A stretch of 63,896 nt of DNA, counting the filler, from Cladosporium halotolerans (lineage: Eukaryota), in the NCBI RefSeq assembly GCF_011745625.1. It is 9 parts of 9 records of this genome, joined end to end, with 100 filler letters (N's around TTAATTAATTAA, not from the genome) between each part and the next. Parts side by side here need not be neighbours in the genome. Positions count along the whole stretch, not along the records: positions 22,078 to 29,130 come from NW_027191634.1; 8 more parts are not named here. One strand, 5' to 3'. This document shows positions 1-63,896 of this stretch, piece after piece (the stretch's first letter is position 1; the number at the start of each line of letters is the position of its first letter). The notes under the pieces were generated by a model that was not told the DNA's origin, made no database searches, and saw only the letters and a program-made list of their open reading frames with translations. The position numbers were made by a program, and so were the translations under genes.

Positions 1-97
1 ATTGCCATTTCTCAGACAGACAGACAAGCCACCGCTCCTTAGGTAAGCAGACCAGACACTCCCGAAAATCTTGTCTGTCTGTCTGATGAACACCCTG
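1..97. mobile_element. hAT-like transposon terminus (TIR plus subterminal CAGA repeats)
   Basis: Ends ...gatgaacaccctg at 97 (reverse complement CAGGGTGTTC). (CAGA)n at 14-25 and its inverse (TCTG)n at 74-85. Cuts directly into a coding exon of the neighbouring gene. Confidence 0.6.
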
Positions 98-637
98 CTG
101 CTAGTGTCCACAGGTAGACCAAGGTGAAGGCAAAGGTCATCTACGGCAGTTAGCCACGCTCGTCCCCCCGAGTACAGATTTATGCCTACCTGCATGATGT
201 ATGGCATGTTTGTGAATACTGTCCAAGTCAGCTTCGGGGCGGGAACGTAGCGATTTCCTGGGAACTCACGTTTCTCGTACAGTTCGGACTCCGGGTCAAA
301 GTCGACACCCACGCCGCTCAGGAATACTATCTAAGGTCAGACCCGCTTTCCGCAAGATTGAATGAGTGTCTTACCGCCTGCGCTCATCCCTATAGTGGTT
401 GATGACAATAACTGTGATGGTTCGCACGGTCAGCCTTTAAAATCGACGTGTTGCTGCTAATTTGCAACGTACCAGGGCAACCAAGGACAAGACATCATCA
501 AACCCAATACCAGCGCCACGGAAGCGGCCGAACCATCGAAGACCGACGACAATGGCGAATAACACCCAAAGAATGCTGATTGTAATGAGTGCATCGCGCG
601 CCTGATCTGTCATCGGAATATGCATGCTGACCGCCAT
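98..637 (-). pseudogene. Fungal rhodopsin-domain (PTH11-like) integral membrane protein, 5' part, interrupted by hAT insertion
   Basis: MAVSMHIPMTDQARDALITISILWVLFAIVVGLRWFGRFRGAGIGFDDVLSLVAL carries the typical LR...G.DD motif. Short GT-AG introns link it to LLSSTTIGMSAG and MTFAFTLVYLWTLA; the frame stops at the TIR. Confidence 0.7.
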
Positions 638-1657
638 AGTGAAAGCCAATGATTTCGCTTCACAAGTTGGGTAAGGAGCGTGAGGAGCAATGCAGAGTCG
701 CTCAAGAGCGCGACGGCAGCACCAATTATTGTTCAGAATATGTTCGCCGGATTTTGGTTCTACTACCTCAACATTAGCCGGACGCGAAGCTTCCCCTGTG
801 CAAGGTGACGAAAATGTCCTGGCAGACGCGACTGATCCTTCTCGCCCAACGTGCAGCGAAAGGGCGAAAGGTTCCGCGGTGTTGGTACAGCTCCAGGCCA
901 CTAATCGTCATTCGTCTGCCATAAGTGGCGAAGTGGTATGGTGCGTCAGGGAATGCGCAGCAATTGGTCTTCGCCTAGACGACCAGGTTGAAACGACCGG
1001 AGAGATTCTGGTCCTCGGAGTTGTTGCAACCGAGCTGTCGCAATGCTTGGAACAGGTGGCAGGGGATGCATGCGACAAATCGGACGGCTTCTAAAAGCAA
1101 GACACATCCTCCAGTCCATCAGCATCATCCGCAGAGACGCTCGAGCGAAATTCATCCTTGTACGAGTCGCAGCGTCAGAAGCGACTAATGACCATGGCTT
1201 CACTGTTCGGCAGTTTTATGGACGCTAGCGGAGACGCGCCGAAACTCCCGCATCTTGCCAGCATGCTTAGTGACTCGTGCGATAACGGGCAGGGCCCTAT
1301 TTTGACCAATCGTTTCCGCCACACCGAGCTGGGATTATACTTGACGTTTCCTAGGGCGGGCCAGTTCATCTATTATACAAGGACCTAGCATGCCATCTCC
1401 ACTTGGCCCAGACCTGTCCGTCCTTCGATAGTTCGCTGACGGCGGAGAGACTTCCTGTCCGGTAGTGCTTCGGCATGCTTTGACTCTGCAGACTCGTAGC
1501 GGATGGGCCCAAGGCTATCTTCGAGGCGAGTACCGGCACGGGGAAGATATCCTCCGACCTCGAGCAGGAACCTATAGATGAGCGCGCCGTGCTCTGCTCG
1601 AAGCCGAGCAGGTTGACCCTCTTTCCTACTGGATCTTGCTTTCGACTCATCGCCGGG

Positions 1658-3408
1658 ATGTTCGACCTCTCGATACCGGTAAGCATTGCTTACCTAGGCC
1701 TGCTTTGGCTGGCTTACAGATCTGCGCTTGCCCTGTACAACATTTCCCCGTATCACCCACTGGCTCGATTCCCTGGGCCAAAGCTCGCCGCGGCGTCTTA
1801 TTTATACGAAGCATATTACGACTGGTGGCTCGTAGGCCGTTATGGCAAAGTGATCGCTCGCATGCACGAGCGCTATGGTATGGCCCCTTGCAAGTTGAGC
1901 ATCTCGCAAATTGCTATTGCGCCAGAGCTGGAGAATCGCAGCCGCTGATCTGAACACAGGACCCATCGTGAGAATCAACCCGGACGAACTTCATTGCTCT
2001 GACCCTCGCTTCACCGATGAGATCTACTCTGGTCCTGGACGAGTTCGCGACAAATGGCAGCACCAGCTAAACACCGGCGGCGCTGGCCCTGTCTCTGTCA
2101 CAGGCTTCTCTACAGTTCCTCATGAGATCCATCGCATGCGCAAAGGCGCGCTGTCCAAGTTCTTTTCTCGCCAGCAGATGCTCAAGCTTGAGGGCGAGGT
2201 CGAGCAGTTCGCGCAGATGACAGTTGATAAGATGCTCCGCTACGCGGGCAAGGAGCCTTTCGACGTCAAGGAGGCTTTCAACTGCTTCACTGCCGATGTC
2301 ATGTCTCAGTACGCCTTCGGTGAGCCCATGGGTTTCCTTGCGCAAGAGGGTTGGGAGCCAAACTTTGCGACCTGGGTGAAATCTTTCTTTCGCAGCGCTT
2401 ACATGATGAGGCACAATGCTTTGGGTCGTAAGCTTGCTCAGGTTCTTCCACTGATGGCCAACTACATGGGCGAAGATATCAAGGCCGTGATGAACCAGAT
2501 GAATGTTGTCATCCCGGAATACATTCGCGCTGCTCTGGACAATCCGGAAAACGGCAGGGTGTTTGCAGACCTTGTCCAATCCAAGTCTTTGCCTGAGGAA
2601 GAGAAATCAATGTACCGCCTTTCTGGCGAAGGCTTCAACTTCCTACTCGCCGGAACGGAGACTACTGCCGTAAGTCGTCAGATTTTGCTGAGATCTGCTC
2701 TTATTGCTGTGACATCCAGTGTTGACCGAACCAGGCCACCCTCACGATCATCACATACTGGCTCCTCGATCAACCACGCATCTACACCCGCCTCATGGAA
2801 GACCTGAGGGAAGTCGACCCGTCCAACCTCAAGTGGGTCGAACTCGAGAAGAAGCCCTACCTGTGGGCTGTCATTCATGAATCCCTCCGAATGATGCCTG
2901 GCGTGTCGCACCGCTCCGCCCGTATTGCTCGCGACGAAGACTTGGTATACAAGAGTAAGGACGGAGACGTCGAGTGGGTTGTCCCCCGGGGTACCCCGAT
3001 CGGAATGACTTCCATGATCAATCATTGGAACAAGGACTATTTCCCTGACCCCGACAATTTCGTTCCTGAGAGATGGCTGCTCGACGACGGTCAGCCAAAT
3101 TACAAGCTGGAGAAGACTCTCATTTCTTTCGGCAAAGGCAGCCGTTCTTGCATTGGTGAAAAGTAAGTCTTGATTTTTTTTGCGTTGCCCACCATGTGAA
3201 CCATTTGCAAGTCTTCCAACGTACTGACTACGTCGCTTTTAGCCTCGCCTATTGTGAAGTCTACCTCATGGCGGCGCTCGTCGCCCTGCGTATCATCCCT
3301 CGTGCTCGCCTTGTCGAGACTACTGTCGAAAATATTTCTTATGACCACGACCTGATCGTTGCTCAAACAAAGAAGGGTTCGATTTCTGTCAAGGTTCGAA
3401 TTGAGTAA
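1658..3408 (+). CDS. Cytochrome P450 (trichodiene oxygenase/CYP58-like)
   Basis: Exons about 1658-1877, 1960-2669, 2735-3162, 3243-3408. N-terminal TM anchor, HPLARFPGP, GPIVRINPDELH, I-helix AGTETT, ExxR (ESLR), PERW, heme motif FGKGSRSCIG. Confidence 0.95.
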
Positions 3409-3794
3409 GGAGCAGTCAGTGAATCATGAGCATGGGATGCGCTAAATGGTATGCTTTCAGCCTGCGACCGACATTGCTGTGACAAGTAAGGTAGTGCGCG
3501 TGTAGATTTGCATAGTTTATTGCACAGGGAAGGTGCTGCGTAGGGTTATTCCGTGCAGAAGGGGGGCAGGGCATTGCTCCATTCGGTTTTGCTGGGTCAC
3601 GAGCTCTTCTATACACGATGATGTATGAACGCCCCAGTCATTTGCAATGCTCGCGCCATCACTGAGGACATTGATTGTTTGTCGAGGGTCAAGATACACT
3701 TGTAGGACAGCTCTCCGGGGTCTTGATGGAAAGGATTGAGTCCTCGACTTATAGCGTTTGGCATCGCTACTACAGAGTGTAATGGATAATCCCC

Positions 3795-4226
3795 TCGGTA
3801 CATTTCGAAGCGCCAGCTGAGCCCAACCATCTCCTCCGTGACACCGCCCTTGATCGCTATCGCAATCTGTGCGGGGTCCTCGGAGTCCAAGCGCATGTTC
3901 TTCCTCCTGACCAACAACAGATACACCGTGATTGTCGCCGCAAACAACAGTCCGCACCCCATCAGCGTCCCGAGGGCGGCGTTATACTGCAGCGACGCGT
4001 AGTACAGGTACGAGTCCCAAGTGTTCGACGTGTTTTCGATCGCATTCGCCAGCGCCGACACCGCGGCGCGCTTGGGTTCTGCGGGAACGCCATTACAGAA
4101 GAAAGCACCCTGGTCTGCGAAAAGATGAAGCCATAGATAAGACCGAACGTCACGATGTCCTGGCATCCGCCACCTATTCAGCGCCCGGCCGCGATCCGAG
4201 GTTACGGCGAATCCGCCGCGTTTCAA
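3795..4226 (-). pseudogene. MFS transporter (allantoate/nicotinate permease-like) C-terminal remnant
   Basis: PKRAAVSALANAI.NTSN.W.SYLY...LLVRRKNMRLD...WRFEMY resembles the last helices of ACS/DAL5-family MFS proteins. No N-terminal half. Confidence 0.6.
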
Positions 4227-4443
4227 GACTCAACCAGCAACTCAACACATCGAAGCGGCTCCGCATACATGGGACAGTGGAGTTCACGACAGCGTACACG
4301 ATGGATTTGGGAACGCGGATGCACAGCTCCATCTCTCGCAATCCAAATCTCGCCCTACACAGTATCCGGAGAGCTCAGCAAGACCCTATCTGAGCGCAGC
4401 TAATCTTGGTAGCTATGCCCAAGGCACTAAAACGACCATACCA

Positions 4444-6157
4444 TTGTTCGTGCCTGGAACTCTTCGGTCACTGTTCGACTCAGCCAACCTCCCGCTGGGC
4501 ACGTCTTTGGGCCTGTTCCCACTAAATCTCCTTCAGTTTAATCACGCCTCTCTAGCCGGACTTGTGGCGTCTACCACACCTTCTCTCTCGTCTAGGTCTG
4601 CAAACGCTGCGCAGAGTCAGCGCGCATCAGTAGGATCACCGTACTACGATGTCGCGTATTTCTCTAGCGTCTGGTACCCATCATAACCCCAGATTGCCCG
4701 AGGGCTGGATCTGTATTTTGCTCACGTTTCCCCTCTTATACCTTTCCTCCACAGGCCGACTTTCGACGTTCAATTGGTACCTCGACACCTGATACTAGCC
4801 ATATTCTCCAACGAGTATCAATACGGCGAGCATACAGACCTCGCTGACCAGACGGGCTCTGGCGAACGACTAGCTGTTTCCTGCTCCCATCATGGGCGGC
4901 TGTAGTGTGCTTCAACCGAGGAAGAAGAAGATGACTTGATTCATAGTCTTACCCTGGTACAAACCTTGCTACTGTTGGAGATTTGCGCCATGATGTACAT
5001 GCGTGCCGAGACTTCCAAGTACGGACTGGAGATGCATTGGAGGATGGTCTCCATCGCCCGCTCAGCCGGCGTGATGGGCACATCATCACCTTCGACCGCC
5101 CCGACGAGATACCTGGTCTCCATGTGGCGAAAGTCATCACAGGAATCTCTGAAACGGACGATCCTCACCGCCCATTAAATGGATGCCTTGTGATACCAAT
5201 TCCTGTCAGTACCGCGCTCGCTTTCACATCTCGAGATCAAGCATGCGCTTCCACAGCCGGCAGATTGCTGCAACGCATCGTCCGCTAAAGAACGGGCGCA
5301 CAGCCACCTTGTCATAGCGCAAAGCTAGCCCCCTGTGCAATACACGGACGGCGTCCGGCAATACCTCTCCTGCAGCCCGGACATCGAGACTATACCGCCA
5401 TTCGGCTCTTTTGGAGCCATCAACATTGTCTATTTCCTCCTCTCCAGCGCCAAGGAGGCCTCAGGATGGTCTGCCATGGCCGGATAGCTGGGTCTCGAAC
5501 GCTTCGAAGTAGTGCGCGCTTGTCTCGTCACGCTGGCTTTCTCTCTCTTTCGCCAAGATGAGGATACAATACCTACCCACCCCGCGACCAGAGCTGGAAT
5601 ATGGGAAATGATCATTATCGAGTCCTTTATCTGGTTCCCCGCGCATACCTCGGGGATCGTCGACAGCAACCTCGACGCCATGCTGGCCCGCTCGACTCCG
5701 CACAAGCACACTTCGAAGCTGGAATTCCAAGCGGACGTTGTGGCTGCCCTCCAGCCGCATCTAGACTGGTTCATGAGGTAGTTTGATGCTACTCGAGAGG
5801 TTGCTGGTGAGGCACCTTGGGTTGTGCTCTATGCTCATCGCGCTTTCCTTCTGGCTTGGCAGCTTGTGAGAGAAGTCATCCTTGGCACCATGGCTACTGT
5901 TGGAGTGAAGGATGGCAATGCAGATGCTGCTGTGATGTGGGTCAAAAGCGCTTTTGGCAGAAGGGCGCAGTAGCAGCTCAGCAATTTGGTTTTGTAGCAA
6001 ATCGAGTTGCTGGGCGATCCTCCGTATGTTTGACTCCTTAAGACTGTTTTCCGACTACAATCTGATACCAGGAGATTGGGCGCATTGGATCGCAAAAGCT
6101 TGGGGCGGCGTTCAAAACGCCCTGGCACGCCAGAAGTTTGAGGGAGTCAACGACTGA
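4444..6157 (+). pseudogene. Fungal-specific transcription factor (Fungal_trans middle region), fragmented
   Basis: Pieces LDLYFAHVSPLIPFLHRPTF, LTLVQTLLLLEICAMMY, GLEMHWRMVSIAR, QESLKRT and LIPGDWAHWIAKAWG lie in different frames with stops. Confidence 0.65.
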
Positions 6158-6479
6158 AAACTTCACCAAGGTTGTGTCGATGAATCACCGTGTCGCAGCT
6201 GCCGAGAAGCCGTTTGTAACTTCGCACTAGGGTTTTGAGCGGATGCGTCCATGTTTCACCCATTTCTTGAATAGACAATGTTGAAGCGTTCATGGCTATG
6301 TCAATGCCATAGGAGCAGTATTGCAATAATAGCGAGCCGTTGACTTGCCTTTTTCGCGCTATGCCGCCTTTCCCACTCGCAGGGCTAAACCGACGTCGCG
6401 CTAAGTCAGACCGGCGCCGCACTCTCCGTCGTACTAGTAGGGCAGATTCACTCTCTAACTTTAGGGTTTAGGTTTCGCG

Positions 6480-7220
6480 CTATAGAAGAGATAGATTTCT
6501 TAGGATTTTTTAGTATATAGAATAAGGAATTCTTAAGATATCTATCCACTTTTCAACTTAGTACGATATATACTTACTATACTATCGTAAATTAAAAACG
6601 ATAGCTTTTTAAAAAATTAAGGTTTTTAAAGAATTTAAAAATATAGAGTAATTTCCTAATATAGTAATATAATTTCTTAATACCTTTAAGTAGGTACTTA
6701 GAGTATTAAAGAATAATATAGTATCTTAATCTTAAAAGAATATAAAAGATATATATAATATTATATAATTTCTTAGTATAATATCTATAACGTTTTATAC
6801 TTTAACTAAAGTATAAAAGTCTTACTTTAGATATCTTTAGATATTTCGTAATACTAAATATTATAAAATAGCCTAATATAGTAATTTAGAAGTTTTATAC
6901 TTTTAAGAAGATTTAGAAATATAATCTTAAAAACCTTTAGATTTATTATAATACCTAGCGTTATAAAATATCTTATTATAATTATATAAAGTTTTCGTTC
7001 TTAAGATAAAGTCTAAAACCTATATTTTAAAAGCTTCTAGATATTTCGTAATACTAGATATTACGAAATATCCTAATATAGTAGCTATAGTATTTTATAT
7101 CTAATATCTAAATTAAAAGTCTAATCTTAAATATATCTAGATATTTCGTAATACCTAGTATTATAAAATATCCTATTATAGTTATATAGGGTTTTCGTTC
7201 TTAAAGTAAAGTATAAAACC
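6480..7220. repeat. AT-rich RIP-like block containing a 100-bp tandem repeat
   Basis: Very high AT and TpA, nearly no CpA/TpG. The motif atatttcgtaatac...ttataaaata.cctaatatag recurs in register at 6841, 6941, 7041 and 7141. Confidence 0.85.
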
Positions 7221-7310
7221 TCGCCAAAAGGCAACGGAGGAGAACACTGATCTCCTACTAACCCTCGCCAAAAGGCAACGGAGGAGAACACTGATCTCCT
7301 ACTAACCCTA
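7219..7310. repeat. 44-bp perfect tandem repeat (2 copies) ending in telomere-like CTAACCCTAA
   Basis: tcgccaaaaggcaacggaggagaacactgatctcctactaaccc at 7221 and 7265. Confidence 0.9.
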
Positions 7311-7315
7311 AGGCG

Positions 7316-7415
7316 NNNNNNNNNNNNNNNNNNNNNNNNNNNNNNNNNNNNNNNNNNNNTTAATTAATTAANNNNNNNNNNNNNNNNNNNNNNNNNNNNN
7401 NNNNNNNNNNNNNNN
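7316..7415. other. Artificial contig linker (N44-TTAATTAATTAA-N44)
   Basis: 100-nt spacer with stops in all six frames, identical at eight positions. Confidence 0.97.
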
Positions 7416-7613
7416 CTTCCATCCGTTTTCTTTATCAGACTGGCAGACTGTCTCGTTCTTCGTACATGAGGGTCGGGCGAGGTGTTGGCTAATCTCTCGG
7501 GTCATGAGTGCAAGGCGATGTTCAATGCGATGGTAGGTAGCGATTAGGGATGGCTCATACCGTCTCCGTGTATAGCCTGAATGAGAATCATCATCATCAT
7601 CATCATCATCATC
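7416..7613 (+). mobile_element. 3' end of a Tad1-like LINE with (ATC)9 tail
   Basis: Encodes IRFLYQTGRL, resembling a LINE ORF2 C-terminus, then a short UTR and (ATC)9 at 7587-7613. Same tail type as the LINE at 57641-63353. Confidence 0.6.
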
Positions 7614-7739
7614 CTACCGGACAGCTGCACTCATCAGCACAAGTGCGATTTTGCCAGTCATACCCGTTCCTCACTCAGCCGAAGCTTTCTCCCAAGCTTT
7701 AACCCTAGAGATCCGGCTCCGATTACTAATTAATATCTA

Positions 7740-7853
7740 CTGATCTATATGTGTTTGCCAAACAACTGAACAAACAGAGGATTTTGATTGTCTGGTTCGA
7801 AAGTGCCAAACGGACCAAACAGTCCGTTTGAGTACTGTTCAGTGACCACCTTG
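7740..7853. mobile_element. Possible hAT-like terminus
   Basis: Ends ...cagtgaccaccttg (reverse complement CAAGGTGGTC), preceded by clustered CAAAC/GTTTG motifs. Confidence 0.4.
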
Positions 7854-8341
7854 CCCTTCGACACATCAGACAGGGTCTGAAGGGATTTGCGCCGGAGCTC
7901 TCGTGCTCAGTAATTTGACGGCTTGTACATGCGGATCACCGCACCCGGGGAACTGAACTGCAACTAAAGCTGTTGCCGCCTCCTGCGACGGCAGATGAAC
8001 GCAACACAACATACGGCCACATATCGGACCAGTGGGAAGCGAATACAACACATGGCAGTCGCAAATCAGAGAACAGGCATGCCCGAGGCTCACAGGGCAA
8101 GAATCATACAGACGAACTCAAGCACCGGAGGATCAGGTATAACTCACAGATATGATGCTATAGCACCATTGGAGTCGCAGGAAAGGATCACAGAAAAAGA
8201 GTCTCCTATGTACGACACATGAGGAGAACAAACAATTTGTCAGTTGGAAGATAAGCACGAAGATACATTCACTTCTGAAGGCGTACATAGATATACATAG
8301 AGACAGACTGCAAGCGGAGGCAAGAGGACAGCTGGTCGTAC

Positions 8342-8760
8342 CTATGGTATGGCGGAATGGGGTATGCTGTCGGTTTCGCGCAGCGAAGAACGTAGCGGGC
8401 AGCTGCACGGTGAAGTGGATAGCGTCAGTACCGAGGTGCTCGTGCAGGCCTGCCGCCATAGCTGGAGCGCTTGTTGCTCGTTGGCAGCGGTGAATTGAGT
8501 GTTAAATGCCTCGTAAGTCGCTAGTCGAATGCGCAATTCCAGCGCGCGTCTCCTCTTCGTATTTATTATGAAACTCGCAGTGCTCTCCGCGCGTTACGCA
8601 GGAGGCACATGTGGGGCTCCGTCCATCGCACTGCAAGGGACCGGTCAGTGGAGGCCTTATCACACGGCTCACCGCAGTCTTCCGCGCGCGGCAGGCGTTA
8701 CAGGCCACAAGAGTGCCGATGGAGCGCGTCTCCGCGCCTCTTCCCGCTAGTAGCGCGATG
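8342..8760 (-). pseudogene. Zn(II)2Cys6 transcription factor, frameshifted relic
   Basis: ACNACRARKTA|intron|CDGRSPTCASCVTRGEHCEF has all six Cys. The frame shifts before the coiled coil (LRIRLATYEAF). Confidence 0.75.
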
Positions 8761-9172
8761 GATGTTCCTCACAGTGGCTTGCCGTGCGCGCATGACGTTG
8801 CGTAATGAACAATATACCCTGCGATTCAATGCACGAAACAATAGGGGGAGACACTGCCACTAGGGCGCAGAGGCTGCGTGATCAGTCACATGCTCTGGAT
8901 GACGGCCGGCGCGTGGGCGGGCGGGCTCTCTGCAGATGCTCCTCTTGTCTGCTGCGCGGGGCCTGCTCCCGCTTGTTACGTACCAGCCCTCGGCCCGTGA
9001 ACCCCGTTCGGGGAGGCGGGTTCGGCTTGCGCTACATCATGGAAACTATGATGCACTCTCCAAATCACATCTTTTGATAGAGTTCACGCGCGAACGGAGC
9101 AGACCCACTGCGAAGCGTCGCAAACATGGCCGCCTCCCTCAAACGCGTCCGAAGCGGCCCCCGGCCCCGGCC

Positions 9173-9405
9173 ATGAAAAAGCGAGACCGAGTCCCGCTAA
9201 CGTGCAACGGGTCGCTGGCGAAAGGAAAAGGTCATCTCTCCACGCAGAGCAAGCCACTGATGTGGTCCAGCACAATCGGGTATGGTCGCGCTTTTTGGCC
9301 CTCCCACCCTTAGCATCGCTATATAGCGCGCTTTTGCGGTGCACATCAAATGAGGTCGCAGAGGACTCGCGCGGCTCATTGCCGATGCCGATGGCTGCAC
9401 TTTAA
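9173..9405 (+). pseudogene. Second, heavily eroded Zn2Cys6 relic
   Basis: KKRDRVPLTCNG-x-RWRKEK|intron|HNRVWSRF resembles KRNRVPLSC..CR.RK.K|C.R..P.C with several Cys lost. Confidence 0.35.
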
Positions 9406-9833
9406 ATTTTCCAGACTTACATCACAACCTATATTTCGTGAGGTAAGTAGATGCCGAGCATTCGGAAGCAATGCAGGTGGACATGGAGCTCATAGGTAGC
9501 ATCTCTTAGCGTCAAAGGCAACTACGTGGTGTGCATACATTTCGGCAACAAGCTCCGCTTCCCCGAGAACACTTCCACTGTCAGCTTGAATGGCGAAACA
9601 ATGATCGGCTCGATCAAGAGTATCAGATCTCTGATTGCGGACGGACTCATGGTTCGACAGATCGAGGATCTACTTTTACCGGTGAATTTTGAAGTTGCCA
9701 TCGCGCACCTGCTGGTTCTTAAGGGCGACTCTTGAAATAAGCTATCTATTCCCTCGCACATGCGTAGACTTCTCGTTCATCGATCGCATTTTTTATCAAG
9801 TCAAGATCATTTAGCCCCATATCTCGACCTGAT

Positions 9834-11336
9834 ATGGCTGCCTCTGAATTTTGGAAGGCGCTGGATCGTCTAGGCCTTTCGCAGTACCACGACAGACTTC
9901 TTCAAGAGGCTTTTGATTCTTGGGAGGTCCTTACTGACAACACGGTAGAGGATTGGTTGGTCCCCATTCCCTTCAAAAGATGACTTGGTGTGTCTAATGA
10001 TCCAGCAGTGATGCGCTGGATATAAAACTGGGACACCGCAGAGTGAGTATTGCTTTCGAAGCAGCAGTACCTTACCTAAGCTGGCTGTTCACACTCGTTG
10101 TTGCAACAGAGTCTGACATCATTCCACAGATTTTACAGCGAGCAATAAACGAATCCCACAGAGGCGGACCGCAACAATTAGCGACTGCAGTTCCCCTCAT
10201 CAGGTCCAAGCAAAGAACTCCGGACCCACCAAGACCCGTCACATCGCGAGATTCCGGCCCTGATGTCAGTGCAATCGCGCAGGCAAAAGCGTGTGGCAAA
10301 CGAAGATATAGGCGGCATCCAAAGGTGAGGCTTTTCGGACGAATATTCTATGCCATATACACCAGCGCGACGAATCTGGCAGAGGGTGGTCGCTGATGAG
10401 CACGCAGCCCGATCAAAATGCACCTAACAGGCCACCATCTGCATACGTCCTATTCTCAAACCGTGGGCAACAGTGGAATCTTTGCATCGACCACCCAATG
10501 CTGACCCTTTTCCCAGAAACAAGAGACTTACTGAAGGGCCAGGGCCTCAGCTTCACTGAAATCGCCAAGGCAGTCGGCGAACGATGGCAGGTACTTCCAC
10601 TCGGGGAGAAGGCGATCTACGAAAGCAGGGCCCGAATCATGAAACATCAATATCATACCCAATTGGCTGAATACAAAAAAACTAAAGATCATGCGAATTA
10701 CCAGGAGTACCTTGCGGATTTCCAGGTCAAGCACGACCACCAACTCAGCAGTAAGACGTCGAGCGTTGACATCGATTGATAAGTTCTAATACTTTTACAG
10801 CTCAGAAAAGAATAAGGGGTGACTATAAATCAAGCCCGCACCGACGCCGCAACCATAAGAAAGGGATCGGTAGCCCCGATCGCAAAGAGGGCAGTGCTAA
10901 CCATAGCGAGCAATCCTCCGGCGACACGCACCTTTCCGGTTTTTGGTCCTCAGAATCACCTACTCGTGTCAATCGGCCGCTATCAATACAACCAGCCAAT
11001 GTTCTGTCAAACATCGCACCCATCATGCTGTCACCAGCTTCCGGATCTGCCTCATGCTACACCAACAAAAACCTTGCAAGCATCAGCACGCCACATTCCG
11101 ATGCCACAGTAGTCAAGAGCCCTTACAGTCTCAATGACCAACCGACCAGTCCGGTGGATGATCATCCCATGGCTGCCAGCACCAGAATCGCGTACGGTAA
11201 CCACCCCACGCTCACCGGCCAAGGCTTCGGCTTCACCCAACGTCCGCCCTCGTGGAGACGCAAGTCATCTATCGAGCAAGCATTGCCTTCGTTGAAGCAT
11301 ACTGGCTTGCTCGCTTCCAGCAACTCAGCAGGGTAA
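9834..11336 (+). CDS. SAM-domain plus HMG-box protein
   Basis: LDRLGLSQYHDRLLQEAFDSWEVL...LDIKLGHRR (SAM), then KRRYRRHPK|PDQNAPNRPPSAYVLFSN...LSFTEIAKAVGERWQVL (HMG box). Several GT-AG introns. 3' end uncertain. Confidence 0.88.
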
Positions 11337-12937
11337 TCTCTGGACTTGCGTACCTAAAGAGTCAGGGACTACTTCCTCTCATGGCCTCTCCCATCAGGGT
11401 CGGTCTCCAATTCCGTCACGACCGTCCTACCTCAAACAGAGCCTGCCACCAATGGGAGTTCTTGGGTCTCCAAACCAGAAGTCAATACAGCCGTCCGGGC
11501 TTAAAGCCCGCTCGCGCGTAGGAGAGAATTTAGCCTTTGTTGGTTCGGAGCCTTCATCGTTGGCGCCAGGTTCACAGATAGGTCGCGATCATCGGAGTTC
11601 GAGACAACCTACTCTCTGACATGAGTCGACAAAGCCTGCGCACACCACATGCCAGCAGGCAATGCGCTCCCATCCGCCGCAGCCGACGTGGCCGCCAACG
11701 CCAACTCGACAATGAGCAAGAGGCGGAAAACGCACATAAAAGTACAAGACGCATGCGATGCACAAGAGCGCGATGAGCCGCCCCAATCTTGCAGGGACAC
11801 TCATGGACAGGCTCATTGATGGACCAGCCACACTCGGTGAACTGCCGAGCCATGCGCTCTAGAGGTTCGGCGGGTAGGACACGGCACGACAAGCGCGGCA
11901 GATGGCCACGGACAAGCACCCGTACATCAGCTCGGATGTGAGACACAGAGGCGGACACTAAAGGGACACAAGCTGAGGGTTTGCGACAGTTTAGGCAAGC
12001 AACATCAAGACACAAGGACCAAGCGAGCTCATTTCGTGCAATGAGCTCACAAAGGCAAGCCTTGCGCAGCTCAGACTGCGTCAACAAGCATAATGCATGT
12101 ATCTCCTTTTATGTGTATGGAAGGTTGGCAAGACGGAAAGGGCAGCGCGCGCGGTCAGTACCGGAGGTGACCAGCCTGTAATGGATGAAAGAGGAGACGG
12201 GGAGAGACAAGGTGAGAAAGGTCAGCAGTTGTGACCACATGCGAGAGGCTAGGTACAAATTCTTGGTGGATCGGATCTTCGTGAATATGCGCCACCAGCG
12301 GCCAAGGTCTCGACCGGAGCTTTTCACGAGATAATCGTGGTGGAATTGCTGCTCTCGAAGTTTAGATAGTTGAAAACTTGGAATTTGGATCAAGCTGATG
12401 TTTGGCGTCATTCCTGCAAAGTTCGGGAGAATTGGTTTTGTTCCTTCTAGTGCTCCGTTGAGGTTCTTCCGCTTCAGCAAAGCAGCGATACCCCAATGCC
12501 AAAAGCACATTTTGAGCGAAGGGAGCTTGCTTCACCGATGGCCTAACGCCTGTCAATACCGGCCCCGGAAATGAACGTCTCCGGGCACGTTGTTTTCAAT
12601 CATCGATAGAAGGGCGGCGAAGTCTGACGCGATATACGTGATCCTTAGGGATAGGGGCGCCGAGAATCAAGTGAGTCAGGCAATCGTCACGTGTTAAGGA
12701 GCGTGATCTTGAGTCGCTCACCCAGAAAAATGCCGAGATGTTTGCATCAAGTCCTCTAAGAAACGATGGTCAAGGCGACTGTTCAAGTTGGGTGATTGTA
12801 AGGTTTGATCAGCATGAAGCCATCAAGCCACGGGCTTTCGCCTTCCTCGCCTTTTGCCATCGTGGTCATCGTTCTCGTCATCGTCGAAGGTACTCCTCCA
12901 TACTGGAGGGGCATTGATTGCGCACTGGCACTGAGCG

Positions 12938-13443
12938 CTAATATTTTCGCCTGACCAACCGTTGTAGTGACTGATGCTCCTGAACCTGCGTCTTCAATAC
13001 GCTATTCATGGTGCCCAGCTTGCGATGCTTATCCTCAAGTCCTGCAGTATTCTCTTTCTTCCTTGCACGACACTTAGCAGCTGCGAGCCTGTTCTTCTCA
13101 CGATATGTTCCCCTCTTGCCTACAGCGTCCCCCTCTTGCCTACAGTGTCCCCCTCTTCACCATCGCTGAGTGCTGCGTCCTTTCTCCGATTGACTCGCCC
13201 CACTGTCTTGCTCTTCGCATGCCGCTGGTTTGCAGCATTGTGGGCACGTTCCGATCTGCCAGGTCTGTCTTGCTTTGCAGTTTGTGTTCTTGCAGCCTCT
13301 GCGCTACTGTCTCTCGCAGTGCGGACACCGCTGGTCATGTCAAGCGGAGCTGTGATCTGGCCATATCGGTGATGGACGGTATCACCGTGGCTCTGGGTTA
13401 TACGCTGTTGGGAGTCTGATTCTGAAAGAGCCGCCCAAACCAT
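12938..13443 (-). pseudogene. ATF/CREB-type bZIP factor frameshifted by a 20-bp tandem duplication
   Basis: EKNRLAAAKCRARKKENTAGLEDKHRKLGTMNSVLKTQVQE at about 13100-12975. Removing one copy of the repeat at 13111-13150 joins it in frame to the upstream ORF. 5' end uncertain. Confidence 0.75.
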
Positions 13444-14454
13444 CTAGCCCTTGTGCCTTACTTTGCCGAGGAAAGTTGACTGAGCCCCTTCACGCCCGAG
13501 AGACCCAAGGTCTCCGAAGAAGTCGGGTATGCTGTACGGAAAGGGGATACCTCCCAGAGCCGACGCTGCTACGTTAGAGCATCCTGACCAACATTCATAA
13601 GACCATTTGGGTTTACCTGGTCCCATTGACTGGATCAAAAGATGGATGCTGAATGTGCGCCTTCGGTGGGTACACGATTGGTAGGACCTTGCGGTTGTCA
13701 ATGACATGCGAGCCCGCGGAATCCAGCCCTAAGTACGGCTCAGACATTGGGTCTCTGAGCCATGGCGCAAGCACGCCGATAGAAGCTACGACGTGAGGCG
13801 AGTTTCTGATATGCATTTGTGGGTTGTATGGAGACGCCAACGTTGATGTCGGTATACTGTTGAAGGCCACTGCTGACAAGTACAGATCGCGAAGCTCCAA
13901 TGGCGCTCGTAATGGTTGCAGTAGGTGCTGAACGTGGCTGCTTTCCGCCAACGCTGGTCACGATCCAAGGACTTAGACTGTACCGAGGCTGTGCTGGTAT
14001 TAGCACTCTACGGCCTGGTGCTTGAGGGCAAGGTCCGAGGCGTCGAAGATGGCAACAATGCGCTTGCACACATGAAAGCACTCTGCTTGTGCTGTTCGAA
14101 GTTGGCGACTGCGTCGGAAACACGGTCGGAAGCAGCAATTTCAGCGATATTTTGACTTGCTTGTCAGCACTTTGAGTGGACTTGAGCGGGCATCCAAGTA
14201 GTGTGTCGGAAAGGTTTACCGGGAAAGTAGTTTGTGCGATAGTTCCACTTTAGAAAGGAGATGCTAGAAGCGTCGTAAAACGCTCACAAGATGAGCAATT
14301 CACGCATTCCTTTCCTCAGTTATGATCAACCGCAAAGGGCAGCGCAGTAGGTTTTCCAAAGCTGCCCCGCACGCTGACGTCAGACGGGACGCATCGCGAC
14401 CGACTTGCCGATTGCCAGTGTGGTTGACGTCACCAAAGGCGCGAATTGTTTCGC

Positions 14455-14680
14455 TTTTCTTTTTCTTTTTTTGAATCATACTGCATTCAAGCTAAATAGC
14501 TTATGGCACGTCGGCTATCTTCTCGACGACTTCTATGGCATCCTAGTGTGCTCTCACGTTGGCCGTTTACAGTACAGTTATGCTCGCCGTTCCGACTCCA
14601 CCGAGCCGCCACAGCTTTTGGGCTTATTGCCCTCCTACTTTCTTGTCATTGTCCTTCCTCATCTGTCCCCTCATCCACGC
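14455..14680 (-). mobile_element. LINE family A 3' UTR plus poly(A), cut by contig end
   Basis: Closely similar to 14879-15100. T-rich tail at 14455-14472. Confidence 0.9.
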
Positions 14681-14780
14681 NNNNNNNNNNNNNNNNNNNN
14701 NNNNNNNNNNNNNNNNNNNNNNNNTTAATTAATTAANNNNNNNNNNNNNNNNNNNNNNNNNNNNNNNNNNNNNNNNNNNN
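14681..14780. other. Artificial contig linker
   Basis: N44-TTAATTAATTAA-N44. Confidence 0.97.
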
Positions 14781-15091
14781 TTTCAATCAGCGCTTTGAAC
14801 TCTGGCCCTTCTGTCACAGTATGTCTCCTCATGTTCTCCCTTGCCTTGTATTGCTCCCGTGGGAACCTCTCGGGTGAATTTTTTTTTTTTTTTGAATCAT
14901 GCTGCATTCAAGCTAAGTAGCTTATGGCACGTCGGATATTCTCTCGACGACTTCTATGGCTTCTTTGTCTGCTCTCGCCTCGGCCTTTTACCGTACAATT
15001 ATGCTCGCCGTCCCGACTCCACCGAGCCGCCACAGCTTTTGGGCTTATTGCCCTCCTACTTTCTTGTCATCGTCACTCCTCGTCCGTCTTC

Positions 15092-18000
15092 TTATTCCCC
15101 TCCAATGCCCTCCATCAGCTCTCCCTCCTCAACGCTCCGATCTAATCGTTCGATGTCCCACGATTCGTGTTGGTCGCCCTCCCCGGGCAGTTTCTTGCCC
15201 ACATCTGTCTCTTCAAGGAACTGAAGCACGTCTACGACAGCTTCTGCTCCGAACAGAGTTTGTAGGTCTGTTCTGTCCCGCCTTCCGCTGATCAAAACCT
15301 TCTTGTTATTCAGCCTCCGTAGCATGGCGTCTCGCTGCCTTCGCCATCTTCTGCATTTGAGCAATAGGTGTCCAATGGTTTGCTCGACACCTCCGCACCA
15401 CCAACAGTGTGCGTCGTTGACCTTGCTGATCCTCAGGAGGTAGACGCCTGTGACTGCGTGTCCCGATTTGAGCTGCAGGTATCGTGCTGCGACTGACTTT
15501 TTCGCACCTTCGATGTTTCTGTCTACCTTGAATCTTGCCTTCCACTTCTCTTTGATGGCTTGCCTGGTGTAAGGCAGTGATGCCGATCGCATTTCTTTGG
15601 GCTGGTGTTTTGCTGCTCTTTGCGCCGCAGCGCTCGCGATCTCGTAGCCCTCTACGCTTTTGCCGTTCGCAAGCCATGTTAGGACCACTCGGCCGCCCGC
15701 GTCTTCAACTCGTAGTGCCTGCCGTTTCATGCCTGTGATGATCGGTAGCGCCCAATGTTCAGCGCTCTCTATGACGGCCAGTCCCTGTCGCGACTCCGTC
15801 ACGACCTCAGCGCAACAGCGATTCGCTCGATGGAGAAGCGTGAGGAGGCCCTTCACAACCATGCCGATGGCAAACAGTGCAGCATCAGCCGTTGTCATGT
15901 ACTTGCCCAATGATGATGCCTTCGTCTTCCACTCGCGTCGCTCTCTCCATGCGGTTCCTACCCCATAGCTGACATCCTTGGTCGCACTCACAAAGATTGT
16001 CAGTTGTCGTGGGTGGTCAGGTAGCATCCTCTCCGGTACATCTGAGTATCCGTGATTTCGAATCACTGGGACTGACACAGGCGAAGTGACTTTGCAGGGC
16101 AGTTCGAATCCGTATTCAGTGTCGTATCTGACGTTCCTGACGATCTGCTGTGCAAGTCGGCCTCCGAGCGATCGATGCATCTTCTCTGATTTCGTCCAGC
16201 CGATGCTGGATGGCTGGCCTGTCGCTCCTTCATGTCGATGAAGCTCGCCAAATCGGAAGTTTGCAGGCAGGAGCTGATGCGTTGGGTGGTCTCCATCCGC
16301 GCTCAGAGCGCGCAACGCGTATCTGGTCTGCCGAGAGTCGAGAAGTTCCTTGGCGCAAGGCAAGCACGCTTCCCGCTGCAGGAAGGCTACCGGCGTTGAT
16401 TTCAGCAACCCCGTGATGGCTCTTGCTTGACTGTTCATCAGCAATTGGAGCTTCCCCAGTCGGTCCTTCTGGCCCCTCCACCATATTTCGGACCCGTACA
16501 TCGCGACGGAAGTGACTGCTGCGACGACCACTCTCCTCATCAAGCTGACCGACAGGCCACCGTTGCTTCGGCTGAGGCTAGCCACCCGCTGCAGAGCGCC
16601 CTTGGCGCTCGCCATCCTGTTCTCGAAGTGCACCTTGAAGGACAGCTTCGAGTCGAGCCAGAAGCCTAGCCATTTGGTCGCTTCCTGCTTGATTGTAAAG
16701 CTTAAATCTCCGATCTGGATTGACGCATCTTTTGCTGCTTGCAACACCTTGCGACGCCTGCTGAACAAAAGAACTTCGGTCTTGCTGACTTCGAACTCGA
16801 CTTTGTTATCGGTCCCCCATTGGACCGCATCTCTGGCGACGCGCTCCAGATGCCTGGTGCCCTCATTCAAGTCTTCGCATTCTGTCACCAGACCCATGTC
16901 GTCGACAAACGAGATGCATTGCAGTCTTGGGTGTCTTTCTTCTAGCCATTCGAACATTGCACTGACCGACAAGATAAAGAGTACAGGCGAGACCGGTGAT
17001 CCCTGCGGTAGTCCAGCTTGGATCCTGCGGGTCTCGCCTGTTCTTCCGTCGATTACAAGCTTTGCTCGCCGGTCCGACAAGAATGAGTCCACCCAGCGCA
17101 CAATATTACCGGCTATACCGACTCCGATCATCCGCTTGAGCAGCTGTCTTTTGTTGACCCTATCGAAGGCTCCTTTGACATCAAGGAGCAATGCAAGGGC
17201 GATGCGCTTCTTACTCCAGGCGTCTTCGACCTTCGACACCAGTTGCGCCACTGCGTGTGATGTTCCTCTTCCTCTACGGCAGCCGAACTGTCCTCGGTGG
17301 AAGATGCCGTTCTCCTCGCAGAAGGATGCGATCCAAGTTGCGATTGCCCTTTCAACCACTTTGCCAAGACAGCTGAGCAGGCTGATGACTCGGTAGGCCT
17401 TCGCGACGGTGTAGGTAGGTTTTCCCTGCTTGCGCAACAGAATGCCTTTTGCAGTCTTCCACGTGCAGGGGTGGTACCCTATCCTTATGCATCCTTGAAC
17501 GAGGGCCACGATTCGTTCTTCGGCCCACTGCCATAGCAGCCGGAGTGCTTTGAATCCGATGCGGTCCGCTCCCGGGGCTTTCTTGACGGACTGTGAAAAC
17601 AATGCTTCGCGGACTTGATCCGCACTGACACTAATCCTCGTGTCTGGTATCTGGATTCCTTCCTCGTCGCTGGCTTGTGGTGGGAAGGCTTGTGCCATAA
17701 AGATTTCTTCTTTCTCTTCTGCTGTCGCCACCATCTTGTCCGGCTGCCCTTCAGCGCCGCTGGTCTTGATTGCTGGTGTGTATGAGGGCATCTGGGGCTT
17801 CGTGTATCTGAGCGCTTTCCAACATCGTTCAGGATTATTTGCGGTTTTCGAGTGGTCTTCATTTGGGAAGACGCCCTCAAGAAAGCGTTCCCAGGCCAGA
17901 CGCTTGGCTCTCCGGATGTGACGGTAGTAACTGTTTCTCACTTGACGGTACTCGTCAAAACTGATTCGATCATCGTTGTAGGCACGTCTTGCACCTCCAA

Positions 18001-18976
18001 ACAGCCGTCTCTCCTGTTTGATGTCGTCTGTCCACCACCGCTTCGAGCGTGCGCACGGCGGCCTCCCGGGTGCATGTCGGTCCAGCACTGCCTTGAGACT
18101 TTCTTGCATCCAGTACGCTTCTGCCTCGAGTTCTGCAGGTGTCGCCACCCAGGCACTGACCAGCGCCCTTCCTTCACTCAGCTCGTGCCAGTGCTCGCCT
18201 GCCTTCTTCAACGCCTCTTCATCTGCGCACAGACGATCGATGTTCCAGTTCGGCGGAGCGCCCCTTTGCCCGTCCGTAGCGGTCGCATTGAGCGGCGTCC
18301 ACTCGAAGACGATCACTTCATGGTCGGACGTTGTGGCCAGGTCCTCGTCTATTTCCCAAGATGTGAGCGCACCCACCCCTCGCGTGCTCAGGGTCAAATC
18401 GATGACCGACCTGCATGCCTTCCCGCGTCTGGTGGGTTGCTGGTAGTTGTTGTTGACGATGAGGTCGTGCCTTTCTATCAACCGTTCCGTTGCCCCTGCA
18501 TTCTGCCTTCCCACGACCCACGGATCCCACGCGGGACTACGAGCGTTAAAGTCGCCTGCAAGTATCGTCCTGCCCTCGATGAGCGGTCGCCAGTCGAGGT
18601 GGTCGATCGTGTAGCCCCCACCTTCGACCCTGGCTTTGTTGTAGACGTTGATCAGTCTCGTTCGGCGCGTCTTTCTGCGGTTCGTTGTCTCCCAGATGTC
18701 AAGACACTGCACGTGCGGGCTATTCACCAGGTCTGTCCTCTCTTCGAACACGTATCGATCCAGCGCATCGTTGCGGATTGCCAACGCCACTCTCACGTCT
18801 CGCTTCGCACATTCCGGGTACCTGAGTTGGAACCCAGGGTGGCTGATCGCGTGCCTCTTCCCCACGTGCGGCTCTTGCAAGCACGCCACTTCGGCTCCTC
18901 GCTCAATGGCAGCCTCGAGTGCTGCCGTCGTCGAAACCACCGTGCCGTTGCAATTATGTTGAAGCACTATCATCAT
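15092..18976 (-). CDS. LINE ORF2: APE endonuclease, reverse transcriptase, degenerate RNase H, CCHC
   Basis: LQHNC, LQEP, GDFNA, IDLT, SDHE (APE). YRVISLL, LDVKGAFD, LPQGSPVSP, FVDD (RT). CWWC...HLLLKC. Confidence 0.96.
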   Translation of the reverse strand: MMIVLQHNCNGTVVSTTAALEAAIERGAEVACLQEPHVGKRHAISHPGFQLRYPECAKRDVRVALAIRNDALDRYVFEERTDLVNSPHVQCLDIWETTNRRKTRRTRLINVYNKARVEGGGYTIDHLDWRPLIEGRTILAGDFNARSPAWDPWVVGRQNAGATERLIERHDLIVNNNYQQPTRRGKACRSVIDLTLSTRGVGALTSWEIDEDLATTSDHEVIVFEWTPLNATATDGQRGAPPNWNIDRLCADEEALKKAGEHWHELSEGRALVSAWVATPAELEAEAYWMQESLKAVLDRHAPGRPPCARSKRWWTDDIKQERRLFGGARRAYNDDRISFDEYRQVRNSYYRHIRRAKRLAWERFLEGVFPNEDHSKTANNPERCWKALRYTKPQMPSYTPAIKTSGAEGQPDKMVATAEEKEEIFMAQAFPPQASDEEGIQIPDTRISVSADQVREALFSQSVKKAPGADRIGFKALRLLWQWAEERIVALVQGCIRIGYHPCTWKTAKGILLRKQGKPTYTVAKAYRVISLLSCLGKVVERAIATWIASFCEENGIFHRGQFGCRRGRGTSHAVAQLVSKVEDAWSKKRIALALLLDVKGAFDRVNKRQLLKRMIGVGIAGNIVRWVDSFLSDRRAKLVIDGRTGETRRIQAGLPQGSPVSPVLFILSVSAMFEWLEERHPRLQCISFVDDMGLVTECEDLNEGTRHLERVARDAVQWGTDNKVEFEVSKTEVLLFSRRRKVLQAAKDASIQIGDLSFTIKQEATKWLGFWLDSKLSFKVHFENRMASAKGALQRVASLSRSNGGLSVSLMRRVVVAAVTSVAMYGSEIWWRGQKDRLGKLQLLMNSQARAITGLLKSTPVAFLQREACLPCAKELLDSRQTRYALRALSADGDHPTHQLLPANFRFGELHRHEGATGQPSSIGWTKSEKMHRSLGGRLAQQIVRNVRYDTEYGFELPCKVTSPVSVPVIRNHGYSDVPERMLPDHPRQLTIFVSATKDVSYGVGTAWRERREWKTKASSLGKYMTTADAALFAIGMVVKGLLTLLHRANRCCAEVVTESRQGLAVIESAEHWALPIITGMKRQALRVEDAGGRVVLTWLANGKSVEGYEIASAAAQRAAKHQPKEMRSASLPYTRQAIKEKWKARFKVDRNIEGAKKSVAARYLQLKSGHAVTGVYLLRISKVNDAHCWWCGGVEQTIGHLLLKCRRWRRQRDAMLRRLNNKKVLISGRRDRTDLQTLFGAEAVVDVLQFLEETDVGKKLPGEGDQHESWDIERLDRSVEEGELMEGIGGE

Positions 18977-20756
18977 CGATGGACATGTAGGTCTCGTCGT
19001 CGGGGCTAGGGAATTTCTGCGTTGCTCCCAGGGATGACTTTGTCATCGACCGGAGTTCTCTCGTTGGACGGGGCAATCTTTGACCTCGGGCCCGAGGCTG
19101 GTGTATGCTGGTATCCGAAGATATCGTTTTCATTTGTACCAAGTCGGCTTGGCCTTGGTCAATCGGTGTTGTTTCCACCTCCATTTCTGCTTCGTCTTCC
19201 TGTGCTGTGAGCTCGTCCCGTTCTTGCTCCGGCTCCATCATCGGAGGGCTGCTATGTATCTCAGTTGGCTTTGGCGCACGAGTCCGCCGGTGCGACCTCT
19301 TTTCTGGGCATTTTCGCGACGTCGCCATGTGAGAGCCGCCGCAGTTTGCGCACTTCGCCATGTGGTGTTCGCACGGCTCTGACTTCCTGCCACAGCTTTC
19401 AACGGAGCAGTGGTGTTGACTTCCTGCGTGTTCGCCTGCACAGACAAAGCATCTGGCCTCCCCTGTGCACTTGCCGAAGTGGTCGCTGCCACAGCAGCGC
19501 ATGCACATCCGACCTTCTCCCCTTTCCCAGAATCTCGCTACTTCATGGCGCCTGCCGCCAAAAGAAAGGCCCTTGGCAAGGATAACGTCCGCAGCCTGCT
19601 TGCTTTTCACGGTCATGACCAGTGTCGACCGCTTGATGCTCCCGTTGTCGAACCGCTCTTCTAAGGAGTCTGCCTTGATCCATCGCGGCGTATGCGGCAG
19701 CCGTTCGCCCGTCATCAGCTCGATCTCTTCCTGCGCTAGTTCAAGGCCACCTTCGGTCATGTAGCGATCAAGTGCGACACCATGCACACGCAGTTTGCGC
19801 CACTTCTCTGTCTTTTCCACGAGGACGACTTCAGGGTCTAGCTTCTTGACCGCAGCCATCAAGACCGTCGCGTAGTTAAGCAGCTCGTCGGCACATGCGT
19901 TTTGACTCACCACGCCCGTCAAATTGCCTTTTTCTGTGTATCTCATTTTGATCAATCTCACAGTCACATGGGCTCTTGCGTTTGCTAAGGCCTTGTTCAC
20001 TTCGAACATGATGTCTCTGGGGTCGCAGCTGTGCGACTGCACATTTCTCGCGAAGAGGATACGCCTTTGGTCGAGCGGGTGTTTCTTCGGTTTTCTCTTA
20101 CCGTTTGCGACTGTGGTCCAGCCGCTTCCTTTGCTTGCCCCCGTGATGCTCGCCCAGCTTGGCTGTGCTGCTTGCCCTGGTGGTAATACTTGGCTGCCTA
20201 TACCTTGCGTCGCATGTTCTGGCCGAGCATCAGTCCTGGCAGATGGCACCGTCCTCTCGTTGTTCTGCTTCGGCCCCTTCTCGAGCATCTCCATAATCCT
20301 TTGAAGCGCGTCTTCTACCCGCCGATCCGCCTCGGCTTGCATGTTAGCCATCGCAGTGTTCACGAGCTGAGTAACCTGCATCTGTATCTTGCTCATCTCC
20401 AACCTTATCTCGCCTCGAAGGTATTGCATTTCTCCCAGTGAGCCGGCAGCAAGCGTCGGCTCTGCGAACCCACGCATGCGGCCGTTCGCCACAAACTTTT
20501 CGAATGCTTGTGTAAGCACATCATCACTGATGCTGATAGCTGATCCTCCGTCTGCTTTTCGCTTCTTTGGACTTGCGGATGCCGTGGTGCGAGCTTGCTG
20601 GTCGTCCCAACTCTGTGTTCCGCCAGGTTGGAGGCCCAAATCGCAAAATTCAAGGTCGGCGAGGCTCGTGATTCGCTCGGAGGCTTCCCCGCATGCTTCA
20701 GACCCTGAAACGTCACTTGGAGGCGCCCCCCCGCCGCCTTCACTGGGGAATAGCAT
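18954..20756 (-). CDS. LINE ORF1 (gag-like, three zinc knuckles)
   Basis: CMRCCGSDHFGKC, CFVCAGEH...HHC, CANCGGSHMATSRKC. Overlaps the ORF2 start by 23 nt. First ATG at 20756. Confidence 0.9.
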   Translation of the reverse strand: MLFPSEGGGGAPPSDVSGSEACGEASERITSLADLEFCDLGLQPGGTQSWDDQQARTTASASPKKRKADGGSAISISDDVLTQAFEKFVANGRMRGFAEPTLAAGSLGEMQYLRGEIRLEMSKIQMQVTQLVNTAMANMQAEADRRVEDALQRIMEMLEKGPKQNNERTVPSARTDARPEHATQGIGSQVLPPGQAAQPSWASITGASKGSGWTTVANGKRKPKKHPLDQRRILFARNVQSHSCDPRDIMFEVNKALANARAHVTVRLIKMRYTEKGNLTGVVSQNACADELLNYATVLMAAVKKLDPEVVLVEKTEKWRKLRVHGVALDRYMTEGGLELAQEEIELMTGERLPHTPRWIKADSLEERFDNGSIKRSTLVMTVKSKQAADVILAKGLSFGGRRHEVARFWERGEGRMCMRCCGSDHFGKCTGEARCFVCAGEHAGSQHHCSVESCGRKSEPCEHHMAKCANCGGSHMATSRKCPEKRSHRRTRAPKPTEIHSSPPMMEPEQERDELTAQEDEAEMEVETTPIDQGQADLVQMKTISSDTSIHQPRARGQRLPRPTRELRSMTKSSLGATQKFPSPDDETYMSIDDDSAST

Positions 20757-20821
20757 TCCCACCAGCGAGGCGCTGGATATCACGCTGGTGTGCTTGCACT
20801 GTGCTTATTCTGAGCTTTCGA

Positions 20822-21977
20822 TTAATGTAAAATATGACCCTGTCTGTAACAAAGTCGAAAAGAAGTCTTTCTCTTCCTTGCTTTCACTCCTTTTTCTCTT
20901 CCCATTCGCAAGGTGGGCTTCCGCACTCCGCTCTGTTCCTGCGGCGAATAGTGCGTGCGCAGAGGGTTCGGTGGCCAAATTGAGGCACGTCTTTTGTCTT
21001 CGACACCACGGACCGCCATGTTTTCTACTTGGGCCGTGCCATCTTGACTCGACCTTTTCCTCTTTCGTACAACGGCGCCTTCACCAATCTGGCGGACAGG
21101 AGATCTTCTCGCATCATCCAAAAGCCTGCTCTCGACCGCTGGCTGTATCAAGTCAGAGGTTCTAGCAGCATCATCAACTTCTCTGGAATCACTATCGCCT
21201 CCTTCTCTCATCCAGCGCATGGAGCTCGATCGAGACGTCGTTCTAGATGGGGCGGGACGGGCGTGCATAAACAAGTCTTTCGTCGATGTTCGTCCAGAGG
21301 GTAACTTTTCTTCCATCCTATTCGCAGAACGTACCGAGGGTAAGCTTCTTATATCCATGATGCTTTCCGAGATATTGGACCGTGTGTCGGATTCTGCCTT
21401 GACGGAGTCCACTCCATCGCCGGAATATGCCGATGGTGACCCTTTCGTGTCCATCAAATTCCTGATAGTTTTGAAAACATCGGACGGTGTGTCGTGTTCT
21501 GCCTTGATAGAGAAGTCCTCTTCTTGCACAGCTTTTTTCGGCAATAACGCTGCCTCATTTGGCTCGTCATTATATCCATCCACGTTCGAGAAAGGGTTGG
21601 GAGGAATCAAGCTGTTATAGCCTGGCGAATCTGGCTTTCGCGTTTCCGGTCGACCGTAAGGATTCCATCTGTTTTTTTGGGCTGCCCTGAATGGAGCTTT
21701 GCCCGTACGCTTCGTCTTGCGTTGTGTTTGATGGCCTGATTTTGGATCGGGTTCCTGTTGTTCTAGACCAGATCCCCAACAACAATGGACCAAATCTTTT
21801 GCAATGGCGAACGACGTTGCTTGAGACTTCCGCTCAAAGTTTGACGTATCAAAGATATACCGTCTGTGCAGGAAGTCTTTGTCCCTAGCGTAATTCGAGC
21901 TCAACGGCCTGTTCCTTCTGGCTTTCCATTTCAGAGGGGGATCGTGGCAACTGAGCTCTGGCGCCAGCGATATTTGT
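20822..21977 (-). CDS. Low-complexity basic/Ser-rich ORF upstream of LINE ORF1 (open to the contig end)
   Basis: At least 380 codons without a stop, co-oriented with ORF1, NLS-like RKRKR motif. Confidence 0.45.
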
Positions 21978-22077
21978 NNNNNNNNNNNNNNNNNNNNNNN
22001 NNNNNNNNNNNNNNNNNNNNNTTAATTAATTAANNNNNNNNNNNNNNNNNNNNNNNNNNNNNNNNNNNNNNNNNNNN
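21978..22077. other. Artificial contig linker
   Basis: N44-TTAATTAATTAA-N44. Confidence 0.97.
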
Positions 22078-22078
22078 A

Positions 22079-23272
22079 GACACTCGAACGGACTGGCATA
22101 GGTTCTTAGATGACCTCTGTTCTCTATGCGACTCGCAGTGTGGTGGCAAAAGCGTCGTGTCTATCGGTGTGGAGCAACGCTCGGATCACAACATCTTCTG
22201 GATATCTACCACACCGCAGTATCAGCAAGATGCGAAGATTCACCTGGTCGAGTTGCTCGCACTTCTCACAGAATTCCCGTTGGAGGGTGCAAACAGACAT
22301 TTCACTGTTGCCGAGATCACCCGTCGGTCCATACGACGAAGCAAAAAGCGTGTACACAACTACGCACGAAGACTCCGACAGCTAGTCAACACACAGCTAT
22401 CTGGTGAGGAGAAGTTTCATTGTTCAGGTTGTAGGTCAACACGGCACGAATGTCTGTTGTAAAGTCGCCAAGCTGATTAGGTTCCAGACATCGATCTTCT
22501 CACAAGGCTTGAAGATCTTGTTCGCAAAGCTTATTGTCATCATCAGCTTTGCGATGCCGCATACGATTTTCGGCATACACCACAGTACCAGGACTTAAAA
22601 GATCAACATCGCAGATGCTCGAGCGATACATGGAATTTGGTACGACATTTCATTGGACGCCTAGGCTATTGGCGCAAATGTGCCAGATCGGTTGTGAACA
22701 GTGCGTGTGTATTTTCCAGCGTCCTCAAAACAGCCCAGGTTCAATCAATCGACTTACCAGCGCAGAGCCGACATGACAACTTGACTCTGGACGAAGATCT
22801 GGAGAGTTTAGTGCTTAGGGTCTTTCCAAACCTTAGGGGAAATCTGATGTGTTATCGGCTTACGGAAAAGATCCAGGGGTCCAAGAGCCTCATCGATTGG
22901 TTTCGCTCGGTCGATATCGTTCCAAAGCCACACGCTGAAGTTGTCGTTCTAGAATGGTTTTGGCGTCAAGATTTTTGTTTCATCAACGACGATCGATACA
23001 TTGCATGCAGCAAGCCTTCTTGTCATTGTTGTGCACTTTTCTTCAAATATCATCCAGGGCATATACTTCCACGGCGGAGTCACGGCAATATCTGGGTGCA
23101 GTGGTGCGTCCCACGATGGGAGAACTCAGGGACATCTGAAAGTTGCAATCTGGGGATTTTGAGGCGTATAACAGACGCGACGAGAATGATGACGCAGGCA
23201 TCGTTCAGCAGTGACAGTGTGCGACGCGAGATGTTTGAATCAACAATCGGCATCACGACGGCGAGGCTGTAA
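22079..23272 (+). CDS. OTT_1508-like nucleic acid/nucleotide deaminase (5' end cut by contig start)
   Basis: RFLDDLCSLCDSQCGGKSVVSIG, then an intron at 22404-22487 (gtgagg...gctgat...ttccag) gives a continuous frame to VRHFIGRLG, HAE, YIACSKPSCHCC, HGNIWVQW. Confidence 0.82.
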
Positions 23273-24766
23273 GATGGCCGCTTACCATCGTACTAAAGGA
23301 GTGAGGCATGACCCGCTGAGCGCGCTACTCCCTTCGCATGAGTAATACAAAGAACTGATGGGCATGAGAACGAACAAGGCCATCGTTTCTGTGACATCGT
23401 GCTGACAAGTCGGAAGATGATCATGAAGGAGTTGAACAGATAACTGGTGAGATATGCTTACGTACATGTGGTCGCGCACTTGGCTTGAGATAGGCGTAGT
23501 GGCGACTCAGGACACCTACCACGCATGCTACTAGACAGAAGAGATGCACAAGTAGTTAGGAGAAATGCAAGCTCGTCCATCGGAGATCTTGGAGATTCTG
23601 TGAGGACTTCTTCTTCGTCGCCGCATTTGAAGCGCTGCGCTAAATCGACACGCGGTGTTTTAGCGTGGGTTCTGATATTGAGGCGACGACCCTGTCTCCA
23701 CATACACTGCATCATGCATCCTAGACTGACTTCTGTGTATACCCAATCTGCCCAGATCCGCAGAAGTGCGACAGTAACTTTTGGAATAGCGGAGGCCGGA
23801 TAGATTCACGCCTGTTGGTATTGCTCTGACGATCTACTAGCTGTTTGGTGTTGCTGAGACCACGAGGATGCTTTGAGATATATAAAGGTCTCCTCAAGTC
23901 ATACTTTCGAATATATATCCCTCATCTTCCTTGAACAATACCCGCCAACCATCCGAAAAGCAGTCGAAAACACGCCGAGTGACAGCAACAAGACCACAAC
24001 GCCCATGTCAGGCAGTGCAGCATCCCGTATCCAGTCCGCAAACGTAGGTCAGAGACTCCGTCGTTGACAACCACGAAACTGACGTCTTCAGTCTGGATCA
24101 GGGGGGAACTCTGGTTTCGCCTCACGTGCTCAGTCTGCTGCTGCAAACAATGCCAATTCGGGTCGCGTGAGCCAGACCGGGAGCGCCAGTGGACCCAAGG
24201 GCAACAACGGCGGCAACGGCAGAAAGGAATATATGAAGGCTGCAATTTCGCAGTCGCCCGAATCTTGGTCGCCTCATTTGATACTTTTTGAGCATTTGGT
24301 GTTGGACCACCTCGTCGCTCGTCCGATCGTCTATCATTAGTCTGAGACGCAACAATTGCGGCATGAGTCTGTTGTTAAGACTCGAACATGCCATGCGATA
24401 TCAACTCCTATTCGTCTCAACATATCTACAGTGCGCTGGTAGGGCAATGATACTAGAATGGTGTATCGATAGGTGTGATGGGAAGAATATTGCGGGCGTT
24501 TCATAGTGGTAATTGGAAGCATACGAGATCGGACCAACCGCAATGGCAGGTATTCTCGGTAAAGTCGAATAATGAGTGCAGATGTGCATGGGACTCATCC
24601 CTGTGCCACTAAAACATGCCCGTGCTCGATCCGAGATGGCACTCTTGGAGCACTATGCTTCAATTGACACCCATTAATCATATAAACCGATTATCTGTAT
24701 CGGCCATATATCAACTCTCATTTGCAGCAGTGTCTGCCGTCGTGTGCATTCATATCACTATCCAAG

Positions 24767-25253
24767 ATGTCGACAAAGGAGTACAAGCCACGAAACCCCT
24801 GGTCACTTCACTCTTCTCGCCACACAGATGTGCTGCGTTTATTGCAAGACAGCGGCCTCTCTTTCGACTTTGGCGACATCGATGACCCTTTCAGCAGTAC
24901 CCGAAAATACGACACCAACGTCATGGGCCGATTTTCTTGCTAGAACACTCGGTGTCTTTCCAATGAATGGTCGAGCAAAATCGATACCAGTGACTATACG
25001 ATTGTATCCCGATTCGCGATTCAATGTCAGGGTCTACAACCAGCGGTGTCAAGAGTGTGGAAAGTTGAGCCGGCCGCGACTGGACGGCTCTTACGCCGAG
25101 AGAGTTGTGTACTGGCTTCAAAAGTGGTCCAGGATCAGGATCGACGTCGAAGCGCCTTTCTTCTCAGGCGAACGAAATGGACCTCATTTGACTGCATTTT
25201 GCGAGGGCTGTCGGAATGGGCAATGCAAGAGCCAGACAACAAGCATGTCGTAG
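24767..25253 (+). pseudogene. 3CxxC zinc-binding domain protein
   Basis: YDTNVMGRFSC*N..C..NEWSSK / IPVTIRLY...FNVRVYNQRCQEC...SYAERV...GPHLTAFCEGC. TAG at 24941 and a frameshift in the A-run near 24978. Confidence 0.85.
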
Positions 25254-25325
25254 ACTAGTTTCGTTCAACCAATCTATCCAGTTTGTGGAAGGTGGCACGC
25301 CATCATGGTATTCACTATGCCATAA

Positions 25326-26775
25326 TTATTTTCCAGACATAATAAAGTACCATCCGAGTGCCCGTTTGTGCTCAGACATTAGTGAGCTTGCCATGCAAGA
25401 CTGATATCTAGATAAGTAAATCTTAAGCCGGTCCGACGGCATCATAAAGACGTCCTCTATAGCTCTTGACACTGCTTTGCAGATGTGCGTTCCGGGCTGA
25501 GCCAACCATTCGGCGAAGATATCGGCCTCGTAGATTCGTGTGATTTCGTTGACAAAGTACTGACGATGACCGCCGACAAAGGACACGCCAATGTCTAGTC
25601 GAACGCCAACCTCTCAACGATTCGTATTTTGTCGACCAGTCTGACCTGTTACGTAAAGCGTTGAAGACATACATAGCAAACTCTGCGAGCTCCTCCAGGT
25701 CGTTGTTGTTGAAAACGCGAGGTCCGTCCCGCAAGATCGAATCGAGGCGTAACACTGTCACTAATAGTTCTTTGTCAGGGAGTTTGAGCATGTGTTCCAT
25801 CTCCATGACAACCCCTCTACGTTGGCGCAGCGCTGAGACATCGCTTCTCGTTGTTATGAAGACTCGGTATTCGCCTTCTGATCTCGAAACGGGCACGAAG
25901 TCTTGATGGAAGCATCGGCCAGCGCTTTGATATGCTTGCCGTTTACTCATTCTGCGCTTACGAGACTGGCATGGTGGATGTTAGGAGAGATCGGTTGCAG
26001 TCAGATGGACTATGACGTGTTCACTGCCGCAACTATGCGTTCTTTCTAGAACACTATTGGCATAAAGATGACAGCCAGATGTGCTGTCGCAAGTGACGGG
26101 TCGAAAAGACCATCGACCAGGAGCACATTTCGCAATCTGGTCCGACACTCGTATGTCGCCGTTTTTTTGCTGCGAACATTCGAGTTCTTCTGCAGAAGAA
26201 AACATGCGCACATCGCCTGGCCGCTTGTTCACCACGTGTGCGCATGTTTCTTGCACATTGCGATCCTTGGGATCATATCGATGCCATGCCAACAGAAGCA
26301 GGGTGCTCGAACCCAGCAGAGGGCGGTCGTGTCGAAACTGCTGCTGCAACCATGTACCCGTCCCCACCTCGAGCTCGATACCTCGGTGGTCCGCTAAGAA
26401 AAAGGCTATGATGATAGATTGGTGAGCGTCGACATGCCCCCGATCCATATGCAAAGAAGATGATGATCCGACGATCGTCTGCAGCTGTTCGGCTTCCCCG
26501 TGCAAGAAATAGCTAGGTACGAGAGTGCTGTTAGCTGCTGAAACACGGCTGCGCCGAAGCATCTGTGTCGGTATCGGTTCCGCTGAAGTACCCTTACAGC
26601 CGATCCAGATAACGGAGTTACAGCGAGTCTGCAGGCTAGGCTGGCAGGCTATGACCTCGAAATCGGTGGAACCGCTGTGGCAGTCGGTCGTTGGTCTCGA
26701 TATGACATTGGTGTACAAGTAAGCTCCTAATTTGAGAGCATAAGACGCCATCAGGTATCCATAAATGGCGGGCAA
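25326..26775 (-). pseudogene. ATP-grasp-fold-like protein, frameshifted
   Basis: Ordered motifs VLERTHSCGSEHV, HQDFVP...GEYRVFI, VRLDIGV...YFVNEITR, split over three frames. Confidence 0.55.
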
Positions 26776-26927
26776 ATTGTCCAGATGTGTCGTGGTAGAG
26801 ACTTCGGCTCAGGAGTTACAATGGTCGCATGGTTCTCTGATGAACTTCAGATGATCTCTATCGATTCCCGTATACCTCAAAGCGATCTTTGAGTCGACGG
26901 CGTGATCCTTTTGCTCCTTGTCGTAGA

Positions 26928-27377
26928 TCACGTGCGATTGTACATGTTCCCGAGCCTGCAGGGTACGTCAGCCGTTTGCCACGTTAGTAGACATAGATCG
27001 TTGAAGCCACCGTGACTTACGGCAACGACGAAAGCAAGCCCATGAGGAATGCACACTGTGACACGCCCATCAGGGGAGAGACGGGTCGGATGTGATCTTT
27101 GATAGATGACTCCCGTCAGACTATCCCTCTTGAACCACGGTTTGTCCAAACGTTTCCATTCATTCTCGCCATCGGGTAAGCTCAGCACTTGCCGCTCCCG
27201 ACTCAGGCCAAAAGATTCTCTGGACTCGCGAAAACGATTGTAAAACGAGGTTCGCAGGTCAGGATCGTGAGAATGGAGGTGTGAGAGAAAGCGTGCGATG
27301 GTCGTGGTATGTAACGTCGCCGAGATCTGCTCAGTATGTAAAGAGGGCGATGAGATTCTTGCATCAAGCTCTGACAT
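26928..27377 (-). CDS. Hypothetical protein (149 aa)
   Basis: ATG-initiated ORF with protein-like composition; no family recognised. Confidence 0.35.
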   Translation of the reverse strand: MSELDARISSPSLHTEQISATLHTTTIARFLSHLHSHDPDLRTSFYNRFRESRESFGLSRERQVLSLPDGENEWKRLDKPWFKRDSLTGVIYQRSHPTRLSPDGRVTVCIPHGLAFVVAVSHGGFNDLCLLTWQTADVPCRLGNMYNRT

Positions 27378-27700
27378 TGGTGGATACTGCGCTGTCAGAT
27401 GGACGGTCTTTTATTAAATACTAAATTGAGGCAGAGGAAACAAGTGAGCGGCCCAGATAGGTCTTGTTTGTTCTGCTTGAGATGATCTGTGCTGGCGGAC
27501 AGCGGGTATGTGTACTACAGCCAGAATGTACGCTATCCTACATGAGAACAGGACTCTCCAATGTTCCTGGTTTCCAGGGCAACTTGCGAGTTCTCCACAC
27601 ATCGCGTGGTTCACGCGCCGTCCGCACATGCCACACGCGCCTAATTATCGACCGCAATCATTTTGCGCACACTTTCTGCTTCGCCATAAAGATTAGCCCA

Positions 27701-27986
27701 ATGGCGCGAACGAAATATATTCACGAACCGAGACCTTCACAACCCGCGAAGCCCAAATCGCCATCGAAAACGGGTAGCTGCGTTACCTAGCTATCTTCGA
27801 TACTCGACGAGCGTTTTTCACGTCGTTGATTCTACTAAATTGACGGAGGCGCGTAACTTGCATCACGTTACAGCATTGTCTCTTGGTGCGAAGAAGACAT
27901 CGACGAGCTCCAGCGCCTTGTATGCAAATGCGCAAGGATGACAAGAGAGGGAGTAAAGACCCGCAATCCAATCACAGCCTCGGCAA
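27701..27986 (+). pseudogene. MARTK-initiated ORF, copy 1 (short/truncated next to a LINE fragment)
   Basis: MARTKYIHEPRPSQPAKPKSPSKTG. Shares the MARTKYI start and Pro-rich tail with the ORF at 28671. Confidence 0.5.
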
Positions 27987-28374
27987 AAGCCGCGGCAGGA
28001 GTGCTCCAGTTCCTCGAAGATACAGAGATAGGCAAGAAAATCCCTGGAGAAGGGGTCCAAGATGATTCGTGGGATCTCGAACGATTAGATCGGGGCTGAA
28101 GAGTGAGAGATGGCGGAGGAGAGCGGGCGTGGATGAGGGGAAAGATGAGGAATGACAAAGACAAGAAAGTAGGAGGGCAAGAAGCCCAAAAGCTGTGGTG
28201 GCTTGGTGGAGTTCGGGACGGCGAGCATAACTGTACTGCAAAAGGTCAACGCGAGAGCACACCAGGATGCCATAGAAGTCGTTGAGAAGATAGCCGACGT
28301 GACATAAGCGATTTAGCTTGAATGCACATGAATAAAAATGTAAAAAAATAAATAAAAAAATAAATAAGAGAAAA
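27987..28374 (+). mobile_element. 5'-truncated LINE family A copy
   Basis: VLQFLEDTEIGKKIPGEG...SWDLERLDR matches the ORF2 C-terminus near 15100-15240. Family A 3' UTR and A-rich tail. Confidence 0.9.
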
Positions 28375-28670
28375 CATCGCCCTCGTGAACGTTTAGGAGG
28401 CCGGCGTTGAGCAGCTGGTGTCCAAGCTGCAGCCAATTCGCCAATTCCTCGGAACCGGCTCAGTATGCAATATACAGCCGGTCCGTGAAGCATGCAAATA
28501 ATTTCGGCAAAACGTCATATTTCGCTTGTTTGCTCGGCTCGACCCTTCACTCCACGTCGCGCTATTCGTCCATTCGAGAAACCCTCACGCGTCGCGCCTC
28601 GAAAGCAAAACCGTCTAGAGAGCAGAGTATCGCGATACCTCTACCCACGAGCTGAGCTCTTCACAATCTA

Positions 28671-29130
28671 ATGGCGCGTACAAAATACATACCGAGGCCG
28701 AAACCTCCGCACTCTACGCGTCCCGTCCGGCCTCAAGCGACACCTAAACCTGCTGCACTCAACTCAGCCATCGAGCTCAGCGCGTCGAATGGACAGAGCG
28801 ATGATCAGACACCTGCACAGCCTGCACTTCCCAAGAGGCATCAAACGGCCACCAATTCTGCAATATGGACCGTTGCGATTGAGCTCGGCGCGTCAAACGG
28901 TCAGGCGATGATAAAAAAGTCCGGAGGGGAATGGGAATTGGTCAGGTGGGCGCAAGGCGTGAGCGCAAGCAGTATAGGAGGGGCCGAGGCCATACCTGCT
29001 TTGACTGCGATGAGGAAGAGGAACGAGACTCTAGAAATACTTCATGGTCACGCGGCGGTGCGTGCCCGAAAGCGCAACCCAGGAGATTGGGAGATGTTCG
29101 CCTATCCCAAGATGGCTTTCGTGGACGAGG
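28671..29130 (+). CDS. MARTK-initiated protein with Hsp70/actin-like ATPase N-terminal motifs (3' end cut by contig end)
   Basis: MARTKYIPRPKPP... then WTVAIELGASNGQAMI...LVRW...EAIPALTA...LHGHAA...FAYPKMAF, paralleling HSPA12-like iaIDFGTT...I..W...KVPT...WG...FKL. Confidence 0.55.
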
Positions 29131-29230
29131 NNNNNNNNNNNNNNNNNNNNNNNNNNNNNNNNNNNNNNNNNNNNTTAATTAATTAANNNNNNNNNNNNNN
29201 NNNNNNNNNNNNNNNNNNNNNNNNNNNNNN
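29131..29230. other. Artificial contig linker
   Basis: N44-TTAATTAATTAA-N44. Confidence 0.97.
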
Positions 29231-29784
29231 GCAGCTATTGTCCGCCATGAAGTCCTTCGCAAAGTCCTTGTTTAGCGTCTTACCGTCGTTGACTTCCTGG
29301 TCCAGTACACATTGCTTCACGACACTGTCGAACTTCACCGGATACCACTGGTCACCTTTGACGCGAGCGCCGCTAAGGCTCGACGTCTGCCAGCGAGTGT
29401 GCTGCTTTGCCTTGTTGGCTTCTTCCTTGTCGGCGAAAACTACGTCGATTCTGTCGCCCGGGCCAGGCCGTATACATTTGATCGTCAGCTTTCCGTGACC
29501 CTGTTGACCTTGAGCCCATCGCGCAGGCCATCTCTGATACCGTTGTAATTGTTGTTCGCTCCCTTGAATCTGCCCATGTCGACCGACACTGCTCGCTCAT
29601 CTTGCACCTGTGGTTTCTCCTTGGGGATTTGGGAACTGCCTGCTGATGTTGACCTGGTCTGGGAGGTCTGTGGGCCCATGGACGTGGCTCCGCCCGCAAT
29701 GACTTCGCTGTAGCTATTAGGCCCGAGACTTCCTTGCAGCAGTGCTGTTGGAGGACACGTGCGTGGTGAGGTGTGTGTATTCAC
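29231..29784 (-). mobile_element. LINE ORF1 (gag-like) fragment
   Basis: SYSEVIAGG...RIDVVFADKEEA...ARVKGDQWYPVKFD resembles SYADVAR...RVLRDQWYPVKVD in the ORF1 at 61800-63266. One frameshift near 29491. Confidence 0.75.
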
Positions 29785-30449
29785 CCTATCTACTGAGGTA
29801 AGGACTGTATATATGTGGCACCCTAAAGCAGTGGCGTGATGCGCAAGCTTACCCAGGAAGGGAATGCATCTCCAACAGGAAGTTACTAGGCCAACCCCGC
29901 AAGATGGAATCCATCTCCGTGACCATGGAGTAAGAGTTCTTGCCTTGCAATATCCGTCGTAGACTGTCTTTGTCGTAGGAACGCAAACTGATGGCTAATG
30001 GTATCTGCGCCTTCTTCCCTGGGAAGGCGTGGGCGTTTGCTTGGTTGCTGGCATTTGCGCGCACACGCGGCATCGTTGCGGTGTATTCAGTCGATGGGGC
30101 GGTAATGCCATTTTTGTCACGTTCTCGACGTCTGTGAACTAAATTGCATCTCTCTCGATTGCCCTGGCGCACCTCGAACATGGCGTGTAAACATCGGCTG
30201 CTCCCGCGAAGCTTCAATGCTAGCGCCACGACGCACTCTCGGTCGCTGCTTCGCCCTGGTGTCGTCATGGGTGGCTTTCCACTGCGGCACGGAATCTTGG
30301 CACGAGCCGGCACGACCCCGAGAAAGTTGGATAGATAACACGACGCCGCCCCTTGCGTTTTGATGGCGAAAGCCCAGTCTGATTTCTGCCCACTGTAAGC
30401 GACTTCCCTTCTCTTGTATTGATATCGCCTTTCCGCTGGATGGGATAAC

Positions 30450-33400
30450 ATGCCCCTCCGATGGCGCCTCAATCTACCATCACGGCCGAGATCCCACGCC
30501 CTCCCATCCAACACGCCGATAGAATCACGACGACCGCCATACCGTGCAGCGCGAGCCTTTTGCCTCTTCGTACTCCTTGGCACATGTATAGCGGTCTATG
30601 CGCTCCTGAGCCAACCCATCGAAGAGTCCCTCGAACTCCAGCAACATATCCCTCACCGACGAGACCTCTCTCTACCCCTCAGTCAAGACGAGCAATGCCG
30701 GCTAGTCTACCATGCAAAGGACCAGTGTGCATTCGTGAAATCGCAATGCCCTACAGACGAAGGCGGCTATACCGCTTACCTCGACCTGTACTTTTGTAAG
30801 CTGCCGCACGCGAAGCCCGTGGCGTTTATCATTCTGATATTATGGCTCGGGCTGCTCTTCTCCACCATCGGCATTGCAGCGAGCGACTTCTTCTGCATCA
30901 ATCTCTCGACCATTGCGACCATCTTTGGCATGAGCGAGAGCATGACGGGCGTGACGCTTCTGGCTTTTGGGAATGGTAGTCCTGATGTGTTCAGCACGTT
31001 CGCGGCAATGAGCACAAATAGTGGAAGCCTGGCGGTCGGCGAGCTGTTTGGCGCAGCGGGCTTCATCACGGCAGTCGTGGCGGGATCCATGGCACTCATA
31101 CAACCGTTCCATGTTGCCAGGAAGAGCTTCATTCGAGACGTGGGTTTCTTCGCCGTCGCAGCTGCTTTCAGTATGGTGTCTCTGTGGGACGGCAAATTAC
31201 ATCTGTGGGAGTGTCTATTCATGGTGGCATTCTACGTATTCTACGTGGCGTTCGTGGTGGTGTGGCATTGTTGGCTGGGTCGCAGGAGGTTGCGACGGGA
31301 GAAAGAGGCGGCTGCGAGAGGACATTCCGTTCCACCTGATGACGAATTGGAGATTGAGGAGGAGTACCGCGACGATCCGGATGATGCGCCGTCGAGGTCG
31401 TCCTTTTCAAGAGGGGTGGCGCGAGAGGATTGGTCAGCGCTGGAGAGAGGCGGGGAGACGTATCAGGACATCCTGTCAAATGAGGAGGACGACGAAGCAG
31501 CAAGAAATCGCTGGATGAGCGAGCTGAACAGCACTATACGCTTGACCATACCTCCCGCGCGCTCGCGGCAGAACACCCTTACACCTGTGCGGCCTTCGCT
31601 AGGTGGAGCCTTGGAATTCCAGGCTGTGTTGAAATCGCTGCAGAAGTCACGCAACATTCAGACCTATCCGTTGAATATCCGGCAATACTCGGACGACCCA
31701 ACATATACGACCGCGCAGGTACAAGACAACATGTCCCCGGTTTCTGACCCCGCGGCTCGGCCTCCGCATCAGGTTGCGGTGCGTGAAAACAGGTCGCCGA
31801 CAGTCGAGAGGCTGGATACGCTGGATGTACCACCTGCGAGGACGCGAGCAGTGTCTGCAAACGATGGTGCTGGTTTGCAGATCGACGAGCAGATCAGGAG
31901 ACCAAGCCAAGATCGAAATCGAGAGCAGCATGAACTAATCGACTTCTCGTCTAGAGACATCCAGGCGCGAGGTCATCGCAGCATTAGGCTTCAAGTGCCG
32001 CAAGACGCCCAGCTTCGGCCACTATCTTCAACCACTCCTCCAGGCTCCCAGCAGCGACGCTTATTGAATGCCGCAGTCTCTGGTACTGAGTCACGAGATG
32101 TTCTTGCGCAACGCTCGCCTGCAAGTCTTCCCAGGCAAAATAGCCTGGAGCTGCCAAATAGGACGGCCGACTCGCACTCACCGCGAACGATTCCACACGC
32201 CAAACAGTTATCTAGGATTTCCATTCGGGCCAGGCAGATATCACCATCTTCGACACCTGGCACCTCACCGTTCCCACGTTGTCTTGACGATGCGACGCCG
32301 CCAACTTCAAGACCGCCTAGTCTATATCTGCCTTCGGGGTCCATTGCGTCTCCGGACTCAGTGTCCGTTGGCCAGAACGCCGAGGAGGAAGCATCTACGC
32401 GACAGTCCTGGCTCAGCAGATGGTGGCCATATAGCATTCTGCCACCTCCAGGCGTCATGATCTCAACTCTCCTTCCAACAATCTCTCACTGGCATGAGAA
32501 GAATTCTTGGGAGAAGGCACTTGGGATCGTGGCAGCACCAAGTGTGTTCTTGCTCACGATCACCCTGCCAGTCGTGGAGAGTGGAAAAGGTGAAGAGGAT
32601 TCTACTCGCATGGACGAGGTCTTCGACTCTGCTCATTCTAAGGGCATCCCGACGGTCAAGACACCAGGCAGTCTTGACTTGAACAACGGCACTCCATCCC
32701 GCAGATATCGCGGTGGCTTCGCGACTCAAGGAGTCATTGGCAAAGGCACCGTCGCGACCTCAACGGAACAGAACCAGCGCCACAACGTCGGCTCGCATCC
32801 TTCACATCAAAGTCGCGCCTCGCAGTCGTCGATTATCATCGAAAACCAGACCCCGAAGGCTTCATCACCGCAGATCATGCCGAATCAAGCACTGCGAGCA
32901 CCGCCCGCTCAGGAAGAGCCTCCCGAGCCATGGAATCGCTGGCTCCTCATCACTCAGCTCTTCCTCGCGCCCCTCTTCATTGTCTTCGCCATCTACAACA
33001 AACCACCAACCGACGTGGAGTCGTCCTGGCCTGTCCGTCCAATCATCATCTGCTTGCTTGTCTCTCTTGTCCTGCTCATCCCACTCCTCCTCACCACAAC
33101 CCCGACTCGGCGACCACCCTTTCACCGCCCGACTCTGAGTCTTGTCGGCTTCGTCGTCAGCATCGCCTGGATCTCTACCGTCGCTTCGCAGGTCGTCGGC
33201 GCCTTAAAGGCTCTCGCTGTGATAGCCAACATGTCGCACGCAATCATGGGCCTGACCATCTTCGCCGTTGGCAACTCGCTCGGCGATCTTGTCGCGGATG
33301 TCACTGTCGCTCGCTTGGGCTACCCCGTCATGGCGCTCTCGGCCTGCTTTGGCGGACCCATGTTCAACATTCTCCTCGGTATTGGAATCTCCGGCAGCTA

Positions 33401-33650
33401 CATCATCATCCGCCGCGCGCAACACCGCGTGAACAAGCATTCGGACGAGGATCTTAAGTTTCAGAGCTATCACATCGAGGTTGGGAACACATTGATGGTG
33501 AGTGGGGCGACGCTGTTGGTGACGTTGATTGGCCTGTTGGTCGTGGTGCCCTGGAATCGATGGGTGCTGAGCAAAAAGATCGGGTGGGCTTTGATCGCGT
33601 TGTGGACCTTGAGTACGATCGGGAACGTCGCACTGGAGGTGACGGGCTGA
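30450..33650 (+). CDS. Cation/Ca2+ exchanger (CCX, Ecm27-like Na/Ca exchanger), 1066 aa
   Basis: Alpha-1 repeat GVTLLAFGNGSPDVFST and alpha-2 repeat GLTIFAVGNSLGDLVAD...ACFGGPMFN. Two TM bundles around a long loop; single ORF. Confidence 0.95.
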   Translation: MPLRWRLNLPSRPRSHALPSNTPIESRRPPYRAARAFCLFVLLGTCIAVYALLSQPIEESLELQQHIPHRRDLSLPLSQDEQCRLVYHAKDQCAFVKSQCPTDEGGYTAYLDLYFCKLPHAKPVAFIILILWLGLLFSTIGIAASDFFCINLSTIATIFGMSESMTGVTLLAFGNGSPDVFSTFAAMSTNSGSLAVGELFGAAGFITAVVAGSMALIQPFHVARKSFIRDVGFFAVAAAFSMVSLWDGKLHLWECLFMVAFYVFYVAFVVVWHCWLGRRRLRREKEAAARGHSVPPDDELEIEEEYRDDPDDAPSRSSFSRGVAREDWSALERGGETYQDILSNEEDDEAARNRWMSELNSTIRLTIPPARSRQNTLTPVRPSLGGALEFQAVLKSLQKSRNIQTYPLNIRQYSDDPTYTTAQVQDNMSPVSDPAARPPHQVAVRENRSPTVERLDTLDVPPARTRAVSANDGAGLQIDEQIRRPSQDRNREQHELIDFSSRDIQARGHRSIRLQVPQDAQLRPLSSTTPPGSQQRRLLNAAVSGTESRDVLAQRSPASLPRQNSLELPNRTADSHSPRTIPHAKQLSRISIRARQISPSSTPGTSPFPRCLDDATPPTSRPPSLYLPSGSIASPDSVSVGQNAEEEASTRQSWLSRWWPYSILPPPGVMISTLLPTISHWHEKNSWEKALGIVAAPSVFLLTITLPVVESGKGEEDSTRMDEVFDSAHSKGIPTVKTPGSLDLNNGTPSRRYRGGFATQGVIGKGTVATSTEQNQRHNVGSHPSHQSRASQSSIIIENQTPKASSPQIMPNQALRAPPAQEEPPEPWNRWLLITQLFLAPLFIVFAIYNKPPTDVESSWPVRPIIICLLVSLVLLIPLLLTTTPTRRPPFHRPTLSLVGFVVSIAWISTVASQVVGALKALAVIANMSHAIMGLTIFAVGNSLGDLVADVTVARLGYPVMALSACFGGPMFNILLGIGISGSYIIIRRAQHRVNKHSDEDLKFQSYHIEVGNTLMVSGATLLVTLIGLLVVVPWNRWVLSKKIGWALIALWTLSTIGNVALEVTG

Positions 33651-35129
33651 GCGGATCAGGGACACGAGGAGTGAATGGTTGGGTTGAGTGAGCGGCGGAG
33701 GTCGTATCGGCGGTAAAGACGGGCCCCAAACGGCGACATAAGCCCTTGGTTAGCTTGAAATGTCCCAGCGGATTTGAGGCTCATTGCACAGTTGAAGCGA
33801 AGAACACTCGCACCGAAAGCCCGTTCCCAGCTTCTCAGATTGATCTTCATCTAGCTCTGCGGGCCGATGAAAGCCGAGATAAGTGTTCAGAGACACCACT
33901 CACGTGACTTTGACCATCAAGGTATCCTCTGACAAGTTGGACTTCACCTCACTTCGAATTTCGTTCCAACTTCGATTCCCAGCACTGACGCTCTGGAATA
34001 CACAACTTCCCGGCTTTTCAATTACCTCCCTTCAATCCACTGGTATGCGGCGAGAAGATCGAAACTATTTCACAACGCTGGAAAGCTCGCAAGCATTATC
34101 CAGTAACGGGACTCTTCACGCGGAGAGGTCTAAAATAAGTCCCTGCTTGTCGCGCGGCATCTTAGTTTTCAGCGGCATTGTCGCTCTGCTGTATTCACGG
34201 GGCTAAACGCACTGCAGCTTCCATGTCCGTCGCAAGATTGCAAAAGTGGGACTTACACTCGTGCGCCGTGTGGCCAGAGCCTGCAGAGCCAGCAGACTGG
34301 GGACGACTTTGCGTGATATAATCGCACGACAAAATCTTCAGCAACCACGAACAGCAAACACCATACACAAGATACTCGTGGCAGTGCCTACCAGCAGCGC
34401 TCGACAAGCTGCCGACAGTCGCCAACTGTCGAGAGCAGCCTGTTTATATTGCCAAGACTAATGGCGACGGTGGCCGGGCAAGTGGCGAAAGCGACGAGCG
34501 AACATAAGCAGTCCCGTCACGGTTCCTCCTAGCGATGCGGCGGCCGTTTACTCGCACTGTTTCATGTTGATACTCAATATCAACCAGTGTTGATACTCAA
34601 ATTCTGAGCCGATACGCAAATTGCATTCTGGAATGCTCGAGATCTTGAAGGTCTCTTTCGGCTGCGTACTCTTTCACATGTGAATGCGCTAGGAGCGGAT
34701 TCCGAGGAAGTGAAAGGGAGAGACTTGTTTCTTCTTGAGCTTACCAAGAAGCGCTTCGCTTGGCGCGCAATTGTTCGACCAGTCAACTCTGCAACTTCAA
34801 CGACACGCAGAAGTGACGGTGGCCCCAAGGGCTTGGAAAGGCAGCCGCGCGATTACAAATGAGGGGTCTGCCCCAAACATACACGTCGAAATTGGGGATC
34901 TGCTTCAGTTCTTCCGCTCTGCATCTACTCCCATAACCGCATTATGGCACCTTGCTGCGACCTTTCTGGAGACGCGTAGACCCCGTCGCCCTGCTGCACC
35001 CCACAACATGAGCAACATAACTCTCAATAAGGCATTGTCGAAGACGAAAAGTGCGCTGGCGAAAATTGCGACGGTAATAAGACCACTCTCAATCCAAGAT
35101 TTGCTAGTCTTCTGACGCTGGTATACAGA

Positions 35130-36100
35130 ACAGTGCGTTGAAGCTGCCGCAGCTGTCGAGTGTCGCGAGGCGCGAGAAAGAGGCGATTAAAGGTTGATTT
35201 TACAACCTATTGGCACGCCCTTCATTGATGGCTGATATCAGGCGCTACAGAAACGCGCTTTCGAGACGACGAAAGAAGCCATGAAAAAACGCAATGCCAC
35301 AATAAAATTCAGCACACAAAGGAGGACGAACATGGCCAGGCGCTTCATCGAGGCACGAGCGCGGTGGTGATAACTTAAAGCCAGTGGACGCCTGCTCAGA
35401 GCACCGTCGCTCAGCTTATGCGAAGTACGCCAGTTTCTTGGAGCAGGCTCGCTGCATTTGCCGAAGAGTTTTGGCCGAACATGCTCAGGCGAATTGTAGT
35501 AAGAGGGAGCCAACCGCCAAGTCTAGCTTAGGCTTCGAACGTTCGGGCTCGAAGTCGTCCTTGGCTACTTCCTTCTACGGCATGCCTCATGGTGAAGTCG
35601 TGCCGTACCGCCAGGCGCGGATCTCCACGTCCCGAGTACGCCGACATTATAGGTGTTGCCCGCGAGACTGTCAATTTAGGCAATATCATTCAATATGGTC
35701 ATGACCAAGATGATTGGAGTCACGGTCATAGCAACGGTGATTGCGGGCACGAACACACGACTAATGCAGAGCGCGAAGGTCATCTCAACTCACAACCTGA
35801 ACAGTCCGGCAGATCACGATGGACGACACTTCTGCCCTGGGTTTCCGGACAAAGGACTCCGACCCTAAAGAATCTGGAAAACCGTCTTGGCAACTATGAA
35901 CCAATTGCTTTCTCCGTTGGCGGCATGGACTGCTTCAGCTGCGGTGGCATTCTCGCGCGTGGGTTAAGCGGCACTCATGGTGTCCGGAATGCTCGCGTCA
36001 ACTTCGTCGGCGGCAGTGCGGAACGTGAGATCGCAACAGACTTGACCACCGGTAACCAGATTCCTCGCCAGGTCGAACAGCAGACCCTCTATACACTCAC
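35130..36100 (+). pseudogene. Heavy-metal P1B-type ATPase N-terminal part, truncated by hAT-like insertion
   Basis: ACSEHRRSAYAKYASFLEQARCICR, His-rich linker and HMA motif FSVGGMDCFSCG...GVRNARVNFV. Frameshifted; ends at the TIR. Confidence 0.7.
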
Positions 36101-36199
36101 CAGTGGTGTCCACAAGCAAGTCCAGTACGAGCGGCTTGCTTGCGCTTGGCTATTTTGAGCACCAAGCAAGCAAGCAAGCCAAAGGGTCATGATCAAGCA
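36101..36199. mobile_element. hAT-like transposon terminus
   Basis: Starts CAGTGGTGTC, followed by CAAG/CTTG subterminal repeats; interrupts coding sequence. Confidence 0.6.
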
Positions 36200-36299
36200 N
36201 NNNNNNNNNNNNNNNNNNNNNNNNNNNNNNNNNNNNNNNNNNNTTAATTAATTAANNNNNNNNNNNNNNNNNNNNNNNNNNNNNNNNNNNNNNNNNNNN
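36200..36299. other. Artificial contig linker
   Basis: N44-TTAATTAATTAA-N44. Confidence 0.97.
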
Positions 36300-38967
36300 A
36301 GTTGCGGTCGTTGAGAAATCACGTAGAGAAGAGGACGCGTTGGTGCCGCGTCAAGCGTGCCTGAGGTGTGGACGTGCTTGAGGTGGGGAAAGCTTCTACC
36401 GGCGCTGTTGCCCCCCGCATTTCCTAGGGGTTTGATTGGTCAAGATCTTGAACGCGACGCGGCCGTATCCCACGCGCGCGTATCTTGTCGTGGCCACCCT
36501 TGTGGGACTGGCAAAGGGCGTCTCAGCTCACTGCACCATACATGACAAGCAACATGTCCGACTATAAGACACCGTCGAATGACCCGATCGGTCTCGGTGA
36601 CGACTATCAAAGCGGATCCGAGGAGGTCGACAGCGTTGATCGTAAGCCTCCTGCCACCCCTGATCCATCCAATTCGGTCGAATGCACTGCCGTCGCTGCC
36701 GTCACAAGGCACAAGTCCGGCAAAAAGCGACGTCGACGCACCCGAGCAGATGAGATCTGGTCACATTCACGCAAACATGTACCAGGTCTAGAGCCTGAGC
36801 GGTGTGAAGTGGGTCGTCGGCTGTGGTACTGCAACGTTTGCCCAAACTACAGTGTATCGAGTACAAGTGGCGCGAGAGGACATATGGCCTCTATACATTC
36901 AGTCGTTGTGTCTGACGAGATCATGAGGGGCGTGAAGAAAGCCAAGTATCACGACGTCCGTCAGATGCTCTCCAAGCAGGCGTTAGCACAGCAGGAAGAA
37001 GCTACGCACAGCGACAAACTTGTACTTCAGGCCGCAGCTGATCCAACTCTGGTAAAGGCGGCCTGGATTCGGCTCCTCATACGACACGACCTCCCGCATA
37101 ACTCTGTCTCATGGCCGGAGCTACATACATTTGTGCATACAATCAACCACATGGCCTCTGATATCCTGCCTACCTCGAGTAACACGGTACGGAATTCCAT
37201 CACGGCAACATTCAAACAGAAGCAATGGCTCGTCCGTGACGTTATGCGTGCTGCGAAGTCGCGTATCCATGTCACGACTGACACTTGGCACTCGCCGGCG
37301 TCGACGGAGTTTCAGGCGATTAACGCTCATTTCGTCGACGAACATGGCCGGTTAAGGAAAGCTTTGCTAAATCTCGTTGAGCTCGGAAATGGACACGGTG
37401 GTGAGGCCCGTTGCAGAACACGTCGTCCGTACGCTTGAGTTCTATGGTGTCAAGGACAGGTTAGGATTTTTGACCGGCGACAACCATGGCGCCAATGACA
37501 CGCTTTGCAGAGCCATTGCTAAGGACTTGGGTGACTGGAATCCAGTGGACAATCGGCTCCGTTGCCTTGGACACATCATCAATCTTGCCGTCCAGGCGTT
37601 TCTGTTCGCCAAGAGCGAAGAGGCCATAGCAGAGGCCGAACGACAGTCACAGCGTTGCAGGACTGACATGGACTACGAGATTGCAGCCGGCTCTATCAAG
37701 ATGGACGGGCACGGGTGGTCAACCATCTTGCCTTTACAGAAGCTACACAGCTTGGTCCTGAAGCTGAACAAAAGCGACAGGCTGAAGTCGCAGTTCAAGA
37801 AATTGACGAAAGGCCGCATGATTCACTCGGATAACGAAACTCGCTGGAACAGCTGGTTCTTCACCATTGACAGCGCGTTGCGGCTCCAGTTTGAAGTCGG
37901 ACAATTCATCCACGACAATCACAAAGAGCTTGGCCATCTCGAACTCAATCATTCGGAATGGCAAATACTCCGCGAGACACTCGCGTTCCTTCAGCCATTC
38001 AAAGAGGCAACCAAACGTTGTGAAGGTGACAACACAACGCTGGACCACCTCCACGAAACTATGGACTTCCTTGTGAATCACTTCGATAAACAGATGGTTC
38101 TCCACCGGACGAACAAACCTTTCATCGAGTGCATCATGGTCGGTTGGTATACCTTAGACAGATATTACAACAAGATCGATGAGACTGGCGCATATGCAGC
38201 AGCAATACTTTTGCATCCGAACAAGAGAAAGGCTTACCTTCAGGCTGTGTGGAAGCGTTCTTGGATAAAACCCGGCCTTCGTCGTGCTGAGGATTTGTGG
38301 GTGAGGCAGTACGAGCGTCTCGAAGCCGGTCAAGGCTCCACCACACTTTGTCACCTGAGCAACGATTGCGAATCTACAGAACTTACATCTTACGAGATTT
38401 GGCAACGACAGCAATCGGCGAAGATCGCAGAAAGCAACAACTCAAGCTCGGAGTTCAAGCGTTTTGTTGACGCACCAGCAGAGGCCATCCGCTTCCACGA
38501 TTCATTCACTGTCTTGGACTGGTGGCAAGAGCCGAGCCAGAAGCGTACCTATCCGCGGCTAAGCCTCATGGCTTTAGACGTCCTCTCCGCACCTGCGATG
38601 AGTGCTGAAGCGGAGAGAGTGTTCAGTCGTGCAAGACGACAAATTACCTTCGATCGCGAATGTCTGAAGTCTGATATAATCGGTCAGAAGGAATGCTTGA
38701 AGAGCTGGCACATCCAGCAGCTGGTAGATGAGACAGTGATCGTTCAGGAGTCATACGAGCCCTCTTAAATTATGCTCGAGAGTCTGTAGATGAATGAAGA
38801 TCACGATCAAGCCTTTTTCTTTTTCTGACGTCGTACTACTTCCATCTCGATTCTCGACGCCAAGACTCCTTGTTACACACTACTTAAGATGATTTTCTTA
38901 ATGGACAGAGGTTTCGTTAATGGACAGGTACAGGGTGGACTCTCCTTACTGGACAAGTCCACCATTG
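36300..38967 (+). mobile_element. hAT (Restless-like) DNA transposon lacking its left end
   Basis: Transposase plus a candidate right TIR ...ggacaagtccaccattg at 38967 (reverse complement CAATGGTGGA), with TGGAC subterminal repeats. Confidence 0.85.
36542..38768 (+). CDS. hAT transposase (single +1 frameshift at CCC 37407-37409)
   Basis: BED finger WYCNVC...GHMASIH, TTDTW, TGDN, LRCLGHIINLAVQ (CxxH), NETRWNS, dimerisation region LDWW...YPRLSLMALDVLSAPAMSAEAERVFS. Confidence 0.93.
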
Positions 38968-39921
38968 AAAGGCTTGGTCCCGAGGCTTCGCCAACGTGTT
39001 CTGAGTGGCTGTTGGGCAACTATGTGGAACAGCATGGACTCACGGTCTCGCATGTACGAGCAGGGAAACGAGTAACGTTAAATTAGGAACGTACTGTAGC
39101 TTTTGGCGCCAATGTCACTGTCAAGGCCAACGCGCCGACGCCTGCGCTTGCTCGAGGGCTGGCAGAGATGTCGGTGAATTAGCCTTGAGAATCAGCGCAC
39201 GAATCTTTGCGTTAAAGTCTCTATTTGCCTTCGATATTGTCAGTGCCCACTCTTGTTCTGCGTTGCTAGCGCATGATCCATCGTCTCTTCGGCGCCTCAG
39301 CCTGTGACTGCAAGATTGACAGGGCTTTGCGGCTTCGTTGGTCATGAGCCAGGGCCGGAGAGGTGAAGCATGATCGCACACAAATGAAGGATGATGATCA
39401 GTCCGACCGTAGATGGAACTCCTCACACGCCACACGCTCGATTGATCTTCGTCTCTTGATCCAGCGGTGCAACTTGCGACCGAGATTTCCACACAATCAC
39501 GCGTTGACGGTCAGCGAGGCATCTCAACGACGACTTGGCTCACCCTGTAGCGTCTTCCACTATCCTTTTGGATGCAGAAACGATCGACGTCACAGCCATG
39601 ACCAGGTTGGGGTCAACGACATCAACCCTGGCCTCGTGTTGAGTCGTTGCCGGCACGATAGAATCGGCCGATCTTAACGGCTCCGACGCATTCGTAGCAA
39701 GCCCCGGTGTCGGCGGCCTTTCGAGGAGGCTGGTAGCGAGAATGGTGTGGTTGACAGAATCCGCAGCTCCGGTATAAGAGTGGGCCGGCCATTGCTACTG
39801 TACCATTCGTTTGCGCGATCAAGGCCTTTTGACGAGTTTTCCCATCAGCAAATTCCACTTCCCCCCCATATGGATTTTCATCCTCACTGTATGACACAAT
39901 TTCCTGAATGAAGCCAACGCG

Positions 39922-41336
39922 ATGCCTCAAGCAAGCCTTGAAGACTTGGTTGCACAGAGCCGTGATGACAGCGGCGGATTGGACTGGAGTTTCTTGAAAG
40001 ACCTCAGGAACTTTTGCGATAACGAGGCAGATGTTGTTCTGACCGCACTACACCGTCGGCCGGACTCTGCCTGTCGCTCTTTGTCACCGCCGCGGCAGGG
40101 TGATCTGCTCGAGAAACTCCGAGAGGGAAGTCAGACCGATCCCGTGCTTCACCAATTCTGGTCAAACCTGCGCAAAGTGCCCGACTGGGTCGACTGGGCG
40201 CAACTGGAGAGGGGGCAACGCGTGTTCCATCGCTACATTCTGGCATCCATCACGGGATCTGTTCTGCAAGGCTTCATAGGTGAGAACTCCTCGGCCTCTG
40301 GTGTTGTCGAAGTCTTGACCAGGACTGGCGGATTTCATCCCAAGAACCTATCACGGAGACTGCAAGACACATTTCGATGGCTGCTCGAGGTCACATCCGA
40401 CTTGCGATCTATTCAACCAGGCGGTAAAGGTCATGCAGATACGATAAGGGTACGGCTGCTGCACGCGCAGGTCCGTCAACGCATTCTGAAATTGACCGAG
40501 CAAAGGCCGAGCTACTACGATAAAGGCCAACATGGCCTTCCCATAAACACTCTTGACTCCGTCCATTCGATATCGACATTCTGCTGCAGTCCTATGTGGT
40601 CGCAGCTGCCCAAAGTCGGAGTAAATCCAACTCAGCAAGAGATCCAAGACTATGTCGCACTTTTTCGCTATCTCGGTCATCTGCTGGGAGTTCCACATGT
40701 ACTTTTCGACTCGACGGATCGAGCCAAGGCCATCTTGCACGCCATGACGGTCCACGAATCTCAACCAAGTGTGCAGTCCAGGAAGATTGCACAAAACTTC
40801 ATCGAGACGATCACATCCATCGAACCATGTACGTTGTCTGCAGGATTTGTCGCAGCGGGCTCACGCTGCATGAACGGCCACGCACTGTGCGATACCCTCG
40901 GCATACCGCACGCGACCAGCATTCATTACGCCACATTTCGCGGTTGTTGCTGGCTCGCGTCCGCTTTGTGTTTTCTGCAACGCAGATCATGCGCCACGGA
41001 CGCTTCCTCATCCGCGTAAGGTGACCTTCCCGCAACAGCAAAGCCATGGCTGACAAGTTCTATCAGGTGTCGCGCAAGACTCTCAATCGTATTTTCGATG
41101 AGTCGCAGTCTTCCCAAACGGACGGACGGCCATTTGTGTTACGGTACGTGCCGACGTACTCTGGGCCCAAGATCGTCGGCGCGAAGAGTGACGCCGCTTT
41201 ACGGCTCCCGGTCAATATTGAGCTCATCTTTCGGGCCGTATTTGCGCTTTACTGCAGTTTTTATTGTTTGCTTGTTTTGTCAGCGGGCGCAGCTTTGTCT
41301 CACTGCGTGAAGAGTCTTGTTGCTGTTCACAAATAG
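39922..41336 (+). CDS. ER-bound oxygenase MpaB / rubber oxygenase-like (DUF2236) protein
   Basis: VPDWVDWAQLERGQRVF, RRLQDT, IRVRLLHAQVR, PINTLD, ALFRYLGHLLG. Intron 41016-41066 leads to a C-terminal TM exon; needs a 1-nt correction near 41004. Confidence 0.85.
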
Positions 41337-43172
41337 TATGGCAAGCGAGCGATCGTGCGGTTCGCAAGGTGCGAGTTCCCAACACTCTTGTAATGCTCGT
41401 GGTCGTAGGGAATCACATGCAAAGATCTTCGGACCTCTGGTCGATTCTCGAATCCTGTCGAGTGCAGAGCCTCCTTACTGCAGTGGTAGCGAGCCTTTGG
41501 TACATCGCTAGGTGTCGCAACGAGGATCTATCGTGTATACAGATCAATTGTGCGCAGAATGCTCGCTCCTGTTGACCATGAAAAGGTTGAAAGTAGATGC
41601 TGTCGGCCCTTGCAAGCGTCCTTCGACGATGGAGTAAGTTCTTGCCCGCGGGTATCAATCGATCGTATTACGCCACGAGCGATCAGGACTTCGCTCTTAC
41701 ACTCTTACATCATTCGCCCTTGCATCATTAGCTGACGTTGTAGGGTACGGCTCTCAAGCTCTATGTTCGTCCATCGTTAAGACCTCGCAGCACGAATTGC
41801 TGCGTAATCCGATTCTCAACTGGTTGGCACCAATCCAGAAATGTGGTCTTCGGTGCCTTTGACTTGTGCAATTGGATCGTCAGGAGCTCTGAACAGTCAT
41901 CACTTATGCCCGAAGAAACTTGAAGCAGGTTTTACCGTGACGTTTGCCCGACGACGAGCAAAGTCTTCTCGCCTGTGCTGGTGATCCAGAGCTAAGTTTT
42001 CGTCTTGCTGACTTGTGTGCCTTGGGATCAGCTGGCCGCGGCTGCGACGGTGGCAGCAGCGGCGGTGGTGGTGTGGAGCCTGACTCACCACCAGTACGCG
42101 AGCTAATCATCATCGAGCAGCGGTGGGTAAGGTCGGCACTGGCGAAGAGGGCATAAATTATAGTAGTACTGTATCTTGCACTCGCGTGTGTTGGTTGTAC
42201 AAGCATAAAAGTCGGCCGGCGTCAATCAATCTTGTGCAGAAAAGCCATCACGAGGAGAGGGAATTGCTTTCAAGCTACAGTATTGGCACGACAAGTGACC
42301 ACTGGGGATTTCGGTTCGCCGATGCGATCATCGAAAGCCTGAACAAAGACATAGAAGAAGGCGCAGGCCAGCGGCTGATGGAGGTGTTGGTTACGTTTTG
42401 ATAATAATAGTCAGAACTTCGAAGTAGGTCATGCCGAGACCTTTGTTCGGCAAGTGATGACCAAGCGAAACAACTGGAGGAATGGACTGCATGCGCGACC
42501 GAGGCATGACAGTGGGGTGCTCAATTGTAACACTCGTCAATCCTATGGGAGTCGCTTTCAGGCTAGATGAAGCAGGGTCTGCCGGAAAGTGTACTGTACC
42601 CGGTAAGAAACAGCACGACGCTGGCATCCAAGTAGCGTGAGTGGGCAATCGTTTGATGCTTCCGTCAGGAGCTTTTGGAAGTGTGGGACTCCGACCATGA
42701 GTTCTGAGGGAATTGCGCACCAATATTTCGAGGTGATTGTTGCCGAGCGAATGGGTGCCAATTGCTACAGTACAGTAAGCGATGTAAAGATTACATTTGC
42801 AAGACTGAACGGAAATAAGTCTTTTTCGTGACGTCGTATCGGTAGTCGATGGTGGTGTGGGGCGCTGGTACAGTGGTTGAGGTGTGAGAACGGACACCGT
42901 TCCATCGGCAGGTGAGCTCAATCCCACGCTCACACAGTATGGCCGGCTTTTCGCCAGGATCTTTTTCCGTGTTTCTCGTATAAATTGCTTCAGTACTGTC
43001 CCGTATCCTATAGAGAATATTTCCGCTCCATTGACCTAATTGTGCAAGAGACATGGCTGACTCACGCGAGATGACTGTGAAATTCCCCAACCTCTTCGTT
43101 GGCTTCCTCGCCCCAGAGCCGACCCTAAACGCCAACTATCCTGCTGTTCGCGAAGCCTCTGAGGATTCAATA

Positions 43173-43272
43173 NNNNNNNNNNNNNNNNNNNNNNNNNNNN
43201 NNNNNNNNNNNNNNNNTTAATTAATTAANNNNNNNNNNNNNNNNNNNNNNNNNNNNNNNNNNNNNNNNNNNN
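43173..43272. other. Artificial contig linker
   Basis: N44-TTAATTAATTAA-N44. Confidence 0.97.
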
Positions 43273-43804
43273 ACTTTCTCGTACTAAGATGCACGGAGAA
43301 GCGGGGGGCAGAGAAGTGTGGGACACGGCCCAGCGAGACGCATAGCGGCATTGAAACAAGCAGTAGTCGTTGGATAGAATACACGGCTTTTGCCGCAAAA
43401 GGGTGAGCCCTATTTTTCTTGTACAGTGTCCTGATATGTGCCTTTTCCCCTGTCCCACTACAGAAATCCAGATTCAGGTGAACTTGGAGAAATTAAAGTC
43501 AAATCGCGGCTTGGAAGACGTGAATTTAGTCTTCCGTCCGGTATGCGTGATGCAGCCGTTCTGCAAAGTTCAGTGCTTTGCGAAGCTGCTGTCGGAAGCA
43601 CGCTACATGGGCAGCGTTGCTGTCTCGTCGAGCTGAGAGGGGACATGAGTCCTTGGAGAGAATCCGGTCCATCGCAAATACCATTCGTACTCTACAGCGC
43701 TATTGAGCTGTCTGTTGCCTCGAACACCCCATGCCGGAGGCCAGGGGCCCGCGGTGGCCTCTTCACTCTCTCGTCGCCTGGAAGGCTCCGACACCGCTCG
43801 TCGA

Positions 43805-45804
43805 TCACGCCCGCCTGCGATCGAGGACGAGCCAGGCGAGAATTCGGTAGGCCGCGATGATGGCGATCATTACTGGAACAGCGTGCGCAGCAGGTTCGTG
43901 CCCGAGACCGTAGCTGGCCGGGATCGCATCACCCCGTATCATGCACTGGTCTTTCAACACGGTGTCGTAGCTGCATTGGCATTGGTCACCAGGGAGCAGT
44001 TGGCAGGAATAGGTCCTCCGATCGAACTCGTTGTGCATCATGCCCTGGAAGACGTAGGACTGATAGTCGATGTAGTGGAATGCATAACGCCAAAACGGGT
44101 TCAGCCCGTCGACGGGCCGCAGGGAGCCTCCGACACACATCCAAAGTCCGTTCACGAATGCCGTGCCGGCCAAGGCGACGACGAAGATGGGAAAGGCGGA
44201 TGTGACCAGCACCACAAGCGACTCGGCCGCGATCAAATCCAAGAAAAGCCACATGACCCAAGTGAAGAAGCCACCGGCAGCGGGTCGAAAGTTTGACAGC
44301 CAGTATTCGGCGAGCGAGAAGACCAGGGTGATGCAGAAGAGATAGGGCACGCCCACCAAGAAGTTGGCGAGCAGAAACGGGCAGGGGCCGTACAGGCCGT
44401 TCGCGCGCTCTTCGCGAAAGGTGGCGTAGTCCTCGAGAAACGCCGGGATGTAGGCGACTGCCATGAAGGACATGAAAGCACCCCCGAAGAAGATGGCGCT
44501 GACAAAGGCCGGTATGTTGCTCTGGTTCGGGTCCAGGCGCAGCCAGACTGTGCCCATCAAGAGCGCCAGACCGAGGTACATGACGACGCGGATGCCGTAC
44601 ACGACGACGTCCCGGTACGACTTGACGAAGCTGCGGTGCGCGAGGGTGGCGACGACGCTCAGCATGGACGGGGTCGAGATGGGCGCCGGATCGACGTCCA
44701 CCTCGACACCCATCGAGCTGCGCGCCAGTTCGTCGCTCATCTCTCCGTCTGTGATTCTCTTCTGCTCCGATATGTACCACGAGGATGTCACTTGGCCAAC
44801 TTGCCGCTCCGCCTCGTCTCTGCTCCGCGCAAAATCTGTGTTGACGAAGTCGAGTGCGAATTCAGCTGGATTCATCATATCGGGAATGGAGAGATCGCTG
44901 GCACGGAAGTGCCGGGCTATTGCATCGGGAGGACCGCTGTAAGCAATATGGCCCTGGCACAACAGGAGCAGTTTGTTGCACATCATGAACGTAGACGTCG
45001 CAGGCTGGTGTATGGAGGCAATGACGATCAGCTGCTTCTTCGTCAGCGTGGATTCTGACAGCGAGAAATCCGACAGCGAAAGCCTGGCGCGACGTACACG
45101 ATACCTCTCGGCCACGAGTCTGAGGAAGGAGATGACTTCGAACGCTGCGGCCGAGTCCAGACCAGACGTCGGTTCGTCCAAGAACAAGATACGCGGTCCT
45201 GTAACGAGCTGTGCCGCCACGCTGACCCGCCGCTTCTGACCGCCCGAGACGCCCTTTTTGATGGTCGTTCCGATCAAATCGTCTGCCACGTCCGAGAGGC
45301 CAAACGCGGCGAGCAGGGCGGCGACACGCCTCAGGCGCTCTGCCTTGCTTGCGGCGGGCGTGGAAAGCCGGGCTGCGAAGTTGAGGGTTTCTCTGACGGT
45401 CAGTGAACCGATGAGAGCGTCTTCTTGCTCGACGTAAGCAGACATCCGTCTAAACTCGGTTGCGTCGGCAGCGACGCCGTTCAAGTAGAGCAAGCCGTCG
45501 GCTGACACGGTCGGAAAGCGACGCCTCTGCGAGAGAACTTGTAGCAAGGTTGACTTTCCGGAGCCACTGGCGAAGAACGAGTCAGCTCACCACTTGCAGG
45601 GGCGACTTCATAATTTGCTTACGAAGGGCCCATCACGGCCATCAGCTCCCCTTCTGTCACCATGCCATCCACGTTCGACAAGATGGCCTTTTGCTGTTTT
45701 GTACGACGATCTTCCACCTTGACGGTGAGGCCTGTCCAGAGGAAGCTGCGAATGCTCTTGTTTTGGAAGTGGGCGTCAGTGCCCCCTTCTTCATCTTGAT
45801 CCAT
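43805..45804 (-). CDS. ABCG (white-type) half transporter
   Basis: Walker A MGPS|GSGKST split by an intron, YVEQED, signature VSGGQKRR, ILFLDEPTSGLD, SIHQP, C-terminal ABC2 membrane domain. TATA-like tataaaag near 45900. Confidence 0.95.
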
Positions 45805-46358
45805 GTCGATTTCCGAGCCGTCAGTCGACTGTACACCTTGTTCCTCAGAGAGACGCGGGGCTCTTGCAGCTAGATCTGACAACGAGGGGTGACTGGCCTT
45901 TTATATCTTGACTGAAATCTTTCGCGGGATTGTGACAGCTGGTGCCAAGGGCGTCGAGGTGAGTCGTTTGTCGAGCGCCGATCTTGGCGGCCTCAACGGT
46001 GGAGAGGCGGCCTGCCAGAAAGCCAGAGTGGAGACGAGTAAGGGAGGCGAGGAAGGGAGGCGAGGAAGGGTATGATGGACGGAAGCCAGAAGGGACAAAG
46101 GGAAGCACAAAGGGAGATGGTGGATGGGGCGAGAGAAGGGGAAAGAAGGATAGGCACTGTACAGTTCAGTACAAAAAGGAGGGAGCCGGTACTGTATCAC
46201 GGAGCTTGCTCAACCAACGCCTTGCCACAGGGACCGCATCGGCTGGGCCGGTCGGAGGAGACAAGATTGCATAAAGACGTACTGCAGGAGCGCTCGTCGA
46301 CTTCAATCTCTTTTCCATCCACTGTCATAGTCCAGGTTCGTCCCGTTGCGTCGCACCG

Positions 46359-47641
46359 ATGCATCGCGTCATCTGCCCACCCGCACGAACCACTCGAACA
46401 GCAACAACTCCTTCATTCTCAGCTCGGCCTCACCAGGCTCGACATGACGATTTGACGGAGCGTTACGATGTGCATCAGCTATTAGGGAGGGGCGCGTACG
46501 GGTCGGTCTATCAGGCCACTCCGAGAGGCTGCCAAAACAAGGTCGCTATCAAGGTGACTCGGCGGCTGGACGATCCTTTGGTGTGCCGTCGAACGTTGAG
46601 CGAGATCCGCATCCTACAGCATCTCCAACATTGCAACATTGTGAGGCTGCTGGACGCTGCGAGGCCGGACGGCTCCCACAGGCTTTCCGAAGCTTGTCTG
46701 GTTGAGGAAGCGATGCCGTACAACCTGGCGCAGGTGATTCAAACGTTTCCCCTTTCGGACGCGCAGATCTCTTGTCTCACGCATCAGATGCTGTGCGGCT
46801 TGCACGCGATTCACTCGGCTGGCATAATCCATCGCGATCTCAAGCCGGACAACTTGCTGGTTGCGGACAACTGCGAGTTGAAGATTTGCGATTTTGGACT
46901 GGCTCGAGCGGAAACAACGCGTGGAAGGAGACGCAACAGGCTGACGGAGTACGTCGCAACGCGCTGGTACCGGGCCCCGGAAGTCATGCTCTCCAGGTAC
47001 GGCAAAGCCGCAGACGTCTGGTCGAGCGGATGTGTGCTTGCCGAGATGTTGGGAAAGAGAGTCTTGTTCCCAGGGCAAGGCTACGTGCACCAACTGGATT
47101 GCATTTTCGCCATACTGGGCTCTCCGACGGACGAAGACTTGGCGTCTGGATACTCCGTCAAAAGCATTGACGACATACGGAAGGTGCTTCCAGTGAGGCA
47201 AAAACTGCCGTGGCGTGAGGTTCATCCCCACGCCTCCCAAGCCTCCCTGGACCTCCTCGATCGACTCTTGACTTTCAACACGGAAAGACGAATATCAACC
47301 GGCGACGCCGCACGGCACGTTTATGTGCGAGGATGGGCAGATGAAAATCCGCAGTCGTGGGAACAGGCTTCCTCCCAGCGAGCTTTTGTCGAAAGCGGAG
47401 GCGATGGATCCGATGCAACGGCGAGATGTCAGTATCACTGAATTCAAAAAGCATGTGGGGCTTTATTTGCTGACGATTGCAAGGCGATCTTTTCAATGAG
47501 CTCATTCGAGTGTCAGACCGGTCCATGTGCTCCAGATTACTTTTGCAGCTCAGCGCGGGTCTCGAGGCCAGGGCCGCGTGCGACGACGCTGGTTCGACAG
47601 AGCCTCTCGGCTCTGAGAAAGCAGCAAACACCACAAGTTGA
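46359..47641 (+). CDS. Divergent ERK/Fus3-type MAP kinase (TEY)
   Basis: GRGAYGSV, VAIK, CRRTLSEIRIL, HRDLKPDN, ICDFGLAR, LTEYVATRWYRAPEVML. A probable terminal intron (gtcagt...gctgac...caag) leads to DLFNELI. The unspliced ORF ends at 47441. Confidence 0.9.
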
Positions 47642-47712
47642 ATTTGCCTTTAGGGTTTGTCCATAATCGCGATACGAAGACGCTGGGTGCCACTTGGCAG
47701 CTGACGTCGACA

Positions 47713-47819
47713 CATCTTCGCCTGGTCAATCGGAAGCTTCCTCGGAAGCGTACAGTACAAGGCGTGGGAGGGATGTTTGAGAATAAGCGTGACATTGCGG
47801 CGTGCTATATAGCACTACG
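47713..47819 (+). repeat. About 105-bp direct repeat, copy 1
   Basis: catcttcgcctg.tcaatcggaagcttcctc...tacagtacaaggcgtgggagggatgtttga...gcgtgacat..cggcgtgctata, also at 49086. Confidence 0.9.
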
Positions 47820-48728
47820 ATCTAGAGCAGCGCAATGAGTATCCTTGGTGAAAGTCTTTTCCTCTCGCACGACTACTCGCCTGCCCATCCCAAGAGAAAG
47901 CGAAAGCGCAACAAGACGTTCTGTCAAGGCATATGGATCGATTGGTGTAGACTCAATGCCAATCGCTGTTGTCCCAAGCTGAATGGCCTGTTGCTTGCGG
48001 TCGGTGGCGCTGACAATGAATCCGGATACGCACTCGGTACTCTCAGTATCCGTTGGGACATAATGGCCGCCGTTGTGGATCAGCATGCATGATCCTTGTT
48101 CGGTGGACAATCTGCTCCACGCCGCATCTCTCTCGTCAGCATCGACCATCGGGTCCCATTTTCCCCACAGCACACAGAATGGCGTCGATATTCGTGGGTT
48201 TTCGTAGAGCCAGTCAAAGTATCGGCCTCGCCCCACTCGGCCCGCGTACATCACACCAAATTTGAATGGTGGATGCTGGAGGGTCCGGAAGATCGGTGGA
48301 TATTCCATTAGCTTAGTTGAGCGGTGCGATGCGGTGCAATGTGCCTGCCACCGTTCCACTCCCTCCAGCAATGAGGCCACCATCCCTGCGATCACCGTGC
48401 CCTGAGAGAAAGCTACGACCCCGTCAAATGGCCCTTCGCTCTGCAAGATGTGCGCCGTAGCGGTCAGACTATCGAGAAGCCCAAGAGGGGGTTCTGAGAC
48501 GTCACGGAGGTGAAACCAGGCTCTAAGTTCCACGATTTCGTCCGCCAGTCCATCATATTCCCCTGCGTTGAATCCAGGAATATCGCTCGTACGTAGTCCG
48601 ATTGGACCATCCGGCCAAACGAAGGTGGCACGGGGGTGGGCGTCACGTATCTCATCCACCAGTCGGCGAGTCTTTCGACGGAATATGTCGCCCGTCTGAG
48701 CGTACCCGTGAAGCATTAGTATTCGCAT
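47805..48728 (-). CDS. FSH1/OVCA2-family serine hydrolase (LovG-like esterase)
   Basis: MRILMLHGYAQ, RAWF, GPFDGVVAFSQG (Ser), GKWDPMV (Asp), HNGGHYVP (His). Confidence 0.92.
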   Translation of the reverse strand: MRILMLHGYAQTGDIFRRKTRRLVDEIRDAHPRATFVWPDGPIGLRTSDIPGFNAGEYDGLADEIVELRAWFHLRDVSEPPLGLLDSLTATAHILQSEGPFDGVVAFSQGTVIAGMVASLLEGVERWQAHCTASHRSTKLMEYPPIFRTLQHPPFKFGVMYAGRVGRGRYFDWLYENPRISTPFCVLWGKWDPMVDADERDAAWSRLSTEQGSCMLIHNGGHYVPTDTESTECVSGFIVSATDRKQQAIQLGTTAIGIESTPIDPYALTERLVALSLSLGMGRRVVVREEKTFTKDTHCAALDRSAI

Positions 48729-49085
48729 TGCAAAGGTAGCAGTCCAAGCGTGAGCTATGAAGAGTCCGGCTGAGTACGATGTGCGGTTTGAGATTATTTA
48801 AAGAGAGAGCTGCAAAACCCATCGGAACGGTGGAGAAAAGGTGACAGGCGCAAGCTTGTCTCTCGTGATGGTTGAGGAAACGATTCTCCGCCAATTTATC
48901 TTTTGAACACTTTCCAGACGCTAAGGTCGTGTGATCTGCCCACTCATCAGATCACACCGGGCCAACTGCTGCACAAGTCTCTCAGCAAGGCGTTCGGTCA
49001 CGGTATGGGTACCAGCTGATTGGAGACAGCGGCTGCCAAAGCGGTTAATTCCGCGGAGGTAATCGAGACGCCATGACGATGTTGC

Positions 49086-49193
49086 CATCTTCGCCTGATC
49101 AATCGGAAGCTTCCTCGAAGCATACAGTACAAGGCGTGGGAGGGATGTTTGAAACCACGCGTGACATCACGGCGTGCTATACTGCAGTCTACG
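49086..49193 (+). repeat. About 105-bp direct repeat, copy 2
   Basis: Matches 47713-47819 with a few substitutions. Confidence 0.9.
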
Positions 49194-49365
49194 GTACCAT
49201 GCTTTGCTGTACAGCATTCAATTGTCCTTCTCGCGCCTTTTGACCTCTTCCCGTTCCGCAAAAGTTCGATTTCACTCCATCCGGCAACGAGCCTCGCGTC
49301 TGCCGTTCACGCATCTATACCAGCCGTCTATTAACGTGGCCAACTCGCAAGAAATTGAGTCATGC

Positions 49366-49854
49366 TTAAGTCTCCTTTCCAGCAGCAACGAAAATTGTCC
49401 AGATGAGGCCTTGACCGGACAGCGACAGAATAGACCTGACCAAGACACCGCCAGGGGTCTCGCAGGCTACGTATGCAACCACATACATCGTCCGAGTAAC
49501 AAGATAAGCCAGACTGAACAAGTTTAGTGATGCTGGCGAAAGTCCGACAAGGTTTCCAGCCAGAATTGCAACGGCAAACATTGGTGCGCCGTGACCAACA
49601 TCTTTCGCTGCCGCCTCAGCGCGAAGTATCCGACCCCGGGTATAGGAAGTGAGTGCAGGGTCCGAGTCGGCGACTTGGGCGAGGTTACGGGGCTGACTGC
49701 ACCCGACGGTCTTGCCCGTCGAGAGGGTGTACGTGCACAGTGCGAACAGGTGCAGCAGCGAGCACATCATCCAGATAAGTGGCAGTATGTAAAGGGAGAC
49801 ATTGGTATGTCCCAGCGAGACCGCCATGACGCAGTGGCGCAAGGTGTCAAACAT
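49366..49854 (-). CDS. MAPEG-family membrane protein
   Basis: NVSLYILP, QPRN, RILRAEAAA...PMFAVAILAGN, YLVTRTMYVVAY, VRS pattern of fungal MAPEG proteins. Confidence 0.8.
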   Translation of the reverse strand: MFDTLRHCVMAVSLGHTNVSLYILPLIWMMCSLLHLFALCTYTLSTGKTVGCSQPRNLAQVADSDPALTSYTRGRILRAEAAAKDVGHGAPMFAVAILAGNLVGLSPASLNLFSLAYLVTRTMYVVAYVACETPGGVLVRSILSLSGQGLIWTIFVAAGKET

Positions 49855-50113
49855 ACTTCCCGAGTCTTGCTAGAGATCGAACGGAAATCGGAAATAGGTT
49901 GAGTGGACGAGTAGCTGTAACGTCGATGGCAATGGGCGAGTGGCTGCAGCGGCGATGACGATGGGCGAGTGGACAGCGTGAGACCGTTGCTCTTTGCAAG
50001 ACGGGGATTGGCAGGCGTGAAGAAAGTGAAAGCTGAGCCATGGGCGAGTGCGATGGTATTTAAGCACGCAGGTGGCGAAGATATCTGCCGGCGCTGAAGA
50101 AGGTGGACGCTTC

Positions 50114-50213
50114 NNNNNNNNNNNNNNNNNNNNNNNNNNNNNNNNNNNNNNNNNNNNTTAATTAATTAANNNNNNNNNNNNNNNNNNNNNNNNNNNNNNN
50201 NNNNNNNNNNNNN
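50114..50213. other. Artificial contig linker
   Basis: N44-TTAATTAATTAA-N44. Confidence 0.97.
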
Positions 50214-51567
50214 GTGATACCTGAGTGGGCTTTCCTGGTTCCCAATTGTCTCTCAAAAAACATGAGAGCCAAGCCAATCTGGGAAATTCGAAAACTTTCG
50301 GAAAAGCGGAGGGCCTTCGTGACTACAGTATCTCTTGGCACCACGTGCAGCGTCCGTCATTCACATCGGGCGAAGTGAGTAACTTCAAGGACGTGCTTGC
50401 GTATTAACACGTTGCGCTTCGTGCTTGCCTGGACGGTCTGAGTTGATGGCACGATTCAGGATACTCATTTATATTACAGGGTGTGAGCCACAAGCACGGC
50501 CTGCACAAGGAGCCGCGCTTCAAATCTGCTGGCTCAAGCGTTCCTCAAAATATTCATCGTCCAACAAGCCATCGTCTACAACCAGCATACTTTCCTTCCA
50601 CATTCTTGGATCTGTGTCCGCCACAACATCTTGTCCTCTAGTCGCGGCAGTTGTGGTTCGGGCGACCTCGGGAGTATTCATCTCGCCCTCCACGTTCTGT
50701 TGACTCAGGCGAGTTGTCGCCAAATTGCCGGACCGCCATGTAAATTTAGTGCCTCCAAGCTCTGACCAGCCAGCGAGCATAGATGACAGACCAGCAGGCG
50801 CTGCGCTGACCTCACCATCAGGCCGCTCGAGCGCCAGCGCGGCTTCAGGGAGAGGCTGACCAGTCAACGCAAATCATACTAGAGCGTCCATGATCCGCCT
50901 CGCACCATCATCCAATGCTCTCCATGCTACATCAAGGAGGCCAAGCAACGGACCAAAGTGTTTTGCAGTACTCCCCTATACCTGGTTACAGGCTGACACG
51001 AAATGGGTCATTCTCACCTGCTTTCTTATCGACCGATTGCACGCTTGTCCGAGTCCGACTATTCTGGCGAAAGGGAGGACGAGCAAGACTTTCGTTACTG
51101 AAAGTGATCCACAGCAAACCTTTCAATCCCCTGGCAAACACATTTTGCCTTTTGCTTCAGCTATGGTGCTTGAACTACGCTACCAGGCAATATGCGTATA
51201 CTCGGATCCCCACATGTGCGACGGTCTCCGCATACACCTACGCTTACCCCGAGACCGTCCAATGCAGGTACGAAGCTTTCCAGAGCATGATCTTCAAAAG
51301 CAACAAGGCCGCTCTTGATCCGTCGACTACACGTACAAGGATATTGACTGGAGCTGCCAACCGCCGACAAGCAATAAACCGGGTATTGAATTCGGGTATA
51401 TCAATGGTCTAACGACCTAGTCTATGGGAGACCTACCAGGCTACCAACATCTGCCGAAAAGTTTGGCAAGCGTATTGCCATCCAAGGAAATGTCTCTCAC
51501 GGGAGCCTCGCCACCTAGCTTGGGAGATTGCCGCTCGTCGCGGTGATTAGAGGCTCTACAACAGATA

Positions 51568-52672
51568 CTAACTCAAAGAGGCCGAGCAGATAGTCTTTGA
51601 GTAAGCATACTCGAAGGCTTCCAGAAAGCCTAAGATCTGAATAACAGCGGCGCAGACCACCAGGATGAGCATGATAGAATGGGAGCTGCACATGTCGAAT
51701 CTTCCAGGCCACTGGCTTTCGGGGAACCTCATCTTTCGCATCATGTGCATTAGGATCAAATTATCTCCTGTACGGGAAAACGGAAGACTCACTGCATAAA
51801 GCACGGTTCCAGATAGAAGAAGGCAGCCTACCTTCGCCACCAGAGTATAGGTGAAGGCTTTTCTGTTCATTAGTTCCAGTCCGAATATACTTAGCCCGTG
51901 AATCAAGGGCACCACAAAGGACATGCCAGTCGCCACGAACGCTGAGGTTCGCATGGGGCGATGCTCGTGGCCTTGGAGCTTAGGATGAGTTTCGTGATGA
52001 CGGTCAATGCCCCGAAAATAACAATTTATGATCCAATGAAGACGGTGTTAGCTCTGATTGCCAGTGCTGGGGCAGGAAAGGTCGAGTGGGAGAGGTCTAG
52101 TGACTACCCAAAGACCAATAAATATTGCGCAACGTAGTCTCACACCAAAAGATTATGTATACTCCCAAGACGATGTCACCGGTTATGAAGATCCCTTTAC
52201 CAGCCATATCGAGTCGGTGGCAGAAATGGTCCACGACATAAGAGTGATTCATGAAAGTATGATAAAGAGCCGAAAATGTATAGCAAACGGTCGCCGCCAG
52301 CATGAAGCATGAGAAAGCCACCAAGTCGGCGCTAGTGGCTTTAGAATCTTCGCGAGTAAGGTACTGTAGAATATACCACTCGCCAAGGAGGAATCCAACG
52401 GCGGGAATGAGGTGGGAAAAGATGTTGACCGTCTCACTGTGGAGTCTCCACCAACTGCGGACCGAGGCGCGAACCGAGTGTGATATGGGCCTGTAACCGT
52501 GAAGAACCCATTCATTATTGTCGTCTTGAAACTATTGCAGCATCTCATCGAACGAGAGAAGCGCTGGACGCCCTGCCTCCTCCGACCCGGATCCGGAGGC
52601 TTCGTCTTCCAGTCGCCGCCCTTTGTGCGCCTCTGGCTCCTTGGGCGGAACTCGCAGACGAGCGGACGCCAT
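51568..52672 (-). pseudogene. PAQR / hemolysin-III (IZH, ADIPOR-like) receptor with premature stop
   Basis: NEWVLHGYRP, HSETVNIFSH, SALYHTFMNHS...RLDMAG, RFPESQWPGRFD...SSHSI. TAG at 52532-52534 where Trp is expected. Confidence 0.85.
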
Positions 52673-53178
52673 TTACTGTCGCACCTACTGACTTGTGATG
52701 TCAGAAGTGAAGTCCAGAAGTCGAAAGTGAGTGAGTGATGAGATCGAAAATACGCCTTGTTTCTTTGCTCCGTTGTTTTTCTGTGTCTTGCGCGAAATAG
52801 CCATGTGCGGCTCTATAGACGCGCAGCGGTCAAAGTGGCGACCCCCGTCGACTAGAGTCAGAGGCGCCTACCCCCTGCTCCTCTTCCGAATCCACCTCCC
52901 TGCGGTTCCTCTTCACTGCCCAGTTAGCAATATTCAGAGCTTGGAGGCGACATGGGGGCTTGCCTTTTTCACGACCGCCCTCCTTCAACCTTCGGCAGGG
53001 ACATGTGCTGGCTGGGGGATGCGTCTTCCAGGCATTCGGCACGGTGAACGGTGAAGTGTGCAAGCTTGTCAGACTAGGTACTTCGGCGGGGACAAGACGC
53101 GATGTCGCAGGCTACAACAAGACAAATGCAACGACGACATGCGTCAGATCAGACCTCCAAGCCGGTCGACGAGTATGA

Positions 53179-53230
53179 GCATACAATTGGAAGGAAGGAA
53201 GGAAGGAAGGAATTTATTCCGCATACAATT
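53179..53230 (-). mobile_element. 32-bp LINE tail-only insertion with 10-bp TSD, forming a (GGAA)n microsatellite
   Basis: gcatacaatt at 53179-53188 and 53221-53230 flanks an insert whose reverse complement is GGAATAAATT(CCTT)5CC. GGAATAAATTC is also the 3' end of the LINE at 57641-63353. Confidence 0.7.
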
Positions 53231-53505
53231 TTCACAGCAGTCAACTTTGACAACTCCGCAATAACGCTTGGACCATCTTGCTCCAGGAGCAACCAGGCCC
53301 GTGCTCAGCCGCTTCACAGTGGGACTCTGGTATGCAGTCTGGCAGAGACCTTTGGATCGCAATCTTCAAGACGATATGATAGTAAGTCTGGCGCCACTAC
53401 TATCGCATACTCGCGGAAACGATACCAGTTGACAATCGAGTATGTCTGATGCACGCAGAAGGACCATGCAGAAGGACCATGCGGAACAAACCCCCGCAGG
53501 GAGCT

Positions 53506-54926
53506 CTAGTCACTCCCACAGTTGCTTTGATCCTCCTGCGGCAAGGTAAGACGACTATCCTGCCCTTCGTCATGACGAACGATATTCACTCCTTTTTTGC
53601 CACCGGACCAGGGTTTCAAGCCCTCTGCCACCAAGGTGACGGCTCCGTCCGCCTCACTAACGCCCTCCACAAATCGATAGGACCCAGAGATATTTCCATG
53701 TGCCTCCTTCGGCAGCTTACAGAATTGTGTACCTCCGTTGGACACGCACTCTCGCTTCTGACACACACGGCCCCTCACGCATTTCACATACCTGCATCCA
53801 CGACCTCCAGGGCAGGGTGTCGACCGAGAGGTATACTCCAGCAGATACTTTGCTTCTTCACTCGCCGATCCATGCTTGAACTTGCATCTCTCATATCGGC
53901 AGCATCCAACGAGGTGAAACTCTTTACAGAGACCCCAGTTCCGATAGATTCCGTTCCAGCGCGCCAACTGAGCTTTGTTTGGCGGAGACAAAGACGGGTC
54001 TAGACGTTGATTCCTGACATCAACGGCGACCATTCCCTTCAGGATATCCTCTTTCTGCAGACGAGCTGAGACACGCCGCTCAGAGAAAACATGGTCGTCC
54101 AAATATCCAACTGTCGCATGTACATGACGATGACATGCAGCCTGCGGTGAAGGGGAGTCGAAGCGCGCATGTCCGGTACGACCGACCACCTGCTGGCCGG
54201 AGAAGAAGATTCCAGCGATGTCCTCCACATCAAATCCAACATCCTTGAAGTGGTGGTGGTATTCCATATGTCTCAATAGTATGATCTTGTCTCTCTGATT
54301 CGCCTGAGATGTCAACATGCTCGTGTATCCCGAGTCGTGGCAGCCAGCGAAGTAGATACGTTGGCAATGCACATTCTCTGCATACATGTCGAACTTTGCC
54401 TTCATCTTGGTATCCGCATTTTCTTTACGATCACCGGCATCGACAAAGTCGAAATTGCAGTTGTTGCGATTGAATCCTGCCACGAATGGGCCAAGAGCGC
54501 GTCTCTCACTACCGCAGCGGCCGGCCTTCGCTACTAATTGAGACAAGCCGGAGACGTTGGCATACACATGCATAACGATGTCGCAATGTCCCATGTCTTG
54601 CTTTCTTAACCTGTCCCTAATCACGCCTTCCAGCTGCGTCGCAGCCGATGCTCCCGCTTGTTCCAGACCATGCCCCTTGTCCATAAGTGCTTGGAAGATG
54701 TATCCGTCTCCGTCGATCAAGACTGCAGTGAAGGCCTTCTCGTTTGCAGTCTGGCCTGCCGCTTGTGTCTGAGGGAGGCATCCCTAGCATCTTCGAGTTC
54801 ACTCTGTAGACGATTTCGATCGGCAAGTTCATTCGAGAGGTCCAACAGACGCTTGAGGGAATCGAGGTCTACTGCGGCGATGACATCCTGTACTGACTTC
54901 AGGTCCAGGGCAGACCCTGGGGGCAT
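53506..54926 (-). CDS. NYN/PIN-like domain plus CCCH zinc-finger protein (frameshift near 54750)
   Basis: Coiled-coil N-terminus, LIDGDGYIF, VYANVSGL, FDFVDAGDRKENADTK, GCHDSGY, then CKEFHLVGCCRYERCKFKH and CPGGRGC..C. Confidence 0.78.
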
Positions 54927-55452
54927 GTTGGACTCCTGTCTCTGAGCTCAATTGTGGTGACATAAAGTTTAAGTAAATGACATCGGTTGTGGATAGGAAA
55001 GGGAGATAAACCATTGAGCGACAGCAGAAGGTCGATCAAAGCCCTCGGCTGCAAGTGCCACATCGCAGGGAGCGGCCCGCATTCGGGGCGCAGCAAGCTG
55101 ACGAGACCATGCATGATTTCCGTTGATTGTGGTAATATCGCCGAACCATGCATCATCCCCATCGCGATTAAGAAAAATCTGTCTGGTGCTCCTGTTCGTG
55201 TATTGCAGAGAGCGAAACATCCTTGTTGTTCTGCACCCTGTCATATGTCCCAGCATTTCGGCCGAACAGATCCGACCCGTGTCTCACATGATCGAGCAGT
55301 GTGTATGTATCACGGTTCCGCGCTCAGTCGCAGTCTCTAGCGAGACTGTATATTTTTCAGCGCCAGGGAGTGTTGATATGTAGAATCGGGTGGCTGAATC
55401 TGATGGATCGATTACAGCGTGGTCGTAATGCTGTGCTCATATCGACGGCACA

Positions 55453-56142
55453 CTAGATAGATGCCCGCCTGGTTCGTAGCGCGCGCAGCTCCGCTTCTTC
55501 GAAAAAATGCTTGAACCCGTGGGCGGAATTGAAAGGCGGCGCTCTCGGCTGGACGTACGTTCGCGCGAGGCAGCTTTGACAGGGTACGCTGTTCTGCGAA
55601 GCTTGTGGCGTTGTGCCGCAGGAGTTGACCGAGTCCTGGCGAGACCAACCCAGCTCTAAAGTAGAATGCACTCCAGCGGTACAGCAAGGCGGCGTCATGT
55701 TCTCAACGTCGAATTTGTCTAAATTTGATGAGAAGGTGGAAGGGTTGTGTGTCGTTGAAGCTGTGGTTGGAGCAGTGCTTGTCTCATATATCTGGAAAGG
55801 CGTCCTCAAGGAGCAACTGCCAGTGGATTGTTCAATCCTGGAAGCTTGCCAGGAGAGCGGCGGCCGATGGAATGTCAGAGTCCGTGTGCCCATCACCACA
55901 TTGAAAGGTCCAAATTCGCATGTTGATTCGAAAGCCTCTCCATGCTTCAACAAGACGTTCAATCCCTCGCAGACCACGAACGTGTCGGCAGACCCCAGGC
56001 ACTTTATTCTGACGTGAGCATCTGCGAGTTGCGATGCCCGTTGATGGGAGGTCACCTCTATCTTGTGTAATGTTGCGAATTCTAGAGGTGGCGCAGCTGA
56101 TTTCGTCTTCATACGTTTGCTTGGTCCTGGGGATGATGGCAA
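55453..56142 (-). CDS. Hypothetical protein with a possible Tos4/Plm2-like FHA half-domain
   Basis: VRIKCLGSADTFVVCEGLNVLLKHGEAFESTCEFGPFNVVMGTRTLTFHRP resembles, from memory, the FHA C-terminal strands of fungal Tos4. Start codon uncertain. Confidence 0.4.
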   Translation of the reverse strand: MPSSPGPSKRMKTKSAAPPLEFATLHKIEVTSHQRASQLADAHVRIKCLGSADTFVVCEGLNVLLKHGEAFESTCEFGPFNVVMGTRTLTFHRPPLSWQASRIEQSTGSCSLRTPFQIYETSTAPTTASTTHNPSTFSSNLDKFDVENMTPPCCTAGVHSTLELGWSRQDSVNSCGTTPQASQNSVPCQSCLARTYVQPRAPPFNSAHGFKHFFEEAELRALRTRRASI

Positions 56143-57049
56143 CGTGCGCTTCTGCGAAACCCTTTTTGGGGAACAATAAGACTCTTTAGGACGTACGCAG
56201 CTAAGATGAAATGGACATGTGCTGATCGGATCAAGGGATAGACCCGAGCGATACTCTCTTCATTTGAAGTATAGGTGACCTTGCGGGGGGACATCTGACC
56301 ATCAACCTGCGAATAGAGACGCAGCGCGGCGGCAACACGACCAACGTGATACTCTCTGTAGGCGCCCGAGGATCCTGCCACCTTCAAGAACTATCGTCAC
56401 CGCCTTCCACCGCCTCCGAAATACTAAGCGCGGTCGCAATGCTATGGTACGCCCGGATGATCCAAGGGACACATGTGCAGGACTCTCACTCGAAAGTCTA
56501 TTTTTACAGCCAGCAGCTGCGGGACGCGCCGCGGCTGTCTAACCGCCCTTCCTATCGGCGATGCAGTTGTCCGAGATGACTGGCGCTTGTGCTGATGGCA
56601 GTCTAAGCACTCCGCAATGTTTTGCCTTCCGCGTTAAGATCACAGAAGTGCTCGCGAAGCACTTATGCCCCTCAAGTTTCTTTCTCTTGTAGGAACTCAG
56701 CAGCATCCAAGTCAACGCGTTGTCCAAACAGATGAGCCATCGCAGGGCGTGATGAACGACGTCAGCACCTCCCGTAGTCCGCCTCGAGAGGCACACATAC
56801 GCGACAAGCAGTGTACAGCTCCCACGTCTAGTACCTCGCTGGGCGGTAGTGGAGTCATTCCCACGCTACAGTAAGCACTGCACAAGGTCCCCACCAAAAA
56901 CCATGCGACCTGGCCAACATACTGACACACCACTGTGAAGAAATGTCGTTGCTACGGTAAACCTCGACTGTCGCCTCGACCTTAAGACCATCGCGTTGCA
57001 CGCCCGTAATGCAGAATACAATCCCAAGGTAAGGCCGTTTTCATGGTAG

Positions 57050-57149
57050 NNNNNNNNNNNNNNNNNNNNNNNNNNNNNNNNNNNNNNNNNNNNTTAATTA
57101 ATTAANNNNNNNNNNNNNNNNNNNNNNNNNNNNNNNNNNNNNNNNNNNN
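57050..57149. other. Artificial contig linker
   Basis: N44-TTAATTAATTAA-N44. Confidence 0.97.
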
Positions 57150-57455
57150 ACCAAAGAAGGGAACAGAGATGACTACTGGGACATTGAAAAGCTGGACCAG
57201 AGATCAGACGAGGGAGAGGGGTTACCGGAGGATGGAGGAAAGTGAGAGAGAGGATGGAGCGTGGCGAAAGCAGGAAAGTAGGAGGGCATAAAGCCCAAAA
57301 GCGGTGGCGGCTTGGTGAAGTCGGGACGGCGAGCTGAACTGTACGAGTAAAGATCAAGGCGGGAGCAAACCTGGAAGCCATGGAGATTGTCGCGAAGATA
57401 GCCGACGTGCCATAAGCTATTTAGCTTGAATGCAGTATGATTAAAAAAAAAAAAA
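57150..57455 (+). mobile_element. 3' end of a diverged LINE family A copy with poly(A)
   Basis: DDYWDIEKLDQRSDEGE matches ESWDIERLDRSVEEGE. Family A 3' UTR; A-run at 57443-57455. Confidence 0.88.
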
Positions 57456-57994
57456 GTAAGATCTCCCGTCTAGTGGATGCTTTGTCGATCTGCCCTTCTT
57501 TGAAGTTTGAGCCTAACATTCTCGCAAATGGCTTCGAGGCATTACAGAGAAGACAGAATGATGCGAAGATCCGGACCTGGTCATCACCGAACACCAGAAA
57601 GATGTCTCCTCAGGGTCATTGTCCGCAGTGCCTGCTGGCATATGTGACGTCATGATGATGATGAATTTATTCCGCCCGGCGCTAAGCACCTAAAGGGCAC
57701 TGCACTATTTACGTCACAAAGTATACCTGCATTCCGGCGGGGTTGAACATAACGAAAATCCGTGCTCATTGTTTCTCGTCACTGACAACTCTCCAAACAG
57801 TGTGTAATGTCTCTAGTCTCCATGTGCTCGTGCTTGGCGGTCGGCGGGCGCTCTTGAAGCTGTGTTTCCAAGTGTTCATCGTCCTATCTCCAGCGGATGA
57901 AGCGGGGACCTGCCGTGTGTACGAGGTTGTGTGGGGCGTTGCGGCGTTAAGGGTTAGTAGGGTACAGATCTCTGGTCGACGTTCACGGTCTAGG

Positions 57995-60900
57995 TTATCG
58001 TGTCACTCGAACTCGCTCGTTGCTGTCATGTTCAAATCTTTTGGTGGCCAGAGTGAAGTGAATCACAGCTCGCACTGCATCCATGTCCGGTGCCCAGTCG
58101 TCAGTATCCATTGTGGATTTGCCTCCGAGCAAACGAGAGAAATTGTCCTCGTCTGTGTACACGCCCAAGATTTTCCGCTGCTCACTCCACCTAGCACAGT
58201 GAAAGACAAAATGTTCTCTCGACTCAACTGCCTCGCCACACTCGCAAAGGTTCGTTTCCGCCGCCTTGATGTTGTACAAATACCCATTCAATGGGGTCAT
58301 GCCTGTGCGGAGCTGCGCGAGAATGCTCGCCTGTCTCTTGCTGAGGTTGTCATATATGCGTCGAGTGTGACTTCCAGGCCAGGCAGTGTCGATTCTGCGT
58401 ACAGATTCTCCGACAGTTGCTGGAAACTGCTCAGTCGCTCGCCGCAGGCGTTCTTGTGTCCTTTGAACCATACTCCTGGTCAACCTGGGCCGGCCTCTGA
58501 CCACTCCTCCCTCGTCCGTGGATCGCTGCGCCAGCTGCTTTGCCTTCTGGCCCAACTCGAAGATCGGGCTCACCGGGGCCCACGTGAAGACCACGCGGTT
58601 GCGGGATTCCTTCAGACGTGTCACATGTTTTAAAATGCCGCTGATGATCCATTGTCCGGAACTTCGGGTGGCATTCCGCAACGTGACCAGAACGGTGCGG
58701 TTGTTGGTGAACACGTGCGTGACCTGGCCTTGCACGCGCGCCGACAGTGTATTGTCGTACACCGCACTGACGACCAAACCAAGTCCCAGTTCGATCGAAG
58801 CCAGTGCGGCTGTGTAGGCATCGCTTTGCGCATTGGTGCCTACCGTCTTGTCGTACTCGCATCGCTCAGGATTGTTGCGTATCCAGTCAATGCCATCGAT
58901 GGCGCCGCCGATGCCAACCAACCGGTTTCTGGCCGACGCGCTAGTGGCGACACGGATGCCCTGAATGCCTTGGGCGCACCCGGCTGCTTGCTTACCGTCG
59001 TCTACACTGTGGGCTATGTCGAGTCGCGCGTCCCACGGGGCTGAGATGTAGGGCTGGGTCGCCTCCAGCTCATCCATCGGTGCTCCGCATGCGGACTCTG
59101 CGATCTTTTGCAAGGGTGACGTGTACCTCCTGCACGCCCGACGCCTGACCATCTGCGCGAGAGGGTGTGTGCTGGGCATGCTATGCAGGTCGACCCACAT
59201 CCTCAGGGCTTTTCTTGAGTGTCGTTCTCCTATCGTGGGTAAGTTGGCCTCTGCCTCTGCCACCACCGTGCCGACGGTCTGGAAACACCAGACCACTGCC
59301 TGTCCACCGACCCTCTGTACTCGCTTGAGCACCCTCTCTGCGCTGGCCCTCCTAGCGTGCGTCCATACGGACGATGCATAGTCAACCACTGGTGCTACCG
59401 TTGCGTTGAACAGCTTGCGTGTGACTGACGGCGAGAGTCCTCGCAGCCGCTTCAGCGCCATCGCTGCCCGCAGGCCCCTCGTTGCAGCACGCGCGGTGTG
59501 CTCTTGGTAGCGCAGTCGCGAATCCATGATCAGCCCTAAAATCTTGACGCTGCATGTGGGTTGTACCTCCTCCCCTTTGACGCTGATCGGCTCGTCCGCG
59601 GATTGTCGGCTGTTCCGCGTGAAGTGGATGAAGGCAGTCTTGCCCCCTTCGAAAGAGGCCCCACTCCTGCCCTCCCACTCGGTCGCTCGTTGTACGATAG
59701 CATTGAGGCGATCCATGTTCTCTGCGGCGGTTGCGCCCGCGACCCACGCTGTGTAGTCATCGACAAAAGCGATTGCACCACCGTTCTGGTCGATACGTTG
59801 CTGAACGAGATCCGCATTGAAGAAAAGAAACAGGATGGGTGACAAGGGCGAGCCTTGTGGCAGCCCAGCCTGTTCGAGTTCTCTCACCTCGGACGCCTGC
59901 CCATTCACAACAATAGTGGCCGTGCGTCCGGAGCAGAACGCGCTAATCCAGTTCACGAGATCTGACGGGATACCTCTCGCCGCTAGCCGCTGTAGCAATC
60001 TTTCCTTATAGACCCCGTTGTACGCCCCTTTCACATCAAAACTGACTAAGCTCACCACTTTCTTGCTTCTCCACGCCGAGTAGATACGCTCCTGGAGGAG
60101 CAACAGCGCCTGCTCCGCAGACCTCTGCTTCCTCGCGCCGAAGTGGTTGGCTGGCAGCAGCCCGTAAGTTTCTACCGCGAATGATATCCTCTCGGCGACG
60201 ACCGCCTCCAGCAACTTTCCCAGGGTCGATAGCAGTGAGATGGGTCTCCACGCCTTCGCCTGAGTGTAGTCGTCCTTGTTGGGCTTCTTGAGCGGGATGA
60301 TCTTTGCTACCCTCCACTGTCGAGGCAGGGTTCCTGTGTCGAGCGACGCCTGAAAAAGCTGACAGACACTCTCACCCACGGCTGGCCATATTTGCTTCCA
60401 CACTCCCGCGGGAAGGCCATCCTCGCCTGCGGCTTTCCACGGCTTGGTCTTCATTAGACATAATTCGATCTCGTCCACCGTCAGATTCGGCATTGGCACG
60501 GGCTGCCTTTGTGGTCGGTCTCCCTCGTCCTCTATGTTTTCGGGTAGTGGTGGGAAGAAGGTAGCAAGCAGTTGTTCGGCTTGCTCGGAGTTGTTCGTCG
60601 TCATTGACCCGTCCGCCTTTTGTAGCGGTGGGATCTTTGACCACCCCGAGCCATCGTCGGGCTTGAGGTAGCGGGTGGCCTTCCAGATGTTGGTGTCTTC
60701 CCCCAGGAACTCATCCCAGTGCAGTCTTTGCTGCTTGCGTATCGCATCGTGGTACTCCTTCGCTGCCGCTCGCGCTTGTCGCTCTAGCTCCGAGAGTGCT
60801 TCTCCGGCTCGTCTCTGCGCACGCGCCCTGTTTCTCCAGTACGTGTATACGCGGCGGAGCTTCGTGAGGTCCTGCGTCCACCACCGCTTCGCATACGGTG

Positions 60901-61807
60901 AGGGCTTGGCTTTGGGCGTCAGCGTGCTGACCGCGTCCAGTACAACCTGCATCAGACGGTCGGCCTGTCTCTGGACGTCAGCACACGCTGGTCGATCCTG
61001 TAACGCTTGAGCAATGCGCTCTCGGATTGCCTTCCAGGGAGCATTTTTGAACAACAACCGCGGTTGGGTAGCATGATCTGGGGCGCCCACATCAAAGGAC
61101 GTCTCAATCGCGCGATGATCGGAGCCGTGCTCCGTATCATGTAGCTTACACGTGAGAACGCTCGACGCCAGCTCCTGCGACGCCAACATGAGGTCGATTG
61201 TGGTAGCGCGGGATGCGTTCTGCCACGTCTTCGTGCCGCGAGGCAGGAGGCTCTCGAGTCCCCATCTGTTCATGAAGTCGATGATAGGATCTGCCTCGCC
61301 TTGTCGACTCGGCAGGACCTCGTCTCCTCCCCACAACTGGTCATGTCGATTGAAATCGCCAGCAATCAAGACATCAAGGCGCGGGCCACCGCGGCGCTGC
61401 GCCGTGCTTACTGCGTTATCGAGTAGCCGGATCGTCTCGCTCAACGCTGCAGCGCTGCTCCCTTCCACGTAAACCGACGCGAGCAATACTGACCTGTCCG
61501 GCAGTCGCAGTAAAACTACTGTGATGTCCGCCGATGGCACGCTTACCTGTTCGCACTCGATGTCTCTGCGCACCCACAGCATGCTCCGCACCGCCCAACG
61601 TCCACTGTGTCTTCCACTCGGCAGTACGGCCGTCCAGCTCTGATGTCCCATAGGGCTCGTCCTCACCTTCCCTTCCATATCGAAAACGTAGGGCTCGCTG
61701 ATGGCGAGAGCCGTGTACTCCTTCAAGCCTGCGTCGTTCATCACACTGTGTTGCACCTCTCTCCGTTTCTGCATGTTCAGTTGCAGGACTTGCATCTGCT
61801 TAAACAT
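57995..61807 (-). CDS. LINE ORF2: APE endonuclease, reverse transcriptase, degenerate RNase H, CCHC
   Basis: Likely start MFKQMQVLQLNM (ATG 61807, overlapping the ORF1 stop). ISEP, GDFNRH, TIDL, SDH; WRPISLL, FDVKGAY, LPQGSPLSP, FVDD; CECG...EHFVFHC. Confidence 0.95.
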   Translation of the reverse strand: MFKQMQVLQLNMQKRREVQHSVMNDAGLKEYTALAISEPYVFDMEGKVRTSPMGHQSWTAVLPSGRHSGRWAVRSMLWVRRDIECEQVSVPSADITVVLLRLPDRSVLLASVYVEGSSAAALSETIRLLDNAVSTAQRRGGPRLDVLIAGDFNRHDQLWGGDEVLPSRQGEADPIIDFMNRWGLESLLPRGTKTWQNASRATTIDLMLASQELASSVLTCKLHDTEHGSDHRAIETSFDVGAPDHATQPRLLFKNAPWKAIRERIAQALQDRPACADVQRQADRLMQVVLDAVSTLTPKAKPSPYAKRWWTQDLTKLRRVYTYWRNRARAQRRAGEALSELERQARAAAKEYHDAIRKQQRLHWDEFLGEDTNIWKATRYLKPDDGSGWSKIPPLQKADGSMTTNNSEQAEQLLATFFPPLPENIEDEGDRPQRQPVPMPNLTVDEIELCLMKTKPWKAAGEDGLPAGVWKQIWPAVGESVCQLFQASLDTGTLPRQWRVAKIIPLKKPNKDDYTQAKAWRPISLLSTLGKLLEAVVAERISFAVETYGLLPANHFGARKQRSAEQALLLLQERIYSAWRSKKVVSLVSFDVKGAYNGVYKERLLQRLAARGIPSDLVNWISAFCSGRTATIVVNGQASEVRELEQAGLPQGSPLSPILFLFFNADLVQQRIDQNGGAIAFVDDYTAWVAGATAAENMDRLNAIVQRATEWEGRSGASFEGGKTAFIHFTRNSRQSADEPISVKGEEVQPTCSVKILGLIMDSRLRYQEHTARAATRGLRAAMALKRLRGLSPSVTRKLFNATVAPVVDYASSVWTHARRASAERVLKRVQRVGGQAVVWCFQTVGTVVAEAEANLPTIGERHSRKALRMWVDLHSMPSTHPLAQMVRRRACRRYTSPLQKIAESACGAPMDELEATQPYISAPWDARLDIAHSVDDGKQAAGCAQGIQGIRVATSASARNRLVGIGGAIDGIDWIRNNPERCEYDKTVGTNAQSDAYTAALASIELGLGLVVSAVYDNTLSARVQGQVTHVFTNNRTVLVTLRNATRSSGQWIISGILKHVTRLKESRNRVVFTWAPVSPIFELGQKAKQLAQRSTDEGGVVRGRPRLTRSMVQRTQERLRRATEQFPATVGESVRRIDTAWPGSHTRRIYDNLSKRQASILAQLRTGMTPLNGYLYNIKAAETNLCECGEAVESREHFVFHCARWSEQRKILGVYTDEDNFSRLLGGKSTMDTDDWAPDMDAVRAVIHFTLATKRFEHDSNERVRVTR

Positions 61808-63266
61808 CACTTGCTGGGTAGAGAGTACGACACTGTCGGCTGGACGATTCGTGAGGCCCGTCGCATATGGCACATCTGGGGTTCTCTGCTTGACACTCGC
61901 TGTGGCGATGGCCTGGCTGAGCACACCTGATGCAGACCTGCGTTTTCGCGCACGAAAAGGCTTTGTGTCCGAGGCCCAGGCACTTGAAGCACTGCATCGG
62001 CCCACGCCTGGGCTCGAACACTCGAGTGAAGGCCGACTCTCCGTCGACATTGAAGTATTGGCCTTCCAACAGCTTCGCTGCGTCGGCGCGCTTCGTCACG
62101 TACACGACCATAGATCCGTACGCCTTTGGCAGATCCTTCCGGCTGAGCCATGAAACTTTTGCAATCCTCACCTCGTTCTCCTTTTCCAACATCTCCACAG
62201 CGCCATTTCGAAGCTCGCCGTGCTCGTCCAGCACCGCCGTCCGGCACGCATTGTCCACTTTGACTGGATACCACTGATCCCTCAGCACGCGCGACCCCAC
62301 CGCTTTGGTCTTCTCGGCCGCTTCCTTCACCCTTGCAAGCTCGCTCTCGTCCCGACAGGTGATGCGAACGCGGGCGGTGTTCCGAGGATCCCTCGTGACT
62401 GCCACACACCGCCACCCGCTTCCCTCCTCTCCTCCGCGCATCTCTTTCTCGATATCTTGCCTGATCCTGCTCGCGCTGGCATTGTCCCTCTCCGCCTCTT
62501 CCACGTTGGATACATCCACGGTGCAGTACAGTGTGTCCGTGAAGGTCGATGGGGTTGTCTGGTCGGAGACTGTCCTGAGGTTGCTGGGACGGCTGCCGGG
62601 CGGCGTGCGCGCGACGTCGGCATACGATGGGTTCGGGCTCGACTGTTGGATGCTGGATAGCTGCTTTTCAACGATGGCTGTTACCTGCTCCTGCACGATG
62701 CTAGTGACCTTCTCCTGTACAATACTGCTAACCTGCTGCTGTACGATGGTAGTGACCTGCTCTTTGACTATACTGGTGACACGCTGTTGGATGATGGCGG
62801 CGACTTTGTCGCCAACGATGCTCTTGACCTCATGCTGTATCACAGTCTTCACCTCCCGATGCACAACCTCGCTCACCTGCTCCTGCACAGTTCTTTTAAC
62901 CTCCTGGCTAACGGCATCTACGATCTCGCGTTGTACGGTGGCTCTCAGCTGTTCTTGCACGACAATCCCTACCTCTTCCGAAACACGCTCTTTCACTTGA
63001 CCAACTGTGTCCTGAACAAGGGCGAAACGCTCGTCAACAGACTCGCGCACGCCGGCGATGGCCTTCAGAACAGTGTCCAGCCGAGACTCTGAAGTTTCGC
63101 TGCTCTTCCTGGATGCTTGAGACAGAGCTGTCTCCTTTGCCGAAATTCCTCGATGCAGTTTCCGATAGTCGACCTCGGTGCGTGAGACGCGTTGTCGGCT
63201 TGGACGCGTCAACGCAGGCGACGCATGCTCGCCCGGCGGCGACGGCGGGCGCTCAACGGCAGCCAT
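61800..63266 (-). CDS. LINE ORF1 (gag-like) with 13 x 8-aa repeat and three zinc knuckles
   Basis: CFKCLGLGHKAFSC, CIRCAQPGHRHSEC, CAICDGPHESSSRQC; SYADVAR; DQWYPVKVD. Confidence 0.93.
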   Translation of the reverse strand: MAAVERPPSPPGEHASPALTRPSRQRVSRTEVDYRKLHRGISAKETALSQASRKSSETSESRLDTVLKAIAGVRESVDERFALVQDTVGQVKERVSEEVGIVVQEQLRATVQREIVDAVSQEVKRTVQEQVSEVVHREVKTVIQHEVKSIVGDKVAAIIQQRVTSIVKEQVTTIVQQQVSSIVQEKVTSIVQEQVTAIVEKQLSSIQQSSPNPSYADVARTPPGSRPSNLRTVSDQTTPSTFTDTLYCTVDVSNVEEAERDNASASRIRQDIEKEMRGGEEGSGWRCVAVTRDPRNTARVRITCRDESELARVKEAAEKTKAVGSRVLRDQWYPVKVDNACRTAVLDEHGELRNGAVEMLEKENEVRIAKVSWLSRKDLPKAYGSMVVYVTKRADAAKLLEGQYFNVDGESAFTRVFEPRRGPMQCFKCLGLGHKAFSCAKTQVCIRCAQPGHRHSECQAENPRCAICDGPHESSSRQCRTLYPASDV

Positions 63267-63369
63267 TGACAGGTGTGCCTAGAAGGCGCAATATTTACGT
63301 GATGAATAGCTTTTTCTTCAATAAATTCAACAAGTCCTATGTGACGTCATGATAGAGGTGAAGTGGCTA

Positions 63370-63896
63370 GAAGTCTTCCCCACTTCAAGGACGGACACAC
63401 TTCAAGCACGCTCGACGCACTCGATGTCGACAAGCTTCTATTACTCACGTTGCACGCCACATCGATCTTATCTAGCTGAAAAACATATCATTGGGAAGCT
63501 ACAGCACCGCATTATTATTTTGTCATATTTCTATATCCTAAAACGTGCTGGCCTGCGCACAGACCGACCCTTTGCTGTTGTCAGCTGCTCCACAGGCTCG
63601 TTGACCACAAGCTCCGGTAGAGAGTTCGCAGGCTTCTGAGCAGCTGATTGTTTCCTTAGAAGGCTTCGCGACTGCCTGCTCGTAGCCCTGGGCTCTATTT
63701 CGAGCCGTTTCTGAGCTGCAGCTGTCTTGCGAGCAACAGCAGCAGCAGATCGTTCATCTCGCTTCTTCTGGGCCGCTGCTTCCTTCTGGGCCTTTTTTTG
63801 AGCTCGCTCTTGCGCTCTAACTTCTTTGTTCTGCAGCAACTGCTCCTTCTCCCGCTCTTTACTCAATGCAATGTCTCGAGTCTTCTGGATCTTGGA
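63370..63896 (-). mobile_element. 3' end of a pogo/Fot1-like DNA transposon
   Basis: K/E/A/R-rich coiled C-terminus ending TAKGRSVRRPARFRI* (stop at 63531). Candidate TIR starts after TA at 63368-63369 and has an internal repeat cacttcaag(g/c)acg. Confidence 0.55.

Follow-up and report, generated by a model that had tools for sequence, protein, structure and literature searches.

Two open reading frames (ORFs) on one contig of Cladosporium halotolerans begin with a peptide that resembles the start of histone H3. The question raised by this locus is whether the resemblance reflects imitation of the H3 tail and, if so, by what kind of protein. The window, i.e., the whole stretch of DNA that was analysed (63,896 nucleotides), consists of contigs joined end to end by an identical N-linker that is present eight times. 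Both ORFs are carried by contig G000:C95 (window 22078-29130), which terminates inside ORF2. ORF2 stops at 29130 because the contig ends there and, since the linkers separate contigs, genes past 29230 are not its neighbours. The features of this region are the following, in window coordinates.

22481..23272, plus strand: OTT_1508-like deaminase, a neighbour gene (Pfam PF14441, E 3.5e-17)
24828..25253, plus strand: 3CxxC zinc-ribbon gene (PF13695, E 3.3e-11)
25423..27377, minus strand: partner gene, a pseudogene in the window (tblastn 42-62% to an intact homologue)
27701..27790, plus strand: ORF1, a 29-codon stump; family homology stops near 27773 (codon 24)
27775..27983, no strand: filler, 3' of the ORF1 break, common to C70 and C167 only
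27984..28373, plus strand: Tad-like LINE, 3' end including its A-rich tail, a dispersed repeat (~30 genome matches)
28671..29130, plus strand: ORF2, the 5' portion (153 codons) of an Hsp70-like gene without a lid, truncated by the contig end
28671..28685, plus strand: M-A-R-x-K tip of ORF2, resembling H3 1-4 (pN/pS 0.127)
28767..28912, plus strand: internal tandem duplication in ORF2 (AIELxASNGQ present twice)
29131..29230, no strand: artificial N-linker between contigs, one of the eight

Other contigs of the window, which are not neighbours of this one (15095-19042, 57998-62095, 37371-38765 and 53509-54783), carry two LINE ORF2s, a hAT remnant and a DUF7923/CCCH gene.

The initial annotation noted that the ATGs at 27701 and 28671 both encode MARTKYI, with synonymous codons that differ between the ORFs, and this observation is correct. 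When all six frames are considered, these two starts are the only ARTK-type matches in the window. However, they do not stand for two independent MARTK proteins, as was supposed: ORF1 is a dead stump, the 5' remainder of a paralogous member of ORF2's family. Because the ORFs are paralogous, their shared start is inherited, not convergent. ORF1 has its stop at 27788-27790 and is broken after codon 24. A metagenome locus (L066) that is 85% identical to window 26101-27773 goes on as an intact three-exon gene, and its alignment with the window breaks off after that same codon. Similarly, a database protein (P0005) has ORF1's upstream read-through and start in common, but runs on into the ATPase. 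The same stump is found on contigs C70 and C167. We rejected an assembly artefact as the source of the stump, as the same break occurs on three contigs with SNPs and is spanned by contigs of other runs. An intron that would rescue ORF1 was also rejected, given that nothing of the homologous coding sequence is left in the 3' DNA, which consists of filler and the LINE tail. The C70 stump (L021:1521-1779, G000:C70) is tandemly duplicated along with its upstream 100 nt, and its start reads MAQTK.

ORF1 is therefore the stump of a dead cassette, and ORF2 is a member of a live sub-lineage. The genome has 15 matches to ORF2, as well as an additional 3' part on C59. The sister copy on G000:C7 is intact, with three exons encoding about 740 amino acids, and is 92% identical to ORF2. 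Among 11 own-genome loci that we assessed, three are intact across three exons (C7, C490a and C620), two are cut by contig ends and six are broken or partial. A contig of run X17 extends the ORF2 sequence by 2254 nt, reaching the 3' end of a convergent partner gene. The family is multicopy, with copies arising and dying within accessory DNA that is rich in repeats. RIP was rejected, since there is no CpA bias between copies. At one locus (L020, G000:C441:3145-5529), the ORF2 of a LINE is fused in frame with a decayed copy; the junction lies immediately before the phosphate-1 motif, so that LINE sequence takes the place of the tip. Homologue searches with the family returned 48 and 82 proteins. 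The one named homologue of the Hsp70-like protein (10 proteins looked up) is from Cladosporium, and named homologues of the partner gene are from Hortaea and Cladosporium, so the taxonomic range of the family looks Dothideomycete.

The ARTK tail was initially described as fused to an Hsp70-like domain. No recent fusion has occurred, as the layout of tail plus ATPase is family-wide. The reported duplication of AIELxASNGQ within ORF2 is real (28767-28805 versus 28875-28912, 82% at the nucleotide level) and is of the internal tandem type; in this sub-lineage, the tail grows from about 33 to 69 amino acids. The first copy of the phosphate-1 strand is degenerate, and it is the second (about 28872-28901) that can be aligned with phosphate 1 of Hsp70. 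The placement of the ORF2 ATG also holds, with an in-frame stop five codons upstream. Each start that we listed, the window's among them (28659-28670), has a pyrimidine at -3, which is a weak initiation context.

To establish what protein carries the tip, we used an AlphaFold2 model of a full-length homologue, P0002, which is 65% identical to exon 1 of the sister copy. This model was built from an alignment of 76 rows (pLDDT 70, pTM 0.73); a single-sequence model was unusable (pLDDT 36). Residues 1-23 and 627-752 are disordered. All top Foldseek rows for the model are Hsp70s (E 1.5e-17, 10-14% identity). In VIA comparisons, it aligns with Ssz1 (Z 26.8, rmsd 4.1, 342 aligned) and BiP (Z 26.2, rmsd 6.7, 446 aligned), where the BiP alignment covers model residues 24-591. 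The model contains the actin-like, two-lobed ATPase fold and, according to the BiP alignment, the beta-sandwich substrate-binding domain (SBD-beta). The helical lid is absent from it, residues 627-752 having a pLDDT under 50. In a profile comparison with five Hsp70s of this genome (hhalign, P 95.5%, E 1.6e-8), E34, K110, E199, D220 and TG371-372 are set on the Hsp70 catalytic acid, Lys, Glu, Asp and adenosine-loop positions; we take the first four to be the catalytic positions of Hsp70. K110 is kept in 46 of 46 rows, E199 in 45 of 46 and D220 in 43 of 45. The Thr-Thr of phosphate 1 is replaced by Ala-Ser, and the GGG of phosphate 2 by GHS, so that this motif reads D-C-G-H-S.

These models and profiles show that the family is a highly divergent, hitherto undescribed subfamily of Hsp70 in fungi, with an ATPase domain and an SBD-beta but no lid, flanked by disordered basic tails at both ends. 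The ASKHA/Hsp70 assignment made initially, together with the Foldseek check suggested for it, is thereby borne out, as AlphaFold2, Foldseek, VIA and hhalign all recover the Hsp70 ATPase fold. The HSPA12-like character inferred initially finds no support in hhalign against two HSPA12-like genes of this genome, a weak two-row template, which gives a P of only 6.8% (E 0.005), as opposed to 95.5% for canonical Hsp70s; moreover, the model has an SBD-beta. Presumably, HSPA12-like fungal Hsp70s and this family are alike in being divergent and lid-less, with some motif likeness by eye. The family has the ATPase fold, the SBD-beta and the catalytic positions in common with canonical and atypical Hsp70s (DnaK, Hsc70, BiP, Ssz1 and Hsp110). 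It differs from them in its low identity (10-14%), its phosphate-2 motif, the lack of a lid, its disordered N-terminal tail and its status as a multicopy accessory gene with a fixed partner. The protein has no match in Pfam (including Pfam HSP70), NCBIfam or a PDB sequence search. The C-termini of P0002 and P0091-P0122 have a conserved acidic end (E-S-E-M-E-L/M-like) behind a basic cluster, which we take to be reminiscent of the EEVD tail of cytosolic Hsp70s.

We then considered the tip itself, using the 52 homologues in which the phosphate-1 motif is present and preceded by at least 12 residues. The pattern M-[small]-R-x-K occurs in 35 of these (22 MARTK, 11 MARIK, 1 MVRMK and 1 MARLK). The 17 off-pattern homologues comprise 12 distant ones with other, mostly basic starts (MANIK, MARIN, MARRN, MAKKK, MAKPK and MPTKR) and five close ones that are apparently frameshifted or lack an ATG. 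Thus, the motif that is kept is A-R-x-K and not strict ARTK: position 3 toggles between T, I, L and M, and T and I switch several times on the tree. Conservation in homologues, a check suggested initially, holds in this relaxed form for the 35, but not for the 12 distant proteins, whose starts suggest that a generally basic tip preceded A-R-x-K. The motif is present in homologues at 34% and 46% identity, and is located at the extreme start whether phosphate 1 lies 30 or 69 residues off. All five fully intact DNA copies fit M-[small]-R-x-K, and the departures among DNA loci (MAQTK, MALTK, MVCTK, MASTK and IARTK) are all in broken copies.

Pairwise comparison of 14 related copies, five of which have downstream lesions, gives a pN/pS of 0.127 for codons 2-5, 0.74-0.76 for the adjacent linker and 0.11 for the ATPase core. 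With six divergent, lesion-free copies, the corresponding values are 0.165, 0.74-0.87 and 0.119. The A, R and K of the tip have no amino-acid changes among the 14 copies, and the tip has a pS of 0.34-0.51 with a pN of 0 at A and R. The selection at the protein level that had been suspected from the differing codons is therefore upheld: purifying selection acts on the free N-terminal A-R-x-K with the same strength as on the ATPase core, whereas the linker that follows is free to change in both sequence and length. Unlike this tip, the N-termini of the partner proteins vary freely. It is important to emphasize that the likeness to H3 ends at residue 4, where the H3 of this genome goes on with QTARKS. 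Neither a histone tail past K4 nor a histone fold was found in the family's sequences or the P0002 model, and conservation extends to an aromatic or aliphatic residue at positions 5-6, which H3 lacks.

The initial annotation, though correct that two MARTK starts exist, missed a near-obligate partner gene. Of 19 metagenome loci, 16 have another gene in head-to-head orientation, about 400 nt upstream of the Hsp70-like gene, which in the remaining three begins within 180 nt of the locus edge. The 19 loci correspond to about 14 distinct ones, and the independence of this count is limited because 18 of the 19 come from three related records. In the window, the partner faces ORF1 and has two stops and one frameshift, and its exact start is uncertain; thus both it and the stump are dead. 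On C7, C59 and the run X17 contig, a convergent partner lies downstream of the Hsp70-like gene, a layout that directly repeated cassettes would give. The sub-lineage on C7, C30, C70 and C95 has lost the head-to-head partner, with the LINE tail now upstream, and has kept ARTK.

The partner has no match in Pfam, NCBIfam or a PDB sequence search, and hhalign comparisons to single E. coli GshB and RimK sequences were not significant. These resources thus miss both members of a pair that black-yeast-type fungi have in common and that is subject to fast turnover. By eye, the partner's N-terminus has an H-H/C-C zinc motif, which we take to resemble integrase H2C2. Its invariant residues follow the ATP-grasp order (K/K/Q-E/R/R-x-D/N-E-x-T-R), and its Atlas neighbours are all ATP-grasp-type clusters, at values (0.84-0.86) that fall below 0.9 and thus serve as a lead only. 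These sequence features indicate that the partner is probably an ATP-grasp ligase. A prediction of the complex of partner residues 20-507, Hsp70-like residues 1-440 and two ATP, conducted without alignments, scored 0.00 and is evidence neither way. No relative of either gene was found in IMG/VR, and none of the partner in phages. A viral origin of the cassette was rejected on this basis and because the BFVD matches are ordinary viral Hsp70s at 10-12%.

We found no prior description of this Hsp70-like family or of the pair in the open-access literature. The accessible parts of Chen et al. 2021 (PMC8166343) describe 48 human proteins with H3 N-terminal mimicry (H3TM) and peptide binding in vitro, and state that no K4me3 was found in vivo on the human mimics. 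H3TM proteins have the start iM-Z-R-X-K in common with the Hsp70-like family, whose tip conforms to this sequence rule, including a small residue 1. However, the mimics in those parts are human regulators, together with the C-terminal motif of influenza NS1, and none is an Hsp70 or an accessory-DNA gene. Another comparison is to the hAT-transduplicated H3-like genes of Dothideomycetes, in which, from what is accessible of PMC6710886, an H3-like start was likewise amplified in repeat-rich fungal DNA. However, those genes are captured whole H3 genes inactivated by RIP, whereas here only four residues match and there is no histone fold and no RIP bias. The Hsp70-like gene is not histone-derived, and fits an Hsp70 fold combined with the H3TM sequence rule.

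Our preferred reading, to which we assign a probability of roughly 0.45, is that the two proteins act in the nucleus as an ATPase/ligase module, with the free tip docking into a pocket for the H3 tail. Removal of the initiator Met would expose the tip as an H3(1-4)-type ligand. The Hsp70-like protein may be nuclear, because its C-terminal tail has basic clusters. The tip would dock the ATPase/ligase pair into a pocket that reads the H3 tail, such as a PHD finger or a WD40 of the WDR5/RbAp type. Docking would either bring the ligase to chromatin proteins or titrate readers, and the mobile or accessory block would thereby stay expressed. The Hsp70 might hold a substrate or the partner in an ATP-dependent manner. 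This reading draws on the fold, the pairing, the selection on the tip, its fit to the H3TM rule and the basic C-terminal clusters. It is weakened by the limit of the H3 likeness to four residues, the Ile at position 3 in 11 of the 35 homologues, the other starts of the 12 distant ones, the relatedness of the copies behind the pN/pS values, the tentative ATP-grasp assignment, the pyrimidine at -3 and the lack of K4me3 in vivo on the human mimics. Should the tip prove to be a genuine mimic of H3, it would offer a direct and cheap test of host-chromatin manipulation by accessory or Starship DNA, as well as a new function for a lid-less Hsp70.

The partner's putative activity also permits an interpretation without H3. 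ATP-grasp enzymes couple a carboxylate to an amine, and the tip could be a private tag: the partner ligase would recognize its free amine or Lys4, or use one of them as an acceptor, and the match to H3 would be incidental. In a variant, the tip is a basic import or processing signal. Taken jointly, we regard these as possible but doubtful. The near-obligate linkage of the two genes is what a private tag would predict, the start retained in the distant homologues is basic, of an A-[RK]-x-[KR]-like type, and not ARTK, and the conserved residue at 5-6 is without counterpart in H3. However, according to the accessible parts of PMC8166343, H3K4 readers need precisely A, R and K, and the sub-lineage without a head-to-head partner has kept ARTK (although C7 has the convergent one). 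Even if the tip is no H3 mimic, the pair would be a new Hsp70/ligase module, probably with an undescribed protein modification.

As initially proposed, both ORFs are located in accessory DNA; it is rich in repeats, and the repeat elements and neighbouring genes support this assignment. HET genes adjoin the cassette at four loci, and other neighbours are TPR-NLR, ZNFX1-like helicase, dynamin, OTT_1508 deaminase, 3CxxC zinc-ribbon and OrsD/RecQ-type genes. A relative of the window's deaminase also adjoins the remnant on C691 (tblastn to L024, 47%), and the 3CxxC gene accompanies this cassette lineage (C70, C167 and L070/L071). LINE, hAT, Tc5 and copia elements occur near cassettes. The Tad-like LINE extends upstream into RNase H and CCHC remnants on C7 and C30, and loose poly(A) ends are seen at its tail. 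Metabolic cargo, e.g., copper oxidases and transporters, is equally common near cassettes.

This setting bears on the hypothesis of a selfish toxin-antidote or non-self module, in which the ligase with its zinc motif would modify a host protein (the H3 tail, for example), and the Hsp70, by virtue of its H3-like tip, would serve as the decoy antidote. Many divergent copies of a head-to-head pair, their frequent decay, the HET, TPR-NLR, ZNFX1-like, dynamin and deaminase neighbours, and the death of stump and partner together in the window are all consistent with such a module. However, the metabolic genes are just as common nearby and the pairing by itself fits a simple two-subunit enzyme too, so we consider this hypothesis unlikely. 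That the start is merely neutral ancestral inheritance plus initiation context, with no function in the tip, is very unlikely: the ORFs are paralogous and the genome contains 46 instances of the loose MAR[TI]K pattern, as opposed to 12 of the control, with chance accounting for most of those at the 27 new loci that were read, but the synonymous divergence with no replacement at A and R largely refutes it, and neither the adjacent linker nor the partner N-termini are conserved. Separately, a further non-histone MARTK ORF (L103:2397-3419, minus strand, G000:C68:45253), with an acidic middle, a basic C-terminus and no Pfam match, is found on a large contig.

The setting resembles Starship elements in some respects. 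A 9.8-kb contig with one cassette copy (C59) carries DUF3723 (E 8e-38) and a ferric-reductase (FRE) fragment (FAD_binding_8, E 3.5e-4), although this applies to one of about 12 own contigs. These are two of the four Starship auxiliary genes (DUF3723, FRE, PLP and NLR) given in the accessible parts of PMC9156397 and PMC11162782. Further points of likeness are the HET and TPR-NLR neighbours and a JmjC-like/CXC-like gene. The latter flanks the cassette in 6 of 19 metagenome loci, all of one lineage (Pfam E 0.12 and 1.4), and its best own-genome homologue is separated by 35 kb from the single captain of the genome. Neither a captain nor element ends could be linked to a cassette copy on the cassette contigs, which are short; the sole captain is on C246, which is cassette-free. 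We call the setting no more than Starship-like accessory DNA. JmjC, HSP70 and ATP-grasp annotations are among the matches listed in the supplementary cargo tables of PMC11162782; the accessible main texts of this paper and PMC9156397 contain no mention of them.

A more elaborate hypothesis, which is distinctly doubtful as a whole, is a histone-mimic module carried by giant fungal mobile elements. In this module, a lid-less Hsp70 with an H3(1-4)-like tip would dock on or decoy H3K4 readers, together with an ATP-grasp ligase (and a JmjC-like enzyme in one lineage), and the ligase would write a peptide mark on chromatin proteins, aiding the element's escape from silencing. If true, this would be virus-style histone mimicry within a eukaryote's own selfish DNA.

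Several minor observations concern other loci. The region G000:C246:130000-167000, with the genome's only DUF3435 captain and DUF3723 at 158-160 kb, is a probable Starship. The JmjC-like and CXC-like protein (L060:5924-7150; also L057, L067-L069, L072 and L075) has six own-genome matches, the best of which (G000:C246:165695-166858) is at the far end of this captain-bearing region, along with DUF3723, FRE-like and patatin-like genes. Eleven further small contigs have DUF3723 without a captain. A chromodomain-like stretch, recognized by eye and without a Pfam match, lies 4 kb from a truncated cassette copy (L059:5799-7154). Finally, a ZNFX1-like helicase with CCCH and RZ fingers (L028:3918-9868) adjoins a HET gene and the C490a cassette.
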